Source of the DNA: Mycoplasma sp. CAG:776
Lineage (GTDB): Bacteria; Bacillota_I; Bacilli_A; RF39; UBA660
Direction of reading: 5' to 3'
NCBI GenBank assembly: GCA_000438195.1
Contig: FR903071.1
Coordinates: 87,394-151,393 of the forward strand
DNA: 64,000 nt
The position numbers and the translations under genes were made by a program. This document shows, piece by piece, positions 1 through 64,000 of this stretch. Below the pieces are notes generated by a model. The model searched no databases, was not told the DNA's origin, and saw only the letters and a program-made list of their open reading frames with translations. Numbering within the stretch: the first letter of the stretch is position 1; every line of letters starts with the position of its first letter.

Positions 1-121
1 GCAATGGTGTGCTTTCAAACTTATCTACAATTTCGTTAAACGTTAATTCTTTGGCTTTTACTGGAAGTATAAAGCTCAACATACATCCCATAATAATAAA
101 TACTGTCATTATTTTTTTCAT
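1..121 (-). CDS. Partial CDS (N-terminus only; continues past window start): secreted protein with signal peptide MKKIMTVFIIMGCMLSFILPVKA
   Basis: ATG at 121..119 (minus), preceded by AAGAGG RBS. Hydrophobic signal-like N-terminus. ORF open to position 1. Confidence 0.4.
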   Translation of the reverse strand, partial: MKKIMTVFIIMGCMLSFILPVKAKELTFNEIVDKFESTPL

Positions 122-261
122 TTATAAACCTCTTTCTACTTTATACGACAATTTTAGCACACCCAAAAATGTAAGTCAATAGTTTACAAACAAAAAATGT
201 GAATTGTAAGCTTACATATTTTTGTTAGCTGTTAGTCTACAATTATATTAAAGGTGATATT

Positions 262-507
262 ATGAAAGATTTAAAATTTGATACAGATATTTACGGAACG
301 ATCAGAAAAAATATTAGAAAATATCGTAGATTAAAAGGAATTACTTCGGCTCAACTTGCAGAAGCTGTGGATTTGTCTCATGAATTTATTAGACAAATTG
401 AAAGTGACAAAGTAGCCAATACTTTTTCTGTTGAAACTCTTTATCGTATTTCTGTGGCTCTTGATGTAAAATTGGATGATTTAATTAAAAAAAATTCAGA
501 AAATTAA
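262..507 (+). CDS. XRE-family helix-turn-helix transcriptional regulator (single HTH)
   Basis: HTH_XRE-like motif (ITSAQLAEAVDLSHEFIRQIESDK), 81 aa. Sits just upstream of the ABC exporter pair. Confidence 0.7.
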   Translation: MKDLKFDTDIYGTIRKNIRKYRRLKGITSAQLAEAVDLSHEFIRQIESDKVANTFSVETLYRISVALDVKLDDLIKKNSEN

Positions 508-518
508 TCTGAATTTTT

Positions 519-2324
519 TTATGAAACTTTTTCAAACTGTGAATTATATATTTTAGCATAAAAACCATTTTTGGCTAATAATTCTTCATGTCGTCCTACT
601 TCAACAATATCCCCTTCATTCATTACTAATATTAAGTCGGCATTTTTAATTGTAGACAAACGATGAGCAATGATAAATGAAGTTCTTCCTTCCATTACTT
701 TATCCATTGCTTGCCCGATTAATTCTTCAGTACGAGTATCAACATTACTGGTTGCTTCATCTAAAATTAGTACTTTAGGGTTCGCAAGAATGGCTCTTGC
801 TATTGTTAGTAATTGTTTTTGACCTCCACTTATATTACTAGTCTCTTCATTTATAATAGAATTGTATCCATCTGGTAAAGTTCTAATAAAGAAATCGGCA
901 CTAGCAGTCTTAGCGGCGTCTATCACTTCTTTATCAGAAGCATTTAAATTTCCATAACGTAAATTATCTAAAATTGTTCCATTAAATAGCCATGTATCTT
1001 GAAGGACCATTGCAAATACGGTTTCATATTCTTTTCTTTTATAATTTTTAATATTTACACCATCTAAAAGAATTTCACCACCATTTAATTCATAGAAGCG
1101 CATTAATAATTTTACCATAGTTGTTTTTCCGGCTCCCGTTGGACCGACAATGGCTATTTTTTCACCACTTTTTACTTGGGCATTAAAATCTTTAATAATC
1201 ATCTTATCTTTATTATAGCCAAATTTTACGTGTTTAAATTCAATATTACCAGTAACTTTTTCACACGAGATTGTTCCTTCATCTACATATTCTTCTTGTT
1301 CTAGAAAATTAAATACTCTTTCACTAGCGGCGATCATACTTTGAATTAAACTAGATATTTGAGCTAGTTGGGCAATAGGATTTGTAAAATTACGAGAATA
1401 TTGGATAAAACTTTGAATGTTACCAATTGTAATCTTACCATTAATCGCAAATATTGCTCCTAATATAGCTATAATAGTATAATTTAGATTTGCAACAAAA
1501 TTCATAATAGGATGCATTAATCCAGATAAAAATTGGGCTTTAAAACCAGCAACACACAATTTCTCATTATCGCGATTAAAATCTTTTAGCGATTTTTCTT
1601 CAGCATTAAAGGCTTTAATTACGGTATGACCACTAATGATTTCTTCTACTTCACCGTCAACACTTCCTAAATAGTTTTGCTGATTCATAAAGTGTTTTTG
1701 GCTTTTACTTACAATTAACATAACAATTATACTTGCTACTGGTAAAATTAGAGCTGTAATGATTGCTAGTGTAAAGTTAATGGTACACATCATAATAAAT
1801 ATTCCCACAAGTGTTACTATAGATGACACTAATTGAGTTGCTGATTGATTTAAATTTAATTGTAAAGTATCAATATCATTCGTGATAACAGATAAAATAT
1901 CACCTGTATTTTGTTTATCATAATAACTCATTGGCAACTTATTTAATTTATGAGATATTCTTTTTCTTAATTTATAACTTGCTCTTTGAGATACATGAGT
2001 CATGATTAGATTTTGAATATAATTAAATAAAGCACTTACAATATAAAGTATTGCTAGACATATTAGTATAGATTTTATTGCATTAAAATTAATGCCCCCT
2101 GTACCATTTATTTTGGCAATAATACCATTATATATCTCTGTTGTAGCATTTCCTAATATCTTAGGTGATATAATAGCAAATACGGTACTTCCTATAGCAA
2201 ATAGGAAAGCTATAATAATTAATATTTTATATTCTGATATAATTTTTAAAAACTTTTTTAATGTTCCCTTAAAGTCCTTTGCTTTATCAACAGCTCCAGG
2301 ACCTCCACCCATTCTTCTTGCCAT
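519..2324 (-). CDS. ABC transporter permease/ATP-binding fusion protein (type I exporter half-transporter, heterodimer partner)
   Basis: N-terminal 6-TM domain. Walker A GPTGAGKTT, ABC signature ISGGQKQ, Walker B ILILDEATS. Start abuts the stop of the adjacent paralog. Confidence 0.9.
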   Translation of the reverse strand: MARRMGGGPGAVDKAKDFKGTLKKFLKIISEYKILIIIAFLFAIGSTVFAIISPKILGNATTEIYNGIIAKINGTGGINFNAIKSILICLAILYIVSALFNYIQNLIMTHVSQRASYKLRKRISHKLNKLPMSYYDKQNTGDILSVITNDIDTLQLNLNQSATQLVSSIVTLVGIFIMMCTINFTLAIITALILPVASIIVMLIVSKSQKHFMNQQNYLGSVDGEVEEIISGHTVIKAFNAEEKSLKDFNRDNEKLCVAGFKAQFLSGLMHPIMNFVANLNYTIIAILGAIFAINGKITIGNIQSFIQYSRNFTNPIAQLAQISSLIQSMIAASERVFNFLEQEEYVDEGTISCEKVTGNIEFKHVKFGYNKDKMIIKDFNAQVKSGEKIAIVGPTGAGKTTMVKLLMRFYELNGGEILLDGVNIKNYKRKEYETVFAMVLQDTWLFNGTILDNLRYGNLNASDKEVIDAAKTASADFFIRTLPDGYNSIINEETSNISGGQKQLLTIARAILANPKVLILDEATSNVDTRTEELIGQAMDKVMEGRTSFIIAHRLSTIKNADLILVMNEGDIVEVGRHEELLAKNGFYAKIYNSQFEKVS

Positions 2325-4528
2325 TAGAGTTCCTCCTCCTTTAATTGCGATAAAGCAATTTCTTTATAGATTTTGCATGTTTTTAAAAGCTCTTTATGAC
2401 TTCCACTTCCCACTATTTCTCCTTCATTTAAAACAATAATGTTATCCGCATTCATAATGGTACTTATTCTTTGGGCTACTATTAATATAGTAGCATCTTT
2501 GGCATGTTTAAATAAAGCTTTTCTTAAGGCTGCATCTGTTTTAAAGTCTAAAGCACTAAAAGAATCATCAAAAATATAAATTTCTGGATTCTTGGCTATG
2601 GCTCTAGCAATGGATAAACGCTGTTTTTGCCCACCACTCACATTTGTTCCACCTTGGGAAATTTCACTTTCAAACTTATCTTTTTTAGCATCTATGAATT
2701 CTAGAGATTGGCTAACTTTTGCTACCTTTATCATATCTTCTTCTGTTAAATTATCATTACCAAACATTAAATTAGATTTTATCGTTCCACTAAATAACAT
2801 TCCTTTTTGGGGAACATAGCCAATTCGATTTCTTAGTTCCATCACAGAAGCATCTTTTATATTTATTCCATCAACATATATTTCACCGTTAGTGGCATCA
2901 AAAAATCTTGGAATTAGATTAATTAAAGTAGATTTACCTGAGCCCGTTGAACCAATAAACGCCGTTGTTGTTCCAGGTGTAGCTTTAAAACTTATATTTT
3001 TTAGCATTGCTTCATCAGCATCGGGGTATTTAAAGCTTACATCTTTAAATTCAATTGTTCCCTTAGCTTCTTCTTTAAATGCTACTGGATTTTCTGGCTC
3101 TACTATTGAAACCTCTTTTTTTAATATTTCTCTAATTCTTTTTAATGAAACTAAAGCTCGTGGCATCATAACTGATACTAGAGATATCATTAAGAAAGAC
3201 ATAATAATTTGCATTGTATAACTAATAAATGCTAAAAGTGTTCCTACTTGTAACGAACCAATATCAATTTGCTTCGCTCCATACCAAACAATTAGAATAC
3301 TGATAATATTCATGACTAGCATCATACTCGGCATCATAATCCCCATTAAACGATTAACAAATAAATTAGTTTTAGTTAATTTAATATTTGCTTTATCAAA
3401 TCGTTCTTCTTCGTGCTTTTCTGTTCCAAACGTCCTTATTACTGGCATACCGGTAATAATCTCTCTAGATACTAGATTCATTTTATCAATTAGTTTTTGC
3501 ATACTCTTGAATTTTGGCATAGCAAAACCAAATAAAATGCCAATTAAAACAAAAATAACAATTAATGCAATACCAATAATCCAATTTAAAGGATTATCAC
3601 TTACTTTAATGAAGGCTCCTATTCCCATGATGGGAGCAAAAACAACTATTCGAAGCAACATAATAAAAAACATTTTTATCTGCTCAATGTCATTTGTTGA
3701 TCTAGTAATTAAACTAGACGCTCCAAATTCTTTAAATTCTTTAGAAGAAAAACTCATAATCTTTCTTACTACTTTCTCTCTTAAAACATATCCAATTTTA
3801 GCTGCCAATTTGGCTACTAAAAATCCTACAATAATTGCTATAACCATACCAGCTCCGGCAATCCCTAGCATAATTAATCCTTTATTCATAATATAACTTA
3901 TTTGATATTTATCCATATCCATACCAATTTCATTATAAATTGCTTTGACACTTGATATAGCATATTGATCTAACATCATAGAATCCATACTTTTTAAAGA
4001 TTGCTCTATAGAATTAATTACTGTATTAAAAGTTTCATCATCTAACTGTAATACTACATCTAATAGTGTACTTCCTTCTGGTATTGTCAAATTTAGATTT
4101 TGAGCAATATCTTCATTATTACTATAAAGCATTGTTGTAATTAATAGTGGGATTTTGATACGCTCTTCTACAATAGATTTTTCTTCTTCTGTTAAATCTT
4201 TTAATAAATAAAGATTTTCTTCTTTTAACAACGGATATTTTTCACTTAACGCTTCTAAATCTTGACTGTTTAGATTTTCTGGTATAAAAAGATCATAACT
4301 TACCATTATTGGAAGATCTTCTTTACTAATTTTAGCAATTCCATTATATATTTCACTAGTTAATACTTCTGGAAGACCACTATCAATTCCTCCTTGCTGA
4401 ATTCCATTATTAATAATATCTGATGTATAGCTTGGTAATTCAAGATCACATAATGCTTGAACTGCTAATAAGACTATTACAGCTATTATCGGAATTATAA
4501 ATTTTAAAAAAATATTTTGTTTTTTCAA
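2324..4528 (-). CDS. ABC transporter permease/ATP-binding fusion protein (heterodimeric multidrug-type exporter subunit) with large extracytoplasmic insertion after TM1
   Basis: Walker A GSTGSGKST, signature VSGGQKQR, Walker B IYIFDDSFSALD. 734 aa, with ~190-aa extra loop between TM1 and TM2. Confidence 0.9.
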   Translation of the reverse strand: MKKQNIFLKFIIPIIAVIVLLAVQALCDLELPSYTSDIINNGIQQGGIDSGLPEVLTSEIYNGIAKISKEDLPIMVSYDLFIPENLNSQDLEALSEKYPLLKEENLYLLKDLTEEEKSIVEERIKIPLLITTMLYSNNEDIAQNLNLTIPEGSTLLDVVLQLDDETFNTVINSIEQSLKSMDSMMLDQYAISSVKAIYNEIGMDMDKYQISYIMNKGLIMLGIAGAGMVIAIIVGFLVAKLAAKIGYVLREKVVRKIMSFSSKEFKEFGASSLITRSTNDIEQIKMFFIMLLRIVVFAPIMGIGAFIKVSDNPLNWIIGIALIVIFVLIGILFGFAMPKFKSMQKLIDKMNLVSREIITGMPVIRTFGTEKHEEERFDKANIKLTKTNLFVNRLMGIMMPSMMLVMNIISILIVWYGAKQIDIGSLQVGTLLAFISYTMQIIMSFLMISLVSVMMPRALVSLKRIREILKKEVSIVEPENPVAFKEEAKGTIEFKDVSFKYPDADEAMLKNISFKATPGTTTAFIGSTGSGKSTLINLIPRFFDATNGEIYVDGINIKDASVMELRNRIGYVPQKGMLFSGTIKSNLMFGNDNLTEEDMIKVAKVSQSLEFIDAKKDKFESEISQGGTNVSGGQKQRLSIARAIAKNPEIYIFDDSFSALDFKTDAALRKALFKHAKDATILIVAQRISTIMNADNIIVLNEGEIVGSGSHKELLKTCKIYKEIALSQLKEEEL

Positions 4529-4658
4529 AAAAATCCCTCCAATATATTTTATTTGTCGTGTGTTTAATTATATCATTAATTATATTAATTGTTAACCAAA
4601 AATTAGATTTCATTTTGGATTTATTTTTTATTTATGATAAAATTAAAATGGTGATAAT

Positions 4659-4979
4659 ATGAAAAGTTATATTGATCAATATATTCAAGAATTAGAAAAA
4701 ATGATTGATAGTAAAAAAATTAATAAATCTTTAGTGGATGAACTTTTAATTAAAATAAACTTTTTTAATAAGGAAAGAATTATTCATTTATTCATTACGC
4801 TTTTTTATGCTTTATTTACCATTTTATTTATATGTCATATTAAAGAATCCATCATGTATTTAATTTTCGCTTTATTTATGATTTGTTTTTTAATTCCATA
4901 TATTATTCATTATTTTAGATTAGAAGCTAGAGTTCAATATCTTTATAAAATTTATGATAAAATAAAAAATTCAGATTAA
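4659..4979 (+). CDS. Small membrane protein, unknown function
   Basis: 106 aa, two hydrophobic helices. Followed by hairpin ttcaga-ttaagc-tctgaa plus T-run. Confidence 0.4.
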   Translation: MKSYIDQYIQELEKMIDSKKINKSLVDELLIKINFFNKERIIHLFITLFYALFTILFICHIKESIMYLIFALFMICFLIPYIIHYFRLEARVQYLYKIYDKIKNSD

Positions 4980-4990
4980 GCTCTGAATTT
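4963..4990. terminator. Bidirectional rho-independent terminator between the small membrane protein gene and hup
   Basis: Hairpin ttcaga/tctgaa flanked by an A-run and a T-run. Confidence 0.4.
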
Positions 4991-5004
4991 TTTTAATTTT
5001 TAAA

Positions 5005-5277
5005 TTAGTTTAAAGCATCTTTTAATTTGCTTCCAGCTTTGAATGAAGCTACAGTCTTAGCAGGAATTTTGATTGCTTCTTTAGTTAAAGGATTAATTCC
5101 TTCACGTGCTGCACGTTTTTTAGCACTAAATGTTCCAAATCCAACTAAAGTTACTTTTCCTTCTTTCTTTAGTCCTGTTTGGATTCCTTCTAATAAAGCG
5201 TCTAATACGCGTCCTACTTCAGCTTTTGATACTTCAGCTTTAGCAGCAGCAAATTCTACTAATTCAGTTCTTGACAT
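5005..5277 (-). CDS. hup: DNA-binding protein HU
   Basis: 90 aa. HU/IHF signature (GFGTFSAKKRAAREGINPLT, beta-arm). Confidence 0.9.
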   Translation of the reverse strand: MSRTELVEFAAAKAEVSKAEVGRVLDALLEGIQTGLKKEGKVTLVGFGTFSAKKRAAREGINPLTKEAIKIPAKTVASFKAGSKLKDALN

Positions 5278-5344
5278 TAATAATTACCTCCCAACTCAAA
5301 AACTAATTTTATAAGGTCTTTACCTTACATAATAACATTATCAA

Positions 5345-5378
5345 AAAAAGCCCTTAAAATCAAGGCTTTTTTTATTTT
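5345..5378. terminator. Hairpin terminator (agccctt..aaggct) with flanking A/T runs, downstream of the 5451..6383 gene
   Basis: Inverted repeat plus poly-T seen in the sequence. Confidence 0.4.
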
Positions 5379-5450
5379 TTTTATTAGATTTTCTCTATAA
5401 AAAACGCATTTTACTTAAGTTTTACAAAACAAAAACCTAATTTTAGGCTC

Positions 5451-6383
5451 TTATTCACTTTTTCTTGCAGGTAAATCTATTTTTTTAGGTAACTCTATTT
5501 TTTCTTTTACTGGTTCTTTTATTGGCTCTCTAACATAAACTGAACTAAATGTTTCTGGTTTTTTTAGATTATTTGAATTCGTTACTTCATTCATTGGAGT
5601 TACTGTTATTTCTTCATATTTTTTACTGTCTTTTTCTAATTCATCTAACTCTTTAGAAATTGATTTTGCTAAAGCATCAAAATCAATGCTGGGTACTTTG
5701 ATTTTTTCTGTTTCTATTTTTTCTGCTGGTTTATAATATGTATTTATAACTGGTTCTTCATTAATTTGAAGTTTTGGTTCTTCTTCTTTTAAAATTGGAG
5801 CGACAGGCTCATTTACTGAATTTTCTTCCGTTATTATAGTATGAATAGGTTCTCTCGGTATCTCAATTTTTGTAGGTTCTAAGGTTACTCTTTGAGGAAC
5901 TTCTTCTACGATTCTTTCATTTATAATAGGGCTTGTATTAATAATTGGCTCTATTTTTGGCTCTTCTATTACTGGTTTTACTGACTCTTCAAGAATTAGA
6001 TTGTCCACATATTCTTCTTTTGGTTCTTCAGAAAAAGAATTTATTGGTGGAACAGGCATTACAGGAATTACTGGTTCAACTGGTGTTACAATGCTTGGTT
6101 CTACTACTGGTTTTACAGGTTCTAAATTCTCATTTGTATTTGTTTCTAAATTGATAGGAGCAACAGGCTCTGGATTTACAGGTATTTCTACTGGTGTAGG
6201 AACGCTTGTTTCTTTAAATGTATCTTTTGCTTCTAACTTTTGCGTTTCTTCTAATTTTCTTTTCTTCTGGTCTTTTTTGCCAAAAAATAAAACGATTAAA
6301 AATGTTACTACCAAAAAGGCTATAACTGCAAATAAACCAATACCGAAATAATTACTACTATATAATTTATCAAGGAAATTCAT
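5451..6383 (-). CDS. Membrane-anchored Pro/Glu/Val-rich low-complexity protein (start adjusted to MNFLDKLY with GGTGGTG RBS)
   Basis: N-terminal TM helix, then a PV/PE-rich repetitive region. The internal ATG at 6383 has a strong RBS, whereas the track start at 6440 has none. Confidence 0.5.
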   Translation of the reverse strand: MNFLDKLYSSNYFGIGLFAVIAFLVVTFLIVLFFGKKDQKKRKLEETQKLEAKDTFKETSVPTPVEIPVNPEPVAPINLETNTNENLEPVKPVVEPSIVTPVEPVIPVMPVPPINSFSEEPKEEYVDNLILEESVKPVIEEPKIEPIINTSPIINERIVEEVPQRVTLEPTKIEIPREPIHTIITEENSVNEPVAPILKEEEPKLQINEEPVINTYYKPAEKIETEKIKVPSIDFDALAKSISKELDELEKDSKKYEEITVTPMNEVTNSNNLKKPETFSSVYVREPIKEPVKEKIELPKKIDLPARKSE

Positions 6384-6486
6384 CCTTACACCACCTTTTA
6401 TTCTACTTATTAGTCTATCATATCTATATGTGAAAATCAAGAAAAAAATGTAAAGTTTTTTACTTTACATTAGTTTACATTATTAT

Positions 6487-7794
6487 TTAAATTTCATAAG
6501 GTGTGGAAGATGTTCCGTTTCCTGATTTTATAGTCACATCATGGGCCAGATTAATTACTGGGCGCACACCTAAAATATTTCCCATATTATCTCCTGCATA
6601 ATAGTAGTCTAAGCTTCCAGTTGCTGTTATAAAAAGTATTGCTGCTTGGCCTATATCTTGATCATCAAAACCATATGGCGTCATCGTCCAATAATATTGT
6701 TCAGTTCGTAGATAATAACTTTGGTTATTTGTCTTATAATTTCCGCCAGCATACACTACCTCATCTGCTGTAATAAGTCCGATTGGATTATCTAGTGCTC
6801 TGTTTCCTTTTTCACTTTCTTTTACTGTAAATAAATCTGTATTATTTTCACATTTTAAACTAGGATTTTTATTTTTTTCTAATCTATAATATGCTTTAAA
6901 ATATGTTTGCTTGCTCCCTATCCCTATTCCACTATCAAGACTTCGATCATTACAAAAGCCCTGACTCGTTTCTATATCTGAAACATAATTTGATAAGTTT
7001 TTAGTATACCAATTGTCTAGTAATTCTTTGATAGTGCTAGAATTAGTTAATCCATGCAGTTCGTTTAATGTATACATATATCCGACATATTCGCTTTTAT
7101 AATAATTTGAATTATAATAACTTTTGGCTATTTGAGCATTTGTATCATTATCTGTTGGACTTGTTCCTTGATAAATCATACGCACGCTCCCGTCTCCATT
7201 AATTCGAATTATCCTCCAATAATATCCTGCAAACTTTACATAATTATTCTCTACTGCACCTCTAAAATAATAACTTTCTCCCCAGTCATCTTCTGTTTTA
7301 TATATTCCCTCATCTGTTGTTGCTACCTGACTAAAATCTGGTTCTCCTTCATTTACTTTACTATTTGCTAATATTGCATCTTTTAATGTCTTTGACTCAA
7401 CAAAATATAAGTAACATCTTGTTCCTTTTTTTGACATTCCTAAAAAGTTGATTACTCCATTTTGATATTCTATTGTTATATTATTATCTTTCGTATCATT
7501 TACTTCACAATAACTTTTTTCTTCATTCAAACTATATCCACTTGTTGGTACGGTATCTATGCTTTCATAATCTCCATTTTCTTCTTGATACATCGCTACC
7601 ATTTTTAAATCATACGGTGTATAGTTGATTGTTCCATTCACTAATGGTATTGACTCAATAATTCGATATTTGGCTAAACTATTGTTAGTAATCAATACAA
7701 TAAGAAGTATTACTGCACAGACAAAACCACATAAAAAATATATTCTTTTTTTATTTCTTTTTAATGTTTCAAATTCTATACTTTCATTCTTCAA
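6487..7794 (-). CDS. Signal-anchored secreted/surface protein, paralog A of a duplicated family (conserved N- and C-termini, variable core)
   Basis: TTG start. N-terminal TM KKRIYFLCGFVCAVILLIVLITNNSLAKYR. C-terminal GVRPVINLAHDVTIKSGNGTSSTPYEI almost identical to 20174..21529. Shared central motif YYFRGAV-NN-VKFAGYYWRIIRINGDGS. Confidence 0.7.
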   Translation of the reverse strand: MKNESIEFETLKRNKKRIYFLCGFVCAVILLIVLITNNSLAKYRIIESIPLVNGTINYTPYDLKMVAMYQEENGDYESIDTVPTSGYSLNEEKSYCEVNDTKDNNITIEYQNGVINFLGMSKKGTRCYLYFVESKTLKDAILANSKVNEGEPDFSQVATTDEGIYKTEDDWGESYYFRGAVENNYVKFAGYYWRIIRINGDGSVRMIYQGTSPTDNDTNAQIAKSYYNSNYYKSEYVGYMYTLNELHGLTNSSTIKELLDNWYTKNLSNYVSDIETSQGFCNDRSLDSGIGIGSKQTYFKAYYRLEKNKNPSLKCENNTDLFTVKESEKGNRALDNPIGLITADEVVYAGGNYKTNNQSYYLRTEQYYWTMTPYGFDDQDIGQAAILFITATGSLDYYYAGDNMGNILGVRPVINLAHDVTIKSGNGTSSTPYEI

Positions 7795-7865
7795 TTTTAT
7801 TCCTACTTTCTTAAATAAAATTGAAAACTCTTAGCTATATTAAGTATAGCTGAAAAGATGTAAAT

Positions 7866-7890
7866 AGTCAATCAAAAATCGATTATTTTA
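7866..7890. promoter_or_regulatory. Dyad-symmetric candidate operator in the divergent promoter region between paralog A and its HTH regulator
   Basis: agtcaatcaaaaatcgattatttta (AATCA-N5-cGATT / AATCGATT palindrome). Repeated at 8447..8474 and partly conserved at ~21614. Confidence 0.35.
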
Positions 7891-7899
7891 GCCACTTTT

Positions 7900-8394
7900 A
7901 TGCTTGAAATAAATACGCATGAGAAAATATTAATGGTGAGAAGAATGAATTATGGAAAAATAATGAAAAATTTAAGAACTGAAAATTTATATTCCCAAGC
8001 ATTTATTGCAGAAAAAATGGGATTAAAAAGAAGTACATATAAAGAATATGAACTTCAAAACAGTATTATTCCTATTATCCATTTGAATGAATTCTGTAAC
8101 TTTTTCAACGTTTCTATCGACTATATTTTAGGACTAACAAGTAAGACAAATTATGAAAATTCTAAAATTGAAATAGATAAAAAAACGTCAGGACAAAGGT
8201 TAAAAGAATTAAGAAAAAAATATAAATTAACTCAAAAAGAATTAGCAAAGGTCTTAAATGTTGATATTTCTTTACCTTCTAAATATGAGCATGGAATTTA
8301 CCCAATAGCAACAACTTACCTTTATTCGCTATGTAAAAAATATAATGTCTCTGCTGATTATCTTTTAGGTAAGACAAATCATTTACATATATAA
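7900..8394 (+). CDS. Tandem-HTH XRE-family transcriptional regulator (paralog A), probably starting at an internal Met (~7933/7948)
   Basis: Two XRE HTH units, each ending in the typical ...SADYLLGKT. Divergent from the surface-protein gene. Paralog of 21640..22137. Confidence 0.75.
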   Translation: MLEINTHEKILMVRRMNYGKIMKNLRTENLYSQAFIAEKMGLKRSTYKEYELQNSIIPIIHLNEFCNFFNVSIDYILGLTSKTNYENSKIEIDKKTSGQRLKELRKKYKLTQKELAKVLNVDISLPSKYEHGIYPIATTYLYSLCKKYNVSADYLLGKTNHLHI

Positions 8395-8439
8395 TAGCTA
8401 AGAGTTATCAATTCTTATATTAATTATAAAGAACTTAAA

Positions 8440-8633
8440 TTAAAAAGTCAATCAAAAATTGATTATTTTAGCCAAAACGTTTTATGTAGAAGAAATTCCT
8501 ATTAATTTAATTTCCACTATTTTCTATATGATATATGCAAAAAGAGCAATATATCGCCAATTATCTTTTAGCTAAAATTGATAGTCCTAAATATCTTAAT
8601 AAATAGATATTTTTTATTTTAGTCATAGAAGTC
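8440..8633 (+). pseudogene. Decayed remnant of a third tandem-HTH regulator copy (operator plus 3' gene end retained)
   Basis: 8447..8474 repeats the upstream operator. 8560..8633 matches at DNA level the 3' end and downstream of HTH B (gattatcttttgggtaaaata...cctaaatatcttaa.taaata...ttttttattttagccatagaag). No intact ORF. Confidence 0.35.
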
Positions 8634-8666
8634 AAAAAGCGTCGAACTTTGTCGGACGCTTTTTCT
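8634..8666 (+). terminator. Rho-independent terminator
   Basis: agcgtc-gaactttgtcg-gacgct followed by ttttt. A degenerate copy lies at 22167..22195. Confidence 0.5.
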
Positions 8667-9172
8667 TGATTTTTAGTAAATTCAACTTCATAATATAGTC
8701 TTGAGCATTGGGACTGGTGTCTACTAGTTAGACAAATTTCTATTGTTTACCTCCTTTACTTAAGGGTTTTGGAAGACATAGAAAGGAGTTTTTTGATTAG
8801 TTAGTGAGGTTATTATCCAAACTTATAAATTGGTTTCAACCAAAAAAGACATCAACCATAATTATTGTTAAAAACAATATAACGGTTAATGTCTATCATA
8901 AACAAAAGTAGGCATTTAGACCTAATGCTCTACAAGTTAAGTATAATATATTTTTTTTATAAATTCAAGTTCAAATTGTTTCTTATTTCCTATAATAACC
9001 TCTGTTTCATTTTGTTCCTGGTTTTTTCATGAGATTTTACAAATATGATAATGTAAATTAAAGTAATACAAAACTACTATTGATTATAATTTGCTCATTT
9101 CTATCATTAGAGATGAAGATGAGAAAAGACGCTAAGTAGCGCCTCAAGACTATATTACAAGTATGTTTTTTA

Positions 9173-9382
9173 TTACATAAACTTATTCATTTCACGCATA
9201 ACTTGATTTACTTGTTTTTTACTTGGTTTTCTCCCCATACTTGACATCATTACTTCAATCATTTTTTCATTTATTGGAGGATTTTTCTTTAAATATTTTT
9301 GCATAAAATATTTTGCTAATAGAAAACCTATTATTAAACCAGCTATTAAGCCTATTATACACCATAAAATTTGTGCCCACAT
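9173..9382 (-). CDS. yneF: UPF0154 family small membrane protein (YneF-like)
   Basis: 69 aa. N-terminal TM plus KKNPPINE...MGRKPS motif characteristic of YneF/UPF0154. Terminator hairpin at 9129..9144 (minus). Confidence 0.75.
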
Positions 9383-9424
9383 ATATATTCACCTCATTTA
9401 CATTTTACTATAAAACTATCTCTT

Positions 9425-9853
9425 TTACAAGCGAACAAGCTCATTTAACCAGAAATAATCTTTATTTTTAAAGTCACAAACAAATAAATTTTGTAAACCA
9501 TTTAGTTCGGTTAAAAAACTTGGTTTTAGAATGTTGCTTTCTAAAAGAAGAAATGCTTTATTAACGATCAAACTGGAATCTTCAGGAATATATTTATTTT
9601 GGATACGATGAACGTTGTGAAATTTAGAATAGAAGTCATTTCCTTTACATTCATTGAAAATCAAATTATTAATACGACTTTTATCAAATGGAGATACTAT
9701 TTGCATAAATAAATCATAAGCTATGCTTACATCATTTGTATCAAAATTATGAATTTCTTCCATCGTTTTAAATAAATGATAGGGATTATTTTTCATTAGA
9801 TTATAAAAATTTTTATTAATATTAAATATATAGAATGTACGCATTTTTCTCAC
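9425..9853 (-). CDS. SirA-like protein (sporulation inhibitor of replication, YneE family), tentative
   Basis: 142 aa, adjacent to yneF as in Bacillus. C-terminal ...DYFWLNELVRL resembles the SirA C-terminus (..RYGWLNPV..). Weak similarity only. Confidence 0.4.
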   Translation of the reverse strand: MRKMRTFYIFNINKNFYNLMKNNPYHLFKTMEEIHNFDTNDVSIAYDLFMQIVSPFDKSRINNLIFNECKGNDFYSKFHNVHRIQNKYIPEDSSLIVNKAFLLLESNILKPSFLTELNGLQNLFVCDFKNKDYFWLNELVRL

Positions 9854-9917
9854 CTGTCATCATCTTAGCATATCTCTTAGGCGAATTTTGTCGAACTATG
9901 TAATTATTTTAAAAAAT

Positions 9918-12521
9918 TTAAACTCCAGTTTTTAAATGATGACGTCTTAAAAATAGCTTTCTTATAAAATCAATAGGAAACACCGAAGATGCTAGAAGTA
10001 GAACAATAAAGAATTCGCTTGCTTTTAAACCATATGTCCGAAATAAATCTCCCCCATGATATATTAAATAGATTTGAACACTGATAATAAAAAGAATGAT
10101 GGCAATAAATACTTTATTTTTTCGTAAATTAGCTAAAATATTAATTCTTTCGCTTCGAGCATTGAAAGCATTAAAAATTCCAATAAAGATAAATAAAGCA
10201 AAATAGGCTGTCATTAAATATTTGTAATCTTCACCTACTCTAATAAATTCTCTAATTATAGGTAACTTTAAAAATAATATACATATTAGTGCTGAATATA
10301 ATCCTGTAAATAATACCTCTCCTATCATGTAAGAATTAATGATAGGTTCACTTTTAGGTTTAGGTGGTTCATACATATAGCTTTTTAAAGCAGGTTCAAA
10401 AGAGAAAGCTAACCCTGAGAATGTATCCATAATCATATTTAACCACAACATTTGAATAATGGTAATTGGAGTATTAATTCCTATAAATGGTCCAATAATA
10501 GATAATATTAAAGCACACATATTTACGGTCAATTGATAAATGATAAATTTACGAATACTTTTAAAAATTGTCCTTCCATAAAGAATAGCTTTACTAATTG
10601 ATAAAATATTATCATCTAATATTACTATATCGGCTGCTTCTTTTGCTACTTCTGTTCCACTTCCCATTGCAAAACCTACATTTGCTTTTTTTAATGCTGG
10701 TGCGTCATTTACACCATCTCCAGTCATTCCTACTACTAAATCCATTTCTTCTAATATTTTTACAAGCCTTGATTTATCTGTTGGAAGGGCTCTTGCTACA
10801 ACTTTTAAATTTCCAGCTATTTTCTTAATCTCTTCATCGCTTAATTTACTTAATTCTTCACTCGTTAATACTAAATCTTCTTTATCTAGTAAACCTACTT
10901 CTTTTGCGATAGATGAAGCTGTTTCTTTTGCATCTCCTGTTATCATAATCATGTTAATTCCCGCACTTCTAATTAAGTTTACTCCTTCTTTAGCTTCTTC
11001 TCTTAATTCATCTTTAATAGCTACTAAACCTACAAAAACTAAGTTTTCTAAAGACTTATTATTTTTGGTATAGCATAAAGCTAAAACGCGTATTCCTTTT
11101 TTAGTTAATCCGTCTGCTATATTGGATAAACTTTTACGATTTAGTAATATTTTTTCTTCTCCATAACGATTTAAATAATAATTGATATTTGGTAATAATT
11201 TTTCTATTGCTCCTTTTATATAGGTAATATTATTATCTAGTGTTGTACTACTATATTTTTCTTTACTATCAAAAGGTACTTTATCTATTATTCTCCTATT
11301 TATACTTTTATCTTCTTCTATAAATTTTAAACATGCCCGATCTGTTCCGTTTCCCCCAAATACTTCACCTAATTCATTTCTCTTACTATCATTATTATAA
11401 TAAAGCGAATGGTAGATTTCTTCATAATACTTTTTATTTTGTTTTAGCATCTTAGTATTTTTATAATGAATATTATCTGCACTAATTATTTCATTTACTT
11501 CTAATTTTCCTTTTGTTAGAGTACCAGTTTTATCTGTTAATAAAACATTGATACTTCCTGCTGTTTCTATTCCTACTAGTCTTCTTACTAAAACATTACT
11601 TTTTAACATTCTTTTCATATTACTTGATAATACTAAAGTAATCATCATCGGAAGTCCTTCGGGTACAGCGACAACAATAATGGTTACACTTAGAGTTAAC
11701 GCATAAATTAAATGATCCATCATTACCCTAAAATCAGTTAAAGTATTCATTATTAAATTCGGATCAAAGTTGTTATCAATTACAATTACTGAAAATAAAT
11801 AAGAAATCGTAACTAGGGCAGCTCCACAATAGCCAATTCTACTAATAAATTTAGCTAATCCTTGTAGTCTTAATTTTAAAGGAGATGTTGGAGCACTTTC
11901 GGCTACTTCTTTCGCTAATGCTCCATAAAGGGTCTTGTCCCCTACTTCACACACAAGCATATACGCTTCTCCACTATAAACTACGCTTCCTCGATATAAT
12001 TTATGAGAATCTTGCAAATTATTTACATTTATAGGTGGATACTTTTTGGCTTCTTTGGTTTCACCATTTAAACTGGATTCATCAACGCGTAATTCTCCTT
12101 TTAGCAAATATCCATCGGCCGGTATTCTATCTCCGCTTTGAAGAACAACTATATCATTTTTTACTACATCTTCTAAAGGAATTTCAATTACTTTTCCGTT
12201 TCTTAGAACTTTTACTAAAATTTTGGAGCTTTCTTCTTGAAGGCGCCTAAATGCTGCTTCACTTCCATATTCGGATATTGTCGATATAAATGATGCTAAG
12301 AATATAGCAATTAATATTCCTAATGTTTCAAAATAATTGGAATCTTGAAACAAAAATACTACCTTGATTGCTAAAGCAATTAATAAAATTTTAATGATTG
12401 GATCTCCTAACGATTCTAATAACAATTTCAGAAATCCTTTACTCTTTACATTAGTAATACTATTTGTTCCATATTTTTTTCTATTTGTTTCTACTTCTTC
12501 ATTATTAAGACCGTTCCACAT
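9918..12521 (-). CDS. P-type ATPase, type IIA (Ca2+-transporting, SERCA/YloB-like)
   Basis: DKTGTLT phosphorylation motif, PEGLP, TGDGVNDAPALKKA, 10 TM. 867 aa. Confidence 0.9.
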   Translation of the reverse strand: MWNGLNNEEVETNRKKYGTNSITNVKSKGFLKLLLESLGDPIIKILLIALAIKVVFLFQDSNYFETLGILIAIFLASFISTISEYGSEAAFRRLQEESSKILVKVLRNGKVIEIPLEDVVKNDIVVLQSGDRIPADGYLLKGELRVDESSLNGETKEAKKYPPINVNNLQDSHKLYRGSVVYSGEAYMLVCEVGDKTLYGALAKEVAESAPTSPLKLRLQGLAKFISRIGYCGAALVTISYLFSVIVIDNNFDPNLIMNTLTDFRVMMDHLIYALTLSVTIIVVAVPEGLPMMITLVLSSNMKRMLKSNVLVRRLVGIETAGSINVLLTDKTGTLTKGKLEVNEIISADNIHYKNTKMLKQNKKYYEEIYHSLYYNNDSKRNELGEVFGGNGTDRACLKFIEEDKSINRRIIDKVPFDSKEKYSSTTLDNNITYIKGAIEKLLPNINYYLNRYGEEKILLNRKSLSNIADGLTKKGIRVLALCYTKNNKSLENLVFVGLVAIKDELREEAKEGVNLIRSAGINMIMITGDAKETASSIAKEVGLLDKEDLVLTSEELSKLSDEEIKKIAGNLKVVARALPTDKSRLVKILEEMDLVVGMTGDGVNDAPALKKANVGFAMGSGTEVAKEAADIVILDDNILSISKAILYGRTIFKSIRKFIIYQLTVNMCALILSIIGPFIGINTPITIIQMLWLNMIMDTFSGLAFSFEPALKSYMYEPPKPKSEPIINSYMIGEVLFTGLYSALICILFLKLPIIREFIRVGEDYKYLMTAYFALFIFIGIFNAFNARSERINILANLRKNKVFIAIILFIISVQIYLIYHGGDLFRTYGLKASEFFIVLLLASSVFPIDFIRKLFLRRHHLKTGV

Positions 12522-12578
12522 AGACTATCCTCCTAGACAAAATATATGCTTACATAAAAAAAATAGCACAATATTTTG

Positions 12579-13931
12579 CTATATTCTTTTTGATTCTTCA
12601 ATATAAAGATCTTTATTTAAATATCTTTGGACAGCTAAATTAAATAAATTTAAAGATAGTGGAACATTATTTTGAATTAGAAAGTTTAAAACTCGTTCTT
12701 TTTCTTCTTCTGTTAATTCAATACCTGTATTAGAAATTGGCATTCTATTCTTATCTAATTTACAATAAAATTCCAAATTATTTTTAAGCAATACTTCGGG
12801 ATTTACCTGAATTATTCTATTAGTTACGAAAAACCTTTCTATAAGAAGTTTCGCTTCTTCTGGAATTTTGTTTAACTGTTCTCTTATTTTTAATTGGGGA
12901 ATTTTTATTTCTAAATAGTAATCTAATAAATCAAATGGGCGATTTTGATAACCATATTTTAAATATTCTATTAGTTTAATTATACTATCATCTATATTTA
13001 TTATTCCAAAATATAATTGACTTAATTTAGGATCATATCTTCTAACTATTTGTAAAATTTCATTTATATTATTTGGCAGTTCTACTTGCCTTTCATCATA
13101 AATAATTCTTGTTAAAACCCTTTTAGCTTCTTTAATTTCTTCTAATAAGTATCTTTCTTTAGTATTATCTAACTTCTTTTCTTCTCTTATCAAATCTATT
13201 ACTTCTTGATATCTTGTTAAAATTCGTTCTTCCGTTTTTTTCATATCAACATCTTTTTCTAGCTGATATAAGTTTAAAAAACTTTCTACAAATTTTGGAT
13301 AAAATTGGCGTAAAGTTAGTTTGTTCTTATGGATATAATTTAAAATTTCTTCGATAGGTATATCCGCTAATAACATATTACATAACTTATAAAATTTTGA
13401 CTTTTTTATGTTTTTTGGCTTATTTTGAGGTGCACTTAAAGTTTTTTTACCTGCTAAGGTTCTATTTAGCTTCTCTTTCATTTTGTTTGTTAATTTTTTC
13501 TCGCAAAAAAATTGATAAAACTTTTTTACTTCTATTATTGATAAATTAAATCTTTTAGTAATTATGTCTATTGCTTGGGTATTTTTTAGTAACTCTAAAT
13601 ATACACTTTTACCAATAAATAATACTATCTTTTCAAATGTTTGTTGTTCTATTCGATTAGCCTTTTCTTTATAATACCATTCTGCTAAAGGATAATCTTC
13701 CGGTCTTTTTAAAGAAAAATTTAAAAAATCTGCAAATATTTCACGAGCTTTTATTTGTTTTAACAGTTCTTCAAATTTAGTTTCTTCTTCTTTTAACTCT
13801 TCTAATATATATTTTTTTATTAAATCTAACAATTCGGAATAAGAAAGATTATAATCTTCGGCGATCATTTCTAAACATGGTCTATACCACCTTGTATTCT
13901 CACATTTTTGATATATTTCTTTTGCTTGCAT
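12579..13931 (-). CDS. Hypothetical cytoplasmic protein (450 aa, Lys/Glu-rich), no recognisable family
   Basis: Long ORF with coding-like composition. No motif recognised. Confidence 0.45.
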   Translation of the reverse strand: MQAKEIYQKCENTRWYRPCLEMIAEDYNLSYSELLDLIKKYILEELKEEETKFEELLKQIKAREIFADFLNFSLKRPEDYPLAEWYYKEKANRIEQQTFEKIVLFIGKSVYLELLKNTQAIDIITKRFNLSIIEVKKFYQFFCEKKLTNKMKEKLNRTLAGKKTLSAPQNKPKNIKKSKFYKLCNMLLADIPIEEILNYIHKNKLTLRQFYPKFVESFLNLYQLEKDVDMKKTEERILTRYQEVIDLIREEKKLDNTKERYLLEEIKEAKRVLTRIIYDERQVELPNNINEILQIVRRYDPKLSQLYFGIINIDDSIIKLIEYLKYGYQNRPFDLLDYYLEIKIPQLKIREQLNKIPEEAKLLIERFFVTNRIIQVNPEVLLKNNLEFYCKLDKNRMPISNTGIELTEEEKERVLNFLIQNNVPLSLNLFNLAVQRYLNKDLYIEESKRI

Positions 13932-14047
13932 AATTTTTCCCCCTTTTCTATACCAGGTGGATATTATAGCATTTTTATATTCTCATGTAAATAAACTTTT
14001 GTTATTTCCTTCTTTATTATTTTCTATTATTTAAACTAAGCATTTAT

Positions 14048-15022
14048 ATGCAAAATAAATGCTTTACAAATGGATTTATTTCTCTTACAATTGTTTTGGT
14101 GATCCAAATGTTTTTATATACTTTAGATAATAAAAGATATCATACTTTAAATTATTTTTTCCGTAATAAATTTCAGCAAAAAGTTTTTAAAGTAGCATTA
14201 AATGCTGGATTTTCTTGCCCTAATTATAAAACGGGTGGTTGTATTTATTGTAATCATGGTAGTGGTAATTACTATGAAGAAATGGATTTAATTGAACAAT
14301 TTAATCTAGTTAAAATACCTTTAGAAAAGAAATGGCCTAATTCAAAATATATTGCTTATTTTCAAGCTAATACGAATACTTATGCTCCTATTTCTACACT
14401 AAAGGAAAAATATGAAAAAGTCCTAGCTATTCCTAATGTAATCGGTCTTGATATTGCAACACGTAGTGATGCTTTAAATGATGAAATATTAGATTATTTA
14501 AGTGAATTAAATAAAAGGACGTTTCTTATGGTGGAATTGGGACTACAATCTATGCATGAAAATACTTTAAAACTTATTAATCGTGGTCATGATCTACAGA
14601 ATTTTATAGAAGCTGTTCAAAAATTAAAAGAAAGAAATATTTTTGTTGTTGTTCACATTATTAATGGACTGCCTAATGAATCTAAAGAAATGATGATTGA
14701 TACAGTAAAATTTTTAAATCATTTAGGAATTGATGGGATTAAAATTCATATGCTATATATTAGTAAAAATACACCTTTAGCATATATGTATAAACTAAAT
14801 CCATTTCCTCTTTTAACTAAAGAAGAATATATTGATATAGTTTGTCATCAATTAGAATATTTAAATCCTAATATTGTAGTGATGAGAATTACAGGTGATC
14901 CTTTAAAAGAAGAATTAATTGCGCCTTCTTGGCTTACTAAAAAGTTTTGTATTTTAAATGATATAGATAAAGAAATGAAAAAAAGAGATATCTATCAAGG
15001 TGATAAAATTAACCCTTCATGA
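14048..15022 (+). CDS. Radical SAM protein, TIGR01212 family (YtqA/YhcC-like); true start possibly at internal Met ~14108
   Basis: AGFSCPNYKTGGCIYCN (CxxxxxxxCxxC variant typical of TIGR01212), ELGLQSMHENTLKLINRGH. Confidence 0.8.
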   Translation: MQNKCFTNGFISLTIVLVIQMFLYTLDNKRYHTLNYFFRNKFQQKVFKVALNAGFSCPNYKTGGCIYCNHGSGNYYEEMDLIEQFNLVKIPLEKKWPNSKYIAYFQANTNTYAPISTLKEKYEKVLAIPNVIGLDIATRSDALNDEILDYLSELNKRTFLMVELGLQSMHENTLKLINRGHDLQNFIEAVQKLKERNIFVVVHIINGLPNESKEMMIDTVKFLNHLGIDGIKIHMLYISKNTPLAYMYKLNPFPLLTKEEYIDIVCHQLEYLNPNIVVMRITGDPLKEELIAPSWLTKKFCILNDIDKEMKKRDIYQGDKINPS

Positions 15023-15599
15023 TATCTCTTATTTTGTTTTTTAATCTTTGAATTGTGTTATCAATTTGTTTTTCATTTTTTCCTGTTAATAACATAATGG
15101 TGCTACGATCTAAATCATTTTTTAATAAATTAAATATTTCTAGTTCTGTCATAGATAAACTTTCTTCTATTTTTTTTACTAATTCTTCATAATCTTCTTT
15201 TAAAGTTAAGCTATATAGAGGATCTGTTTTTTCATCACTTATCATATCTTTTAAAGTGAGTCCCTCTTCATAATCATAATCTAAAGAGTAAAATGAATTT
15301 AATAGTTTCGCTTTTTCCCCACTATATTTTTTGATTACTTTTTTGATTCTTCTATCTACACATAAAGTAATAAATGTCGACAATTTCACTTTCTTTTGTT
15401 CATCAAAAGAATGAAGAGCATCACTAAAGGCATATAAAGCTTCCTGCTCTAATTCATGCTTATCTATATTAAAAGTTGTAGCTACATTATGATATTTTCG
15501 CATTAATATATCAATAATATATTTATACTTTTCATATATTTTATTTTTTGCTTCTTCATCATTTTGTAAGGCCAATTTGATTATCTCTTCTTCTTCCAT
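15009..15599 (-). CDS. sigH: RNA polymerase sigma factor, SigH-like (sigma-70 family)
   Basis: Region 2 LSTFITLCVDRRIKKVIKK and region 4 HTH. Immediately downstream of rlmB, as for sigH in Bacillus (yacP absent). Confidence 0.55.
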   Translation of the reverse strand: MEEEEIIKLALQNDEEAKNKIYEKYKYIIDILMRKYHNVATTFNIDKHELEQEALYAFSDALHSFDEQKKVKLSTFITLCVDRRIKKVIKKYSGEKAKLLNSFYSLDYDYEEGLTLKDMISDEKTDPLYSLTLKEDYEELVKKIEESLSMTELEIFNLLKNDLDRSTIMLLTGKNEKQIDNTIQRLKNKIRDIMKG

Positions 15600-15602
15600 A
15601 GA

Positions 15603-16280
15603 TTACTCCTTAATCATTCCATAAATTAATATAGCTGCTGAAACACTAGCATTTAAACTATTTATTTTTCCATACATTGGAATACTGATTATTTCATCAC
15701 TATTTTTTCGAATAATTTCGCTTACCCCTTTTCCTTCGGCTCCTATTACTAATACTCTTTTTTCTGCATAATCAATTTTGCGATAATCTTTTCCATCCAT
15801 ATCAGCAGTATAAACAAAAAAGAAATTTTTTTGTAGTTTTCTTAAAGTTTCACTTAAATTACTAACTAAAACAATTTTGACATTATTAATCGCTCCAGCG
15901 CTTATTTTCATAACAGTTTCATTTACCCTGATACTACGATCTTTAGGAATAATAATTCCTTTAATACCAGCACATTCACAGGTTCTTATTATAGCTCCTA
16001 AATTATGAGGATCTTCTAAATGATCTAAGCATACTAAGAAATCTTCTTCTATTACATCATCTAAAGAAAAATAATCATATTCATCAATATCTATTACTAC
16101 TCCTTGATGTTGTTCTCTAACCATTTTATTTAAACGAAATTCTGGTACAAATTCATATTTTAATTTGTTCTCTTTTAAATAAGATAATATTTCTTTATCT
16201 TTAAAGTTTTCTTTTAAATATACTTTGTGTATCTTATTTTTTGGCGTTTCTTTTAAAACATTTTTACCACATACAAGCAT
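15603..16280 (-). CDS. rlmB: 23S rRNA (guanosine-2'-O)-methyltransferase RlmB / TrmH family (YacO-like)
   Basis: SpoU motifs DHLEDPHNLGAIIRTCECAGI, LVIGAEGKGVS, IPMYGKINSLNASVSAAILIY. Confidence 0.8.
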   Translation of the reverse strand: MLVCGKNVLKETPKNKIHKVYLKENFKDKEILSYLKENKLKYEFVPEFRLNKMVREQHQGVVIDIDEYDYFSLDDVIEEDFLVCLDHLEDPHNLGAIIRTCECAGIKGIIIPKDRSIRVNETVMKISAGAINNVKIVLVSNLSETLRKLQKNFFFVYTADMDGKDYRKIDYAEKRVLVIGAEGKGVSEIIRKNSDEIISIPMYGKINSLNASVSAAILIYGMIKE

Positions 16281-16344
16281 TTTATCACCTATGTGTTAGT
16301 ATAACAAACTTTAAAAAAAAAGTAAAGTTTTGCCTCTTTACTTT

Positions 16345-16533
16345 TTAATGCTTATAGTTTTTATGATCTTTTTGGTTAAAAGATGATTTCTTTTCTAATC
16401 TACATGCTTTACATCTTTTAGGTTCATTTGGTATTTGCTTTAGTGCATAAAACTCTTGTTCACCAGCAGTAAAAATAAACTCTTTACCACAATCTTTACA
16501 TACTAAAGTTTTGTCTTCATAAGTCTTGTTCAT
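16345..16533 (-). CDS. Small zinc-ribbon protein
   Basis: 62 aa, CxxC...CxxC (CKDCGK...CKAC). Confidence 0.5.
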   Translation of the reverse strand: MNKTYEDKTLVCKDCGKEFIFTAGEQEFYALKQIPNEPKRCKACRLEKKSSFNQKDHKNYKH

Positions 16534-16658
16534 ATTTGTCCTCCTTTTTTAGATTGATTTTCTCTTTTATGATTTAAAACAACTTAAATAAGGAGTTTGT
16601 GTCAGTAAAAAATAAATCTAATTCATTATAACATATTTTATTTTCTTTGACAATTTTT

Positions 16659-17987
16659 TTAATAGCCCTTTACAATAGATTTAAATTCGTCTCCTCGATC
16701 TTCAAACCTTAAGTATTGATCCCATGAGGCTGAGGCTGGGCTTAGTAAAACAATATCACCAGAATTTACTTCTTTTTTTATTTTTTCCATTGCTTCTTTT
16801 AAAGTACTAAATTCATATGCTTTTATTTTATTTTCTTTCGCATAAGTCATGATTTTTTGTCTAACTTCGCCTATCGCATATATACATTTTACTTTGGATA
16901 AATAGGGAGTTAAATCTTGAAAATCTTGATTACGTTCCATTCCACCTAATATTAGATGAATATTCTCATCAAAGCTTTTTAATGCGGTGATGGTAGCTGT
17001 CGGATTGGTTGATTTAGAATCGTTATAGTATTTTACTCCATCTAAATCTCTAACAAATTCAATCCGATGTTCTACACCTTTAAATTCTTTTAATACTTCA
17101 TTTACATATTTAAAATCAACCTCTAATAATTTAGCAATTAAATACGTTACTAATATATTTTCATAATTGTGGGTTCCTTTTAAAATAATATCCTTAGTAT
17201 TAATTACTGGTTTGTTATCGATATATATTTCATCTTCTAAAATATAGTTTTCTTGATTATTAAAATAATATTTTGTTGATAAAATATTTTCCGTTAAACT
17301 CATTGAATCATAATTTGCAGCATTAATAATTGCTAGATCGTATTTTGTATGGTGATTAAATATTTTTCTTTTAACATTCTTATAATTTTCATAAGAGCCA
17401 TGATAATCAAGATGAGTTGGACATAAATTTGTTAAAACACTAATATCTGTTTTAAAATCATACATGTCTATTAGTTGATGATCAGATATCTCTAATAGTA
17501 ATATATCGTTTGGTTCTAAATAGGGAACAATTTGGGATAACGGAGTTCCAATATTCCCTCCTAATTTTACAGGTATTCCCGCCTTTTTTAAAACTTCATA
17601 TATTAGTGTTGTGGTTGTTGTTTTGCCATTACTACCTGTAATTCCTATTATTTTTACAGGATTTTTTATATAATGGTACGCTACCTCCATCTCATTTACA
17701 ACAGGAATTTTTAACTTTCTTGCTTTTTCTACACATGGATGAAAAGGAAATACGGCTGGATTTTTTATTAAAATATCAAAAGTATTATCTAAAATATTTT
17801 CGGGTTCTAGTGTTTTAATAAATTCTATTCCCATATTTTTTAATTCTTTTATTTTATCGGCGTCTTGATCTTTTTGATCCGTTATATATATCCTATTATT
17901 TTTATCATTTAACAATTTAGCTACTTCATAACCACTTCTTGCCATTCCTAAAATTAATATTTTTTTGTTTTCTATCATTTGTATCAC
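16659..17987 (-). CDS. murD: UDP-N-acetylmuramoylalanine--D-glutamate ligase
   Basis: GITGSNGKTTTT P-loop, Mur ligase middle and C-terminal motifs (HNYEN, GGMERNQDF). 442 aa. Confidence 0.9.
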   Translation of the reverse strand: MIQMIENKKILILGMARSGYEVAKLLNDKNNRIYITDQKDQDADKIKELKNMGIEFIKTLEPENILDNTFDILIKNPAVFPFHPCVEKARKLKIPVVNEMEVAYHYIKNPVKIIGITGSNGKTTTTTLIYEVLKKAGIPVKLGGNIGTPLSQIVPYLEPNDILLLEISDHQLIDMYDFKTDISVLTNLCPTHLDYHGSYENYKNVKRKIFNHHTKYDLAIINAANYDSMSLTENILSTKYYFNNQENYILEDEIYIDNKPVINTKDIILKGTHNYENILVTYLIAKLLEVDFKYVNEVLKEFKGVEHRIEFVRDLDGVKYYNDSKSTNPTATITALKSFDENIHLILGGMERNQDFQDLTPYLSKVKCIYAIGEVRQKIMTYAKENKIKAYEFSTLKEAMEKIKKEVNSGDIVLLSPASASWDQYLRFEDRGDEFKSIVKGY

Positions 17988-18024
17988 CTGTTTTAATTAT
18001 ATTCGAAAATTTAAAAAAAAGCAA

Positions 18025-18618
18025 TTAACTATTCATAATTGCTTCTACATAATAATATACATTATCGTGCCAATTTGGATTAGCTGCATATTTAGTATTA
18101 ATAGCTTCCGGAGTAGTTAGTCCTTTAGCATAATAATTATTGGCTAGATTATTTATAAATGCTTCTAACCCTGCATCTAAGGTTTCAAACTTAGCATACT
18201 TGCCACTAGACGCTTTCATTCCTCCGACATTATTAGCATTTCTAACTAGAGAACTACATGTCCATTTACATCCAGTTTCCACTAAAATGATTGAAGCAGC
18301 TACTACAGGGTCTACACCTTTTTCTATTGCTAGACTAGCTATTATTTTTCCATATCCATCTAAAGTAGAATTTAAAACATTATCAATTTTTAAACCTAAT
18401 TCTTCTAGTGTTAACCCCTCATAAACTATAGCTTCTTCTAATTTTTCTTCTACAGTTTCTTCTTCATATCTGTTCAGGGGAGTATCACTTCGATACAATA
18501 CATTATTAATTACTATGTTTTCTACTATTACTTTTTCCTTATTCTTTTCCTTAAATCCAATAATTAAACTACTTGTAATTAAAACAACAAACGCCATTTT
18601 AATACATAAATTTTTCAT
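18025..18618 (-). CDS. Secreted glucosaminidase-domain protein (mannosyl-glycoprotein endo-beta-N-acetylglucosaminidase-like)
   Basis: Signal peptide, then glucosaminidase/FlgJ-like core (IIASLAIEKGVDPVVAASIILVETG...NVGGMKA). Confidence 0.65.
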   Translation of the reverse strand: MKNLCIKMAFVVLITSSLIIGFKEKNKEKVIVENIVINNVLYRSDTPLNRYEEETVEEKLEEAIVYEGLTLEELGLKIDNVLNSTLDGYGKIIASLAIEKGVDPVVAASIILVETGCKWTCSSLVRNANNVGGMKASSGKYAKFETLDAGLEAFINNLANNYYAKGLTTPEAINTKYAANPNWHDNVYYYVEAIMNS

Positions 18619-18702
18619 TTAAATACTTCCTCCTACTTTTTGCGAAGTGATTTATATTCTACCATAATCTTTTTTGTTTGTCAAATCTAGGCATACAAGC
18701 GT

Positions 18703-18999
18703 TTATATTCTTTCAATATCTACTATATCAATCATGTTTATTTTTTCACCATTTAAGCTTAGAAGATAGTTACCAGACTTGCCAACAATAGTAGTTTTTA
18801 TCTCTCCATTCTTAGTTTTAATCAAAACATTACTTTTATACACATGATGAGGAGAAGCAAAAATTTGGTTGATCTTTTCATATACATTTACTTTAGTACT
18901 ATTTCTAATTTCTTCATTTCTTCCATAATAAATATCATTATTATTTCGAATGTCTTTATCAATAGGATTTGCATATACTCTTGGTAAATCTTTTTTCAT
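18703..18999 (-). CDS. Hypothetical protein (98 aa)
   Basis: ORF with RBS. No family recognised. Confidence 0.35.
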   Translation of the reverse strand: MKKDLPRVYANPIDKDIRNNNDIYYGRNEEIRNSTKVNVYEKINQIFASPHHVYKSNVLIKTKNGEIKTTIVGKSGNYLLSLNGEKINMIDIVDIERI

Positions 19000-19039
19000 T
19001 TAGAACACCTCTATTACATTTTATGATAAATATCTAATT

Positions 19040-20140
19040 TTGAAACATAATAATATTATGAAAAAGAAAATTATTTTGGATAAACTATTTATATTTGTTC
19101 CACTTCTTATTCTTCTTATTATATCTTTATTTAATATGTATTTTGTAAGTATTAAATGGGAAGGATATGAAAGTTATTTGTTCAAACAATCCTTATGGTT
19201 TGGGATTGGTTTTGTTATGCTTTTTATTTTTTATCTTCTTAAACCAAAATTATTTTTTCGTTATTCAAAATATCTTTATGCTATTAATATTCTCCTTTTA
19301 ATTTTAGTTTTATTTTTTGGTACAACTGTTAATGGTTCTAAAGCTTGGTTTAAATTCCCGTTCTTTTCTTTCCAACCTAGTGAACTTATGAAATTTACTT
19401 TAGCTCTCTATTTAAGTCATGTTCTTTCTCAATCAAAAAAAGGAAATATGAAGCAAGAATTTAAAACTATTTTAAAAGCTTTATTTATTACTCTTATTCC
19501 TTCTTTGTTTGTTTTTCTAGAGCCGGACACTGGTGCTATACTTATCTATTTTGTTATTATGGTAGCAATGATTATCGTTTATAAAATTCATATCAAATGG
19601 TATATTATTCTAGGTATTATTATAGTTATCTTTATTAGTATATTTGGGTATTTATATTATTTTAATCAAGATCTTTTAATTGATTTAATTGGGACTTCTT
19701 TCTTTTATCGAGTTGATCGTTTACTTACTTTTGTTAACAATGATTCTTTTCAATTAGATAGAGCTCTTATATCAATTGGAACCTCTTCCTTTTTTAGTGG
19801 TAATGGTGGAGTATATATTCCAGAAGCTCCTACTGATTTTATTGTCGCTTTATCTATTAGTAATTTAGGTATTATTAGCTTTATCTTTATTTTACTTAGT
19901 TTCTTTGTTTTAGATTTTTATTTCTTAATTCAAGTTTTTCAAACCAAAAATCTACAAAATAAAATGTTTATAGCGGGATTCTTAATGATGTTTATTTTTG
20001 CTCAGGTTCAAAATATTGGAATGAATTTAGGAATTCTTCCCATTATTGGGCTTCCTCTTCCTTTTGTTAGTTACGGTGGTACTAATATTATTGTTTATTT
20101 TATGTTTTTAGGTATTCTTGTTAATCTAAAAAAGAGTTAA
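19040..20140 (+). CDS. SEDS family peptidoglycan glycosyltransferase (FtsW/RodA/SpoVE)
   Basis: 10 TM. C-terminal LPLPFVSYGGTNII motif typical of FtsW/RodA. Confidence 0.85.
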   Translation: MKHNNIMKKKIILDKLFIFVPLLILLIISLFNMYFVSIKWEGYESYLFKQSLWFGIGFVMLFIFYLLKPKLFFRYSKYLYAINILLLILVLFFGTTVNGSKAWFKFPFFSFQPSELMKFTLALYLSHVLSQSKKGNMKQEFKTILKALFITLIPSLFVFLEPDTGAILIYFVIMVAMIIVYKIHIKWYIILGIIIVIFISIFGYLYYFNQDLLIDLIGTSFFYRVDRLLTFVNNDSFQLDRALISIGTSSFFSGNGGVYIPEAPTDFIVALSISNLGIISFIFILLSFFVLDFYFLIQVFQTKNLQNKMFIAGFLMMFIFAQVQNIGMNLGILPIIGLPLPFVSYGGTNIIVYFMFLGILVNLKKS

Positions 20141-20173
20141 ATATTCTCTTGATATTTAGCCCTTTTCTTAAAA

Positions 20174-21529
20174 TTAAATTTCATACGGTGTTGAAGATGT
20201 TCCATTTCCACTTTTTATGGTAGCATTACTTGCTATATTGATAACAGGACGAACGCCATGCGTGACATCCACGCTCCAGGAGTCGAGGATGCCACCCGAA
20301 TGCACACGGGACACTTGAGCAGTACTGTTCGTCGCATAAAAGTAAGACGGAGACATAGTCCAATAAGTTTGTCCTGTATGTAGGTAGTAACTTTTATTAC
20401 TTCTTCCGCTTACTCCTCCAGCCATTGCTACTTCGTCTGCTGTAATGAGTCCTACTGGGTTTGTTAATGCTTTATTTCCTCTACTACTTCCACTTACTGT
20501 GTACATATCTTCATTATTCTTACATTTTAAACTTGGGCTTTCATTTATATTTAATCGGATATATCCTCCATAATAAGTTTTAGTTGTTCCTGTCCCTCCT
20601 TGTCCATTACTGGTTGTTTTACTTGTACTTGGCTCTCTATCTCCGCAGAATCCTGCTTCTGTACTTACCTTATCTCCATATCCTTTATTGGCTATATTAG
20701 TTTGATACCAGCTATCCAATGTATTCTTTATTCCACTATTTGTTCCAAGGCCATGTACTTGTCCTATCGTATACATATATCCTACATAAGCATTATTGTT
20801 ATACGTGTTACTGTCTATGGAAAATGTATTTGTTCCTATTTGTGTACCTGCTCCTGTTGTCGCTGTACTTGTTCCATTATAGATTAGTCTTATACTTCCA
20901 TCTCCATTGATCCTTATGATCCTCCAATAATACCCTGCAAACTTGACCCAGTTATTGTCCACTGCCCCTCTAAAGTAATAACTATCTCCCCAATCGTCTT
21001 GGGTTTTATATACTCCTTCGTCTTTTGTTGCTAAACTTCCAAAGTTTGGTGTTCCACTATTGATTTGATTATCTCTTTTAATGGCATCTGCTAATAATAT
21101 AGGTTGTTCATCAAAATACAGATAACATTTACTATTCTTTTTTAAGTTTCCTATTACATGTTCTCCATTAGAATTAGTATATAATACAGAACTGGTATCT
21201 TCATTTACATTATCGATTGTACAATAACTTTCTTCTTCATTTATGACATACCCACTACTTGGCATTTCTTCTATTTCTTTATATGTTCCATTTTCTTCTT
21301 GATACATTGCTATTACTTTAAAATCATATGGCGTATAATTGATTGTTCCATTTATCAAAGGTATACTTTGTGTTGTTCGATATTTTGCCAAACTATTGTT
21401 AGTAATCAATACAAGAAGAAGTATTACTACACAGACAAAACCACATAAAAAATATATTCTTTTTTTATTTGTTTTTAATGTTTCTATTTTCATAAGCCGC
21501 CTGCTTTCTATAATGATGCTAGGCTTCAT
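20174..21529 (-). CDS. Signal-anchored secreted/surface protein, paralog B (likely true start at internal MKIETLK, ~21492)
   Basis: Same conserved N-terminus (KKRIYFLCGFVCVVILLLVLITNNSLAKYR), same C-terminus (GVRPVINIASNATIKSGNGTSSTPYEI) and same central motif as paralog A. Gly/Thr-rich variable core. Confidence 0.7.
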   Translation of the reverse strand: MKPSIIIESRRLMKIETLKTNKKRIYFLCGFVCVVILLLVLITNNSLAKYRTTQSIPLINGTINYTPYDFKVIAMYQEENGTYKEIEEMPSSGYVINEEESYCTIDNVNEDTSSVLYTNSNGEHVIGNLKKNSKCYLYFDEQPILLADAIKRDNQINSGTPNFGSLATKDEGVYKTQDDWGDSYYFRGAVDNNWVKFAGYYWRIIRINGDGSIRLIYNGTSTATTGAGTQIGTNTFSIDSNTYNNNAYVGYMYTIGQVHGLGTNSGIKNTLDSWYQTNIANKGYGDKVSTEAGFCGDREPSTSKTTSNGQGGTGTTKTYYGGYIRLNINESPSLKCKNNEDMYTVSGSSRGNKALTNPVGLITADEVAMAGGVSGRSNKSYYLHTGQTYWTMSPSYFYATNSTAQVSRVHSGGILDSWSVDVTHGVRPVINIASNATIKSGNGTSSTPYEI

Positions 21530-21639
21530 TTTTATAATTACAAAAATAAACTATCATATAATATCATGATCAGTTTCCTAGCTTATAGTTAAATTATAAA
21601 TATAGCTATGGAAAAAGTCAAGAAAAATGTCGGTATTTT

Positions 21640-22137
21640 ATGAATAAAATTATCTTTTTTAATTTTAATGAGAAAATTGACTTGGTGAAAATTATGATGA
21701 ATTATGGAACAATTTTAAGAGAACTTAGAGAAGAAAAAAACTTATCACAAGCAGATATAGCATTACAACTTAACATTCAAGGTAAGGTTTATAGTCAATA
21801 CGAAACAGAATATACAATTATTCCTATTAAACATTTAATCATTTTGTCTGATTATTTTAATGTTTCTTTAGATTTTATTCTAGGATTTACTAAAATTAAA
21901 CAATATTCTAAAACTTCAAATATTCTTAAATGTAGATTAAAAGAATTTCGTAAAGAACATAAATTAACTCAGGAAAAGCTTGCTCAATTTTTAAATACTA
22001 CTCATTCTGTTATTGCTGATTATGAGAGAAATAGATATTTAATTGCTACACCTTTTCTTTATCAAATATGTAGGAAATATAATATCTCTGCTGATTATCT
22101 TTTGGGTAAAATAGACAATCCTAAATACCTTAAATAA
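21640..22137 (+). CDS. Tandem-HTH XRE-family transcriptional regulator (paralog B)
   Basis: Two XRE HTH units ending ...SADYLLGKI. Divergent from paralog B surface gene. Confidence 0.75.
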   Translation: MNKIIFFNFNEKIDLVKIMMNYGTILRELREEKNLSQADIALQLNIQGKVYSQYETEYTIIPIKHLIILSDYFNVSLDFILGFTKIKQYSKTSNILKCRLKEFRKEHKLTQEKLAQFLNTTHSVIADYERNRYLIATPFLYQICRKYNISADYLLGKIDNPKYLK

Positions 22138-22531
22138 ATATTTTTTATTTTAGCCATAGAAGTTAAAAAGCGTCGAATTTTGTCGGACATTTTTTCTTAA
22201 TTTTTTAGTGTTTTACTTCATAATAAATACCTGTTATTTACTGGTGGTAGCGCCTGCTTCATTTTGTTAGTAGTTTAAACTACTGAATTTTTTCAGTGGG
22301 GTTAAATGAAAGTTAGGTGATGTAAATGAGTGATACAAAATTATTGCTTATTATAATAATAATACTTCTTTCTATTATTAGAGATGAATAAAAAAAAGTC
22401 GCTAGCCAAAAGGCATAGCGCTTGCAAATAATGCAGGCGTTATCCACCAAGTGAATAACACTTACATTTATAATATAGTATATTGATAGAATTATTACAA
22501 GTATATTTTTCATAAAAATGTTAATTTTTTC

Positions 22532-22560
22532 TTGACAAAGTGTCATTTTTGTTGTAGTAT
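22532..22560 (+). promoter_or_regulatory. Near-consensus sigma-A-type promoter (TTGACA-17-TAGTAT) with no downstream ORF on its strand
   Basis: TTGACA at 22532..22537, 17-nt spacer, TAGTAT. Transcript would run antisense toward the 3' end of 22696..23442, ending at hairpin 22676..22693 plus T-run. Confidence 0.3.
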
Positions 22561-22695
22561 ACATTCTCGAACATTTAGTTTGTTTGAATATTCTTTTCCA
22601 TTCTTTGATATACTTCCTTTACTTAACTAATATCAAATTCTACTAATTCAAACAATAAATGTTTTTGTTGTTTATAAAGCTCTTATGGGCTTTTT

Positions 22696-23442
22696 TTATT
22701 TTTGCTTTTTTAACTTTATTTCATAAGTGTTTAATAATTCTTTTTCAACATTTCCTTTGTTTATCGTATAGCGATATTCTTCTAATAATAAATTTTCTTC
22801 TGTTTCTTTTTCTTCTAAAGCATAAATACTATTATCTTCAAATTTTGCAAGTATTTGAGTATTTTTATCATAAAAAATAGTTAGTTCTTCCCCATCTATG
22901 CTTTGATATTCTTTTGATTCATCATATATTAAAATATTTTCTAAAAGCATTTTCCCTTTATCATTCCAAACAAAATATTCTTCTTTTTCTTCTTTAATAT
23001 CTGAATAGACACTTATTAATAAATAATCTGTTTCTTTATCTTTCATTATCTTTATGTTTTCTTTATCTATTTTAATATTTTCATTTTGATTTTCAAATAT
23101 CTCATCTATTGTATCTGCTTCAAATTTATCATCAACTTCCATAGATAAAATTTCACGTCCATCTAAATAGAGCGTCAAATCGATTTTGGCATATTTTTTT
23201 TCAAAAGTTACTCGATAATTGCTTTTTAGTTTATGTCTTTTTCCATTTAATTGAATATTATATATTTCACTTAATTCGTTTTCAGTCATATTAGTAGATG
23301 CTTTTTCAATACTTTTGGTTTTTATTATTTCTTGTGCGCCTTTAATATCTTGATGGGTTAATGTATAAATTGTAAGAACTGCTATACCGGCTATAATAAC
23401 AGTTAAGATAATGATACTTAGTTTTTTCATAGAATTCCTCAC
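22696..23442 (-). CDS. Membrane-anchored protein, last gene of the pilin-like operon
   Basis: N-terminal TM (LSIIILTVIIAGIAVLTIYTL). 248 aa, Lys/Glu-rich extracytoplasmic region. Confidence 0.5.
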   Translation of the reverse strand: MRNSMKKLSIIILTVIIAGIAVLTIYTLTHQDIKGAQEIIKTKSIEKASTNMTENELSEIYNIQLNGKRHKLKSNYRVTFEKKYAKIDLTLYLDGREILSMEVDDKFEADTIDEIFENQNENIKIDKENIKIMKDKETDYLLISVYSDIKEEKEEYFVWNDKGKMLLENILIYDESKEYQSIDGEELTIFYDKNTQILAKFEDNSIYALEEKETEENLLLEEYRYTINKGNVEKELLNTYEIKLKKQK

Positions 23443-23506
23443 TTATTTAATATTATATCAACAAAAACCTTTTTTTAAAACAAAAAAGTTACTTTTTATT
23501 AAGTAA

Positions 23507-24502
23507 CTATTTAAATATATTAAATAATTTGGCTTTCCCTGAACTACTGCTATTTAATCTCGAAAAGCCTAAGGCTACTAAAAAATCATCCAATGTTTGT
23601 TCGTGTTCTTTTTTATCATCTAAATATGGTAAATTAAAAAATACTTTACTGTTTGCTTCACGTTCAAAATCATTGATATCTTTATTGGTTAAAACACTTT
23701 TATTTAATACTATTTTTTTATCTTTTAATTTTTCAAAGGCATCTCGATCTTGACGAATTAGTTTATTTAATTTAATTAAGCCTGGTTCGATTAAATATAT
23801 AATATCATTACATAAATTTCCTTGAGTAGAATCATTTAAATCTACTAATATTACCTCAGCTTCTGGATTATTAGCGATATTAAAAGCTAAATCTAAAGAT
23901 GTTGTTGATTTTAAGCTTTTATCATTAAAATACTTGAAGTCTTCTTTATCTACTTCTATTGCTACAACATTATAAGCAACTTCTAAATGTCTTTTTAACA
24001 TATATATAAGAGTGGTAGCTCCTGCATGAGCTGTAACATTTTTAAAGCCTACTATTCTTAATCCTCCACTTCCCGTTCCGGTAAATGTATCATATTCTAA
24101 TACTTCATTATTTGCATTTCCATTTAAATTGTGGTACTGAGCTACATCTTTGTAGGAGTTTGGATTATCAATTAAAAACTTTACAGCATTAATATTACGA
24201 GTAAAATTGTAAATCCCCATTGATACTAATCCTGATAAGTAGCCTCCGCTATTTACCATAGCTGAATCATCTAGTAATAAAATTAATTTGCTAGGATCAA
24301 AATTTACTGATAATTTTTGAATCGTTTTAATATTTTGATAACCTTTAATCGCAGTAATATCAATGATCATTTTATTAAAATAAAAATTTGTAAATATGTT
24401 GGCTAATTCTTCTATTTCATATTCCCCATTAATACTTTTTATTACATCAATGTCTAGTGTTGCTAACATATTTTGATATTTATTTGATACAATAACATTC
24501 AT
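23507..24502 (-). CDS. ParA/MinD-superfamily-like protein with degenerate Walker A (TadZ/CpaE-like?), in the pilin-like operon
   Basis: RIVGFKNVTAHAGATTLIYML...NVVAIEVD resembles a deviant Walker A lacking the Lys. 331 aa. Confidence 0.35.
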   Translation of the reverse strand: MNVIVSNKYQNMLATLDIDVIKSINGEYEIEELANIFTNFYFNKMIIDITAIKGYQNIKTIQKLSVNFDPSKLILLLDDSAMVNSGGYLSGLVSMGIYNFTRNINAVKFLIDNPNSYKDVAQYHNLNGNANNEVLEYDTFTGTGSGGLRIVGFKNVTAHAGATTLIYMLKRHLEVAYNVVAIEVDKEDFKYFNDKSLKSTTSLDLAFNIANNPEAEVILVDLNDSTQGNLCNDIIYLIEPGLIKLNKLIRQDRDAFEKLKDKKIVLNKSVLTNKDINDFEREANSKVFFNLPYLDDKKEHEQTLDDFLVALGFSRLNSSSSGKAKLFNIFK

Positions 24503-24516
24503 GCTATTCCCTCTTT

Positions 24517-25008
24517 CTAATCTCCAATTACATTTTCATATTGTTTATCATCTTGCGCTTGAAAATTGCTTGTTGTTCCTTTAATTGTAAAGCTTGATGT
24601 GTCCCCTATTATTGGTAAATTAAATTTATAAAAAATTGTAATTTGATAATAATTTGTTGTATTAGCTCCTTTATATTTTTTTACACAATAATAATATTTT
24701 TCTCCTTCACGAGCTGGTTCTAATTTAGTACTATTTAAGTCTAATGCACCATATACTCCCGTTTCAGAGTCGCCATTTGGTACACATACACCTTCAACAT
24801 CATATCCAGTATATAATAAATAATTATTTACTAATTCAATAGAGGCATCATTTAACCCTTCATATTTTTCAAACATATTTATTAATTCATTTTTTATTTT
24901 AACTGTTCGGGAATAATTTAAGGTTAATACAATAAATCCCACAAATAGTAAAATAAACAAAATCATTAATTGCAATAACCAAGTTCCACCAATTGTTTGT
25001 CTCATCAT
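24517..25008 (-). CDS. Pseudopilin/TadE-like secreted protein (paralog of 25008..25544)
   Basis: N-terminal MMRQTIGGTWLLQLMILFILLFVGFIVLTLNYSR, then Cys-containing domain. Start overlaps the upstream stop. Confidence 0.45.
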   Translation of the reverse strand: MMRQTIGGTWLLQLMILFILLFVGFIVLTLNYSRTVKIKNELINMFEKYEGLNDASIELVNNYLLYTGYDVEGVCVPNGDSETGVYGALDLNSTKLEPAREGEKYYYCVKKYKGANTTNYYQITIFYKFNLPIIGDTSSFTIKGTTSNFQAQDDKQYENVIGD

Positions 25009-25544
25009 TACACCCCACTACACCATGGGTAGCTATTAGGATCTCCACCCTTATCTACATCACATTCATTTGGTTCATAAATTCTTGCTGTTTCACCATA
25101 TATGCTAAACTCAAATAAATTTCTTATAACAGGTAAATCTAATTGATAGAAAACTTTTACTTGATAGTATAAGGCGTTTGGAAGTTCTGAATTGGAGTTT
25201 GCTCTAATTGCTTTTACACAGAATGCAGGATTTTGATTATCTAGTAATCCTTCTCTATTATATCCTACCCATCCAGTTTCATCATCACTATTACAAACTC
25301 CTGTACTACGATAATTTGCCTCTTTAAAATAATCACTTATTTGTTCTGAAAAATTAAAGCATTTAAAAGCGTCTGGAGTTTGTGAAGTACACACTCCTCC
25401 TTGGTTTTTAATAATATTTAAAATTTCATTTTTAACATTATATGCCTTAGAATAATTAATTGACATACTGATATATCCCGCAAACAGCAAAACAAATACT
25501 ATTACAATGTTAAATAAAGAAAAGCCACCAAATGCTTCTTTCAT
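25008..25544 (-). CDS. Pseudopilin/TadE-like secreted protein
   Basis: N-terminal MKEAFGGFSLFNIVIVFVLLFAGYISMSINYSK (GFSL resembles the prepilin G-F-T-L core, but without Glu+5). 8 Cys. Confidence 0.45.
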   Translation of the reverse strand: MKEAFGGFSLFNIVIVFVLLFAGYISMSINYSKAYNVKNEILNIIKNQGGVCTSQTPDAFKCFNFSEQISDYFKEANYRSTGVCNSDDETGWVGYNREGLLDNQNPAFCVKAIRANSNSELPNALYYQVKVFYQLDLPVIRNLFEFSIYGETARIYEPNECDVDKGGDPNSYPWCSGV

Positions 25545-25557
25545 TTTACCACCTTAA

Positions 25558-25800
25558 TTAACCTTTCCAAGCGCATGTAATATCTTCTTCTTCTCCATTC
25601 TTATTACGATATGTACATCTTACTTCTTTACCATCAGCACTTACATTTTCTTTTAAGCATATGGCTTCATCACATTTCGTATTTTTTGAAAAATTGCTCT
25701 GAATAGATGGCCAAAGAATAGAAAAGAAAAAAAGAGACAGCAAAGCCACTATAATTACAACAATTACGGTTAAATTAAGTTCACCTGTTGCCTCTTTCAT
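25558..25800 (-). CDS. Small pilin-like protein (80 aa) with Cys-rich C-terminal domain
   Basis: MKEATGELNLTVIVVIIVALLSLFFF N-terminus shared with 25829..26080. 4 Cys in the C-terminal 40 aa. Confidence 0.45.
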   Translation of the reverse strand: MKEATGELNLTVIVVIIVALLSLFFFSILWPSIQSNFSKNTKCDEAICLKENVSADGKEVRCTYRNKNGEEEDITCAWKG

Positions 25801-25828
25801 TTCTTATTACCTCCGTTTTTAAATATTA

Positions 25829-26080
25829 TTAATTATCATTTTTTAATAAATCTTTATAATAACTTGAGCAATCTAAATCATCATGTTCTTCTCCTTCTTC
25901 ATCTGTATAATGACAATTTTGATAATTATCATCACATCCTGTTGCCATTGAACAATAAGTACTTGCCTCTATTGATCTTTGAATTCCTGGCCAAACAAAC
26001 GCATAAAAGAATGCAGCTACGGCTGCAATTGCAACTACCGTAACGACTGTCATGTTTAATTCTCCAGTTGCTTCCTTCAT
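25829..26080 (-). CDS. Small pilin-like protein (83 aa) with Cys-rich acidic C-terminal domain
   Basis: MKEATGELNMTVVTVVAIAAVAAFFYAF. Paralog of 25558..25800. Confidence 0.45.
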   Translation of the reverse strand: MKEATGELNMTVVTVVAIAAVAAFFYAFVWPGIQRSIEASTYCSMATGCDDNYQNCHYTDEEGEEHDDLDCSSYYKDLLKNDN

Positions 26081-26230
26081 ATATAAATCCTCCTTTTACT
26101 TTTCTTTTATTATTATAACTAATTTTTGGTAAAATATCAATATCGACATTTATATTTTGTCAAATCTATTTAAAATTGTTGTATTGTTTGTAAATTTTGT
26201 GATATATTTATTTTAAGAAGGATTGATTAT

Positions 26231-26914
26231 ATGCAACAATTACAAATTAAGATATTAGAATTTTTAAAAGGACTCGGAACAATATTACTTTATTTTATTA
26301 TTTCTCTTTTGTGTTCTTATTTTTTTCAAGATTTTTATTATCATGATAATTTTATAATTGCAACTATTTTTCAACTTTTAGTTTATGTTATTATGCTACT
26401 TGTCTTAGGACTCATTTATCATAAACGTCTTATTCAAGATTTTAAAAATTTTAAAAAAGATTATTTGTATATTGCATTTAAAAATTGGATAATTGGATTA
26501 GGTGTTATGTTTATAGCTAATATTTTAATTTCTAGTTTTGTGGGTGGTGTTGCTTCTAATGAAGAAGCTAATCGTACTTTACTTGGAGCTTATCCTATTA
26601 GCAGTATTATTTCAATGGTTTTTTTAGGTCCTCTTATAGAAGAAATTACTTTTCGAGCTAGCTTTAAAAAGGCCTTTTCTAAATGGTATACTTTTGCAAT
26701 TGTAACTGCTCTACTTTTTGGTACTGCTCATATTCAAAGTTTCTTTATTACCTTTGATTTTAGAGAGCTATTATTTTTAATTCCATATAGTTCTTTAGGT
26801 TTCTTTTTTGCTAAAGCTTTTTATGAAACTGATAATATTTATACTTCTTATTTAGCTCATATGTTTCATAATGGTGTGTGTGTTCTGATACTTTTATTAT
26901 TTGGGTGGTTTTAA
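26231..26914 (+). CDS. CPBP-family intramembrane metalloprotease (CAAX protease/Abi)
   Basis: EEITFR, FGTAHIQ and HMFHN motifs. Multi-TM. Confidence 0.8.
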   Translation: MQQLQIKILEFLKGLGTILLYFIISLLCSYFFQDFYYHDNFIIATIFQLLVYVIMLLVLGLIYHKRLIQDFKNFKKDYLYIAFKNWIIGLGVMFIANILISSFVGGVASNEEANRTLLGAYPISSIISMVFLGPLIEEITFRASFKKAFSKWYTFAIVTALLFGTAHIQSFFITFDFRELLFLIPYSSLGFFFAKAFYETDNIYTSYLAHMFHNGVCVLILLLFGWF

Positions 26915-27738
26915 TGGATAAGAAAACACAAATAAAACCTCGTAGAGCTGTTAAAGTTTTATTTTTTCTATTTATTTTTATCTTATTATTATTTTTATAT
27001 GCTCGTTACATTAATACTAAAGGCCTTATTATAAAAGAAACACCCATTGTAGATGAAGAATTAGATTCTGATTATAACGGGTTAAAAATAGTGCAATTTT
27101 CAGATGTTCATTATGGAAGAACTACTTCTAAAAAAGATTTAAAAAATGTGATTGAACAAATTAATTCTTTATATCCTGATATTATAGTTTTTACAGGTGA
27201 TTTGTTTGATTCTGCTTCTATTAGTGATAAAGATGCAGAATTAATGATTCAATATTTAAAAGATTTAGAAGCGCGACTTTTTAAATTCGCTATAATAGGT
27301 GATTATGATAAAAAATATTTAGAAACTTATCAATCCATCTTAAATGAAAGTGATTTTATTTTGTTAGATAATTCTTCTAAATTGGTATATGATAATAATA
27401 GTACTCCTATTAATTTTGTTGGTCTTACTAACACTAATAATATTAATTCTTTATATGATAATTCATACTTTACTATAACTTTTGTTCATCAACCAGATTC
27501 TATAAAAGAAATTAGTGAAAGTAATATTGTTTTAGCTGGCCATTCTCTGGGTGGACAAATAAAAATACCATTTATTGGTGGTATTATTAAAAATAAGGGA
27601 GCTGAAACTTATATTAATGAATACTATTCTGTTGATGGGCAACAGCTTTATATTTCTAATGGAATTGGTACCCAAAACTTTAGTTTTAGATTATTTAATA
27701 AACCATCTATATCTTTATATCGTTTATATAATTATTAA
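26914..27738 (+). CDS. Membrane-anchored metallophosphoesterase (calcineurin-like, YkuE/YaeI-type)
   Basis: Motifs VQFSDVHYG, GDLFD, GHSLGGQ. Start taken at ATG 26914 (the track start at 26878 overlaps the upstream gene). Confidence 0.75.
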   Translation: MDKKTQIKPRRAVKVLFFLFIFILLLFLYARYINTKGLIIKETPIVDEELDSDYNGLKIVQFSDVHYGRTTSKKDLKNVIEQINSLYPDIIVFTGDLFDSASISDKDAELMIQYLKDLEARLFKFAIIGDYDKKYLETYQSILNESDFILLDNSSKLVYDNNSTPINFVGLTNTNNINSLYDNSYFTITFVHQPDSIKEISESNIVLAGHSLGGQIKIPFIGGIIKNKGAETYINEYYSVDGQQLYISNGIGTQNFSFRLFNKPSISLYRLYNY

Positions 27739-27749
27739 AAGAGGAGTTG

Positions 27750-29174
27750 TTACTCCCCTTTTAATGTGGTATTAATTTTATTACTAGCGTTTATTACTGT
27801 TTCATTATCAGGGACCATAACATATAGTTTTGTTCCTCCATATGAGTACGTATAATTATATCCATCAGTACCATTTAAACTTATATTTTCTATTTCCCAA
27901 TTTGGCATATCAGCAATTTGCATCTTAATAAATTCTGTAATATCATTAAAGTCTAAATTTGTTACAAATGAACCATCTAGAGCATTTAATAAGCTTGTAT
28001 ATTTAGTAATAATAGAAGGACTAATAGCTTTATTAATTAAAGCTTCAATCATTGCAGCTTGATTTTCTACTCTTGTTCTATCTCCTTCATTAAATGATTT
28101 TCTCTCTCTTACAAATGATAATGCTTTTTTACCATCAACAGCGTTATATCCCTCTTTGTAATAATACCCATCTTGACTGGTAAAACTATATTTTGAATAA
28201 ACATTAACTCCTCCTAAAGCATTCACAATATCAATTAAAGAAGTGAAATTTACTTTAACATAGTAATTAATCTTGATATCTAATAAATCTTCTAAAGTTG
28301 CAACACTGGTTTCAATTCCATAGATTCCAGCATGAGTTAATTTATCTTTTGCATTTTTTCCTGCTAGTGTTACATAATAATCTCTAGGAATAGAAGTTAT
28401 TAATACTTTATGAGTATTTGGATTTACAGTAATTATCATGTTTACATCACTTCGAGAAACACTGCTTACAGATCCATATGTATCAATTCCAGATATATAT
28501 ATATTAAATGAATCTTTTGTAATATCTACTTCATGAGCAATATCCTCTGTTTCAACATCTATTGAAAAATCATAAATCACTTTATATTGATCTTGAAAAT
28601 CAGCATCACTTTCATTAATCATGGCAAGCATTGAGTTTTCAATTAACATTCCCTCATATTCTTCCTCAAGGAATGAATCTTTTAGGGTTGTAATGTTATC
28701 TGTTGTAACAAAATCTACATCAATATTTTTTTCAATCTTTTCTTTAGATTCTTTTAATCCATCAGTTGTAAATTCTAAACTTCCAATACTTAAATCTTCT
28801 AAATCAGTTAATTTCTCATATCCACTTTCTTTTAAGGCTAATACACTATAGTTTTCTGTTTTATAATCTGTAAAGCCTAATTTTTTTAAGAATCCTATCG
28901 TATTTAATTCATAAACAATTGCTAACACTAACCCAATTATGTAAAGAATAGAAAATACTGTTCCTATTGCCCTTCGCTTTACTCCTTTTCTTACTAATAT
29001 CAAACAGGTGAATATTACATCTAATAAAATTAATAATACACATAATACTAAAAAGTATTCTCCTGGCAAAATATCTATAAATTTAAATAAACATAACGTA
29101 ACGATTGTAATAATAGCCATTGCCACGGCTAAAAATTTAAAAAATGGCATAATTTTTTCTTTCTTTTTTTTCAA
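27750..29174 (-). CDS. LytR-CpsA-Psr (LCP) family cell-wall glycopolymer transferase
   Basis: N-terminal TMs. LCP core ...ITVNPNTHKVLITSIPRDYYV... Confidence 0.85.
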   Translation of the reverse strand: MKKKKEKIMPFFKFLAVAMAIITIVTLCLFKFIDILPGEYFLVLCVLLILLDVIFTCLILVRKGVKRRAIGTVFSILYIIGLVLAIVYELNTIGFLKKLGFTDYKTENYSVLALKESGYEKLTDLEDLSIGSLEFTTDGLKESKEKIEKNIDVDFVTTDNITTLKDSFLEEEYEGMLIENSMLAMINESDADFQDQYKVIYDFSIDVETEDIAHEVDITKDSFNIYISGIDTYGSVSSVSRSDVNMIITVNPNTHKVLITSIPRDYYVTLAGKNAKDKLTHAGIYGIETSVATLEDLLDIKINYYVKVNFTSLIDIVNALGGVNVYSKYSFTSQDGYYYKEGYNAVDGKKALSFVRERKSFNEGDRTRVENQAAMIEALINKAISPSIITKYTSLLNALDGSFVTNLDFNDITEFIKMQIADMPNWEIENISLNGTDGYNYTYSYGGTKLYVMVPDNETVINASNKINTTLKGE

Positions 29175-29229
29175 AATTACATCTCCTTTTGTAAATTAAT
29201 TATATCATATCCTACTAAAATTAGAAAAT

Positions 29230-29829
29230 TTATATAATTTTTAAAATAAAATAAGTAAAGAAAATGTACAATAATAAATATGTACTACCAAATAGGATAG
29301 CTCCTATTACATCACTAAAATAGTGAACTCCTAAATATATTCTAGAATATCCCACTATTAATATTAACAATATCAGTAAAAAAATAATTATTATTTTAAG
29401 TGGTAATATTATATTACTAATGACAATTAAAAATATCATAAATCCATAAAAGATGGTAGATGTCATAGTGTGTCCGGATGGATAACTATATCCCTTTTCT
29501 TCTACTAATCTATTTATATTTGGCCTTGATCTTTTAAAAGTGTTCTTTAATATACCTATTAATCCCCACATAATTAACATATTTATTATTATAATTATTG
29601 ATATTTTCTTATTTTTTAAAATTAATAAAAATAGGAAACACAAAAGAATAATAAATTTGGCACTTCCTAGAAAGGTTACTATTTTCCAAAAAGAAGTTTT
29701 TAATCCATTTATTTTTATTTTTTGATATATTCTTTGATCTAAATTATTTAATCTACCTTTTAGCATTAAACTAGACCATATTAAGAATATTATAAATATA
29801 CTTATAAAAACTATTATCATAATCATCAC
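29230..29829 (-). CDS. PAP2-family membrane phosphatase (undecaprenyl-diphosphatase-like)
   Basis: PAP2 motifs KRSRPN, PSGHT, SRIYLGVHYFSD. Confidence 0.8.
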   Translation of the reverse strand: MMIMIIVFISIFIIFLIWSSLMLKGRLNNLDQRIYQKIKINGLKTSFWKIVTFLGSAKFIILLCFLFLLILKNKKISIIIIINMLIMWGLIGILKNTFKRSRPNINRLVEEKGYSYPSGHTMTSTIFYGFMIFLIVISNIILPLKIIIIFLLILLILIVGYSRIYLGVHYFSDVIGAILFGSTYLLLYIFFTYFILKII

Positions 29830-29904
29830 TTTATTATTATATCCTAAAAAAGATGATTTTTGCTAGTACAATTAAACATTTTATGCTATAATTATTTTGT
29901 ACTT

Positions 29905-29991
29905 GCCTGTGTGGCGGAATTGGTAGACGCGCTGGACTCAAAATCCAGTGGTAGCAATATCGTGTCGGTTCGAGTCCGACCACAGGCACCA
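29905..29991 (+). tRNA. tRNA-Leu (anticodon CAA), with encoded CCA
   Basis: 7-bp acceptor stem GCCTGTG/CACAGGC, anticodon loop CTCAAAA, long variable arm, T-loop GGTTCGAGTCC. 87 nt. Confidence 0.9.
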
Positions 29992-30063
29992 GAGGGAAAT
30001 CTGCTCGAACCGAAAAGGAAGAGCTTTCGATAAATGTCAATTCTATAGGGAATTGATTTTTTT

Positions 30064-30360
30064 GTGTTAGAAAGTGAGAAGATTTTCATGTTAAAGGTTG
30101 TAAAACAAGAAATTGAAATGGAAGCAGCTCTTAAAAAGAAGTTAGAATTTATATGTAGTTTCTGTAATATTACTCCCATTATCCAAAATGGAAGTATTAG
30201 AAAGTTAGAACAAACTAACTTAATTTATGTAGAACCTCATAGAATTATCATCAAAAATATTACTTTACTTGCCTTTAATTATGAGAGTAATCTTTATATT
30301 GAAAATTTAAGTAAAAGTATTCCATTAAAAGAATTAGAAAATTTTATTAAAACACTATAA
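30064..30360 (+). CDS. Hypothetical small protein (98 aa) at island edge
   Basis: ORF only. Confidence 0.3.
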   Translation: MLESEKIFMLKVVKQEIEMEAALKKKLEFICSFCNITPIIQNGSIRKLEQTNLIYVEPHRIIIKNITLLAFNYESNLYIENLSKSIPLKELENFIKTL

Positions 30361-30584
30361 AAAAACATGCACATCAATTCCTTATCTCCCATTTTACCTG
30401 GATTTTTTCTAAAAATTAGGAAAGAAAAATTATCATAACTTTACCCATAGACAAAACTAGATGTTTTGTTAAAATAAGTATGCTAGGAAAAAATATAATG
30501 ATTTCCACTTATTTAGATAACACAAACTATTTGTCTTGTGTTATTTTTTTATACTTTAAATGGATAGAAAGGATGATGTGATGA

Positions 30585-32488
<1,904 letters not shown>

Positions 32489-32726
32489 CTCTCCTAAATT
32501 TTTCTTTTTTTCTCATTTTTACAACTTTAAAAATTAAACAGGATATGATGTTTGCACCAGTTAAAAGAACCAACCCTTATTTTATAAGACTTTTTCTTTT
32601 ATTTTACTGGTGCCATTTTATTTTTGCACTTGCAAAAATAGATATAATTATATACAAAGTATATTACCTTTTTTAAAAAAAGCTAGGTAAATACTGATTT
32701 AATTTGTATTACTTTTTTATATAATT

Positions 32727-33173
32727 TTATTTTTTACTTTTCCCACAAACAGCACTCATTGAAATATGAAACTCTTTACAAAATTTATATAGATTGGAAG
32801 TAGAAATACATATAAGACCTTTTTCGTATCTAACAATACATGCTTGTGATACACCTAACAAGTCAGCAATATTTTCTTGAGACAAATTATGTTTTAGTCT
32901 AACTGCTTTCATATTATTACCTAATCTTTCTAGGTTCAATCCTTTATTTATTTTTGTGTTACGTTCATTTGTTAAACCAAGAACATAATCTATACTATAT
33001 TTAAAATAATCTGCATAATCACATAAGTTTTTAAGTGGAATAATGTTAATTCCTAATTCCCATAATGAATATGTAGAACGATTTACTTTTAGAATATTTG
33101 CCATTTTCTCTTGGCTAATGTCATTATCTTCTCTAATATCTTTTAATCTTGAAAAATCTATCATATACTTCAC
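32727..33173 (-). CDS. Tandem-HTH XRE-family regulator (island-encoded)
   Basis: Two XRE HTH units (ISQEKMANILKVNRSTYSLWE; LSQENIADLLGVSQACIVRYE). Confidence 0.7.
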   Translation of the reverse strand: MKYMIDFSRLKDIREDNDISQEKMANILKVNRSTYSLWELGINIIPLKNLCDYADYFKYSIDYVLGLTNERNTKINKGLNLERLGNNMKAVRLKHNLSQENIADLLGVSQACIVRYEKGLICISTSNLYKFCKEFHISMSAVCGKSKK

Positions 33174-33275
33174 CTAGGCTAATTATCGCATTAGGCGAAG
33201 AAAAAACATCAATATTGCTATTTACAGTTATATTTTCTGCTATTTTGTGTTATAATTAATAATTAGAAAGAAGGC

Positions 33276-33635
33276 GTGGAAATGACAAAATATTTATCAT
33301 TAAAAGAAAATGAAGAATTAATTATAGGAATGGATCAAAAGCCAAAAGTAGTTAGAATCAAAAATAAAAATAATAAATTACAAATAAGTGAGATTACTCC
33401 TGAAGAAATAACAGACAATATTGTAATTACAGAATTAAATTTTGATGAATTAAAAAGTTTTGTGTTGTACGAAAGTTATTATCAAGAAGTATCTAACCTT
33501 GATATAGATAAGGAAATAATGCAAAAAAATAATGATATATGTGAATATCATTATAAAAAAATTTATGGTGATAATTATAACGAAGATATATCAAATACTA
33601 AGTTTCAAGTTATTATTACTTTTGGCAAGAAATAG
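33276..33635 (+). CDS. Hypothetical protein (119 aa)
   Basis: ORF divergent from the XRE gene. Confidence 0.35.
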   Translation: MEMTKYLSLKENEELIIGMDQKPKVVRIKNKNNKLQISEITPEEITDNIVITELNFDELKSFVLYESYYQEVSNLDIDKEIMQKNNDICEYHYKKIYGDNYNEDISNTKFQVIITFGKK

Positions 33636-33729
33636 AATTTGAAAAAAGTTAACTCTAATCTTAAAAACAGGAAAATAATTTATAATCTACTTAATAAATT
33701 GCTTATTAAATCTTTATTAATTTGTGTCG

Positions 33730-34332
33730 TTAACTTTTTTGCGTTTCTTTTTTTCCGCAACAATACCGATATGGTCTACCGCTTCCACACGGACATTTCT
33801 TTTTGCCATTTTTCTTTTCTTCATATAAATGTAATTGGTGATTTTTTTTAGCAATTTGCCTATTATAATTGTCAATATCTTCTACAAAATCATATTTTTT
33901 ACATGATGGAATTCTAAAGGTAAAGGTTGTTTTACCATCTGTATTTGAAATTGCAAAATCGCCTAATTGAATAACGTCCATTCCAATAAGAGCATCAGCA
34001 CCATGTATTTCTGGTATTTCTGTAACTTTCACAGAGTTAATAACTACACCATTGGGGACAAGTATATCTACCAAATATACATTTTGGGATACTAAACCAC
34101 CAGCAGTGTGAACTTCAGCTTTTGAAATTGGAATTAAATTGCATTTTTTTGCTATATTTGAACTTATTGCGCTTGTTGTCGCTCCAGTATCCCAAATTCC
34201 TATTCCTGTTACTTCTATAGCATTTGCATTCTTAAAAGAAGAAGAAAATGAAACTTTTGTTAAAAGTACTGGAGTAATTTTTTCATAAGGAACTGTAAAA
34301 GCATGCCTAATTTCTTTTTTCGATTTATCCAT
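33730..34332 (-). CDS. Retropepsin-like aspartic protease domain protein with C-terminal SEC-C zinc-binding motif
   Basis: D-T-G-A active-site motif (GIWDTGATTSAIS) and C-terminal CPCGSGRPYRYCCG. Confidence 0.6.
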   Translation of the reverse strand: MDKSKKEIRHAFTVPYEKITPVLLTKVSFSSSFKNANAIEVTGIGIWDTGATTSAISSNIAKKCNLIPISKAEVHTAGGLVSQNVYLVDILVPNGVVINSVKVTEIPEIHGADALIGMDVIQLGDFAISNTDGKTTFTFRIPSCKKYDFVEDIDNYNRQIAKKNHQLHLYEEKKNGKKKCPCGSGRPYRYCCGKKETQKS

Positions 34333-34569
34333 TTAAAAAATTGCCCTCGTGTGAAAAACCTGAATACTATTTTGATCTTCTTTTTCACATTTCTGTATAA
34401 TAAACGTTCCCATTTCTAATTCAGAGGCATAAGTAATTGCCTTTTGTTCTTCTTTGCTGGCAAATATTACCTCTTGATTAGCTATTACTATATATTGTCC
34501 TTTATATTTTTTTAACAATTCCTTTAAATTGGCTTTAAACCATTTATAGTTTCTATCAACTTCATTCAT
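34333..34569 (-). CDS. Small hypothetical protein (78 aa) translationally coupled to the retropepsin-like gene
   Basis: Stop/start adjacent (34332/34333). Confidence 0.4.
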   Translation of the reverse strand: MNEVDRNYKWFKANLKELLKKYKGQYIVIANQEVIFASKEEQKAITYASELEMGTFIIQKCEKEDQNSIQVFHTRAIF

Positions 34570-34722
34570 AGCAAAAACTCCTTTCTTTTAAGTTAGAAAT
34601 ATATTATACTCTATGATCATTAGTTTTACAATATTAATATATCATATTTTTTTTTTTTTTTAAAGCCAAATGTTTAAACTTTAAAAAATTTTATTATTTT
34701 TTACACTACATCATAATTTTGT

Positions 34723-34800
34723 GTTAAAATATTATTAGATTTGAGATTTATCGACCTATTTTAATCTTAAAGGTTCTAAATAGGCTACTCTCTCGCACCA
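34723..34800 (+). repeat. 78-bp direct repeat, copy 1 (upstream of fic)
   Basis: Near-identical to 36047..36124 (2 mismatches). Ends in ...tctcgcacca. Confidence 0.6.
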
Positions 34801-34953
34801 AATTGAATTTTACTCAAAATTTTGAGTTATTATTGCACAATAATTGTGCAAAAAGCATATTTTTTTTATAAAAATGCACATTATTTCATAGATATTGTGC
34901 GTTTTTCTTTACTTTCTAGACTGAATATAGTAATATATTAAGGAGGTGAGAAA

Positions 34954-36033
34954 ATGGATCCTATAAAAGTTAAAAAATTACCACTTGAATATAAACTAGA
35001 TAAAGAGTTAATGAATTTGATTTCAGAAGCTAATTTAAAATTTGGAGAATACAAATCAAATTTAAAAAACAGTCAATTTGATTCAAGATTTTTTTTAGAC
35101 TCTATTATTTTAAGTGAAAGTTTAAAATCAACACAAATAGAGGGTACTCAAATTTCACAAGATGATATGTATTATTTAAAATATATGCCTAAAACAGATG
35201 ATAATTTAGAAATACAAAACTTAAAAAAGGTAATTGATTTTGCCAAAATGCATTTAAAAGATAATCATAAAATTGATATTAAATTCATTAATGATATTCA
35301 TAAGATATTATTAAATAGTGTTCGTGGAAATGAAAAAGATCCCGGGCATATTAGAACTACTCAAAATTGGATTGGCCCAAAAGGCTGTACGATTGAAGAA
35401 GCAACATTTATTCCGCCTATACCAGAAGAAGTTCCAATTTTGTTAAACAATTTATTTGAATATATGAATGATGCTTATGTTGATCCTATATTTATCAATT
35501 TGGCAATATCTCATTCACAATTTGAAACTATACATGCTTACTGTGATGGTAATGGTAGACTTGGTAGAGCACTCATTCCTGTTCAATTAGCTCTTTTAAC
35601 CGAAGAAGAACCAATTTTATTTTTATCAGAAGTAATTGAATTATATAAGCCTACTTATTATAAACTTTTAAACGAAAGTAGAAAAGGCAATATGTTGGGA
35701 TTTATAAAGTTTTTTTTGCAATGTATAATTGATCAATGCAATAATTATATTGCAAAAATAAATAGAATTAACCAAATTTATAATAAAGATATGGAAAAAA
35801 TTAAAATATTAAAAAGTAATGCTGTATATCGGATTATGCCTGCCATTATGAGACAAATTGTTTTTACAAAAAAAGAAATCGTAGAAGAGTCATCAGTTTC
35901 TAGAAATACTGTGTCTATATTAATAGACAAATTAGTAGAATTAAATATTTTAGAACCAGATTCTAATTATGCTAAGTTAGGTTATAGATACAATGAAATT
36001 TATAATGTCTTTGTGGGGAAAGATATGTCATAA
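34954..36033 (+). CDS. fic: Fic/Doc family protein (class II, with N-terminal inhibitory SxxxEG motif); AMPylase-type
   Basis: Fic motif HAYCDGNGRLGR. N-terminal STQIEG matches the (S/T)xxxE(G/N) inhibitory helix. 359 aa. Confidence 0.85.
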   Translation: MDPIKVKKLPLEYKLDKELMNLISEANLKFGEYKSNLKNSQFDSRFFLDSIILSESLKSTQIEGTQISQDDMYYLKYMPKTDDNLEIQNLKKVIDFAKMHLKDNHKIDIKFINDIHKILLNSVRGNEKDPGHIRTTQNWIGPKGCTIEEATFIPPIPEEVPILLNNLFEYMNDAYVDPIFINLAISHSQFETIHAYCDGNGRLGRALIPVQLALLTEEEPILFLSEVIELYKPTYYKLLNESRKGNMLGFIKFFLQCIIDQCNNYIAKINRINQIYNKDMEKIKILKSNAVYRIMPAIMRQIVFTKKEIVEESSVSRNTVSILIDKLVELNILEPDSNYAKLGYRYNEIYNVFVGKDMS

Positions 36034-36046
36034 AAATTTAAAGTAT

Positions 36047-36124
36047 GTTAAAATATTATTAGATTTGAGATTTATCGACCTATTTTAATCTTAAAGGTTT
36101 TAAATAGGCTACTTTCTCGCACCA
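36047..36124 (+). repeat. 78-bp direct repeat, copy 2 (downstream of fic), running straight into the 25-bp island-boundary repeat
   Basis: See copy 1. Confidence 0.6.
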
Positions 36125-36309
36125 GAGGGAAATAGCCTCGAACTATTCGAATTTTAATATATAGAAATCAATCGAAATGATTGATTTTTATCGTTATTAT
36201 CTAATGTTTTTCTTGATTATTTAAATAAATTAAGTTACAGTATACATTTTTATTTATTAATGAAAAAGACCAATTGTAGCAGTTGGTCTAATCGATAAAA
36301 TATAGTTTG

Positions 36310-36825
36310 TTATTTATTTCTTTTTACAAATATTATTCCTAATATTATAGTTATTGTTATAACTATAATTGGGGCAAATCTAAAGAATATCCATTCAAAT
36401 GAATGCCATATCGTTCCAATAACAGTCCATTCAGCATCATTGTAATCCCATGATTGATATGGACTATTTAATATTATGAATAAAATAAATAATAATATTA
36501 AAAATACATCAGCAATTATTAATGTATTAATCATTAGTTTTCTCTTTTGTTTTCGTTTCATTGATAATTGTTCATTTATAACTTCTAATTTTTCGGATAT
36601 TACTTGTAAGTCATTTTTTTCTTTTTCCTTGATGTTCTCACCTAGAATTTCACTAACCGGTGTTTCAAAAATTGTTGATATAGTTATTAACATTTCCGCA
36701 TCTGGAACAGATAAGCCTGACTCCCATTTTGAAATTGTTTGTCTAACAACATTTAATTTAATACTTAACTCTTCTTGGGAAAGTCCTTTTTGTTTTCTTA
36801 ATGCTTTTAAATTATCTTTTAACAT
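36310..36825 (-). CDS. XRE-family HTH protein with C-terminal transmembrane segments
   Basis: N-terminal HTH (LSQEELSIKLNVVRQTISKWESG), then 2 TMs. Terminator hairpin 36267..36289. Confidence 0.6.
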   Translation of the reverse strand: MLKDNLKALRKQKGLSQEELSIKLNVVRQTISKWESGLSVPDAEMLITISTIFETPVSEILGENIKEKEKNDLQVISEKLEVINEQLSMKRKQKRKLMINTLIIADVFLILLFILFIILNSPYQSWDYNDAEWTVIGTIWHSFEWIFFRFAPIIVITITIILGIIFVKRNK

Positions 36826-36912
36826 ATAACATTTTCTCCTTTCAAGTTAAGTTTATTATAAATATATCGTTGCTACAAGCAATGTATTTTAACATTGCAA
36901 TCAATTGTAAAT

Positions 36913-37158
36913 TTAATGAATAGTATGTGAAGTTATAATTGTGTAGCTATATGCGTTAATAGTTATCCTTATATTATTAATTTCACAATACCAATTCTTT
37001 CCTTGTTTATAAATATTACAGTTTTTATCTAAGATTTTATTTTTACAGTATTCAATTATATCATTAGTATTTAATTTAAGATTTTTCTTAATCCTATCCA
37101 TACCCATTTTGGTAGTATGAATTTTATCTATATTAGATAATAATATTTCTTTATTCAT
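36913..37158 (-). CDS. Small protein, DUF3781-like
   Basis: 81 aa, KNWYCE motif. Confidence 0.35.
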   Translation of the reverse strand: MNKEILLSNIDKIHTTKMGMDRIKKNLKLNTNDIIEYCKNKILDKNCNIYKQGKNWYCEINNIRITINAYSYTIITSHTIH

Positions 37159-37187
37159 AATTTTTACATCTTCCTTATATATTGAAC

Positions 37188-37634
37188 TTATTTTTCTAAT
37201 TTCATATATAAAACTGGGTAGGGTTTACCTTGATCATCTAACTCGTTTCTTTGATAAACTTTAAAACCTATGTGTTCATAAAAGCACTTTGCTTGTGGAT
37301 TATCTTCATTTACTGCAAGATCATTAATTCCATAATTTTCTATTCCGTATAAAAGCATTTTTTTGCCAATACCCTTGCCTCTACATTCAGAAATAATAAA
37401 TAGCATTTCAAGTTTATTATTTTCAATTCCCATAAATGCAATAGGTGTTCCCTCTTTATCAGTTTCAATAATTAAATGGGAGATATTGTTTAATGCTTCT
37501 GGTACATATTTTTTAATTTCTAAAATTTCTTCATTTGATAGAAATTTATGTGTTGCTCTTACAGAATTTTCCCACACCGTTAATAATTTATCTATAAGTT
37601 GTGGTGTTCTATCTTTGGCCTCAATTATTTTCAT
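37188..37634 (-). CDS. GNAT family N-acetyltransferase
   Basis: Acetyl-CoA binding motif ECRGKGIGKKML, C-terminal YEHIGFKV. Confidence 0.8.
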   Translation of the reverse strand: MKIIEAKDRTPQLIDKLLTVWENSVRATHKFLSNEEILEIKKYVPEALNNISHLIIETDKEGTPIAFMGIENNKLEMLFIISECRGKGIGKKMLLYGIENYGINDLAVNEDNPQAKCFYEHIGFKVYQRNELDDQGKPYPVLYMKLEK

Positions 37635-37660
37635 ATTTTACCTCACTTTCAAAGGGTAAT

Positions 37661-38170
37661 TTATTTATTAGTCCTTTTCCATTTTTTTATTTTACCTCTA
37701 AAATTTTTGAAATTAGCAATAGTATTTAGATGTATTAATCTACATACACTAAACTCCTTACCGTTTGTTTTTGCCCAATTTCTTTTTCCGATTTCCAATA
37801 ATTCTGTATCAGATAAATTAGTTACTAGTTGGATAATATTATCAACTTTTTGATTAAAAGTATCAATTAATTCTTTTAAAGAATAATCATTATGTTTATC
37901 ATAAAAACTTTGATATAACCAATCTAAATTATTCCATTTCCATTCAGTAGCAAGTGGTGTTTTCTGAATGGCTTTTTGTTCTTCATTTTCCCAAGCTAAA
38001 ACTAAATCCATCCAACCAATACAAAAGGATAACATTTGAAAAGGAGTATATTCAATTTTCCCGTCAACTACATTTATAGATGATTCATTTATATTCGAAT
38101 ATTCTTTAATAAACAAATCAGCATTATTTCTAATTGCTTCTATCAATTCTAATTTATTACTGTATTTCAT
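37661..38170 (-). CDS. ClbS/DfsB-family four-helix-bundle protein (DUF1706-like), tentative
   Basis: Overall similarity in length and pattern (LIEAIRNNADLFIKEY..., W-rich). Weak. Confidence 0.4.
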   Translation of the reverse strand: MKYSNKLELIEAIRNNADLFIKEYSNINESSINVVDGKIEYTPFQMLSFCIGWMDLVLAWENEEQKAIQKTPLATEWKWNNLDWLYQSFYDKHNDYSLKELIDTFNQKVDNIIQLVTNLSDTELLEIGKRNWAKTNGKEFSVCRLIHLNTIANFKNFRGKIKKWKRTNK

Positions 38171-38197
38171 AGTCCCTCCATAAATCGTAATTTTGAT

Positions 38198-38806
38198 TTA
38201 TAATTTCTTCCTATATAATAAACATTTTAAAGGAACCTCTTTTTCTAGTTTAAGGATAATATCTTCTTCTCCAACTTTATCAAATCCTCTGTTTTCATAG
38301 AATTGATAAGTACATTGATCATCAGTAAATAAGTAAATTTCTTTTCCTTTTTCTCTTTTTTCTAATTCATTTAACAACTTTGTTCCTATACCTTTTACTT
38401 TTAAATCAGGATTAGCTGCTAAAAATCTGATTTCTCCATTTGGTTTATTATTTTTTTGATATTCTTTTAGTAATTTTTGATTAACTTCATCATAAATACC
38501 AACACTATCTTTGAAGAAATATTTTTGAATAAACTCAACAAACTTAACATATATAGACTTTGAAAATGATTTATGACATTTAGGTTCATCATATATCTCT
38601 GCTATTAGAACTCCTGCTAGTTCTTCACCATAATATAATGCTAAAACTTGTGTTGCATTTAATAGTTCCAAATACCAAAAGTATCTACCATAAAAATTTA
38701 ATATTGTTTTATTATCAACATAAAAATTAAAGTGCATTCCTTTAATTGCATATTGAATTACTTTCTTGTAATCTTTTTCTGCCAATTCTTTAAATTCCAA
38801 TTCCAA
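38198..38806 (-). CDS. GNAT family N-acetyltransferase
   Basis: KVKGIGTKLLNELE...FYENRGF. Confidence 0.75.
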   Translation of the reverse strand: MELEFKELAEKDYKKVIQYAIKGMHFNFYVDNKTILNFYGRYFWYLELLNATQVLALYYGEELAGVLIAEIYDEPKCHKSFSKSIYVKFVEFIQKYFFKDSVGIYDEVNQKLLKEYQKNNKPNGEIRFLAANPDLKVKGIGTKLLNELEKREKGKEIYLFTDDQCTYQFYENRGFDKVGEEDIILKLEKEVPLKCLLYRKKL

Positions 38807-39762
38807 AGTATCATCTCGCTTTCAAATTACTATTTGTCGTTTAGATAATTATATCATTTTTTTCATATAAAAACTATTTTCAAATAACAATAAAAGTACT
38901 ATAAGTATGTAATATTAATTGTCTTTGTTAAATGGTTTTGGTAAGTTCCTAAACAGCACTATCGGTCAATTTATTTTAACTTTTTTAGATTAAAATATAT
39001 AGTATCGATTTTAAAAAAAGTTGATTTTTGATATTTAAGGAAAGAAAAGGATAGCTTAAGGTGTTTCAATTAAAAGCAAAAGATTTACTTTTTTATAAAG
39101 TACTAAAAAAAAGATAGAGTTTATATATGACAATAATATTGAAATTATACAGAATACCAAAGATGGTTTTGAAAGATATTAAAAATATGATTTATGTTGC
39201 AATTGAATGTGTCTAAAGAAAATTATTAGATTGAATTATTATAATAATTGTTAAAAGTCAATAGTTTTCTAAAAAATTTAATATGGAAAAGAAGCATATA
39301 ATAATAAAATTTCATACAAGTGAAACTTTAGAAAAATCATTGTCCTGGTTCTTATATTTATCTAAAAAGCAAATAAGAAAGTAGTCGAAATTCTATTGTT
39401 AAATAAAGGTTTTAACTCTGGAAAAGATTTATTTAACTCGCCGTTTAATAAAAATTCAAATTTACTTCGATTTTTAATTAATGGTTGACGTACATAATGA
39501 CTTTAAAATATAAATATGGTATAATAAATAATAATTTGGAATGTATTGAATGGATAAGAGATAACTAGCAATAGTAAAAACTAACGTGTTTTTATTAAAT
39601 CTATGTTCTTAAGTTCTTTGAACCAGTTTATAAAATGGTTTTGGTAAAATAGATACGAATCTACAATACTTCTAAGAATTATAATACATCAAAAAATATA
39701 AATAGAAAGGGAAAAATCAAATATATTAATATTTATATAAGATTGATTATACGAGAATTTAA

Positions 39763-40494
39763 ATGAAAAATGTAATTATTTATGATTTCGATGGAACATT
39801 AACTCCATACTCTTTACCTAAATTTGAAATTTTAGAAAAAAGTGGAATGAAAGGTGGAGCACATAATCCAAAATTTTTAGAATTATCAAAGCAAAAATCA
39901 AAAGATAAAAATATAGATTTATATGAAGCTATGTATGAAACTTATTTTGAAATTATAAAAAGTGCAAATTTTGATTTAAAAGATGAAAATTTTTGTTTAG
40001 GTTATAATAATGTTGATTATAATGAAGGAGTAACTGACTTTTTAGATATGCTTTGTCAAAATCATGTTTCAAATTATTTGTTAAGTTCTGGAATTAAGGT
40101 GTTTTTAGAAAAAGTCTCTGTTTCATCCTATTTTAAAAAGATTTATGCAACGATATTTAATTATAATTTAAACCATGAAGCCATAGGAATAAAATTTTTA
40201 ATGAGTGATAAAAATAAAGTCGTTGCTATAGAAGAAATATTAAAAACAATTGGAAATAAAGATAATGATTGTTCTAATGTAATATATATAGGGGATGGAC
40301 TTACAGATTATTATGCAATGAAATACATTAAAGAACATGGTGGAACAACAATCTTTGTATACCAAGATCCCAATCATAAAGATATTTTAGCTATAAAAGA
40401 AAAAAAGGTTGTTGACTTTTATACAAATGCTATTTATTCACAAAATGGTGAGTTATATCATTATGTGAGAAAATTATGTAAAATTAATAACTAA
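39763..40494 (+). CDS. HAD-superfamily hydrolase
   Basis: N-terminal DFDGTLT motif and C-terminal GDGLTD. Confidence 0.7.
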   Translation: MKNVIIYDFDGTLTPYSLPKFEILEKSGMKGGAHNPKFLELSKQKSKDKNIDLYEAMYETYFEIIKSANFDLKDENFCLGYNNVDYNEGVTDFLDMLCQNHVSNYLLSSGIKVFLEKVSVSSYFKKIYATIFNYNLNHEAIGIKFLMSDKNKVVAIEEILKTIGNKDNDCSNVIYIGDGLTDYYAMKYIKEHGGTTIFVYQDPNHKDILAIKEKKVVDFYTNAIYSQNGELYHYVRKLCKINN

Positions 40495-40531
40495 ATATTT
40501 ATATATTAAATAGTTAAGTTACTCTTTATAT

Positions 40532-41221
40532 TTATTTTTTATTACAAGTAAGATTATAGCTTTCCTTTATATAAGCTATTATTTCTTCATCTTCTATTGT
40601 ATTATCTAAGATTATTGTAATCCATTTTTTCTTATTCATATGATAAGCTTTATAAAATCCTTTTTTATTTAGTAATTGGCTTATTTTTTCTTCATTTAAT
40701 TTTAAATTAATCACTTCTACTTTTTCAATATTATCATTGTTTTCTATTTTTCCTCTTTTTACATTCATAATTAATGCATACCACTTCTTATTATTAGCGT
40801 GTCTAAATATACCACAATCTGGATTTTTCTTCCAAGGAAATTCTGGAGTTGTATGATAATAATTTATTATAAAATCAGCTACTCTATTTGTTTGTTCTGA
40901 TCCAAAATACAAGATGGTACAACATTTATCTTTAATATCAAATAAAACTTTTTTAAATTCTTCACGAACTTTATTGATGAACTCTCCATTTAAGTTTTCA
41001 TTACGATAATTTAAATATTCTTCATCAAAATTAGCATCTATTATTTTCCCTTTTATATTATTATAATAATCGATTTCTATTATGATTTTAAATGTATTAT
41101 TTAAAATTTTTTTTGAATAAATATAACTATTATTAATTTCTTTAAAACCATAAGACATCAATTTATCTATCTTTATTTGGGCTTTCTTAAATATTTTTTC
41201 CTCTAAATTCATTTTTATCAC
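40532..41221 (-). CDS. MmcQ/YjbR-family protein with N-terminal extension
   Basis: C-terminal YHMNKKKWITIILD and surrounding pattern typical of YjbR (DUF419). Confidence 0.6.
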   Translation of the reverse strand: MIKMNLEEKIFKKAQIKIDKLMSYGFKEINNSYIYSKKILNNTFKIIIEIDYYNNIKGKIIDANFDEEYLNYRNENLNGEFINKVREEFKKVLFDIKDKCCTILYFGSEQTNRVADFIINYYHTTPEFPWKKNPDCGIFRHANNKKWYALIMNVKRGKIENNDNIEKVEVINLKLNEEKISQLLNKKGFYKAYHMNKKKWITIILDNTIEDEEIIAYIKESYNLTCNKK

Positions 41222-41231
41222 CTATTATTAA

Positions 41232-42599
41232 CTATTTATTTTTTGATTTTACTAAGATATAAGGTTTTTCTTCTTCTGTTTGCGGCTTTATTAGAATTAT
41301 TCTTGAATATTCTCCTGCAAAAATTCTAAATAAAGCACTACTAATACATTCATCAAAAACGGCTTTTAAACTTCTTGCTCCACTTTGTTTTAATATAGAT
41401 AATTCAGCAATATATTCTATAAATTCATTATTAAATCCAAAATCTACGTTTAACATTTCAAATAATTTTCTATATGTGTTTAATGGACTAAAATCTGATT
41501 CTTTTAATATTCTGATAATATCTTCTTTTTTTAAAGGATTCATTGCAATTATTTTAGAAAATCTACCCATTAATTCATTTAACATTCCATAATTAGTAAA
41601 ATGTTCTATTTTAAGATGTTTATAATCCTGTTCTTCTGTGATGCCAGTAAAAGCTCCTAATCCCACTATAGTTAATTTTGAAGTATTAAATGTACCACTC
41701 GGTAAGTAAAATATAGAACCATCTAATAACTTTAATAAAGATCTTTGTACCCCTAGCCTTGAAACATGAGATTCTTTACCGTTATTTTTTTCAGCTAGCT
41801 TATCAAATTCATCTATTACTAATATTCCTTTTTCTGCTTTTTCTATTCTTCCATTTGCTGCTAAACATAGTGCTTCTAACATATCCGTTACTTTTCTTCC
41901 TTGGTAGCCAGTTTCTGAAAGAGAGGTTGCATCTTCTATTATTATTGGAATATTATATAGTTTTGATATTCTTTTTAATATTTCTGTTTTCCCTGTTCCA
42001 GTTGGTCCGCATATTAGGATACTTTCTTTTAACTTAGCAATTATATCTATATCAAAATCTGAATTTATGACTTTCTGATTTTTAAATAGAGCTGTTAATA
42101 TTTGCATAATTTGTTCATCTTGAGAAATAATTGTTCTTTTTATTGCCATATACATTGAAAATATATCTGCATTTTTCTCTCTTTCTTCTAATGTAAAATC
42201 TAATTTATTCTGCTCTTCTTTCTCCAATAAAGCTAGTAATTCTTTATTTAGTAGCTTTGCTAATCCCGTTCCTTCTTTATCTCTTAAATAATATTTGGCT
42301 GTGCTTTCTAATCTTTTTCTTCGTATTATATCAAAGTTCACTTTATTATTATTAAGCTTTATCGCTTCTATTAAATCATCTTTTATAAAAACAAAATTAC
42401 TTTCATTTCTATTTTTATCTACGCTACTTGCATATATTCCACTATATATTCCAGTTATTACATGGTTCATATAATTTCCTTCGGAGTTCATAAATGATAT
42501 ACTAACACAATAATCTCTAAAATAAAATATTTCATGTTTTTGATTTTCATAATTTATATATTCTTTCTCAAATAAATAGCCTATTTTTAATTCTATCAT
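41232..42599 (-). CDS. ClpX/HslU-like AAA+ ATPase with novel N-terminal domain (no ClpX zinc-binding domain)
   Basis: Walker A ILICGPTGTGKT, Walker B GILVIDEFDKL, sensor-2 SGARSLKAV, GYQGRKVTD (ClpX GYVG-like region). ~190-aa unrelated N-terminus. Confidence 0.7.
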   Translation of the reverse strand: MIELKIGYLFEKEYINYENQKHEIFYFRDYCVSISFMNSEGNYMNHVITGIYSGIYASSVDKNRNESNFVFIKDDLIEAIKLNNNKVNFDIIRRKRLESTAKYYLRDKEGTGLAKLLNKELLALLEKEEQNKLDFTLEEREKNADIFSMYMAIKRTIISQDEQIMQILTALFKNQKVINSDFDIDIIAKLKESILICGPTGTGKTEILKRISKLYNIPIIIEDATSLSETGYQGRKVTDMLEALCLAANGRIEKAEKGILVIDEFDKLAEKNNGKESHVSRLGVQRSLLKLLDGSIFYLPSGTFNTSKLTIVGLGAFTGITEEQDYKHLKIEHFTNYGMLNELMGRFSKIIAMNPLKKEDIIRILKESDFSPLNTYRKLFEMLNVDFGFNNEFIEYIAELSILKQSGARSLKAVFDECISSALFRIFAGEYSRIILIKPQTEEEKPYILVKSKNK

Positions 42600-42878
42600 A
42601 TTTATTTCCCCTATCTGTTTTAATTATTATAACATATTTCTTTTATCTTATCAGAAAATGCCCATTCTTAATTTTATGTTTCATTTTTTGATTCATTTGT
42701 GTCTTATTTTAACTTAATTGCTGGAACATTTCAACCTTTTTTAAGCTTATCATAATCAACCATTAAATTAACATCAGCCTTTTTAAAGATCTTAATGATA
42801 ATCCAGTTTGGTACATCCAAATATTTTATGAATGAATGTTTCTTGTTAAAAAAAATTGCTATATTTCTATAACAATTT

Positions 42879-45800
42879 TTATTCTACTGATTTTAATGAT
42901 TCCACCATATTTATCTTCTTTAATTTTTGATTTGTTATTATTTGAACTAATATTGTAAAGAAAATAATTATTAGGAAAGAGAATATATAACTATACCATT
43001 TAATAGAGTGTAAGAATAATATATTATCTGTTTCAGCGACATTTATTACATACATATGTAAGAATATTCCTGCTCCTAAACCTATTAAAATACCAATAAT
43101 TGTTAAGAAAAGCGTTTCACGATATACATAGCTAGATACTTCTTTATCATAAAATCCTAAAACTTTTAATGTTGATATTTCTCTTATTCTTTCCGCAATA
43201 TTAATGGTTGTTAAATTATATAATACAATAAATGCTAACATACAAGATGCCCCAATAATTAAGACAATAATTAAATTTAAGCCTTTTACCATATTATCAA
43301 ATACTAAAATATTGTCTTCTGTGAAATTAATGGTACTAACTAATCCTGAATCTATCCATTTTTCAGCAAAATCTTCATGACTTGTTTCTTCATTTAAGTT
43401 TGTCATAATCATATTGTATTCTAACTCTTTTTCAAAATATTTTTCATATGTTTCTTTGTTCATATAAACATAATGTAAGGTATAATTTTCTACTATTTCA
43501 GATACAGGTAAAACTACTAATTCATTATTACTGTTTCTTAGTTTGATAAAATCCCCTATTTTAACATTTAATAAATCTGCCATTTTTTCACTAATAATTA
43601 CACCATCTTCTGGAAAAGTAAAATTTTCATTTACCTTACTATTCAATGTTATAAAGTTATTTAGTTCAGTATTATTTTCTAGAGCAATTAAATAAACATC
43701 ATGAGTTAAATCCTTTGCTTCAAAAGTAAATGAGGCTTGATAAATTGGTAAATACTCTGTAATGTTATCTTCTTTTAATTTACTTTTCCATTCTTCTTCA
43801 ATGGTTTTAAAGGAATTTTGGAAAACTAATAAGGCATCATAATGATTAATTTTTCCATATTGTAAATCTGCTAAGCCACTTATGCTATCTCTTAAGCCAA
43901 AACCTGTTAATAAAAGTGCAGTTGATCCTACTACTCCTAAGACTGTCATTACTATTCTTTTTTTATATCGAAACATATTTCTAGCTGTTACTTTGCCTGT
44001 AAAAGATAATCTTTTCCAAATAAATTTTATATGCTCTAAAAGAACTTTTTTACCAGATTTTGGAGTAGCTGGTCTTAAAATAGTTGCAGGAACATTTTTT
44101 AACTCTTTTAAACATGAGATGATTGCTATTAACGACATTAGTCCTAACGTTATTAATATGATAATAAAGAATGGTAATAATTTCATATTGATATTTAATG
44201 ATGGAAGAATATAATTAGCATTATAAATACTGTAAATTATATTCGGAATTAAAGTATATCCTATTAATAATCCTATGGTTACACCAATAACTGTGGCAAA
44301 AAAGACATAGAATAAATAACCATTAATAATATTAAAACTTCCATATCCTAATGATGATAAAACTCCTATCTCTCCTCTTTCTTCTTCTATCATTCGATTC
44401 ATTGTATTAAAACACATTAAAGCTACGACAATTATAAAGAAAATAGGAAATATTCCAGCAATAGCATCCACTTTAGCGGCATCATCCCAAATACTAGAAT
44501 AACCATTATTATCGGTACGATCTAATAAATACCAAACTGGCTTTTCTATTTTTGCTAAAGAAGACTTAGCTTCATTAATTTTTGCTTCTAATTCTTTTTT
44601 TTGTTCTTCGAGTGTATTTTCTCCTGCGACATATTCTTCATATGCTGATTCTATTTTCTGCTCTTGAGTTTCTAGTTTTTCTTTTGCTTTATTTAACTTG
44701 TCTTGAGATGCCTTTATTTGTTCTTCTAATTCTTTTTCGCTATTATCAATTTCTATTTTACTATTCTTTAAAGTCTCACTAGTTGTAACTAATGTCTGTA
44801 GATTATCTTTCTTATTATTCAGTTCTTCTAATGTTTTTTGATATTCAGCATATTTGGGATCATCTGTAGGTAGAGTATTTAATATTTCTTTAATAGACGT
44901 AATATTACTTTTTACAGTATTTAAGGCTGTTTCTAAAGTTTCTTCTGTTAAACCTAATGATGCCAAAGTATTTTTTAATTCTTTATTACTTTCTTCCCAT
45001 GTTAATCTGGCATTATTTATTTTTGTTAATCCATTTTGTTCTTCTTCTTTTAATTTATTTTCATTAGTAATTATTTCATTTTTAGCATTATAGATTTCCG
45101 TTCTTCCATTATTAATTTCCTCTAAAGCCTCTTGTAATTCTTCTTCAGCAATACTAATTTTTTCATTCGCTTCATCTTCAATTTTACGTATCTCAATGGT
45201 TGCTTCTTCTAAAATCTCTTCATATCTTTTTGTTTCTCTAATTGGCTTTAATTCTTCTAATTCTTCTAATAATAAATTAGTAGTCTCTTCATATCCTTTT
45301 TCATATGCTGTTTCTTTTAAAGAGCCTTTCGCTGTTAAATATACTTCTGTATAATATTCGGAATTAAAGTTTTCTTTAGGTATATAAATGAATGATGCTA
45401 ATTCTCCAGTTCCAATACTGGCAATTCCCATTTGTCTACTTAAATACATTGGGGAGTTTGCTAAGCCTACTACTTTATAAGTAGTATTTTGGAGTATACC
45501 TTCTTGAGATAATTTACTAATTGTTAGAGTATCTCCTATTTTATATTTTGTAGCATCAGCTATGCATTCATTATTATTCTCTGGCATATTTCCTTCAACT
45601 AAATCTACATTGTTTATATCTTCTTCAATGGCATGAATACGCACAGCTTCTCCATCAATTAATGTATCTACAGAATAACTTGCTACGACTTTCTCAATAT
45701 TTTTAAGTTCTTCTAAAGAAGCTATATCATCTTCTGTTAAACCCATGGTACTAACAATTTTAAAATCCATTAAATTATGTTCATCATAATAATTGTCCAA

Positions 45801-45944
45801 TGTAGCTTCAATATCGGGTGTAGTTTCTCTTAAACCAGCAAAAAAGCCAACACCTAAAGCTACTATAAATAGTAAAGATAAAAACCTACCTATATTCTTA
45901 CGCATTTTAACAAAAGATAGTTTATATAAAAGACGCATTACCAA
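42879..45944 (-). CDS. FtsX/MacB-type ABC transporter permease with very large coiled-coil extracytoplasmic domain (1021 aa)
   Basis: N-terminal TM, ~400-aa extracellular region with heptad-like Glu/Lys repeats, two FtsX-like 4-TM bundles. Overlaps the ATPase gene. Confidence 0.75.
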   Translation of the reverse strand: MVMRLLYKLSFVKMRKNIGRFLSLLFIVALGVGFFAGLRETTPDIEATLDNYYDEHNLMDFKIVSTMGLTEDDIASLEELKNIEKVVASYSVDTLIDGEAVRIHAIEEDINNVDLVEGNMPENNNECIADATKYKIGDTLTISKLSQEGILQNTTYKVVGLANSPMYLSRQMGIASIGTGELASFIYIPKENFNSEYYTEVYLTAKGSLKETAYEKGYEETTNLLLEELEELKPIRETKRYEEILEEATIEIRKIEDEANEKISIAEEELQEALEEINNGRTEIYNAKNEIITNENKLKEEEQNGLTKINNARLTWEESNKELKNTLASLGLTEETLETALNTVKSNITSIKEILNTLPTDDPKYAEYQKTLEELNNKKDNLQTLVTTSETLKNSKIEIDNSEKELEEQIKASQDKLNKAKEKLETQEQKIESAYEEYVAGENTLEEQKKELEAKINEAKSSLAKIEKPVWYLLDRTDNNGYSSIWDDAAKVDAIAGIFPIFFIIVVALMCFNTMNRMIEEERGEIGVLSSLGYGSFNIINGYLFYVFFATVIGVTIGLLIGYTLIPNIIYSIYNANYILPSLNINMKLLPFFIIILITLGLMSLIAIISCLKELKNVPATILRPATPKSGKKVLLEHIKFIWKRLSFTGKVTARNMFRYKKRIVMTVLGVVGSTALLLTGFGLRDSISGLADLQYGKINHYDALLVFQNSFKTIEEEWKSKLKEDNITEYLPIYQASFTFEAKDLTHDVYLIALENNTELNNFITLNSKVNENFTFPEDGVIISEKMADLLNVKIGDFIKLRNSNNELVVLPVSEIVENYTLHYVYMNKETYEKYFEKELEYNMIMTNLNEETSHEDFAEKWIDSGLVSTINFTEDNILVFDNMVKGLNLIIVLIIGASCMLAFIVLYNLTTINIAERIREISTLKVLGFYDKEVSSYVYRETLFLTIIGILIGLGAGIFLHMYVINVAETDNILFLHSIKWYSYIFSFLIIIFFTILVQIITNQKLKKINMVESLKSVE

Positions 45945-46639
45945 TCAAGCTCCTTTACGTCTTTTGGCTTCTTATTCATTTTTATTTCTTCAATTGTTCC
46001 ATTTTTTAGGCGTATTACTTTATCTGCTATTTCAGATATAATGGCATTATGAGTTATAATAATCGTAGTCATTCCTAATTCACGACAAGATTTTTGAAGT
46101 AATTCTAATATTTTTATTCCTGTTTTAGAATCTAGAGCACCCGTTGGTTCATCACATAAAAGTAATTTTGGATTTTTAGCTATAGCTCTTGCTATTGCTA
46201 CTCTTTGTTGTTCTCCTCCAGATAATCCTCCTGGAAAATTATTCATTCGATCTTTTAAGCCTACTTCTTCTAAAACTTTCTCTGGTTTTAAAGGATTCTT
46301 ACATATTTGAACTGCTAATTCAACATTTTCTAGAGCTGTTAAATTTTGAACTAAATTATAAAATTGAAAAACAAAGCCGATACTATTTCTTCTATATCCA
46401 ATTAATTCTTTTCTTTTGAAAGAAGTAATGTCTTCATTATCTACAATAATTTTCCCACTTGTAGCATTATCCATTCCTCCTAAAAGATTTAATATTGTCG
46501 TTTTTCCAGCACCACTAGGACCTAGTATTACTACTAGTTCCCCTTTTTTAATTTCAAATGAAACATCATGAGCCGCAATAATTTTTACTTCTCCCATTAT
46601 ATATTCTTTTTTTACATTTTTTAGTTCAATATAACTCAT
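45938..46639 (-). CDS. ABC transporter ATP-binding protein (MacB/BceA-like)
   Basis: Walker [10 protein letters not shown], signature LSGGEQQR, Walker [13 protein letters not shown]. Confidence 0.9.
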
Positions 46640-46672
46640 AGTATCCTCCTATCTTATTATAACATAGTTTTA

Positions 46673-47290
46673 TTATTCTTCAATGATTATTCCTTTACTA
46701 TTTACTATCTCTAAAAGACTTAATAATGATATTTTAGAGCCTATTAAATCATCTAAATTAATTTTTACTTCTTCAAATTGACTTGTTCTTAAATCACAAT
46801 TTTTAAAAATTGTATCAATAAAATTTTCAGATATTAATTTACATCTATCAAATTTCATATTAGTGTATTTGTTATGCCGATGGATATTTTCCATTAATTT
46901 TGTGTCATTAATGTTACTATTATCTATTTTACTATTTTCTACTTTCGAATATTCAATTAAACACTCTTCTATTAACATATTATTAATCGTACATTCGAAA
47001 ATAGATACATTAATTAATTTACAGTTAATAAAGTAAACATTACTCCAGGAGTTACCACTAAAAGTTACATTATTTAATTCGCAATTTTCAAATTTTACTT
47101 TACCAAAAAAAGTGTTATCAAAATAAACATTATTGAGCTTACATTTTTTAAAATAGATTTCTCGCATTGTCTCAAAATTTATATTTTCTTTGGTAATTGT
47201 CTCTTCTTCAAACCTTAAATAATTTAAAGTTAATTCTTCATGATTACCAAAATTTTCTTTTAATAATTCATGACTAAATTCCCATTTCAT
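46673..47290 (-). CDS. Pentapeptide-repeat protein (start adjusted to internal Met)
   Basis: Tandem A(D/N)LxX-type pentapeptide repeats (NCELNNVTFSGNSWSNVYFINCKLINVSI...). Confidence 0.65.
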   Translation of the reverse strand: MKWEFSHELLKENFGNHEELTLNYLRFEEETITKENINFETMREIYFKKCKLNNVYFDNTFFGKVKFENCELNNVTFSGNSWSNVYFINCKLINVSIFECTINNMLIEECLIEYSKVENSKIDNSNINDTKLMENIHRHNKYTNMKFDRCKLISENFIDTIFKNCDLRTSQFEEVKINLDDLIGSKISLLSLLEIVNSKGIIIEE

Positions 47291-47849
47291 CTGTTTCCTC
47301 TTTATAAATAGATGTAAATAATTCACTTTCTTGTTCGTTTTCTTTTTCACTATCTAATTCTGGTAATTCACTTAAACTTGACAGACCAAAACAATCTAAA
47401 AATTCACTCGTTGTGCGATATAAGTTGGGTCTTCCTGGCATTTTCGATTTTCCGGCTTCTTTTACAAGTCCTTTTGCTACTAATTTTCTAATAATATGAT
47501 TACTACTTACCCCTCTCATCGCATCTATTTCGACTCTCGTAATTGGTTGATTATAAGCAATAACTGCTAAAACTTCTAGACTAGAAGGGCTAAGAGTATT
47601 AGCTTCTGGGTTTTCAATTAGTTTCTGATAATATTCTTTATGTTCTTCTTTGGTTGTTAGTTTAAAGGCATCTCCAAGATAACTAATTCTAATTCCTCTA
47701 TTATCACTTTCATAACTCTCTTTTAATTTTAATAGAAGTTCTTTTGCTTCCTCTAAATTAATATTCATTACTTCACATAAATTCTTTAAATTAATCCCTT
47801 CATCACCAACAACAAATAAAATACCTTCTAAAATGCCTAATTTATTCAT
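47274..47849 (-). CDS. scpB: Segregation and condensation protein B
   Basis: Winged-helix ScpB motifs (GILEGILFVVGDEGI, ITRVEIDAMRGV...LVAKGLV). Confidence 0.85.
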   Translation of the reverse strand: MNKLGILEGILFVVGDEGINLKNLCEVMNINLEEAKELLLKLKESYESDNRGIRISYLGDAFKLTTKEEHKEYYQKLIENPEANTLSPSSLEVLAVIAYNQPITRVEIDAMRGVSSNHIIRKLVAKGLVKEAGKSKMPGRPNLYRTTSEFLDCFGLSSLSELPELDSEKENEQESELFTSIYKEETDEMGI

Positions 47850-48576
47850 GAATATTGCTCCTTTCTATTAAAATTGGTTTAAAATTGTCTTCTTGAGTTA
47901 AAGTGATTTCATCATTTTTACTCATTGTTAAAATGGATAAAAAAGTGACGATTAGAAAATCTCTATTCGGTTCACTAAATAATTCTAAAAATTCCACTTT
48001 ATCTCTTACTTGTAATATTTTTCTAATATCTTCTATTCTTCGTTCAATACTATACTCTTTTTTTGTAACTTTTGTATTTAAAGGTTTATTATACTTTTCT
48101 CTTTCTTTTAATTTCTTTAAAGCATCTACTAAATCTTCTAAATGTACATCGCCAAAATTGATATTTCCCTTCTCTAGAAAAGCATTTAAATTCATAGGAC
48201 TTTTCGTATAAAAGTTATTTCTTTTATTTTCTAGTTCTACTAGACTTTCACTTAATTTTTTATATTTTTCATATTCGATTATTTTTCTTTTTAAATCTTC
48301 TTCTGATTCAATTGAAAATTCATCATCACTTATTTCTTCTTTTTCTTCATCATGAACTAACATCTTACTTTTTAAATGAATTAGTTCTGATGCCATCACT
48401 AAATAGGAACTCGCAATATCAATATTTCTATGCTTTTCTTCTTCAATAAATTTCAAATATTCTTCAATAATTATCTTAATATCAATTTCATAAATATTCA
48501 TCTTGGATGTTTTAACAAGATGTAAAAGAAGGTCTAAAGGACCTTCAAAATCATTAATACTAAATTTATATTCCAT
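47842..48576 (-). CDS. scpA: Segregation and condensation protein A
   Basis: FEGPLDLLLHLV N-terminal motif. Overlaps scpB. Confidence 0.85.
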   Translation of the reverse strand: MEYKFSINDFEGPLDLLLHLVKTSKMNIYEIDIKIIIEEYLKFIEEEKHRNIDIASSYLVMASELIHLKSKMLVHDEEKEEISDDEFSIESEEDLKRKIIEYEKYKKLSESLVELENKRNNFYTKSPMNLNAFLEKGNINFGDVHLEDLVDALKKLKEREKYNKPLNTKVTKKEYSIERRIEDIRKILQVRDKVEFLELFSEPNRDFLIVTFLSILTMSKNDEITLTQEDNFKPILIERSNIHE

Positions 48577-48587
48577 ATTATCACGTC

Positions 48588-49541
48588 CTAATTACAATCG
48601 AAACCTGATGCTTCCATTTCAAAATTTACTACTCTGGGATCAGTATCTAATTTAAAAGTGTCAGCATTAAAAATATAAGTACGACTGGCTTCTTCTAAAT
48701 CTACAATTGTTGTTATATTAAACCCACTTGTATTATTAAATAGTGTTGATGTTATTCCTTTCGTAGTGTTATAATTGTTTACTAATGATTGATAATTATT
48801 ATAAATATTTTCATAATCAGGGTCGGTCGTAAGATATTGTACTGTACTTGTTAATCCTTGTAATTTACTATTTTTAAAATTATAAGTTATTGTTTCATGA
48901 TTATTTTTACATACTAAGTTAGCATTTCCTTCTGTATCTTCTGTTAGAGTTATCGCTGGATAATCTTCTTCCGTTTTTTGTACTAAAACAATATAACCAA
49001 CTGTTTGACTTGTTGAAGCAGAAATATTTTTGGTATAAGTTTTAAATGCCCCAGCAGCTAAAACGTCTTCATTTACTAATTTTACTCTTTCTAATAGAGT
49101 TCGCTCCGTATTATAGATTTCTATATAATAATTTAACTCTTCTATATCTTGATAACTATTTGTATTATTAGTTACACTATAAGTTAATGTGTTATTTATG
49201 GTATCTATTTTTATATCACTTACTATTACTTCTTCGCGTTCAATTTTTAAATTTTCAACATATGCATAAAATTCTTCGTCTTCATTTTGATCAGGATCTT
49301 CTGGCTCTTTTGAATCATCTGGATCACTTGGCGTAGGTGTTGGTTTTACAATTGGTGTAGGGTTTAAATATTCATTAACAATTGAAGATATTTCTGGTAA
49401 AAATATTACTACTAAAACAAAAATAGTTAAAATTATGAAAATGCCAATTGAAGTTCTTTTTCTATTTTCAAATTCCCCTATTGCTATTGGTTTTAATTCG
49501 TCTTGTTCTACTTTTATATTTTTATATTTTTTTTTGGCCAT
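48588..49541 (-). CDS. Membrane-anchored hypothetical protein (317 aa)
   Basis: Single N-terminal TM, Pro/Asp-rich linker, then extracytoplasmic domain. Confidence 0.4.
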   Translation of the reverse strand: MAKKKYKNIKVEQDELKPIAIGEFENRKRTSIGIFIILTIFVLVVIFLPEISSIVNEYLNPTPIVKPTPTPSDPDDSKEPEDPDQNEDEEFYAYVENLKIEREEVIVSDIKIDTINNTLTYSVTNNTNSYQDIEELNYYIEIYNTERTLLERVKLVNEDVLAAGAFKTYTKNISASTSQTVGYIVLVQKTEEDYPAITLTEDTEGNANLVCKNNHETITYNFKNSKLQGLTSTVQYLTTDPDYENIYNNYQSLVNNYNTTKGITSTLFNNTSGFNITTIVDLEEASRTYIFNADTFKLDTDPRVVNFEMEASGFDCN

Positions 49542-49601
49542 AACAATCCCTTCTTACTATTTAAAATTATATCAAAAAAATGGCAAAATAAAAAGGACTA
49601 T

Positions 49602-49952
49602 TTAATCCTTTGGTTTAAAAATTAAGGCTACTAATGAGGCAAATACTATAGATCCTACTATGGCAACACTAGATTTAGTAAGCATTCCTGAGAAAATTCC
49701 TAAAACTCCCATTTTTTCAAATCCTTCTAAAGCTCCTGTATATAACATATAGCCAAAATTAGAAATAATGGATGTTGCTCCCCCTCCGGCTAACTCAATT
49801 AATTTATCATATATGCCAAAGAAAGCTAGAATACTTCCTAGTACTGTAAATAGTGAAGTTACATGTCCAGGAGTTAGTTTAGTATTATCTAATATAATCT
49901 GCCCTAATGCACAAAACGTTCCGGCAATTAGAAATGCCCATATAAATGTCAT
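49602..49952 (-). CDS. spoVAEB: Stage V sporulation protein AEb (SpoVAEb)
   Basis: High similarity pattern to SpoVAEb (AFLIAGTFCALGQII..., GGGATSIISNFG). Confidence 0.85.
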   Translation of the reverse strand: MTFIWAFLIAGTFCALGQIILDNTKLTPGHVTSLFTVLGSILAFFGIYDKLIELAGGGATSIISNFGYMLYTGALEGFEKMGVLGIFSGMLTKSSVAIVGSIVFASLVALIFKPKD

Positions 49953-50926
49953 TATAATACCTCCAAACTTATTGCATGGGCAATTCCTGGAATTCCCAAT
50001 TTTTGATTTGCTAATTGAACTGATTGTAATGATCCTGTTGCTATAATTAAAATCTTTTTATATTTTTTATAACATAATACTTTATCAAATAAAACTAATG
50101 GTAACGCTACCGGTCCACTTGCTCCAGCATAGGTATCTTGAGCATTTGTATATATTTCACATCCAGCGTCCATATATTTTTTTAAATTAATATTATAATT
50201 CTTATTTAACATTTCTATAAAAATTTCTCTTCCTACTAAACCTAAATCACCAGTTAATACTAAATCATAATAGTTAATGTTTCTTTTCATTTCATTTAAG
50301 TGGGTATTTAGAGTATCTGCAGCAGCTGGAGCCATGACTGCTCCCATATTATTGGTATCATTTATTCCCATGTCTATAGCTTTTCCAATTGTTGCACTTT
50401 CTACTTTTATACCTGTTTGTTCACTTGTTAGTAAGGTGGAAATGGCTGCTGTAGTTGTAAAAGTTGTTGTATGTTTTTTAACTGCTCCATATTCAACTGG
50501 ATATCTAAATTGTCTTTCAGCATTTAGATTATGAGAACTCGTTATTGCTATTATATTTTTAGCTAACTTACCACTTATTAGTGAGGCTCCAAGCATTAAT
50601 TCTTCCGCATAAGTTGCGCAAGCACTATATATTCCTAAATATGGAATATTAAATTTACTGGCATTATAACTAGAAATAGATATCTGATTGATTAGATCTC
50701 CTCCTAATAAAAAATCCACTTTATTTTCGGTTAAACGATTTTTATTTAATAAATTATTTAGTACTATTTTTTGCATCTTTATTTCCGCTTGTTCGAATGT
50801 TTTTTCACCATAATAGTAATCATCCATTACTAAATCATAATTTTTTAGTAATCCATCTCTTTCTAATGGTCCAACTATAGAAAAATTATCTTTTATATAT
50901 ACATTATTAAATTTTTTACTAGCCAC
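49952..50926 (-). CDS. spoVAD: Stage V sporulation protein AD (SpoVAD), thiolase-like
   Basis: Conserved SpoVAD regions (GEKTFEQAE, GGDLINQ). Operon position between spoVAC and spoVAEb. Confidence 0.85.
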   Translation of the reverse strand: MASKKFNNVYIKDNFSIVGPLERDGLLKNYDLVMDDYYYGEKTFEQAEIKMQKIVLNNLLNKNRLTENKVDFLLGGDLINQISISSYNASKFNIPYLGIYSACATYAEELMLGASLISGKLAKNIIAITSSHNLNAERQFRYPVEYGAVKKHTTTFTTTAAISTLLTSEQTGIKVESATIGKAIDMGINDTNNMGAVMAPAAADTLNTHLNEMKRNINYYDLVLTGDLGLVGREIFIEMLNKNYNINLKKYMDAGCEIYTNAQDTYAGASGPVALPLVLFDKVLCYKKYKKILIIATGSLQSVQLANQKLGIPGIAHAISLEVL

Positions 50927-51368
50927 CGATAATCACTCTCACAATCACTAATATAAATGCTGATAATATTCCATATAATATTACACTACCAGCTAGTTTA
51001 AAAAAGTTAGAACCCAGTCCTGTTATTAATCCCTCTTTTTTATAATCTAAAGCACTACTAGATACCGAATGGGCAAAACCAGTTGTAGGAATCAGTAATC
51101 CAGCTTTTGATTTGCTCATCCAATTATCAAAAAATCCTAATGCTGTAAATAGAGATGCTGTAAATATGATTATTAAACACGTCCATGCCCCCGCTACTAT
51201 CCTTGTTAAATCAAAGAAATTCATTAATAAAACAATTAGACCTTCGGCAATAAATCCAACCATTCCACCAATTAAAAAGGCATATACAACATTCTCCAAT
51301 TTATTTTCTTTAGGCTCATATTTTTTTACTAATTTTTTATATTCCTCTTTATTCATAATTACCTCCAT
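50919..51368 (-). CDS. spoVAC: Stage V sporulation protein AC (SpoVAC)
   Basis: KKYEPK...AFLIGG...FKLAGSVI pattern of SpoVAC. 4 TM. Confidence 0.85.
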   Translation of the reverse strand: MEVIMNKEEYKKLVKKYEPKENKLENVVYAFLIGGMVGFIAEGLIVLLMNFFDLTRIVAGAWTCLIIIFTASLFTALGFFDNWMSKSKAGLLIPTTGFAHSVSSSALDYKKEGLITGLGSNFFKLAGSVILYGILSAFILVIVRVIIGG

Positions 51369-51422
51369 TTTTATTATGAAAAATTAAAAAAAAGTTATAC
51401 CAAATTTTGTATAACTATTTCT

Positions 51423-52118
51423 CTATTCCTTTTTATTTTCTTTAATATTTAAATCAATACTACCTTGATCATTTGTTATATCCCCATTCCCACTTACTGG
51501 TATTTCTTCTCCTAAATAAGTAGGTTCTGGTTTAAACAAACATTTTATAAAATCTTTATCTCGTGCTAATATCTCTCTTAATTCTCTAGACATTGCTCCA
51601 TTATAGTCATTAGGAACTGCCTCTATTCCATAAGCTTCTAAATCAAAAGAATTCGCGATATATAATGCTCGATATAAATGATATTTTTGGGTTACAATAA
51701 TTATTTTTTCCGCTCCAAATATTTCTTTAGCTCGTACTATACTATCATATGTAGAAAATCCTGCGTGATCCATGAAAATATCTTCAGAAGGAATTCCGGC
51801 TTCTATTGCATATTCTTTCATAGTGTTTACTTCGTCATATGATTCTTCTCCATGATCTCCACTCATAATTATTTTGGTCGGCTTTTGTTCATATAATGAA
51901 ATGGCTGTTAATAAGCGATCTTCTAGCATAGGACTAGGCTTGTCTCCCCAGATAGCTGCTCCTAAAACTAAAATACAATCTATATCTTCTAAATCTATGT
52001 AATCTTCTTCACTAATTATCTGCTTACTTGTGGATATTTTTACACCAAAGTTTACACTTAAAACTCCAATTATTCCAATTATCAATATTATAATAATCCA
52101 TTTTATTATTTTCTTCAT
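51423..52118 (-). CDS. SanA/YdcF (DUF218) family membrane-anchored protein
   Basis: ILVLGAAIWGDKPSPMLEDRLLTAI...IIMSGD core of DUF218. Confidence 0.75.
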   Translation of the reverse strand: MKKIIKWIIIILIIGIIGVLSVNFGVKISTSKQIISEEDYIDLEDIDCILVLGAAIWGDKPSPMLEDRLLTAISLYEQKPTKIIMSGDHGEESYDEVNTMKEYAIEAGIPSEDIFMDHAGFSTYDSIVRAKEIFGAEKIIIVTQKYHLYRALYIANSFDLEAYGIEAVPNDYNGAMSRELREILARDKDFIKCLFKPEPTYLGEEIPVSGNGDITNDQGSIDLNIKENKKE

Positions 52119-52156
52119 ATTAACTATCCTTTTCTATAAATAATATAGCATATTTT

Positions 52157-52190
52157 TATAAAAAAAAGAACTACTTCTAAAGTAGCTCTT
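52157..52190 (-). terminator. Rho-independent terminator downstream of tRNA-Cys
   Basis: gaactactt-ctaa-agtagctc hairpin. A-run on +, i.e. T-run on the minus strand. Confidence 0.4.
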
Positions 52191-52200
52191 AATAACTTAA

Positions 52201-52274
52201 TGGAGGGGCCTACCGGATTTGAACCGGTGCTCGGGGAGTTGCAGTCCCATGCCTTACCACTTGGCTAAAGCCCC
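52201..52274 (-). tRNA. tRNA-Cys (anticodon GCA), with encoded CCA
   Basis: Reverse complement GGGGCTTTAGCCAAGTGGTAAGGCATGGGACTGCAACTCCCCGAGCACCGGTTCAAATCCGGTAGGCCCCTCCA: acceptor and T-arm pair perfectly, anticodon loop CTGCAAC. Confidence 0.85.
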
Positions 52275-52397
52275 ATGCAAGCGGAATAATACTGCTTTTC
52301 CACTGCACTTATCATTTTACACTATAGTTTAGCCTTTGTCAATTAGTGTAAAACTATTTTATTATTAAATTATATGTTTAAAGCATCTTTTTATTCA

Positions 52398-54197
52398 TTA
52401 TAATTCTTTTCTTGTCTTTAATTCATTATATAAGATTAAAATTAATGACGGTAAAGCAAAAACACATGGTAAAATATATCTAAAATATGTATTCGCTGGG
52501 CCTACAATACATACTAAAATTAACGAGAAAGCTGGTAACAATAAAACAATGTATTTTTTCATCTTATTAACAATTAGCATTCCTAATAGTAATATATGTA
52601 TCCACACAACCATTCCAATATTAGCAATAGTTCCTAGGATTGGAATATATGGGAATGCTTCGCCATACGCAGATAATATACTTCTTAAGCCATTTAAACC
52701 ATTAAAATGATAATCAAACCCTGCTTCTGGTAGTTTATGGTTCAAATCTGTATAAATATACCATGCACTAGTATTTGGATAAAAATAACCATAAACATTA
52801 TTAATTGTAGCATCAATATACACTCCAGGTCTTTTTAATAAATATTTAAACCAAACTTGAAAATATTCTTTTAGTTCTTCGTCTGTTGTGTATTTATTAT
52901 ATTTGTTTTTTACTTTATCTGATAAGTCTGGTTCATATCTTTCACCAAGATCATCATACCCTAATACTTTATCAATAATTTTTTTATCTTCATCACTTAT
53001 TTCATCTCCATAATATTTCGCATATCTAGCTGTTTGCTGGAACGGTACCGATAACATCTCTCTAATGCTAGTATTAGCAATTTCTAAACTTGGAAGTAAA
53101 ACTTTGTTATAACCTATATATATCGCAATATTAAAGATGAAAATAATTAATATTGGTTTTCTTATTTCCTTTTTTAAAATCATAGCAAATGGTAAACTTA
53201 ATACGATTGTATATATACCATTATTTCTAAATAATATTATTAATAAAACTAATAGAGAAAATAATATATACTGTTTTGTCGTTTGCTTGTACTTCATTAT
53301 ATCATATAATTTTATACAGTATAATAATATTAAAGATGAAAAAATAACATCTTTTACGGCAGTCATTGCATAAAAAGGAAAGAGTGGAACTAAAGCATAA
53401 ATTCCTAAAATAATCAATATTAATTTTTTGTTTACTTTTATTTTATTCAAATAGTATATTGAATATGCAAACACACTAATTACAATTATCAACTGAACTA
53501 TTGAATATAAAAACATTCCAAAATTTACATTTCCAATTAAATATCCAACTTTAAATAATCCACCAATTAAAAGAGTATGAATAATAGGATTAAAGTTTGT
53601 AATATATACATTAGGATTTAGCAATACTACACTATCCATATATCTTGTATGAATCCCCATAACTTCTTTTATTTGATTTGCTGCATCATAATTAATAATT
53701 ACAGGATAATAAGCTATAATATATGGTAAGTAACAAATAACTATTACTATGAAACTAAACAAGAATGGATGCTTATCAAATAAAGATAATATTTTCGGAA
53801 GTTTTTCATCTTTTATCTTTTTTTTTACTACTATGTCATTTAGCAAATGAATTGCTGTATTAAATAATACAAAGTAGCCTATCATTTTTAAGATAGAAAA
53901 TATAATAATAGAAACACTGCCAAAAACTAAAGATGAATTTCCAGCAACATCATAACTATATCCAAATACCATTAGCAAACTAAAAATAAGAGATATAACT
54001 CGGTATGTCATTTTTCCTTTAAATTTATTAAAGTATTTATTATAAAAAACAAAAAGGAATATTGCTAAAATTAAATATGTCAACATCATGGTATTAGAAC
54101 GTCCAAATTTTAAACCTTTAGAAGTTATCTCAAATAATAAACTATAAGAAGTGATAATTCCTAATATAAGACAAATTATACTATTGTATTTTTTCAT
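52398..54197 (-). CDS. Large polytopic membrane protein (599 aa), putative GT-C-type glycosyltransferase partner of the GtrA/GT2 pair
   Basis: More than 12 TM with periplasmic loops. Overlaps gtrA-like gene stop/start (ATGA). Function inferred from operon context. Confidence 0.45.
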   Translation of the reverse strand: MKKYNSIICLILGIITSYSLLFEITSKGLKFGRSNTMMLTYLILAIFLFVFYNKYFNKFKGKMTYRVISLIFSLLMVFGYSYDVAGNSSLVFGSVSIIIFSILKMIGYFVLFNTAIHLLNDIVVKKKIKDEKLPKILSLFDKHPFLFSFIVIVICYLPYIIAYYPVIINYDAANQIKEVMGIHTRYMDSVVLLNPNVYITNFNPIIHTLLIGGLFKVGYLIGNVNFGMFLYSIVQLIIVISVFAYSIYYLNKIKVNKKLILIILGIYALVPLFPFYAMTAVKDVIFSSLILLYCIKLYDIMKYKQTTKQYILFSLLVLLIILFRNNGIYTIVLSLPFAMILKKEIRKPILIIFIFNIAIYIGYNKVLLPSLEIANTSIREMLSVPFQQTARYAKYYGDEISDEDKKIIDKVLGYDDLGERYEPDLSDKVKNKYNKYTTDEELKEYFQVWFKYLLKRPGVYIDATINNVYGYFYPNTSAWYIYTDLNHKLPEAGFDYHFNGLNGLRSILSAYGEAFPYIPILGTIANIGMVVWIHILLLGMLIVNKMKKYIVLLLPAFSLILVCIVGPANTYFRYILPCVFALPSLILILYNELKTRKEL

Positions 54198-54631
54198 TTA
54201 ATATTCTCCTTCTTATCGCAAAAAATATATTTCTTTTGAATAAAATAATTTATCATAAATAGTACTATTTCTACTGGAATTTTTATTAAAGTTTCATTGA
54301 AGTTTGTTAGCTTATATAAGATAAATACTAAAGAAGCAGATACACACATTTGAATAACTACCAATATATAATATTTTATTAAAGTTGTTTTATCAATCGT
54401 CTTTGTGTTTTTCTTAAAGACACCATTTCTATTCATTAAATAATTAATAAAAGAAGATATAATTCTAGCTAATATTGTAGCAATTATAATTGATAGATCA
54501 CTTAAAATATTTTTAAGTAATATATTCAATAGGGTAAATAAAGTTAAATCGATAACAAAAGAAATTCCTGCCGATATTATATATTTTAAAAATACACTAT
54601 ATTTTTTAATTACATTAAATAAACTATTCAT
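54194..54631 (-). CDS. GtrA-family polysaccharide flippase-like membrane protein
   Basis: 4 TM, ~145 aa, GtrA-like pattern (FLKYIISAGISFVIDL...). Confidence 0.65.
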   Translation of the reverse strand: MNSLFNVIKKYSVFLKYIISAGISFVIDLTLFTLLNILLKNILSDLSIIIATILARIISSFINYLMNRNGVFKKNTKTIDKTTLIKYYILVVIQMCVSASLVFILYKLTNFNETLIKIPVEIVLFMINYFIQKKYIFCDKKENIK

Positions 54632-54974
54632 TTTCTTTTTCTCCTTTATATTTTAGAATAGCTATTTCTTGAGCTAAGCTCGTAATTTTTGCTTTTTGAG
54701 TTGAAACTATTTCGGTTAATATAAAAGTTATAAATAGTAAAAGGCCAAATCCAATTAAGAATATAAAATTCGATACAGTTGAAATACCTATAATATTACA
54801 TATTATTTTTAAGAATTTAGGAATTAATATAGCAACTACCATTGATATGCAAAAGAGTAGCCATAATAAAGCATATTTCAGTATCAAGTTTCTTTTTAAT
54901 ACTCTATGCCACACATATAAAATAAAAATAACAGCAAATATTATTAAGGTAACTACTAACTTCCATGATAGCAT
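54624..54974 (-). CDS. Small membrane protein (DUF2304-like) commonly adjacent to GT2/GtrB genes
   Basis: 3-4 TM, 116 aa. Overlaps both neighbours. Confidence 0.4.
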   Translation of the reverse strand: MLSWKLVVTLIIFAVIFILYVWHRVLKRNLILKYALLWLLFCISMVVAILIPKFLKIICNIIGISTVSNFIFLIGFGLLLFITFILTEIVSTQKAKITSLAQEIAILKYKGEKENE

Positions 54975-55717
54975 TATTGTTCATCCTTCCTTTCTTTTTT
55001 TGTTGAAGCTCCAGCAACAATAATTGCTAAGCTCACTTTTATCATATAGTAAACAGCTTTTAGTGGGTTGATAGAGCTTTTACCATTTTCTCTTTCATTC
55101 ATTTTTACAGGAACTTCACTTACTTTATAACCTTTTTTTATTACAGATACTATGGTATCAGGCTCAGGATAATCACTTGGATAATCATTAGCAAATAATT
55201 TGATGATTTCCTTATCAGCTGCTCGAAAGCCACTTGTAGGGTCATATATTTTTTTCCCTGTAAATATTTTTATTAAAATTGATAGAATTTCTTTACCTAA
55301 TCTTCTCATTTTGCTTGATTTAAAAGTACTTAATTCACTTACAAATCTTGAGCCTATTACAATATTATTTCCCTTTTTTATTTCTTCAATTAAATCTTTA
55401 ATATAGTTCCCGTCGTGTTGTCCATCACCATCATATTGGATTGCAATATCATAATTGTTATAATAAGCATATTTATATCCAGTTTGAACTGCACCACCTA
55501 TCCCAAGATTAAATGGTAAATCTATCATATTTATCTTGTTTTCTTTACAAACCTTTTTTGTTTGATCAGTTGAACCATCATTTATAACAATGTAATCAAG
55601 CGTATGGTCTTTTAACTTAATTTCTTTTAGTTTACTTATTGTTTTGATAATATTTTTTTCTTCATTATACGCAGGGATAATCATTAATACTTTCATAACT
55701 TCTCTCATTTCTTTCAA
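54974..55717 (-). CDS. Family 2 glycosyltransferase (GtrB/CsbB-like polyprenyl-phosphate sugar synthase)
   Basis: GT2 motifs: IIPAYNEEKNI, DGSTD, DxD-region YDGDGQHD. Confidence 0.85.
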   Translation of the reverse strand: MKEMREVMKVLMIIPAYNEEKNIIKTISKLKEIKLKDHTLDYIVINDGSTDQTKKVCKENKINMIDLPFNLGIGGAVQTGYKYAYYNNYDIAIQYDGDGQHDGNYIKDLIEEIKKGNNIVIGSRFVSELSTFKSSKMRRLGKEILSILIKIFTGKKIYDPTSGFRAADKEIIKLFANDYPSDYPEPDTIVSVIKKGYKVSEVPVKMNERENGKSSINPLKAVYYMIKVSLAIIVAGASTKKERKDEQ

Positions 55718-55772
55718 AAATATTATAGCATATTGTCATAAAAACTGCAATTTTGATGTTTATAGCCTTTTA

Positions 55773-56708
55773 TTAGAGCATGTTTTTCTTTTTTAATATA
55801 AATGCTATCAGTAAAGATAATAATAATGATAATAATATAATTAGAATAAAACTAAATGAAGATGAGCCAACTTTACCTAAAGGAACGTTCATTCCAATAA
55901 AAGACGCTACCATTGTAGGTATTGAAAATACAATTGTTATTCCCGCTAAAAATTTCATTACATCATTTAAATTGTTAGAAATAATTGTCGCATAAGTATC
56001 TGTCATACTTGACAATATTTCTCTATATATTGTAGCCATTTCGATTGCCTGTTTATTTTCTATTAATGCATCTTCTAATAACTCTTCATCTTCTTTTTCA
56101 ACGGGTATTATTGTTCCTTTGGCTATTTTTTCTAAAGCTATTTCATTTGCTTTTAACGAATTAATAAAATAGACTAATGTTTTTTCAATATCCAATAAAT
56201 GTATTAATTCCTTATTATTTGTAGATTTAGAAAGAATTTTTTCTCTACTGTCAATATATTTATTAATGTTTGTTAATTCCTTTTGATAAATACCCGCTAC
56301 CATAGTAAATATTTGCAAAATAAAACTTGTCTTATTTTTTCCTCTTAAATTATTTACTTCATTTTGTTTAAAATAATCTAAAAACGGCTGTTCTTTTAAG
56401 GAAACTGTGATCAAGTATCCTTTTTCACTTATAATTATTCCTAATGGATTAGTTCTATATTTGTGTTTATTATTATCGGCTACATAAGGAGTATCTAATA
56501 TTATAACTGTTTCTTCTTTTCGTTTTTCTATCCTCGGTAACTCTTCTTCATCTAATAATTTAGTAATTATTTCTTTATTAATCTCCGTATTTTGTATAAC
56601 TTTTTCTAATTCTTCTAAAGTTGGATTGGTTAAATCAATCCAACTTCCTTTTTTTATAGAAGAGATATTTGTCAATCTTCTATCTATTACTTCATAAATA
56701 TTTATCAT
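55773..56708 (-). CDS. corA: CorA-family magnesium/cobalt transporter
   Basis: C-terminal two TMs with GMN motif (FIGMNVPLG). Confidence 0.85.
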   Translation of the reverse strand: MINIYEVIDRRLTNISSIKKGSWIDLTNPTLEELEKVIQNTEINKEIITKLLDEEELPRIEKRKEETVIILDTPYVADNNKHKYRTNPLGIIISEKGYLITVSLKEQPFLDYFKQNEVNNLRGKNKTSFILQIFTMVAGIYQKELTNINKYIDSREKILSKSTNNKELIHLLDIEKTLVYFINSLKANEIALEKIAKGTIIPVEKEDEELLEDALIENKQAIEMATIYREILSSMTDTYATIISNNLNDVMKFLAGITIVFSIPTMVASFIGMNVPLGKVGSSSFSFILIILLSLLLSLLIAFILKKKNML

Positions 56709-56760
56709 ATTATCACCTAATTTTATTTTACCACATTCTACTTCATTTTTATTATAAACT

Positions 56761-57108
56761 TTATAATTTCTCTAAAATCTCCCCTTCTTCCATGATAATT
56801 TTCAATTCTTTTTGAATACTTTCTAAATCTTTTAAAATTCTTTTTTCTTCTTTGGCATTTTTATATTCTTGATTTTCCATTTTATAAATTAAATAGCGAC
56901 TAGCTGCAAGCGTTAGTAATTGCTTTGTTAACTTTTCTACTTTTAAATTTCTGAATTTTTTGCGCCATTCTTTGTAAGCTAGATAAGCATTAAAATACCA
57001 GTATTGTGTTTTTAGTATCTCATCATAATAGCTTTCTACTAACTCCATTTCATCTTTTTTGTAACAGATAAAATATATTTCTATATTTTCTTCTTTTTCT
57101 TGATACAT
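56761..57108 (-). CDS. Hypothetical protein (115 aa)
   Basis: ORF only. Confidence 0.3.
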   Translation of the reverse strand: MYQEKEENIEIYFICYKKDEMELVESYYDEILKTQYWYFNAYLAYKEWRKKFRNLKVEKLTKQLLTLAASRYLIYKMENQEYKNAKEEKRILKDLESIQKELKIIMEEGEILEKL

Positions 57109-57297
57109 ACGTTCACCTCTTTTCTATGCGATAATCATATAACTTTTTTTCTTATCTATCAAATTGTGAAAATATTAAAATATATAGTGAAATTGTTTAA
57201 TTTTAATTATAAATTTCTTTTTTTATGAGTAAAATAGATTAAATAATGAATTAAATTATTATTATTTTTAAATTTTAAAAAAATAACTCTTTTTGAG

Positions 57298-57867
57298 TTA
57301 TTCTTGAACTTCACTTACGACATACAATTGTAAATTTAAATTTCCATTGTTTATTTCATCTGCTACTAAATCTTCATCTATCCAAATTCTAATGTACTTG
57401 GTCGTTCCACTCGCTCCGGCATTTAAGTTTCCTGTATCGATCCGATAATATGTTGTTCCATTTTCAACTATTGTTTCTGCTATTGAACTTAATACTTTGG
57501 AACTACTTCCACTTGAAGCATTTCCGTCAGTAGAAATTTTTATACTACTTAAAGGAATATTATTACCACTTCCTGCATAAATATATAAAGAATAAGTTGC
57601 TGGTAAATTACTATCTGTATTCTGAACTGTATAACTAACTGGACTAGATTTTAAGCCTTCTGTTGTCGACATTGGCTCACTTAATTTAAGAGCATTAAAA
57701 TCTGTTACTGTTAATTTTAAAGTTCCGGCTGTTATTACCTGATCCCTACTATTTGTTTTAACATCAAAAAATATTGCATAGCTAACCCCAATTACTGTTA
57801 TAGTCACTAGGATTACTGCAATGGCAATTATTGTTGTTTGTTTTTTGATAATATCTTTTATCTTCAT
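57298..57867 (-). CDS. TasA/CalY/camelysin-family secreted protein with SipW-cognate-class signal peptide
   Basis: N-terminus AIAVILVTITVIGVSYAIFFDVKTNSRDQVITAGTLKLTV matches the A-x-F-x-D...GTL motif of SipW-dependent signal peptides. 189 aa. Confidence 0.55.
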   Translation of the reverse strand: MKIKDIIKKQTTIIAIAVILVTITVIGVSYAIFFDVKTNSRDQVITAGTLKLTVTDFNALKLSEPMSTTEGLKSSPVSYTVQNTDSNLPATYSLYIYAGSGNNIPLSSIKISTDGNASSGSSSKVLSSIAETIVENGTTYYRIDTGNLNAGASGTTKYIRIWIDEDLVADEINNGNLNLQLYVVSEVQE

Positions 57868-57940
57868 ATACTATCACCGTATTTTAATAATACCATAAAT
57901 TAAGGATAAAATACAAGCTAATTTTGTTAGTTTTTTTAAA

Positions 57941-58381
57941 TTATGCTAATTCTTTTAATTTGTAGTGATAGTTTAACATGTTTTTATTTATATTTAATGT
58001 TATTTTGTATCCTCTTTGACTTCCTTTTATTGCTTCTTCTGATATAATATATACAAAAAAATCTTTTTCTTTTTTATGTGGATAATTTTCTAATAATTTT
58101 GTATTTTCATTTATAGTTATTTTTATATTATTATAGTTCTTATCGGCTATTAATAATAGTTGATATTTTCTATTAGTCGTAGATGAATTACCTACTATTA
58201 CATTATCATATCCATCAACATTGTTTGTTTTTAGCTCTAAATTATTTAAACCTGCTAAAGTCTTTTGTAAATTCATCTCTATTTTTCTATTAAAGTAATT
58301 CCATGTTGGCATGGATATAATTACTATTAAAATTATAATCAAAATTTCTATGATTTTAGTTTTTATTATCTTGTCTACCAT
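57941..58381 (-). CDS. Membrane-anchored hypothetical protein (146 aa)
   Basis: N-terminal TM. Upstream of the tasA-like gene on the same strand. Confidence 0.35.
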   Translation of the reverse strand: MVDKIIKTKIIEILIIILIVIISMPTWNYFNRKIEMNLQKTLAGLNNLELKTNNVDGYDNVIVGNSSTTNRKYQLLLIADKNYNNIKITINENTKLLENYPHKKEKDFFVYIISEEAIKGSQRGYKITLNINKNMLNYHYKLKELA

Positions 58382-58762
58382 TTTTCCCCACCTGAATGGT
58401 TTATACTTTAACAGATTCTTTATTCAAAGTCAAATTTTAGTCATATGGATGTTTATTTAATACAATTTGTCTTATGATGAAAGCAAATTTCTTTTTTCTT
58501 TTCAATTACAATATGTTTCATTATAAACCTAACACTTACTTTATTTGCTACCTCACTAAACTAATTTAAATTACAGTATGTTTCATTATAAACTGGTGAT
58601 TTTCCTAGAAAAATATTGGTTTAAAATATTATATTTAAATATTTTACTATAAAATCAATATTTTTTTAACCTTTTTTCTGTCGATCTCCCGGCATTTTTA
58701 CAATATTATAGGTCGACAGATATATTAAATTTAGCAAAAGGTAAGTTTTTAATTCTTACCTT

Positions 58763-61162
58763 TTATTTTACAACAATATTAACTATTTTTCCTTTTACAA
58801 TAATAATTTTAATAATTTCTTTATTTTCAAGATGTTTTTTTACATTTTCATTTGATAAAGCTTTTCTTTTTATTTGTTCCTCATCTTCGTCTTTAGAAAT
58901 GTTAATTTCTCCTCTTAATTTTCCATTTACTTGTACACCAATTGTTATTTCATTATCAATTGTTTTTTCTTCATCATATACTGGCCATGTAGATTCACAA
59001 AGTGGTTTATATCCTAACATTTCGTTTAATTCTTCAGTAATGTGAGGGGCTATAGGATTTAAAAGTGTTAATAAAACTTGATAATCTTTTTTAGTAATTT
59101 CTTCTTTTTCTTCATATTTATTTGCTAAAATCATTAGTGTTGATACGGCTGTATTATATCCTAAATGACTTAAATCATATTCTACTTTCTTTATACTTTT
59201 ATTGATAATTACTTCTAAATCTTTAGAATATTCTTCTTTATTAATAACTCTATCCTTTAAACGAATAATTTTATCAATAAATCTTTTACATCCTTTTAGA
59301 GAATCTGTACTCCATGGACTATCTTGTTCATAGTCTCCCATAAACATTTCATATACTCTTAGAGTATCTGCTCCAAATTCACGAACGATATCGTCGGGAT
59401 TAATTACATTTCCTTTAGATTTACTCATTTTTTGATTATCACTACCTAAAACCATTCCATGACTAACACGAGTATCTATCATTTCCTTATTTGGAACTAA
59501 CCCAATATTATATAAGAATTGAACCCAAAATCTAGCATATAACAAATGTCTTGCAGTATGTTCCATTCCACCATTATACCAGTTTACTTTATTCCAATAT
59601 TTCATGTTTTCCATTGAAGCAAATTCTTTAGTATTATGAGGATCCATAAATCTTAAGAAATACCATGATGATCCTGCCCAGTTCGGCATAGTATCAGTTT
59701 CTCTTTTGGCTGCAGCTCCACATTTTGGACATGTTGTATTTACCCAATCAGTAATTTTAGCTAAAGGAGACTCACCATTATCAGTTGGTTCATATTCGGC
59801 TACATCTGGAAGTAATAAAGGTAAATCGCTTTCTTTCATTGGCACCCATCCACAATGCTCGCAATAAATCATTGGAATTGGTTCTCCCCAAAATCTTTGT
59901 CTTGAGAAAATCCAGTCACGCATTTTATAATTTACTTTCTTTTTACCACAGTTATTTTCCTCTAAATAATCTAACATTTTATTAATAGCGTCTTCTTTAT
60001 TTAAACCATCCAAGAAGCTAGAATTAATATGAATACCATCTCCTTCATAAGCACTTTCTTCAATATTAATCTCCTCATTTTCACCTTTTAATACTTGAAT
60101 AATTGGAATATTAAACTTTTTAGCAAATGCATAGTCTCGACTATCATGAGCAGGTACAGCCATAATTGCTCCAGTTCCATAGCTTGCTAAAACATAATCA
60201 CTTATGTAAATAGGAATTTTTTTATTATTTACAGGGTTAATGGCATAAGCCCCAATAAATACACCTGTTTTTTCTTTATTTAATTCTGTTCTTTCCATCT
60301 CATTCTTTAGAGAACATTCCTCTTGATATTTTTTTACTTCTTCTTCTTTTTCTTTAGAAGTTATCTTATTTACTAGAGGATGTTCTGGCGATAAAACGCA
60401 GTATGTAGCTCCAAAAAGAGTATCACATCTCGTTGTAAATACTGTAAATGCTTCATCAAAGCCATCTACTTTAAAATCTACTTCTGCTCCAATTGATTTA
60501 CCAATCCAATTGATTTGTCCTAATTTTACTTTAGGAGCAAAGTTTGTATCTTCTAAACCATTTAATAAATCCTCAGCATAATCACTCATTCTAAGCATCC
60601 ATTGGCTTTTATTTTTTTGAACTACTTGAGTACCACATCTTTCACATACTCCGCCAGCAGCATCCTCATTTGACAATACAGTTTTACAATTAGGGCACCA
60701 ATTTACTGGCACGGTTGCTTTATAGGCCATATCATGTTTATAAAATTGTAAAAATTGCCATTGTGTCCATTTATAATATTCTGGATCAGTAGTAGAAAAC
60801 TCTCTATCCCAATCAAAAGAGAACCCTAATGTTTTCATTTGTCTTTTGAAAGTCTTGATATTTTCCTTTACGGCTTCTTTAGGGTGAATATGATTTTTAA
60901 TTGCATATTGTTCGGCTGGAGCACCAAAGGCATCCCATCCCATTGGAAATAAAACATTTTCTCCTTGCATTCTCTTCATTCTTGCAATAGCGTCTTGAGC
61001 CGTATAACTTCTTACATGTCCAACATGTAACCCAGATCCTGATGGATATGGAAATTCTACTAATATATAATAGGGATTTTTATCATTTTTCTCTATTGCT
61101 TTAAATGATTTATGCTCCTCCCAATAATTTTGCCATTTTTTTTCTATTTCTTGATAATTCAT
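58763..61162 (-). CDS. leuS: Leucine--tRNA ligase
   Basis: HVGH (class I HIGH variant), KMSKS, editing domain. 799 aa. Confidence 0.95.
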   Translation of the reverse strand: MNYQEIEKKWQNYWEEHKSFKAIEKNDKNPYYILVEFPYPSGSGLHVGHVRSYTAQDAIARMKRMQGENVLFPMGWDAFGAPAEQYAIKNHIHPKEAVKENIKTFKRQMKTLGFSFDWDREFSTTDPEYYKWTQWQFLQFYKHDMAYKATVPVNWCPNCKTVLSNEDAAGGVCERCGTQVVQKNKSQWMLRMSDYAEDLLNGLEDTNFAPKVKLGQINWIGKSIGAEVDFKVDGFDEAFTVFTTRCDTLFGATYCVLSPEHPLVNKITSKEKEEEVKKYQEECSLKNEMERTELNKEKTGVFIGAYAINPVNNKKIPIYISDYVLASYGTGAIMAVPAHDSRDYAFAKKFNIPIIQVLKGENEEINIEESAYEGDGIHINSSFLDGLNKEDAINKMLDYLEENNCGKKKVNYKMRDWIFSRQRFWGEPIPMIYCEHCGWVPMKESDLPLLLPDVAEYEPTDNGESPLAKITDWVNTTCPKCGAAAKRETDTMPNWAGSSWYFLRFMDPHNTKEFASMENMKYWNKVNWYNGGMEHTARHLLYARFWVQFLYNIGLVPNKEMIDTRVSHGMVLGSDNQKMSKSKGNVINPDDIVREFGADTLRVYEMFMGDYEQDSPWSTDSLKGCKRFIDKIIRLKDRVINKEEYSKDLEVIINKSIKKVEYDLSHLGYNTAVSTLMILANKYEEKEEITKKDYQVLLTLLNPIAPHITEELNEMLGYKPLCESTWPVYDEEKTIDNEITIGVQVNGKLRGEINISKDEDEEQIKRKALSNENVKKHLENKEIIKIIIVKGKIVNIVVK

Positions 61163-61557
61163 TTCTTAATTTCCTCCTTTTTAATATGTCTGCCATATAT
61201 TTCATATAATGCATAAATTAGTCCAAATAGTAGAGCAAATGCTATAATCAACTGCCACATGATAGCAAAAGGCATTAGCATGATAACACTTGATACTACA
61301 GAAATAATAAAGGCATTTATTAATGATATTACAATAATCATTTTATCCATATTTAATTTCTTTTTGTCTAATTTAAATTTCATTGTCAAATAATCTATCT
61401 CACTAATATTTTTAATCTTTTTCTTTTTCCCCTTTTTAGTCATACCTTTATTTTTAATTAAGTTCAGCTTTCTTTTATTAATTAAAAAATAATCCACTAC
61501 AAAAACAATTATTAATAATGCTATAAAAATGTAGATCGATAATAAATATTCATTCAT
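61159..61557 (-). CDS. Small membrane protein (132 aa) between the T-box leader and leuS, translationally coupled to leuS (ATGA overlap)
   Basis: Start MNEYLLS at 61557 with GGAGGAGG RBS. 3 predicted TMs. The longer track ORF (to 61683) would overlap the T-box element. Confidence 0.5.
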   Translation of the reverse strand: MNEYLLSIYIFIALLIIVFVVDYFLINKRKLNLIKNKGMTKKGKKKKIKNISEIDYLTMKFKLDKKKLNMDKMIIVISLINAFIISVVSSVIMLMPFAIMWQLIIAFALLFGLIYALYEIYGRHIKKEEIKK

Positions 61558-61559
61558 AT

Positions 61560-61775
61560 ATTTCCTCCTCCAAAATAAAAAGATGGAACCAAAAGGGCGT
61601 TTTATAAACGCGGTACCACCTTCATTTATTACTTTATTAGTCTTTAAGGGAACTATCCCATATACTCCAAAAAGCAAGTTCATAATTTTCTTTTATCTGT
61701 TTCCATCTACCACAGACTTTCTATAAAAAGAAAGGTTATTACTACTCTTTTTTTCCACGTATTTACCCTATTTTA
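61560..61775 (-). promoter_or_regulatory. T-box riboswitch leader of the leuS operon, with promoter at ~61770..61797 (TTGAAT-17-TAAAAT)
   Basis: Minus-strand reading gives AATGAAGGTGGTACCGCG (T-box consensus GGTGGTACCGCG at 61609..61620), followed by terminator stem GCGTTT-ATA-AAACGC plus T-run. AGAGTAG-like stem I start. Confidence 0.6.
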
Positions 61776-64000
61776 CTAAATTTCTGAAACATATTCAAGT
61801 AGTTTTATAAACATTCTTACGAAAACATCTTTTAAACCTTTTCTTTTTAATTTCCTAATTTCAATTCTTTTTTTGTTAGTCTCCATTGTACTAAACATAA
61901 TTGCTGCAATCATTTCTTTTAATTCAGTTTTGATTTTGGCATCATTAATAATTGAATTGATATCTTCATTAATTAATCTAACCGCATCTATTTCGATATC
62001 TCGTCCTTTACAATTAATTGTTAATTGACTAGTTGTTGGGATGTTTTTAGCTATTACGACAAAGTCATTTTCATCAGTAAAACTTTCTATTGGGATTTCT
62101 GTATCATTAATATACGCAGTTACATCTTCTGCTTCTCTAGTATTTCTAAAGCGAATCTTATAAGTTCTGTTATTTGGTATTATTCCAGTCTTTCCTTCAA
62201 TTGGTCTTATAATTAAAGTGTAATTGTTGGCTAAATAGTTATAATCAATCGCTGTTATAATATAATATCCCTCTTCATTTAATCTTGATAAGCCATCATC
62301 TTCATATAATTTATAAATATTACTTCTTCCGGGGAATACATGAATTTCTAATCCTTCTGGTGGATTCGTATCATTTAAATTCTCTCCTAATATTCCTAAA
62401 GGAATAATGGAACCACTTTTTGCAAATACCGGATAATCTTCATCTTTATAGAAGGCAACATATTTTCTATTGCCCGGAAACTTCTTCCCCGTTTTAAAAT
62501 CATACCATGTTCCTTTTGGCAAAAATATTTGTTCTACACATCTGTTCATAATATTATCTTGTTTTTTCGTTATTGCTTTTACTAATAATTCACTTCCAAA
62601 ATAATATTCATTCTTATAAGCTGGTTCATCATATACTTCAGGATAACTATAATATAAAGGTTGAATTAATGGTAACCCAGTCTTATGATACTTATATCCT
62701 TCCGTATATAAATAAGGAATTAATCTTTGTCTTAAATGACAATATTCTTTGGCAATGGTATATGTTTTAATATCCCAACTCCAAGGTTCTCTTTTATAAT
62801 AGTGTCCTCTTTCACAAGCTAATCTAAATATTGGGCTAAAAGTACCAAACTGTACATATCTAATATATAGTTCACTATCTTCCATTCCACCTTTAAATCC
62901 CCCAATATCATGACTCCACCATGATATACCAAAGTTTGAGGCACTAGAATTAAAACTTGGTAAATAATTTAGGGTATCAAAGCCAACACTTGTTTTACCA
63001 GAATAGTGCACTCCATATAGGTGGCTAGCTACTAAATTATTTCTTGAAAATAAGAATGGCCTTTTATGATTATCTCTATAATAATTCATAAAATGATAAT
63101 GATTTAAAGCTTTTAAAGTTTCAAAATCATAGTTATAGTCAATCCAGTAAAAGTCTACTCCTAGACTATCTAATGGCTTTATTAAATGATTAAAATAAAT
63201 TGCTAAAAAGGTTTTATCAAAAACATTAAAAGGTATTCTTCTTGTATTAATTAAACCAAGCTCGGTTGCTATCATACGGAATTGTTCTTCATGTTCTCCA
63301 ATTCCTTCTACAGGATCTAGGTTAATTCCTACTCTTACTCCACGTTCATGCATGTAAGTTGTAAACTCATAAGGATCAGGGAATAATTCCTTAGAAAAAG
63401 TAAATCCAGTTTTAAATTTATTTAAATCCCTTTTATCTTTTAAATGCCAAAATTCATTTAATAATAAAACTGATATTGGTATTCCATGTAAATTGAAGGC
63501 TTTAATTAACTTTTTGGTATCTTCAAAAGAATAAATAATGTCTCTATTCCACCATATTCCTAAAGCATATCTTGGAAGAAGTGGTGGAAGCCCTGTTAAA
63601 GTAAAATAATCTTTTAAACACAAACCAAAATCTCTTCGATAAATAAATAAGTAAGTATCTATTCTTTTTTCAGTTGGTTTTACTAAAAAACCGTCATCCA
63701 TAAATACTAAGCTTCTTGAATCGTCAAAAGAAGCAAAACCATCTGTAGAATATAACCCCTTTTTTAAAGCACTTTTCATATTTTTATCAAGTGATACTTT
63801 TGTTGCTCCAAAATTACGGGCTTCCGGATGATTAAAATACCATATTTTATCACTATTCATCAGTCCTACTTTTAAGTTTTGATCTGGAGCATATTTTGGC
63901 CCAATAAATGGTCTTCCTTTTACATACTGTAAAACAAAATATTTGGTTTGGATTACTAGTGTTTTATCATTTTCTTCTACTTGAAACTCAGGTACACTAA
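61776..64000 (-). CDS. Glycoside hydrolase family 31 (alpha-glucosidase/alpha-xylosidase-like), N-terminus beyond window end
   Basis: Catalytic nucleophile region DFYWIDYNYD and downstream acid/base region WSHDIGGF. Frame stays open upstream of the track start at 63860 and GH31 N-domain appears missing, so probably a partial gene. Confidence 0.8.
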   Translation of the reverse strand, partial: SVPEFQVEENDKTLVIQTKYFVLQYVKGRPFIGPKYAPDQNLKVGLMNSDKIWYFNHPEARNFGATKVSLDKNMKSALKKGLYSTDGFASFDDSRSLVFMDDGFLVKPTEKRIDTYLFIYRRDFGLCLKDYFTLTGLPPLLPRYALGIWWNRDIIYSFEDTKKLIKAFNLHGIPISVLLLNEFWHLKDKRDLNKFKTGFTFSKELFPDPYEFTTYMHERGVRVGINLDPVEGIGEHEEQFRMIATELGLINTRRIPFNVFDKTFLAIYFNHLIKPLDSLGVDFYWIDYNYDFETLKALNHYHFMNYYRDNHKRPFLFSRNNLVASHLYGVHYSGKTSVGFDTLNYLPSFNSSASNFGISWWSHDIGGFKGGMEDSELYIRYVQFGTFSPIFRLACERGHYYKREPWSWDIKTYTIAKEYCHLRQRLIPYLYTEGYKYHKTGLPLIQPLYYSYPEVYDEPAYKNEYYFGSELLVKAITKKQDNIMNRCVEQIFLPKGTWYDFKTGKKFPGNRKYVAFYKDEDYPVFAKSGSIIPLGILGENLNDTNPPEGLEIHVFPGRSNIYKLYEDDGLSRLNEEGYYIITAIDYNYLANNYTLIIRPIEGKTGIIPNNRTYKIRFRNTREAEDVTAYINDTEIPIESFTDENDFVVIAKNIPTTSQLTINCKGRDIEIDAVRLINEDINSIINDAKIKTELKEMIAAIMFSTMETNKKRIEIRKLKRKGLKDVFVRMFIKLLEYVSEI

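What the first reader, a model, noticed from the sequence alone, without database searches (positions are those of the whole stretch)
34723..36124. fic gene bracketed by 78-bp direct repeats: candidate mobile cassette
Two copies of gttaaaatattattagatttgagatttatcgacctattttaatcttaaaggttYtaaataggctactYtctcgcacca (34723..34800 and 36047..36124) flank fic precisely. Both end in gcacca, mimicking the tRNA 3' end. Copy 2 continues directly into the island-boundary repeat. This looks like a site-specific insertion or cassette exchange event that brought Fic into the island.
Basis: seen in the sequence. Interest (0 to 1): 0.6.

Follow-up and report, generated by a model that had tools for sequence, protein, structure and literature searches.

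The report
Tandem tRNA-Leu islands sharing one end
The two 78-bp repeats around fic are the matching right-hand ends of two mobile elements inserted one after the other at the 3' end of a tRNA-Leu gene: a 4.8-kb serine-recombinase island and a 1.3-kb fic-only unit, a known kind of mobile-DNA pile-up seen here in a new family from gut bacteria.

Summary
The repeat is real: 34722-34800 and 36046-36124 match at 77/79 positions, and these are the only two copies in the window. It is not a dispersed repeat.

Each copy ends in GCACCA, which is also the 3' end of tRNA-Leu(CAA) at 29905-29991.

Conspecific metagenome contigs, 99.4% identical in both flanks, have fic and copy 2 but lack 29992-34800 exactly. 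They read tRNA-Leu..GCACCA|aattgaat..fic. So copy 1 is the right end of a separate 4.8-kb element (E1). E1 carries a large serine recombinase that is broken here by a 4-bp deletion. E1 sits between the tRNA and an already resident fic unit.

The fic unit (34801-36124) behaves as a discrete mobile module. It is 99.4% identical in a second species whose left flank is only 82-86% identical, and 92.8% versus 79% in a third.

Relatives of E1 with other cargo all end in the same unit plus GCACCA. One array (L022) has two units around a recombinase-less methyltransferase cargo, where the window has fic.

Best reading: serial site-specific integration (tandem accretion) of an integrative island and a recombinase-less, CIME-like cassette. 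The closest precedents are the Dehalococcoides ssrA islands and SCCmec composites.

This is a new member of a known kind, of moderate interest.

The parts
29905..29991 (+). tRNA-Leu(CAA), the integration target. Its last 6 nt, GCACCA (29986-29991), are the crossover core.
   Evidence: ARAGORN; Rfam tRNA 62.4 bits; sequence.
29992..34800 (+). Element E1 (4809 bp), a serine-recombinase integrative island. It is absent, with exact boundaries, from conspecific contigs.
   Evidence: L001 and L003 are 99.4% identical in both flanks and join window 29991 to 34795 with a 6-nt GCACCA overlap. E1 is present in 15 of 23 and 18 of 23 contigs read.
29992..30063 (+). E1 left-end 'alpha' module: GAGGGAAATCTGCTCGAACC followed by an AT-rich hairpin (30037-30056) and a T-run. 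It acts as a replacement trailer/terminator for the tRNA. CTCGAAC mirrors the GTTCGAG of the tRNA T-arm.
   Evidence: Read. Conserved at the left end of all relatives. The terminator scan covered 34500-36400 only, so this hairpin was not scanned.
30064..30360 (+). Small conserved ORF (98 aa here, called as 90-91 aa in relatives) just upstream of the recombinase gene. No family hit. Possible directionality or regulatory factor (inference).
   Evidence: Present in every relative.
30585..32488 (+). Large serine recombinase gene, inactivated by a 4-bp deletion (ATAT missing after ~30713). This splits it into 66-aa and 569-aa ORFs and separates the catalytic Ser region from the rest.
   Evidence: Pfam Resolvase + Recombinase + Zn_ribbon_recom. 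Intact 631-635 aa relatives P0001, P0122, P0123. DNA alignment shows the 4-bp gap.
32727..34569 (.). E1 cargo: double-HTH Xre-type regulator (32727-33173, -), ORF119 (33276-33635, +), aspartyl protease with SEC-C motif (33730-34332, -), DUF5678 (34333-34569, -).
34722..34800 (+). Unit copy 1, the right-end arm of E1. It starts with TGTTAAAAT (an extended -10-like box). It contains the family-invariant pattern GTT..AAATA...T..T...TCGCACCA and ends in the core GCACCA (34795-34800).
   Evidence: Profile HMM hits at the right ends of relatives. Alignment A1.
34801..36124 (+). fic cassette (1324 bp), a recombinase-less unit with a single gene, bounded by GCACCA on both sides.
   Evidence: 99.4% identical (1326/1334) in L011, L012 and L013, whose left flank is 82-86% identical and whose right flank is unrelated. 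92.8% versus 79.3% in L043.
34801..34900 (+). fic cassette leader: AATTGAATTTT, the palindrome ACTCAAAATTTTGAGT (34812-34827), then two TGCACA..TGTGCA operator-like palindromes (34833-34851 and 34875-34900).
   Evidence: Read. The same palindromes lie upstream of fic homologs in L032 and L037.
34954..36033 (+). fic, 359 aa: Fic_N + Fic domains, active-site motif HAYCDGNGRLGR, N-terminal inhibitory motif STQIEG. SoFic-like architecture.
   Evidence: Pfam; NCBIfam SoFic model 85 bits, below its cut-off of 550; PDB SoFic 3eqx/3zcn E=3e-15; translation.
36046..36124 (+). Unit copy 2, the right-end arm of the fic cassette. It is present whether or not E1 is present.
36119..36189 (+). Core plus resident 'alpha'-type flank: GCACCAGAGGGAAATAGCCTCGAAC, then a hairpin (36166-36186) and a T-run. 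With the end of copy 2 it forms a near-palindrome, AGGCTACTTTCTC-GCACCA-GAGGGAAATAGCCT. It is either the native tRNA trailer or the left end of an older decayed element.
   Evidence: alpha HMM E=6.6e-12. Homologous flank in L022 and L043.

Best explanation
The 78-bp repeats are the conserved right-end attachment arms of two elements of one family, integrated in tandem at the 3' end of tRNA-Leu(CAA).

A canonical element reads [GCACCA] alpha left end with terminator, small ORF, large serine recombinase, variable cargo, 78-nt unit ending in GCACCA.

The recombinase exchanges strands inside GCACCA between the element's joined ends (unit-GCACCA-left end) and the tRNA end. The unit therefore always lands at the far side of the insert, and the tRNA is restored.

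The tRNA side is regenerated as a usable target, so a second element can enter there and push the first one outward. In this genome the older insert is a 1.3-kb recombinase-less unit carrying only fic (34801-36124). The newer one is the 4.8-kb element E1 (29992-34800), whose recombinase has since been killed by a 4-bp deletion.

The two inserts share the same type of right end, so fic ends up bracketed by 78-bp direct repeats.

Shown here:
- the junction sequences;
- the exact E1-less allele;
- the between-species mobility of the fic unit;
- the position of the unit at the right end of relatives with other cargo.

Inferred:
- that the serine recombinase is the enzyme responsible;
- that the crossover lies within GCACCA;
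- the order of events;
- that the fic unit is moved in trans or together with a neighbour (cis-mobilization).
For: 1. Three junctions share GCACCA: 29986, 34795 and 36119.

2. Exact empty site for E1. L001 and L003 read ..CACAGGCACCA|AATTGAATTTTA.. with 99.4% identical flanks and a 6-nt overlap. The E1-less allele keeps fic, so it cannot come from homologous recombination between the two 78-bp units. That event would delete fic instead.

3. E1 encodes a large serine recombinase. Intact 93%-identical relatives sit at tRNA-Leu with the same left junction: L015, L024, L027, and L019 at a second tRNA-Leu gene.

4. A profile of the unit finds it only at the right ends of these elements. They carry different cargo: unnamed 339- and 483-aa proteins (L019), Abi_alpha and SocA, a Mob_Pre relaxase (L016, L018), and others. 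The unit is always followed by GCACCA.

5. L022 carries two units (9737-9814 and 12965-13042) around a 3.2-kb recombinase-less cargo of two methyltransferases plus a DUF6996/6997 protein. This is the same architecture as fic in the window.

6. The fic unit is 99.4% identical in a second species, against 82-86% for the flank. In that species the tRNA T-stem carries two compensatory changes and the right flank is unrelated. In a third species the values are 92.8% against 79.3%.

7. In that third species a different LSR+Mob_Pre element is inserted at the same GCACCA between the tRNA and fic (L046).

8. Scans of 185,579 species genomes and of JGI metagenomes found the unit's core only downstream of fic at tRNA-Leu. 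It is not dispersed.

9. Site geometry fits serine-integrase sites. GTTCGAG (tRNA T-arm) and CTCGAAC lie symmetrically around GCACCA. All unit arms keep GTT at -22, against -18 in the tRNA arms.
Against: - No excised circle, recombination assay or transcript data exist. The enzyme-site assignment is by association only.
- The left end of the fic unit shares only GCACCA plus about 13 of 24 positions with the E1 left end. Its competence as a recombination site is unproven.
- No strain of the window species without fic was seen (0 of 23 contigs). The fic-less target site is therefore inferred, not observed.
- E1 has no relaxase or oriT that I could detect, and its recombinase is broken in every E1-bearing contig. 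Present-day mobility in this species is unlikely.
- The order of events (E1 arriving second, or E1 lost from a composite) cannot be resolved.
- The 50 nt of the unit beyond a normal approximately 25-bp half-site are conserved for reasons this model does not explain.
Confidence: 0.8

Rival explanations
1. One reading: the island came first with two 78-bp sites, and fic was inserted or swapped in between them as a cassette.
For: Fic is bracketed precisely. L022 shows other cargo between two units.
Against: Conspecific contigs and two other species have tRNA-Leu|fic|unit with no island. Solo relatives of E1 carry one unit only, at their right end (L019, L029, L030). No E1-with-one-unit-and-no-fic allele was seen among 23 contigs.
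Confidence: 0.07
2. The unit is, in addition to or instead of a recombination arm, a small transcribed RNA. This could be an outward promoter with a ~63-nt tRNA-gene-like transcript ending in CCA, or a promoter that reads across the junction into the next module or, in the circle, toward the recombinase operon.
For: Every unit type, including divergent ones (L016 9003-9064, L022 2007-2108, L025 ~930-999), starts with a TGnTAnAAT-like box 65-95 nt before GCACCA. The layout of promoter, ~60-80 nt, GCACCA, trailer and terminator mimics the tRNA-Leu gene. The hairpin CCTATTT/AAATAGG shows a few compensatory changes.
Against: No Rfam family at E<=1 and no ARAGORN call. Folding is no better than shuffles, z -0.8 to -1.25. 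The consensus structure is weak, -4.8 kcal/mol with a covariation term of -0.5. -10-like boxes are common in 26% GC DNA (24 found against 16 expected). The alpha module carries a terminator that would stop read-through.
Confidence: 0.15
3. The repeat is a dispersed intergenic repeat (REP or MITE-like), or a local duplication from slippage or unequal crossing-over, unrelated to mobile-element ends.
For: It is AT-rich, intergenic, and contains a hairpin.
Against: There are only two copies in 64 kb. Only one species genome out of 185,579 has the 22-mer, once, in the same place. There are no terminal inverted repeats or target duplications. It is always at the ends of recombinase-associated elements. 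The population indel is bounded by GCACCA, not by the 78-bp repeat.
Confidence: 0.02

Closest known systems
Dehalococcoides ssrA genomic islands (McMurdie et al. 2011, PMC3146451)
   Same: Serine recombinase (CcrB-like) integration module next to attL. The target is the 3' end of a small structured RNA gene. Multiple islands sit in tandem, separated by short repeats of the gene's 3' end. An extra conserved motif lies just upstream of each repeat. Many islands have no integration module and were proposed to be cis-mobilizable through accretion.
   Different: The target here is tRNA-Leu, not tmRNA, and the shared core is 6-15 bp rather than 20 bp. There is a single recombinase gene with no DsiA partner and no ParB, RecF or Mom genes. 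The conserved arm is 78 nt and starts with a promoter-like box. The hosts are low-GC uncultured gut Bacilli ('Mycoplasma sp. CAG:776').
ICE/IME-CIME tandem accretion (ICESt1/ICESt3-CIME of Streptococcus thermophilus; review PMC5704250)
   Same: [quoted passage not shown] Composite excision patterns are possible.
   Different: The classic cases use tyrosine integrases with long identical att cores. According to that review, serine-recombinase IMEs usually insert inside genes and disrupt them. Here a serine recombinase uses a tRNA 3' end without disrupting it, and E1 itself has no relaxase.
SCCmec / pseudo-SCC composite islands at rlmH (own knowledge; NCBIfam CcrB model)
   Same: Large serine recombinases are involved, insertion is at the 3' end of a conserved gene, and tandem arrays include recombinase-less pseudo-elements bounded by short repeats.
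   Different: The recombinase scores only 137 bits against the CcrB model's cut-off of 900. The target gene, host and cargo differ.
Integron gene cassettes (attC)
   Same: Single-gene, recombinase-less modules each end in a conserved recombination site, are arrayed next to a recombinase gene, and are exchangeable between hosts.
   Different: There is no IntI tyrosine recombinase, and the unit is not an attC-type folded palindrome. Cassettes carry their own regulatory regions. Arrays seen have at most 3 modules, and multi-gene cargo regions are not subdivided by units (L028-L030).

Membership tests
Site-specific integrative island at a tRNA gene | Bounded by the target gene's 3' end on one side and a direct repeat of that end on the other | tested here: met
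   GCACCA at 29986 and 34795 bounds E1. GCACCAGAGGGAAAT..CTCGAAC at 29986 and 36119 bounds the whole array.
Site-specific integrative island at a tRNA gene | Presence/absence polymorphism with a precise empty site | tested here: met
   L001, L003, L006 and L008 lack 29992-34800 exactly, with flanks 99.4% identical.
Site-specific integrative island at a tRNA gene | Encodes its own site-specific recombinase | tested here: met
   Resolvase + Recombinase + Zn_ribbon_recom domains. Here it is a pseudogene through a 4-bp deletion, while relatives are intact.
Site-specific integrative island at a tRNA gene | Excision to a circular intermediate | not testable with these tools
   No read-level data. 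The 1330-nt contig L042 is a repeat-bounded assembly fragment, not a circle.
Integrative and mobilizable element (IME, strict sense) | Carries a relaxase and/or oriT for conjugative mobilization | tested here: not met
   No relaxase domain in any E1 ORF. Relatives L016 and L018 do carry Mob_Pre.
Cis-mobilizable element (CIME) | Lacks recombination and transfer genes | tested here: met
   34801-36124 encodes only Fic.
Cis-mobilizable element (CIME) | Retains functional att sites at both ends | tested here: inconclusive
   The right end has an intact unit plus GCACCA. The left end has GCACCA plus a leader only about 13/24 similar to the alpha end. Between-species transfer bounded by the two cores argues for function.
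Large serine recombinase | N-terminal catalytic domain with Ser nucleophile, recombinase domain, zinc ribbon | tested here: met
   Pfam hits. YTRVSTEDQ motif in the 66-aa ORF. Intact P0001 gives 137 bits to CcrB/XisF models, below their equivalog cut-offs.
Large serine recombinase att sites | Imperfect dyad symmetry around a short central crossover; attP half-site motif displaced about 5 bp outward relative to attB | tested here: inconclusive
   GTTCGAG-N11-GCACCA-N12-CTCGAAC symmetry at the tRNA plus alpha. GTT lies at -22 in all unit arms against -18 in tRNA arms, a 4-nt offset. Read, with no biochemical test.
Integron | IntI tyrosine recombinase, attI, attC-ended promoterless cassettes | tested here: not met
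   The recombinase is of serine type. The unit shows only a weak consensus fold (-4.8 kcal/mol), and no attC-type R''-L''/L'-R' motifs were looked for. fic has its own upstream palindromes.
Dispersed repeat (REP/MITE) | Many scattered copies, terminal inverted repeats, target-site duplication | tested here: not met
   Two copies in the window, and one locus per genome elsewhere.
Known RNA family / tRNA-like gene | Match to a covariance model, or a stable conserved fold | tested here: not met
   No Rfam hit with E<=1 and none near its gathering score. ARAGORN negative. Fold z -0.8 to -1.25. Weak consensus fold.
Class II Fic AMP-transferase (SoFic-like) | HxFx(D/E)GNGRxxR active site and N-terminal (S/T)xxxE(G/N) inhibitory helix | tested here: met
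   HAYCDGNGRLGR (Y in place of F) and STQIEG in the translation. Fic_N + Fic domains. SoFic is among the top PDB matches. The NCBIfam equivalog cut-off is not reached, 85 against 550 bits.

The most novel reading that the evidence does not exclude
The family may be a serine-recombinase cassette platform at tRNA-Leu genes of uncultured gut Bacilli.

On this reading, short recombinase-less modules are captured, stacked and exchanged between species in trans by the family's recombinases. Examples are fic here and a methyltransferase trio in L022.

Each module would be tagged by the 78-nt unit, and the unit would also supply an outward promoter or a small CCA-ended transcript.

That would make it a functional analogue of integrons, built on a different enzyme and a different kind of site.
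Probability: 0.2. Interest if true: 0.65.

Novelty: new member of a known kind. Interest (0 to 1): 0.4.

Why it matters
It explains a puzzling repeat as the signature of serial integration. It also defines a previously undescribed family of tRNA-Leu-specific serine-recombinase islands in uncultured human and mouse gut bacteria.

The family's ends (alpha left end, 78-nt unit, GCACCA core) are now known exactly, so members can be delimited automatically.

Members carry Fic, Abi, toxin-antitoxin-like and DNA-methyltransferase cargo. The family also shows very recent gene flow between species that share only about 80-85% nucleotide identity.

Serine recombinases that use a tRNA 3' end without disrupting it, with natural att sites this well defined, may also interest people who mine such enzymes as genome-engineering tools.

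Tried and rejected
- **RNA gene or riboswitch.** Rfam at gathering and at E<=10, ARAGORN, single-sequence folds and an alignment fold gave nothing convincing.
- **Dispersed repeat.** Whole-collection scans gave one locus type only. The single viral-contig hit (L014) is a chance 21-mer inside a coding region with no further similarity.
- **Further hidden units or alpha/beta modules to the right of fic.** Profile searches of the window found none beyond the known ones. I could not show that 36125-42870 is an older array, although that interval is variable between species.
- **Integron-like subdivision of multi-gene cargo.** L028-L030 share one recombinase with different cargo, but each has a single terminal unit and none between genes.
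- **Circular fic cassette from ~1.3-kb contigs.** L042 (1330 nt) simply runs from inside unit copy 1 to inside copy 2, as expected from a repeat-induced assembly break.
- **Native fic-less target site in the window species.** Not found among the contigs that carry the exact PAP2 protein.
- **Programmed frameshift in the recombinase gene.** Rejected, because relatives have 4 extra bases and one continuous frame.
Full report
**1. The observation**

The repeat is present as described. The repeat finder reports 34722-34823 against 36046-36147. Direct reading shows 79 matching columns, 34722-34800 and 36046-36124, with two differences: C34776/T36100 and C34790/T36114. After that the two sequences are only loosely similar.

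A 28-nt core of the repeat occurs exactly twice in the 64-kb window, against zero expected. fic (34954-36033; Fic_N + Fic domains) lies between the copies. Copy 1 ends 153 nt before the fic start, and copy 2 begins 13 nt after the fic stop.

Both copies end in GCACCA. Copy 2 continues into GAGGGAAATAGCCTCGAAC. tRNA-Leu(CAA) at 29905-29991 ends in GCACCA and continues into GAGGGAAATCTGCTCGAAC.

**2. What lies between the tRNA and copy 1**

The interval 29992-34800 contains the following:
- a short leader with an AT-rich hairpin and a T-run;
- a 98-aa ORF with no family match;
- a large serine recombinase gene split into 66-aa and 569-aa ORFs;
- a double-HTH regulator;
- a 119-aa ORF;
- an aspartyl protease with a SEC-C motif;
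- a DUF5678 gene.

The recombinase split is caused by a 4-bp deletion. Intact relatives of 631-635 aa, up to 93% identical, read GYEIYDYYEDAG across that point. One source names the 569-aa product 'lin1231 protein [Mycoplasma sp. CAG:776]'. This places the window in an uncultured low-GC gut lineage; the window is 26.5% GC.

**3. The decisive comparison**

I looked up the exact Fic protein and the exact upstream PAP2 protein in public assemblies. This returned two arrangements of the same species.

One arrangement equals the window. The other (L001, L003, L006, L008) has PAP2, tRNA-Leu, then fic directly. Its sequence is ..CCACAGGCACCA|AATTGAATTTTA.., followed by fic, unit copy 2 and GCACCAGAGGGAAATAGCCTCGAAC.

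megablast shows both flanks at 99.4% identity. The two alignments overlap by exactly the six bases GCACCA.

So 29992-34800 (4809 bp, called E1 here) is a discrete insertion or deletion bounded by GCACCA, and copy 1 is E1's own right end. Among contigs read, E1 was present in 15 of 23 (Fic look-up) and 18 of 23 (PAP2 look-up).

The E1-less allele keeps fic. It therefore cannot arise by homologous recombination between the two 78-bp repeats, which would remove fic and keep E1. It needs an exchange at the 6-bp cores, which is the mark of a site-specific enzyme.

**4. The unit is an element end, not a dispersed repeat**

- A 22-mer from the unit matched one locus among one genome for each of 185,579 species. 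That locus is L011, 'uncultured Tenericutes bacterium UMGS1172'.
- A 21-mer matched two JGI metagenome contigs with the same arrangement, L012 and L013.
- The single viral-contig match (L014) is a chance 21-mer inside a coding region.

I then built a profile of the unit and searched contigs that encode relatives of the recombinase. In every case the unit lies at the end of the element opposite the recombinase gene and is followed by GCACCA:

| Locus | Position of the element | Cargo |
|---|---|---|
| L019, L020 | At a second tRNA-Leu gene, one interrupted by a group I intron | 339-aa and 483-aa proteins |
| L024, L022 | See the L022 row below | Abi_alpha, SocA_Panacea |
| L016, L018 (mouse gut) | Unit 72% identical to the window's | Mob_Pre relaxase, radical-SAM protein |
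| L029, L030 | At a further tRNA-Leu gene | Same recombinase, different cargo, variant units |
| L022 | Two units, at 9737-9814 and 12965-13042 | Units enclose a 3.2-kb recombinase-less segment: N6_N4 methyltransferase, a DUF6996/6997 protein, a D12 methyltransferase |

The left junction of all these elements is X|GCACCA|GAGGGAAATCTGCTCGAACC plus a terminator-like hairpin. X is a tRNA-Leu 3' end, or the right end of yet another element (L022, L023, L025, L016). Tandem arrays are therefore common in this family.

**5. The fic segment moves between species**

| Comparison with the window | Flank identity | fic unit identity | Notes |
|---|---|---|---|
| L011, L012, L013 | 85.5-86.4% over 3.7-7.5 kb of left flank; 82% over the last 590 nt | 1326/1334 = 99.4% for window 34801-36133 | The tRNA differs by two compensatory T-stem pairs. 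Homology stops after GCACCAGAGGGAAAT, where an unrelated 95-nt 'beta' leader begins. The same beta leader opens the methyltransferase cassette of L022. |
| L043-L048 (GCA_964317575.1) | 79.3% | 92.8% | |

The high-identity block begins at the tRNA 3' end and ends in or near the second core. This is what transfer by recombination at the two cores predicts.

In L046, which belongs to that third species, a different LSR+Mob_Pre element is inserted at the same GCACCA between the tRNA and fic. Its right end is unrelated to the unit. This repeats the window's history with another incomer. It also shows that the 78-bp bracket arises only when the neighbours share the same type of end.

More distant fic homologs (93% and 83% protein identity) also sit just after tRNA genes in otherwise unrelated contexts, without an intact unit. 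That fits older, decayed insertions.

**6. Mechanism proposed**

A canonical element reads alpha left end, small ORF, large serine recombinase, cargo, unit. In the circle, the unit, GCACCA and alpha are contiguous and form the element's attachment site.

The conserved part of the unit nearest the core is GTT..AAATA...T..T...TCGCACCA, which is invariant across units only 72% identical overall. This is the likely recombinase half-site.

Around GCACCA, the tRNA T-arm motif GTTCGAG and the downstream CTCGAAC form a dyad, N11 and N12 from the core. In unit arms the GTT motif lies 4 nt further out than in tRNA arms (read). This resembles the known attP/attB half-site offset of serine integrases (own knowledge), but it is not tested here.

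The alpha end mimics the tRNA trailer, including CTCGAAC at attB-like spacing and a terminator. Integration therefore recreates a tRNA-plus-trailer site that looks like a fresh target, which would explain the tendency to stack. These mechanistic steps are inference.

In this genome the recombinase is dead, so E1 and fic are probably immobile now unless another family member acts in trans.

**7. What the unit's other 50 nt do is open**

Every unit type starts with a TGnTAnAAT-like box 65-95 nt before GCACCA. The layout imitates the tRNA gene: promoter, body, GCACCA, trailer, terminator.

Against a structured RNA:
- there is no Rfam or ARAGORN match;
- folding is not better than shuffles;
- the consensus structure is weak;
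- -10-like boxes are frequent in such AT-rich DNA.

I keep an outward promoter or small transcript as a secondary hypothesis at about 0.15.

**8. Comparison with what is known**

The architecture matches tandem accretion of site-specific elements and cis-mobilizable elements, as reviewed for ICEs and IMEs (PMC5704250).

The closest precedent is the Dehalococcoides ssrA islands (PMC3146451). Those have a CcrB-like serine recombinase, the 3' end of a small RNA gene as target, and tandem islands separated by short repeats. They also have a further conserved motif upstream of each repeat, and many islands without an integration module.

Differences here:
- the target is tRNA-Leu;
- the exact shared core is very short;
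- there is a single recombinase gene;
- the conserved arm is 78 nt long;
- the hosts are different.

It is not an integron. The enzyme is of serine type, the unit shows only a weak fold and was not tested for attC motifs, and multi-gene cargo is not subdivided by units.

It is not SCCmec. The recombinase scores 137 bits against the CcrB model's cut-off of 900, and the target differs.

E1 itself is not an IME in the strict sense, because no relaxase was found.

Fic has the class II features. HAYCDGNGRLGR and STQIEG are both present, and SoFic is among the top PDB matches, though below the NCBIfam equivalog cut-off.

**9. Verdict**

It is wrong about direction, because the island was placed next to fic rather than fic being placed into the island.

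This is a new family within a known kind of system, of moderate interest. The more novel possibility is a serine-recombinase cassette platform with promoter-bearing cassette ends. The evidence does not exclude it, and it is supported only by two cargo-only modules and the conserved box.

Noticed in passing
L019:343-675: A tRNA-Leu gene interrupted in the anticodon loop by a group I intron (Rfam RF00028, 54.8 bits), found in a gut metagenome contig. ARAGORN does not call the gene. A relative of E1 is integrated at its 3' end.
   Followed up: partly
window 30705-30720: A 4-bp deletion (ATAT) relative to intact relatives splits the serine recombinase gene into 66-aa and 569-aa ORFs. The same split is seen in every E1-bearing contig retrieved, so the insertion is probably old and clonally inherited in this species.
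   Followed up: yes
window 20169-22083 (and 6487-8674): This stretch is missing from the conspecific contigs L001 and L003. It coincides with the second, diverged copy (73-92% identity) of a ~2-kb segment also present at 6487-8674, which points to another strain-variable insertion or duplication.
   Followed up: no
window 41251-42521: The 455-aa MCM/AAA-type ATPase gene is absent from conspecific contigs L003 and L005 but present in L001, L002 and L004, a further presence/absence polymorphism in the same variable interval.
   Followed up: no
window 34833-34851 and 34875-34900: Two TGCACA..TGTGCA palindromes lie upstream of fic. They are conserved upstream of fic homologs in unrelated contexts (L032, L037). 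In L037 the whole block is repeated downstream of fic. They are probably operators for autoregulation through Fic's C-terminal DNA-binding region.
   Followed up: partly
window 29992-42870: The whole interval between tRNA-Leu and the FtsX/MacB transporter gene differs in gene content between related species (L043 against the window). It contains small cargo-type genes (HTH, DUF3781, GNATs, DUF1706) that also occur as cargo in relatives of E1 (L029). It may be an old, decayed island array.
   Followed up: partly
L028, L029, L030: 13500-17900: Three contigs encode the identical recombinase (P0012) and the same first two cargo genes at the same tRNA-Leu. Beyond that they have entirely different downstream cargo and different unit variants at the right end. 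L016 carries several of the L029 cargo genes in a different order.
   Followed up: partly
window 61590-61766 (-): T-box leader (Rfam RF00230, 96.6 bits), unrelated to the finding.
   Followed up: no
window 34645-34660: A run of 16 T in the intergenic region between the DUF5678 promoter region and unit copy 1. Homopolymer length could vary between strains.
   Followed up: no

Follow-up and report, generated by a model that had tools for sequence, protein, structure and literature searches.

Few protein machines are understood as well as ClpX, whose elements for specificity and docking (the zinc domain, the RKH loops and the IGF loops) are taken as its hallmarks. Its motor is an AAA+ core of the HCLR clade with a small domain of the ClpB_D2-small type, and its zinc domain is a C4 N-domain. 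HslU (ClpY, TIGR00390) has a related AAA+ core, with an I-domain between Walker A and Walker B, and is itself without an IGF loop. In the two-ring Hsp100 proteins ClpA, ClpC and ClpB, a conserved motor is combined with an N-domain that sets the choice of substrate or adaptor. The nearest published analogue of the proteins described here, likened by its description only, is ClpX3 (MXAN_2743) of Myxococcus xanthus, an isolated and non-essential clpX paralog that is reported to lack the N-terminal zinc domain and the RKH motif, to be a probable horizontal acquisition and to have a specialised heat-stress role, being linked to heat tolerance (PMC11423568). ClpX3 comes from a different phylum, is described as having no N-domain and not as having another one, and its IGF loop goes unmentioned (PMC11423568).

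Here we describe a family of AAA+ proteins that has dropped or replaced all three of the ClpX hallmarks and has kept its motor under strong constraint. The family is a previously undescribed, clade-restricted derivative of ClpX, and a full-text search of the literature found no published description of it. The member that we analysed lies in a window of 64,000 nucleotides (the whole stretch of DNA under study) from 'Mycoplasma sp. CAG:776'. Its gene and the parts of its 455-amino acid (aa) product are as follows.

41232 to 42599, minus strand: ClpX-derived AAA+ unfoldase gene, 455 aa, an open reading frame with its stop codon TAG at 41234-41232
42204 to 42599, minus strand: family-specific N-terminal domain, aa 1-132, from the structural model
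42150 to 42203, minus strand: acidic linker joining the N-domain to the AAA+ module, aa 133-150, with a disordered stretch at aa 133-143 (pLDDT <50 in the full-length model)
41985 to 42008, minus strand: Walker A, GPTGTGKT, aa 198-205, from alignments
41898 to 41909, minus strand: pore-1 loop GYQG, aa 231-234 (within GYQGRKV, aa 231-237), equivalent to GYVG of ClpX, from alignments
41802 to 41822, minus strand: Walker B, LVIDEFD, aa 260-266, from alignments
41682 to 41705, minus strand: site of the RKH loop, which is missing; aa 299-306, LPSGTFNT, 11 residues fewer than in E. coli ClpX, from alignments
41625 to 41651, minus strand: site of the IGF ClpP-docking loop, which is missing; aa 317-325, FTGITEEQD, 27 residues fewer than in E. 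coli ClpX, from alignments and a PDB match
41370 to 41384, minus strand: sensor-2, SGARS, aa 406-410, from alignments

Judged by its motifs and fold, the 455-aa protein is an AAA+ unfoldase of the ClpX/HslU type and not a canonical ClpX. Pfam finds the domains AAA_2, AAA and ClpB_D2-small in it, and with the arginine finger R346 (within LMGRF, aa 343-347, in the alignment with E. coli ClpX) added to Walker A, Walker B, the GYVG-type pore-1 loop and sensor-2, the full set of ClpX core motifs is present. The intact Walker motifs, the pore loop GYQGRKV and the sensor-2 GAR that the earlier note had picked out were thus all recovered in alignments with ClpX. The E. coli ClpX sequence used as the alignment reference agrees with the PDB alignments. 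The best solved relatives in a PDB search are ClpX proteins (E = 2.5e-36), identity to ClpX over the AAA+ core is about 25-35%, and the AlphaFold model of the whole protein (pLDDT 82) superposes on ClpX with a Foldseek E of 1e-21 and a TM-score on the target of 0.75-0.83. However, the protein reaches only 178.3 bits against the NCBIfam ClpX model NF003745 (equivalog cutoff 359) and 158.8 bits against the ClpX model TIGR00382 (cutoff 370.75). HslU is further away: the cores are related (PDB matches with E from 1e-20 to 1e-30), but TIGR00390 gives 114 bits against a cutoff of 362, which is lower than either ClpX score, the I-domain is absent so that profile positions ~108-242 are unmatched, and hslV is adjacent to a family member at no locus. 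At least one public record labels the 455-aa protein ClpX, and for this protein that label is misleading.

None of the elements through which ClpX is recognised outside its motor is left in the protein. Aligned with E. coli ClpX, the protein has neither a C4 zinc-binding N-domain nor a cysteine cluster, in agreement with the earlier note, and an unrelated, beta-rich N-domain of ~130 aa stands in place of the zinc domain. A comparison of the region of the ClpP-docking loop with ClpX shows that the whole IGF loop has been deleted and the RKH loop with it; correspondingly, the PDB match to ClpX falls into two stretches, with query residues 301-322 lying opposite 54 residues of H. pylori ClpX. Without an IGF loop, canonical ClpP docking would not be expected, and docking of a protease through another surface of the protein may be possible. 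A few relatives still have the loop: three (L025, L026 and L043) have 22 extra residues, NTIGFGS among them, at the deletion site, and a fourth (L049) has QIGVGA there. One of them, L026, aligns continuously to the ClpX model with 210 bits, and the relatives' scores against that model are 178-210 bits. Because these four keep an IGF or IGV loop at the homologous site, we conclude from the alignments that the family descends from an IGF-bearing, ClpP-docking ClpX and that most of its members now lack the loop. A rough neighbor-joining tree places the copies with an IGF loop within groups of copies that have none, and the loop may have been lost repeatedly or regained by recombination, both of which are compatible with that tree.

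The N-terminal domain is specific to the family. The earlier note had seen a region of ~190 aa with no recognisable motif; the lack of any match stood, but the size did not. The region is in fact ~130-150 aa long, because homology to ClpX begins at about aa 140-157 (NCBIfam and PDB matches) and the modelled domain covers aa 1-132. In the model (pLDDT 85-93 for the domain), a long beta-hairpin (3-17/20-37) is followed by short strands and two helices, after which a long connecting helix begins. The domain had no match in Pfam, none in the PDB by sequence and profile searches, and none by fold with Foldseek either in the PDB (best E 0.23) or among the viral structures of BFVD (best E 0.11). Among 1.84e9 (1.84 billion) clusters it is carried by only 35 cluster representatives, always at the N-terminus, and in one metagenomic protein (P0260) it is fused to a D1 module of the ClpA/B/C type. 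Mean pairwise identity within the family is 74% for the large AAA+ domain and 66% for the small domain, against 31% for the N-domain, so that by these values the N-domain is evolving much faster than the motor.

We consider it likely that the family is a stand-alone, ClpX-derived AAA+ unfoldase or remodeller of small-genome gut Bacilli that acts independently of ClpP and is directed by its N-domain. By analogy with ClpX, the 455-aa protein would form a hexamer, and polypeptide would be threaded through the central pore by the pore-1 tyrosine in an ATP-driven manner. The N-domain, having replaced the zinc domain and the RKH loops, would select the substrate or an adaptor. With no element left for docking to ClpP, the expected outcome would be that a specific target is unfolded or disassembled and not degraded. 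This is the principle of ClpA, ClpC and ClpB, set in a single ring of the ClpX type and not in two. Together with its few IGF-bearing members, the family would offer a natural series for following how an unfoldase parts from its protease and is given new targets by a different N-domain.

Beside the AAA+ gene lies a gene for a protein of the MmcQ/YjbR family, and the features that bear on the relation of the two are the following.

40532 to 41212, minus strand: two-domain MmcQ/YjbR gene, 226 aa from ATG 41212, from Pfam YjbR and a PDB match
41231 to 42834, no strand assigned: 1,604-bp segment holding the AAA+ gene and 235 bp upstream of it, in place of which a close relative (L008) has 34 bp, from blastn and the junction alignment
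42626 to 42654, minus strand: promoter-like site, CTGATA-17-TG-TATAAT, whose -10 is of the extended type and which lies 27 bp upstream of the start of the AAA+ gene, a pattern match only, from a consensus scan
42835 to 42878, minus strand: A/T-rich hairpin and T-run 3' of the FtsX permease gene, shared with the close relative and forming the left edge of the indel, from sequence and alignment

The C-terminal half of this protein is a true YjbR domain (PF04237; PDB 2KFP/3H9X and 2FKI), with 70.7 bits against a gathering threshold of 30.1 (E = 1.7e-19) confined to aa 121-224, and with a match to PDB 2KFP (PSPTO_3016) at E = 1.3e-34 over profile positions 111-221. To this domain the protein adds an N-terminal region of ~110 aa; the family assignment and the extension proposed earlier were therefore both borne out. 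The gene most likely starts at ATG 41212, since a Shine-Dalgarno sequence (AGGTGA, 41223-41218) precedes it and the gene calls (P0121/L009) use the same start. The gap between the genes, given before as 11 bp, is really 19 bp with this ATG, or 10 bp with a GTG start. Since the genes are direct neighbours on one strand, and a terminator scan found no terminator-like site between them, they are probably co-transcribed in this strain.

From this arrangement the earlier note had proposed an operon with a dedicated partner. In such a two-gene module the unfoldase would act on the extended YjbR protein or be targeted by it. The close spacing and the probable shared transcript are what such a module would predict, and in an unrelated metagenome (L011/L012) a YjbR homolog does lie two genes from a ClpX-like AAA+ protein. 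That protein, however, is a different and unrelated one of 701 aa in a separate transcription unit, and the other four of the five YjbR-homolog contexts found elsewhere have no AAA+ gene at all. From the other side, not one of 79 loci with a family member, identified in a scan of species-representative genomes with neighbours taken up to 6 kb away, has a YjbR homolog within that distance. The N-domain of the AAA+ protein and the N-terminal region of the YjbR protein are also unrelated (hhalign probability 0.3%). The same AAA+ protein and local gene order recur on other contigs of 'Mycoplasma sp. CAG:776', and the AAA+-YjbR arrangement is seen only in this strain.

The origin of the pairing can be read from the close relative L008, in which YjbR is 88% identical and the flanking genes are 93-97% identical. 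There the order is ScpA, ScpB, pentapeptide, ABC and FtsX followed directly by YjbR, with the AAA+ gene absent. Homology in blastn ends at 42835 and restarts at 41230, so the gene is missing from the relative through a clean indel of 1,604 bp, whose left edge falls just past the FtsX hairpin and T-run and whose right edge falls at the AAA+ stop codon. The hairpin was not called by the terminator scanner because its stem has too few G-C pairs. The promoter-like site upstream of the AAA+ gene falls inside the indel segment. The adjacency would have arisen by an insertion or a deletion of 1.6 kb at that spot, and co-transcription that results from the indel is no evidence of a functional module. 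With no YjbR gene at the 79 loci and a syntenic YjbR gene that does without the AAA+ gene, a dedicated-partner operon is not supported from either side. On these comparisons the adjacency is a local accident and not a two-gene system; we regard the module as very improbable indeed, and annotations should not pass on the apparent operon as a functional link.

The two-domain YjbR family is in any case widespread on its own. It has 285 homologs, which share the ~110-aa extension, and no relatives of the extension were detected outside this family. The homologs come in forms of ~220 aa and ~340 aa, the longer form being due to a third, C-terminal domain added in some of them.

The AAA+ family itself is found in about 80-100 species, all represented by metagenome-assembled genomes of uncultured gut Bacilli or "Tenericutes" (with names such as 'Mycoplasma sp. 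CAG:776', 'Tenericutes' and 'Bacilli bacterium'). These hosts are abundant in the human and animal gut and have small genomes, and next to no work has been done on how they maintain their proteins. All 69 full-length species-level copies have intact motor motifs, and the pore motif G[YF]xG is likewise present in every one of the 69. Walker A, Walker B and the pore loop have been lost from four distant members of metagenomic origin, and among the genomic copies several are split or truncated; these two observations show that some lineages can do without the function. Three genomes each carry two copies, and in one of them the pair is in tandem.

At all 79 species-level loci the family member is a lone gene. 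Neither a ClpP nor an HslV gene was found up to 6 kb from any member, and neither clpP nor tig is adjacent to the AAA+ gene, so the description of the protein as an orphan holds true as regards nearby protease genes. In ten species, a subfamily of ~466 aa has dnaE on one side and a histidine-kinase/response-regulator pair on the other, and is encoded on the strand opposite to both, and this fixed position points to stable vertical inheritance. Outside that subfamily the contexts are variable.

Such a distribution could also be expected if these proteins were the housekeeping ClpX orthologs of the clade, with a replaced N-domain and a role in general proteostasis, each perhaps being the sole ClpX-like protein left after genome reduction. 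The range of ~80-100 species-level genomes in one clade is consistent with this, as are the stable chromosomal position of one subfamily, the mostly housekeeping nature of the immediate neighbours, the retention of the IGF loop in some members, the ClpX label in a source and the fact that ClpX is the best family match. Against it, that match has a score of half the ClpX equivalog cutoff, and the zinc domain, the RKH loop and the IGF loop are all gone. Moreover, the syntenic site in the close relative has no such gene, and this absence, with the paralogs in three genomes, the split or truncated pseudogenes and the motif-dead members, suggests an accessory more than an essential housekeeping gene. 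We therefore find orthology of this kind rather unlikely, and favour the N-domain-directed, ClpP-independent unfoldase.

The neighbourhoods also bear on the idea, raised in the earlier note, of a defence module. The gene in the window has around it, by Pfam, two GNATs, DUF1706, HAD and Fic genes; the GNAT, ClbS-like and HAD neighbours named before are confirmed by this, DUF1706 being the ClbS family. A large serine recombinase (30779-32488) lies within 10 kb, along with other shared accessory genes, and the HTH, DUF3781 and HAD genes of the window recur near homologs of the AAA+ gene in other species. In roughly ten family loci a serine recombinase, a Mob_Pre relaxase or KilA-N is found directly downstream. 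One could therefore imagine a single-gene conflict system, directed against phages or mobile elements or carried as mobile cargo, in which a fast-evolving N-terminal sensor brings a foreign protein to the motor. A sensor of this sort would suit an N-domain that diverges much faster than its motor and the co-occurrence, once in tandem, of paralogs with different N-domains, and the presence/absence polymorphism between close relatives and the frequent pseudogenisation point in the same direction as the recombinase and other mobile-element genes nearby.

However, the broader annotation gave this idea no positive support. Bulk annotation of 112 immediate neighbours at 66 loci returned mostly ordinary chromosomal genes (ABC transporters, tRNA synthetases, ribosomal protein L13, GatB, RNase J and ScpB), with a single clear defence gene, a retron RT, and no defence-island signal. 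The best matches in PADLOC-DB v2, to DolB (7e-07) and IetA (1e-06), reflect generic AAA similarity over aa ~110-270 and are not meaningful; DolA and IetS are absent from the top 25 PADLOC families among the 112 neighbours, and membership of a known anti-phage system was not found by PADLOC. Neither phage, IMG/VR nor plasmid collections contain the family, and no nuclease, protease or toxin effector is associated with it. A conflict system thus seems improbable to us, and the favoured reading is again that of a stand-alone unfoldase whose N-domain chooses the target.

A more specific proposal joins the two, and we put it forward as speculation that is quite unlikely to hold in full. A motor freed from ClpP and a rapidly diversifying recognition N-domain might make up a single-gene, ATP-driven 'targeted unfoldase' in these Mollicutes-like gut Bacilli, which would neutralise particular foreign or regulatory proteins (such as those of phages or mobile elements) by unfolding alone, with paralogs representing different specificities. 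If this were true, it would be an undescribed kind of conflict or remodelling system, one that needs neither a protease nor an effector. The C-terminal tail of these proteins differs in length and sequence among family members.

Homology between the window and L008, a close relative that has the same FtsX-YjbR synteny without the AAA+ gene, stops immediately past the YjbR stop codon, and a variable island therefore starts at that point. Counterparts of the HTH, DUF3781 and HAD genes of the window (34954-40494) were found near the AAA+ homologs of other species, and the large serine recombinase of the window is 57% identical to one adjoining an AAA+ gene at the related locus L017. The window genes are:

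30779-32488, + strand, large serine recombinase (Resolvase, Recombinase and Zn_ribbon_recom)
36310-36825, HTH gene, 80% identical to a gene of L005
36913-37158, DUF3781 gene, 84% identical to a gene of L023
39763-40494, HAD gene, 62% identical to a gene of L022

When the 112 genes immediately beside AAA+ genes at 66 loci were scanned in bulk, three gave very strong matches to PDC-S22, a candidate system in PADLOC (best E 3e-114), and one was a retron-type reverse transcriptase. Several family copies are not intact, with either frameshifts or stop codons breaking them up or an N-terminal truncation (L041:6001-7350, L079:5956-7057 and those at L040, L063, L054, L069 and L081); the truncated copy at L054 directly abuts KilA-N and Mob_Pre genes. 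Two paralogs stand in tandem at L035 (6001-7374 and 7537-8883), with divergent N-domains, and each falls in a different clade of the family tree.

An IGF-type loop is still present in four family members, precisely at the site of the deletion in the window protein:

L025:5806-7461, loop NTIGFGS
L026:3952-5412, loop NTIGFGS
L043:6001-7461, loop NTIGFGS
L049:6004-7467, loop QIGVGA

Because three of these four copies are nested among IGF-less ones in a rough neighbour-joining tree, the tree implies that the loop was lost repeatedly or regained. Four distant members among metagenome representatives (P0250, P0252, P0258 and P0268) keep the N-domain and no longer have the pore-1 loop or one or both of the Walker motifs A and B, and these are possibly pseudo-ATPases or decaying copies. 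In P0260, a truncated metagenomic homolog of 332 aa, the N-domain is joined to a D1 AAA+ module of ClpA/B/C type rather than ClpX type, with the motifs GPPGVGKT ... ILFIDEFHTIVGAG ... RRF.

A different protein of 701 aa, found at L011:6791-8896 and L012:3218-5323, has a ~340-aa unknown N-terminal region followed by a ClpX-like AAA_2/ClpB_D2-small core that is 29% identical to the window protein. A YjbR homolog lies two genes away at both loci, a proximity that looks coincidental. Annotated clpX genes, ~32% identical to the window protein core, are also present on megaplasmids of Bacillus thuringiensis, Paenibacillus, Aneurinibacillus and Clostridium perfringens, which thus have copies of their own (plasmid matches H16-H20).

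About half of the two-domain YjbR homologs are ~340 aa long (e.g., P0129, P0131, P0160, P0205 and L102:6001-7023), with an additional C-terminal domain of ~115 aa, WIVPANPKYYDVI...GDIVYLYVG.PYSAILYKCEV, which falls outside the precomputed Pfam hits.

One further window gene has ScpB on one side and the ABC/FtsX pair on the other:

46673-47350, - strand, pentapeptide-repeat protein

Taken from its GTG start, this ORF overlaps the end of scpB; the gene calls of L008 and L009 give a shorter, 205-aa form.
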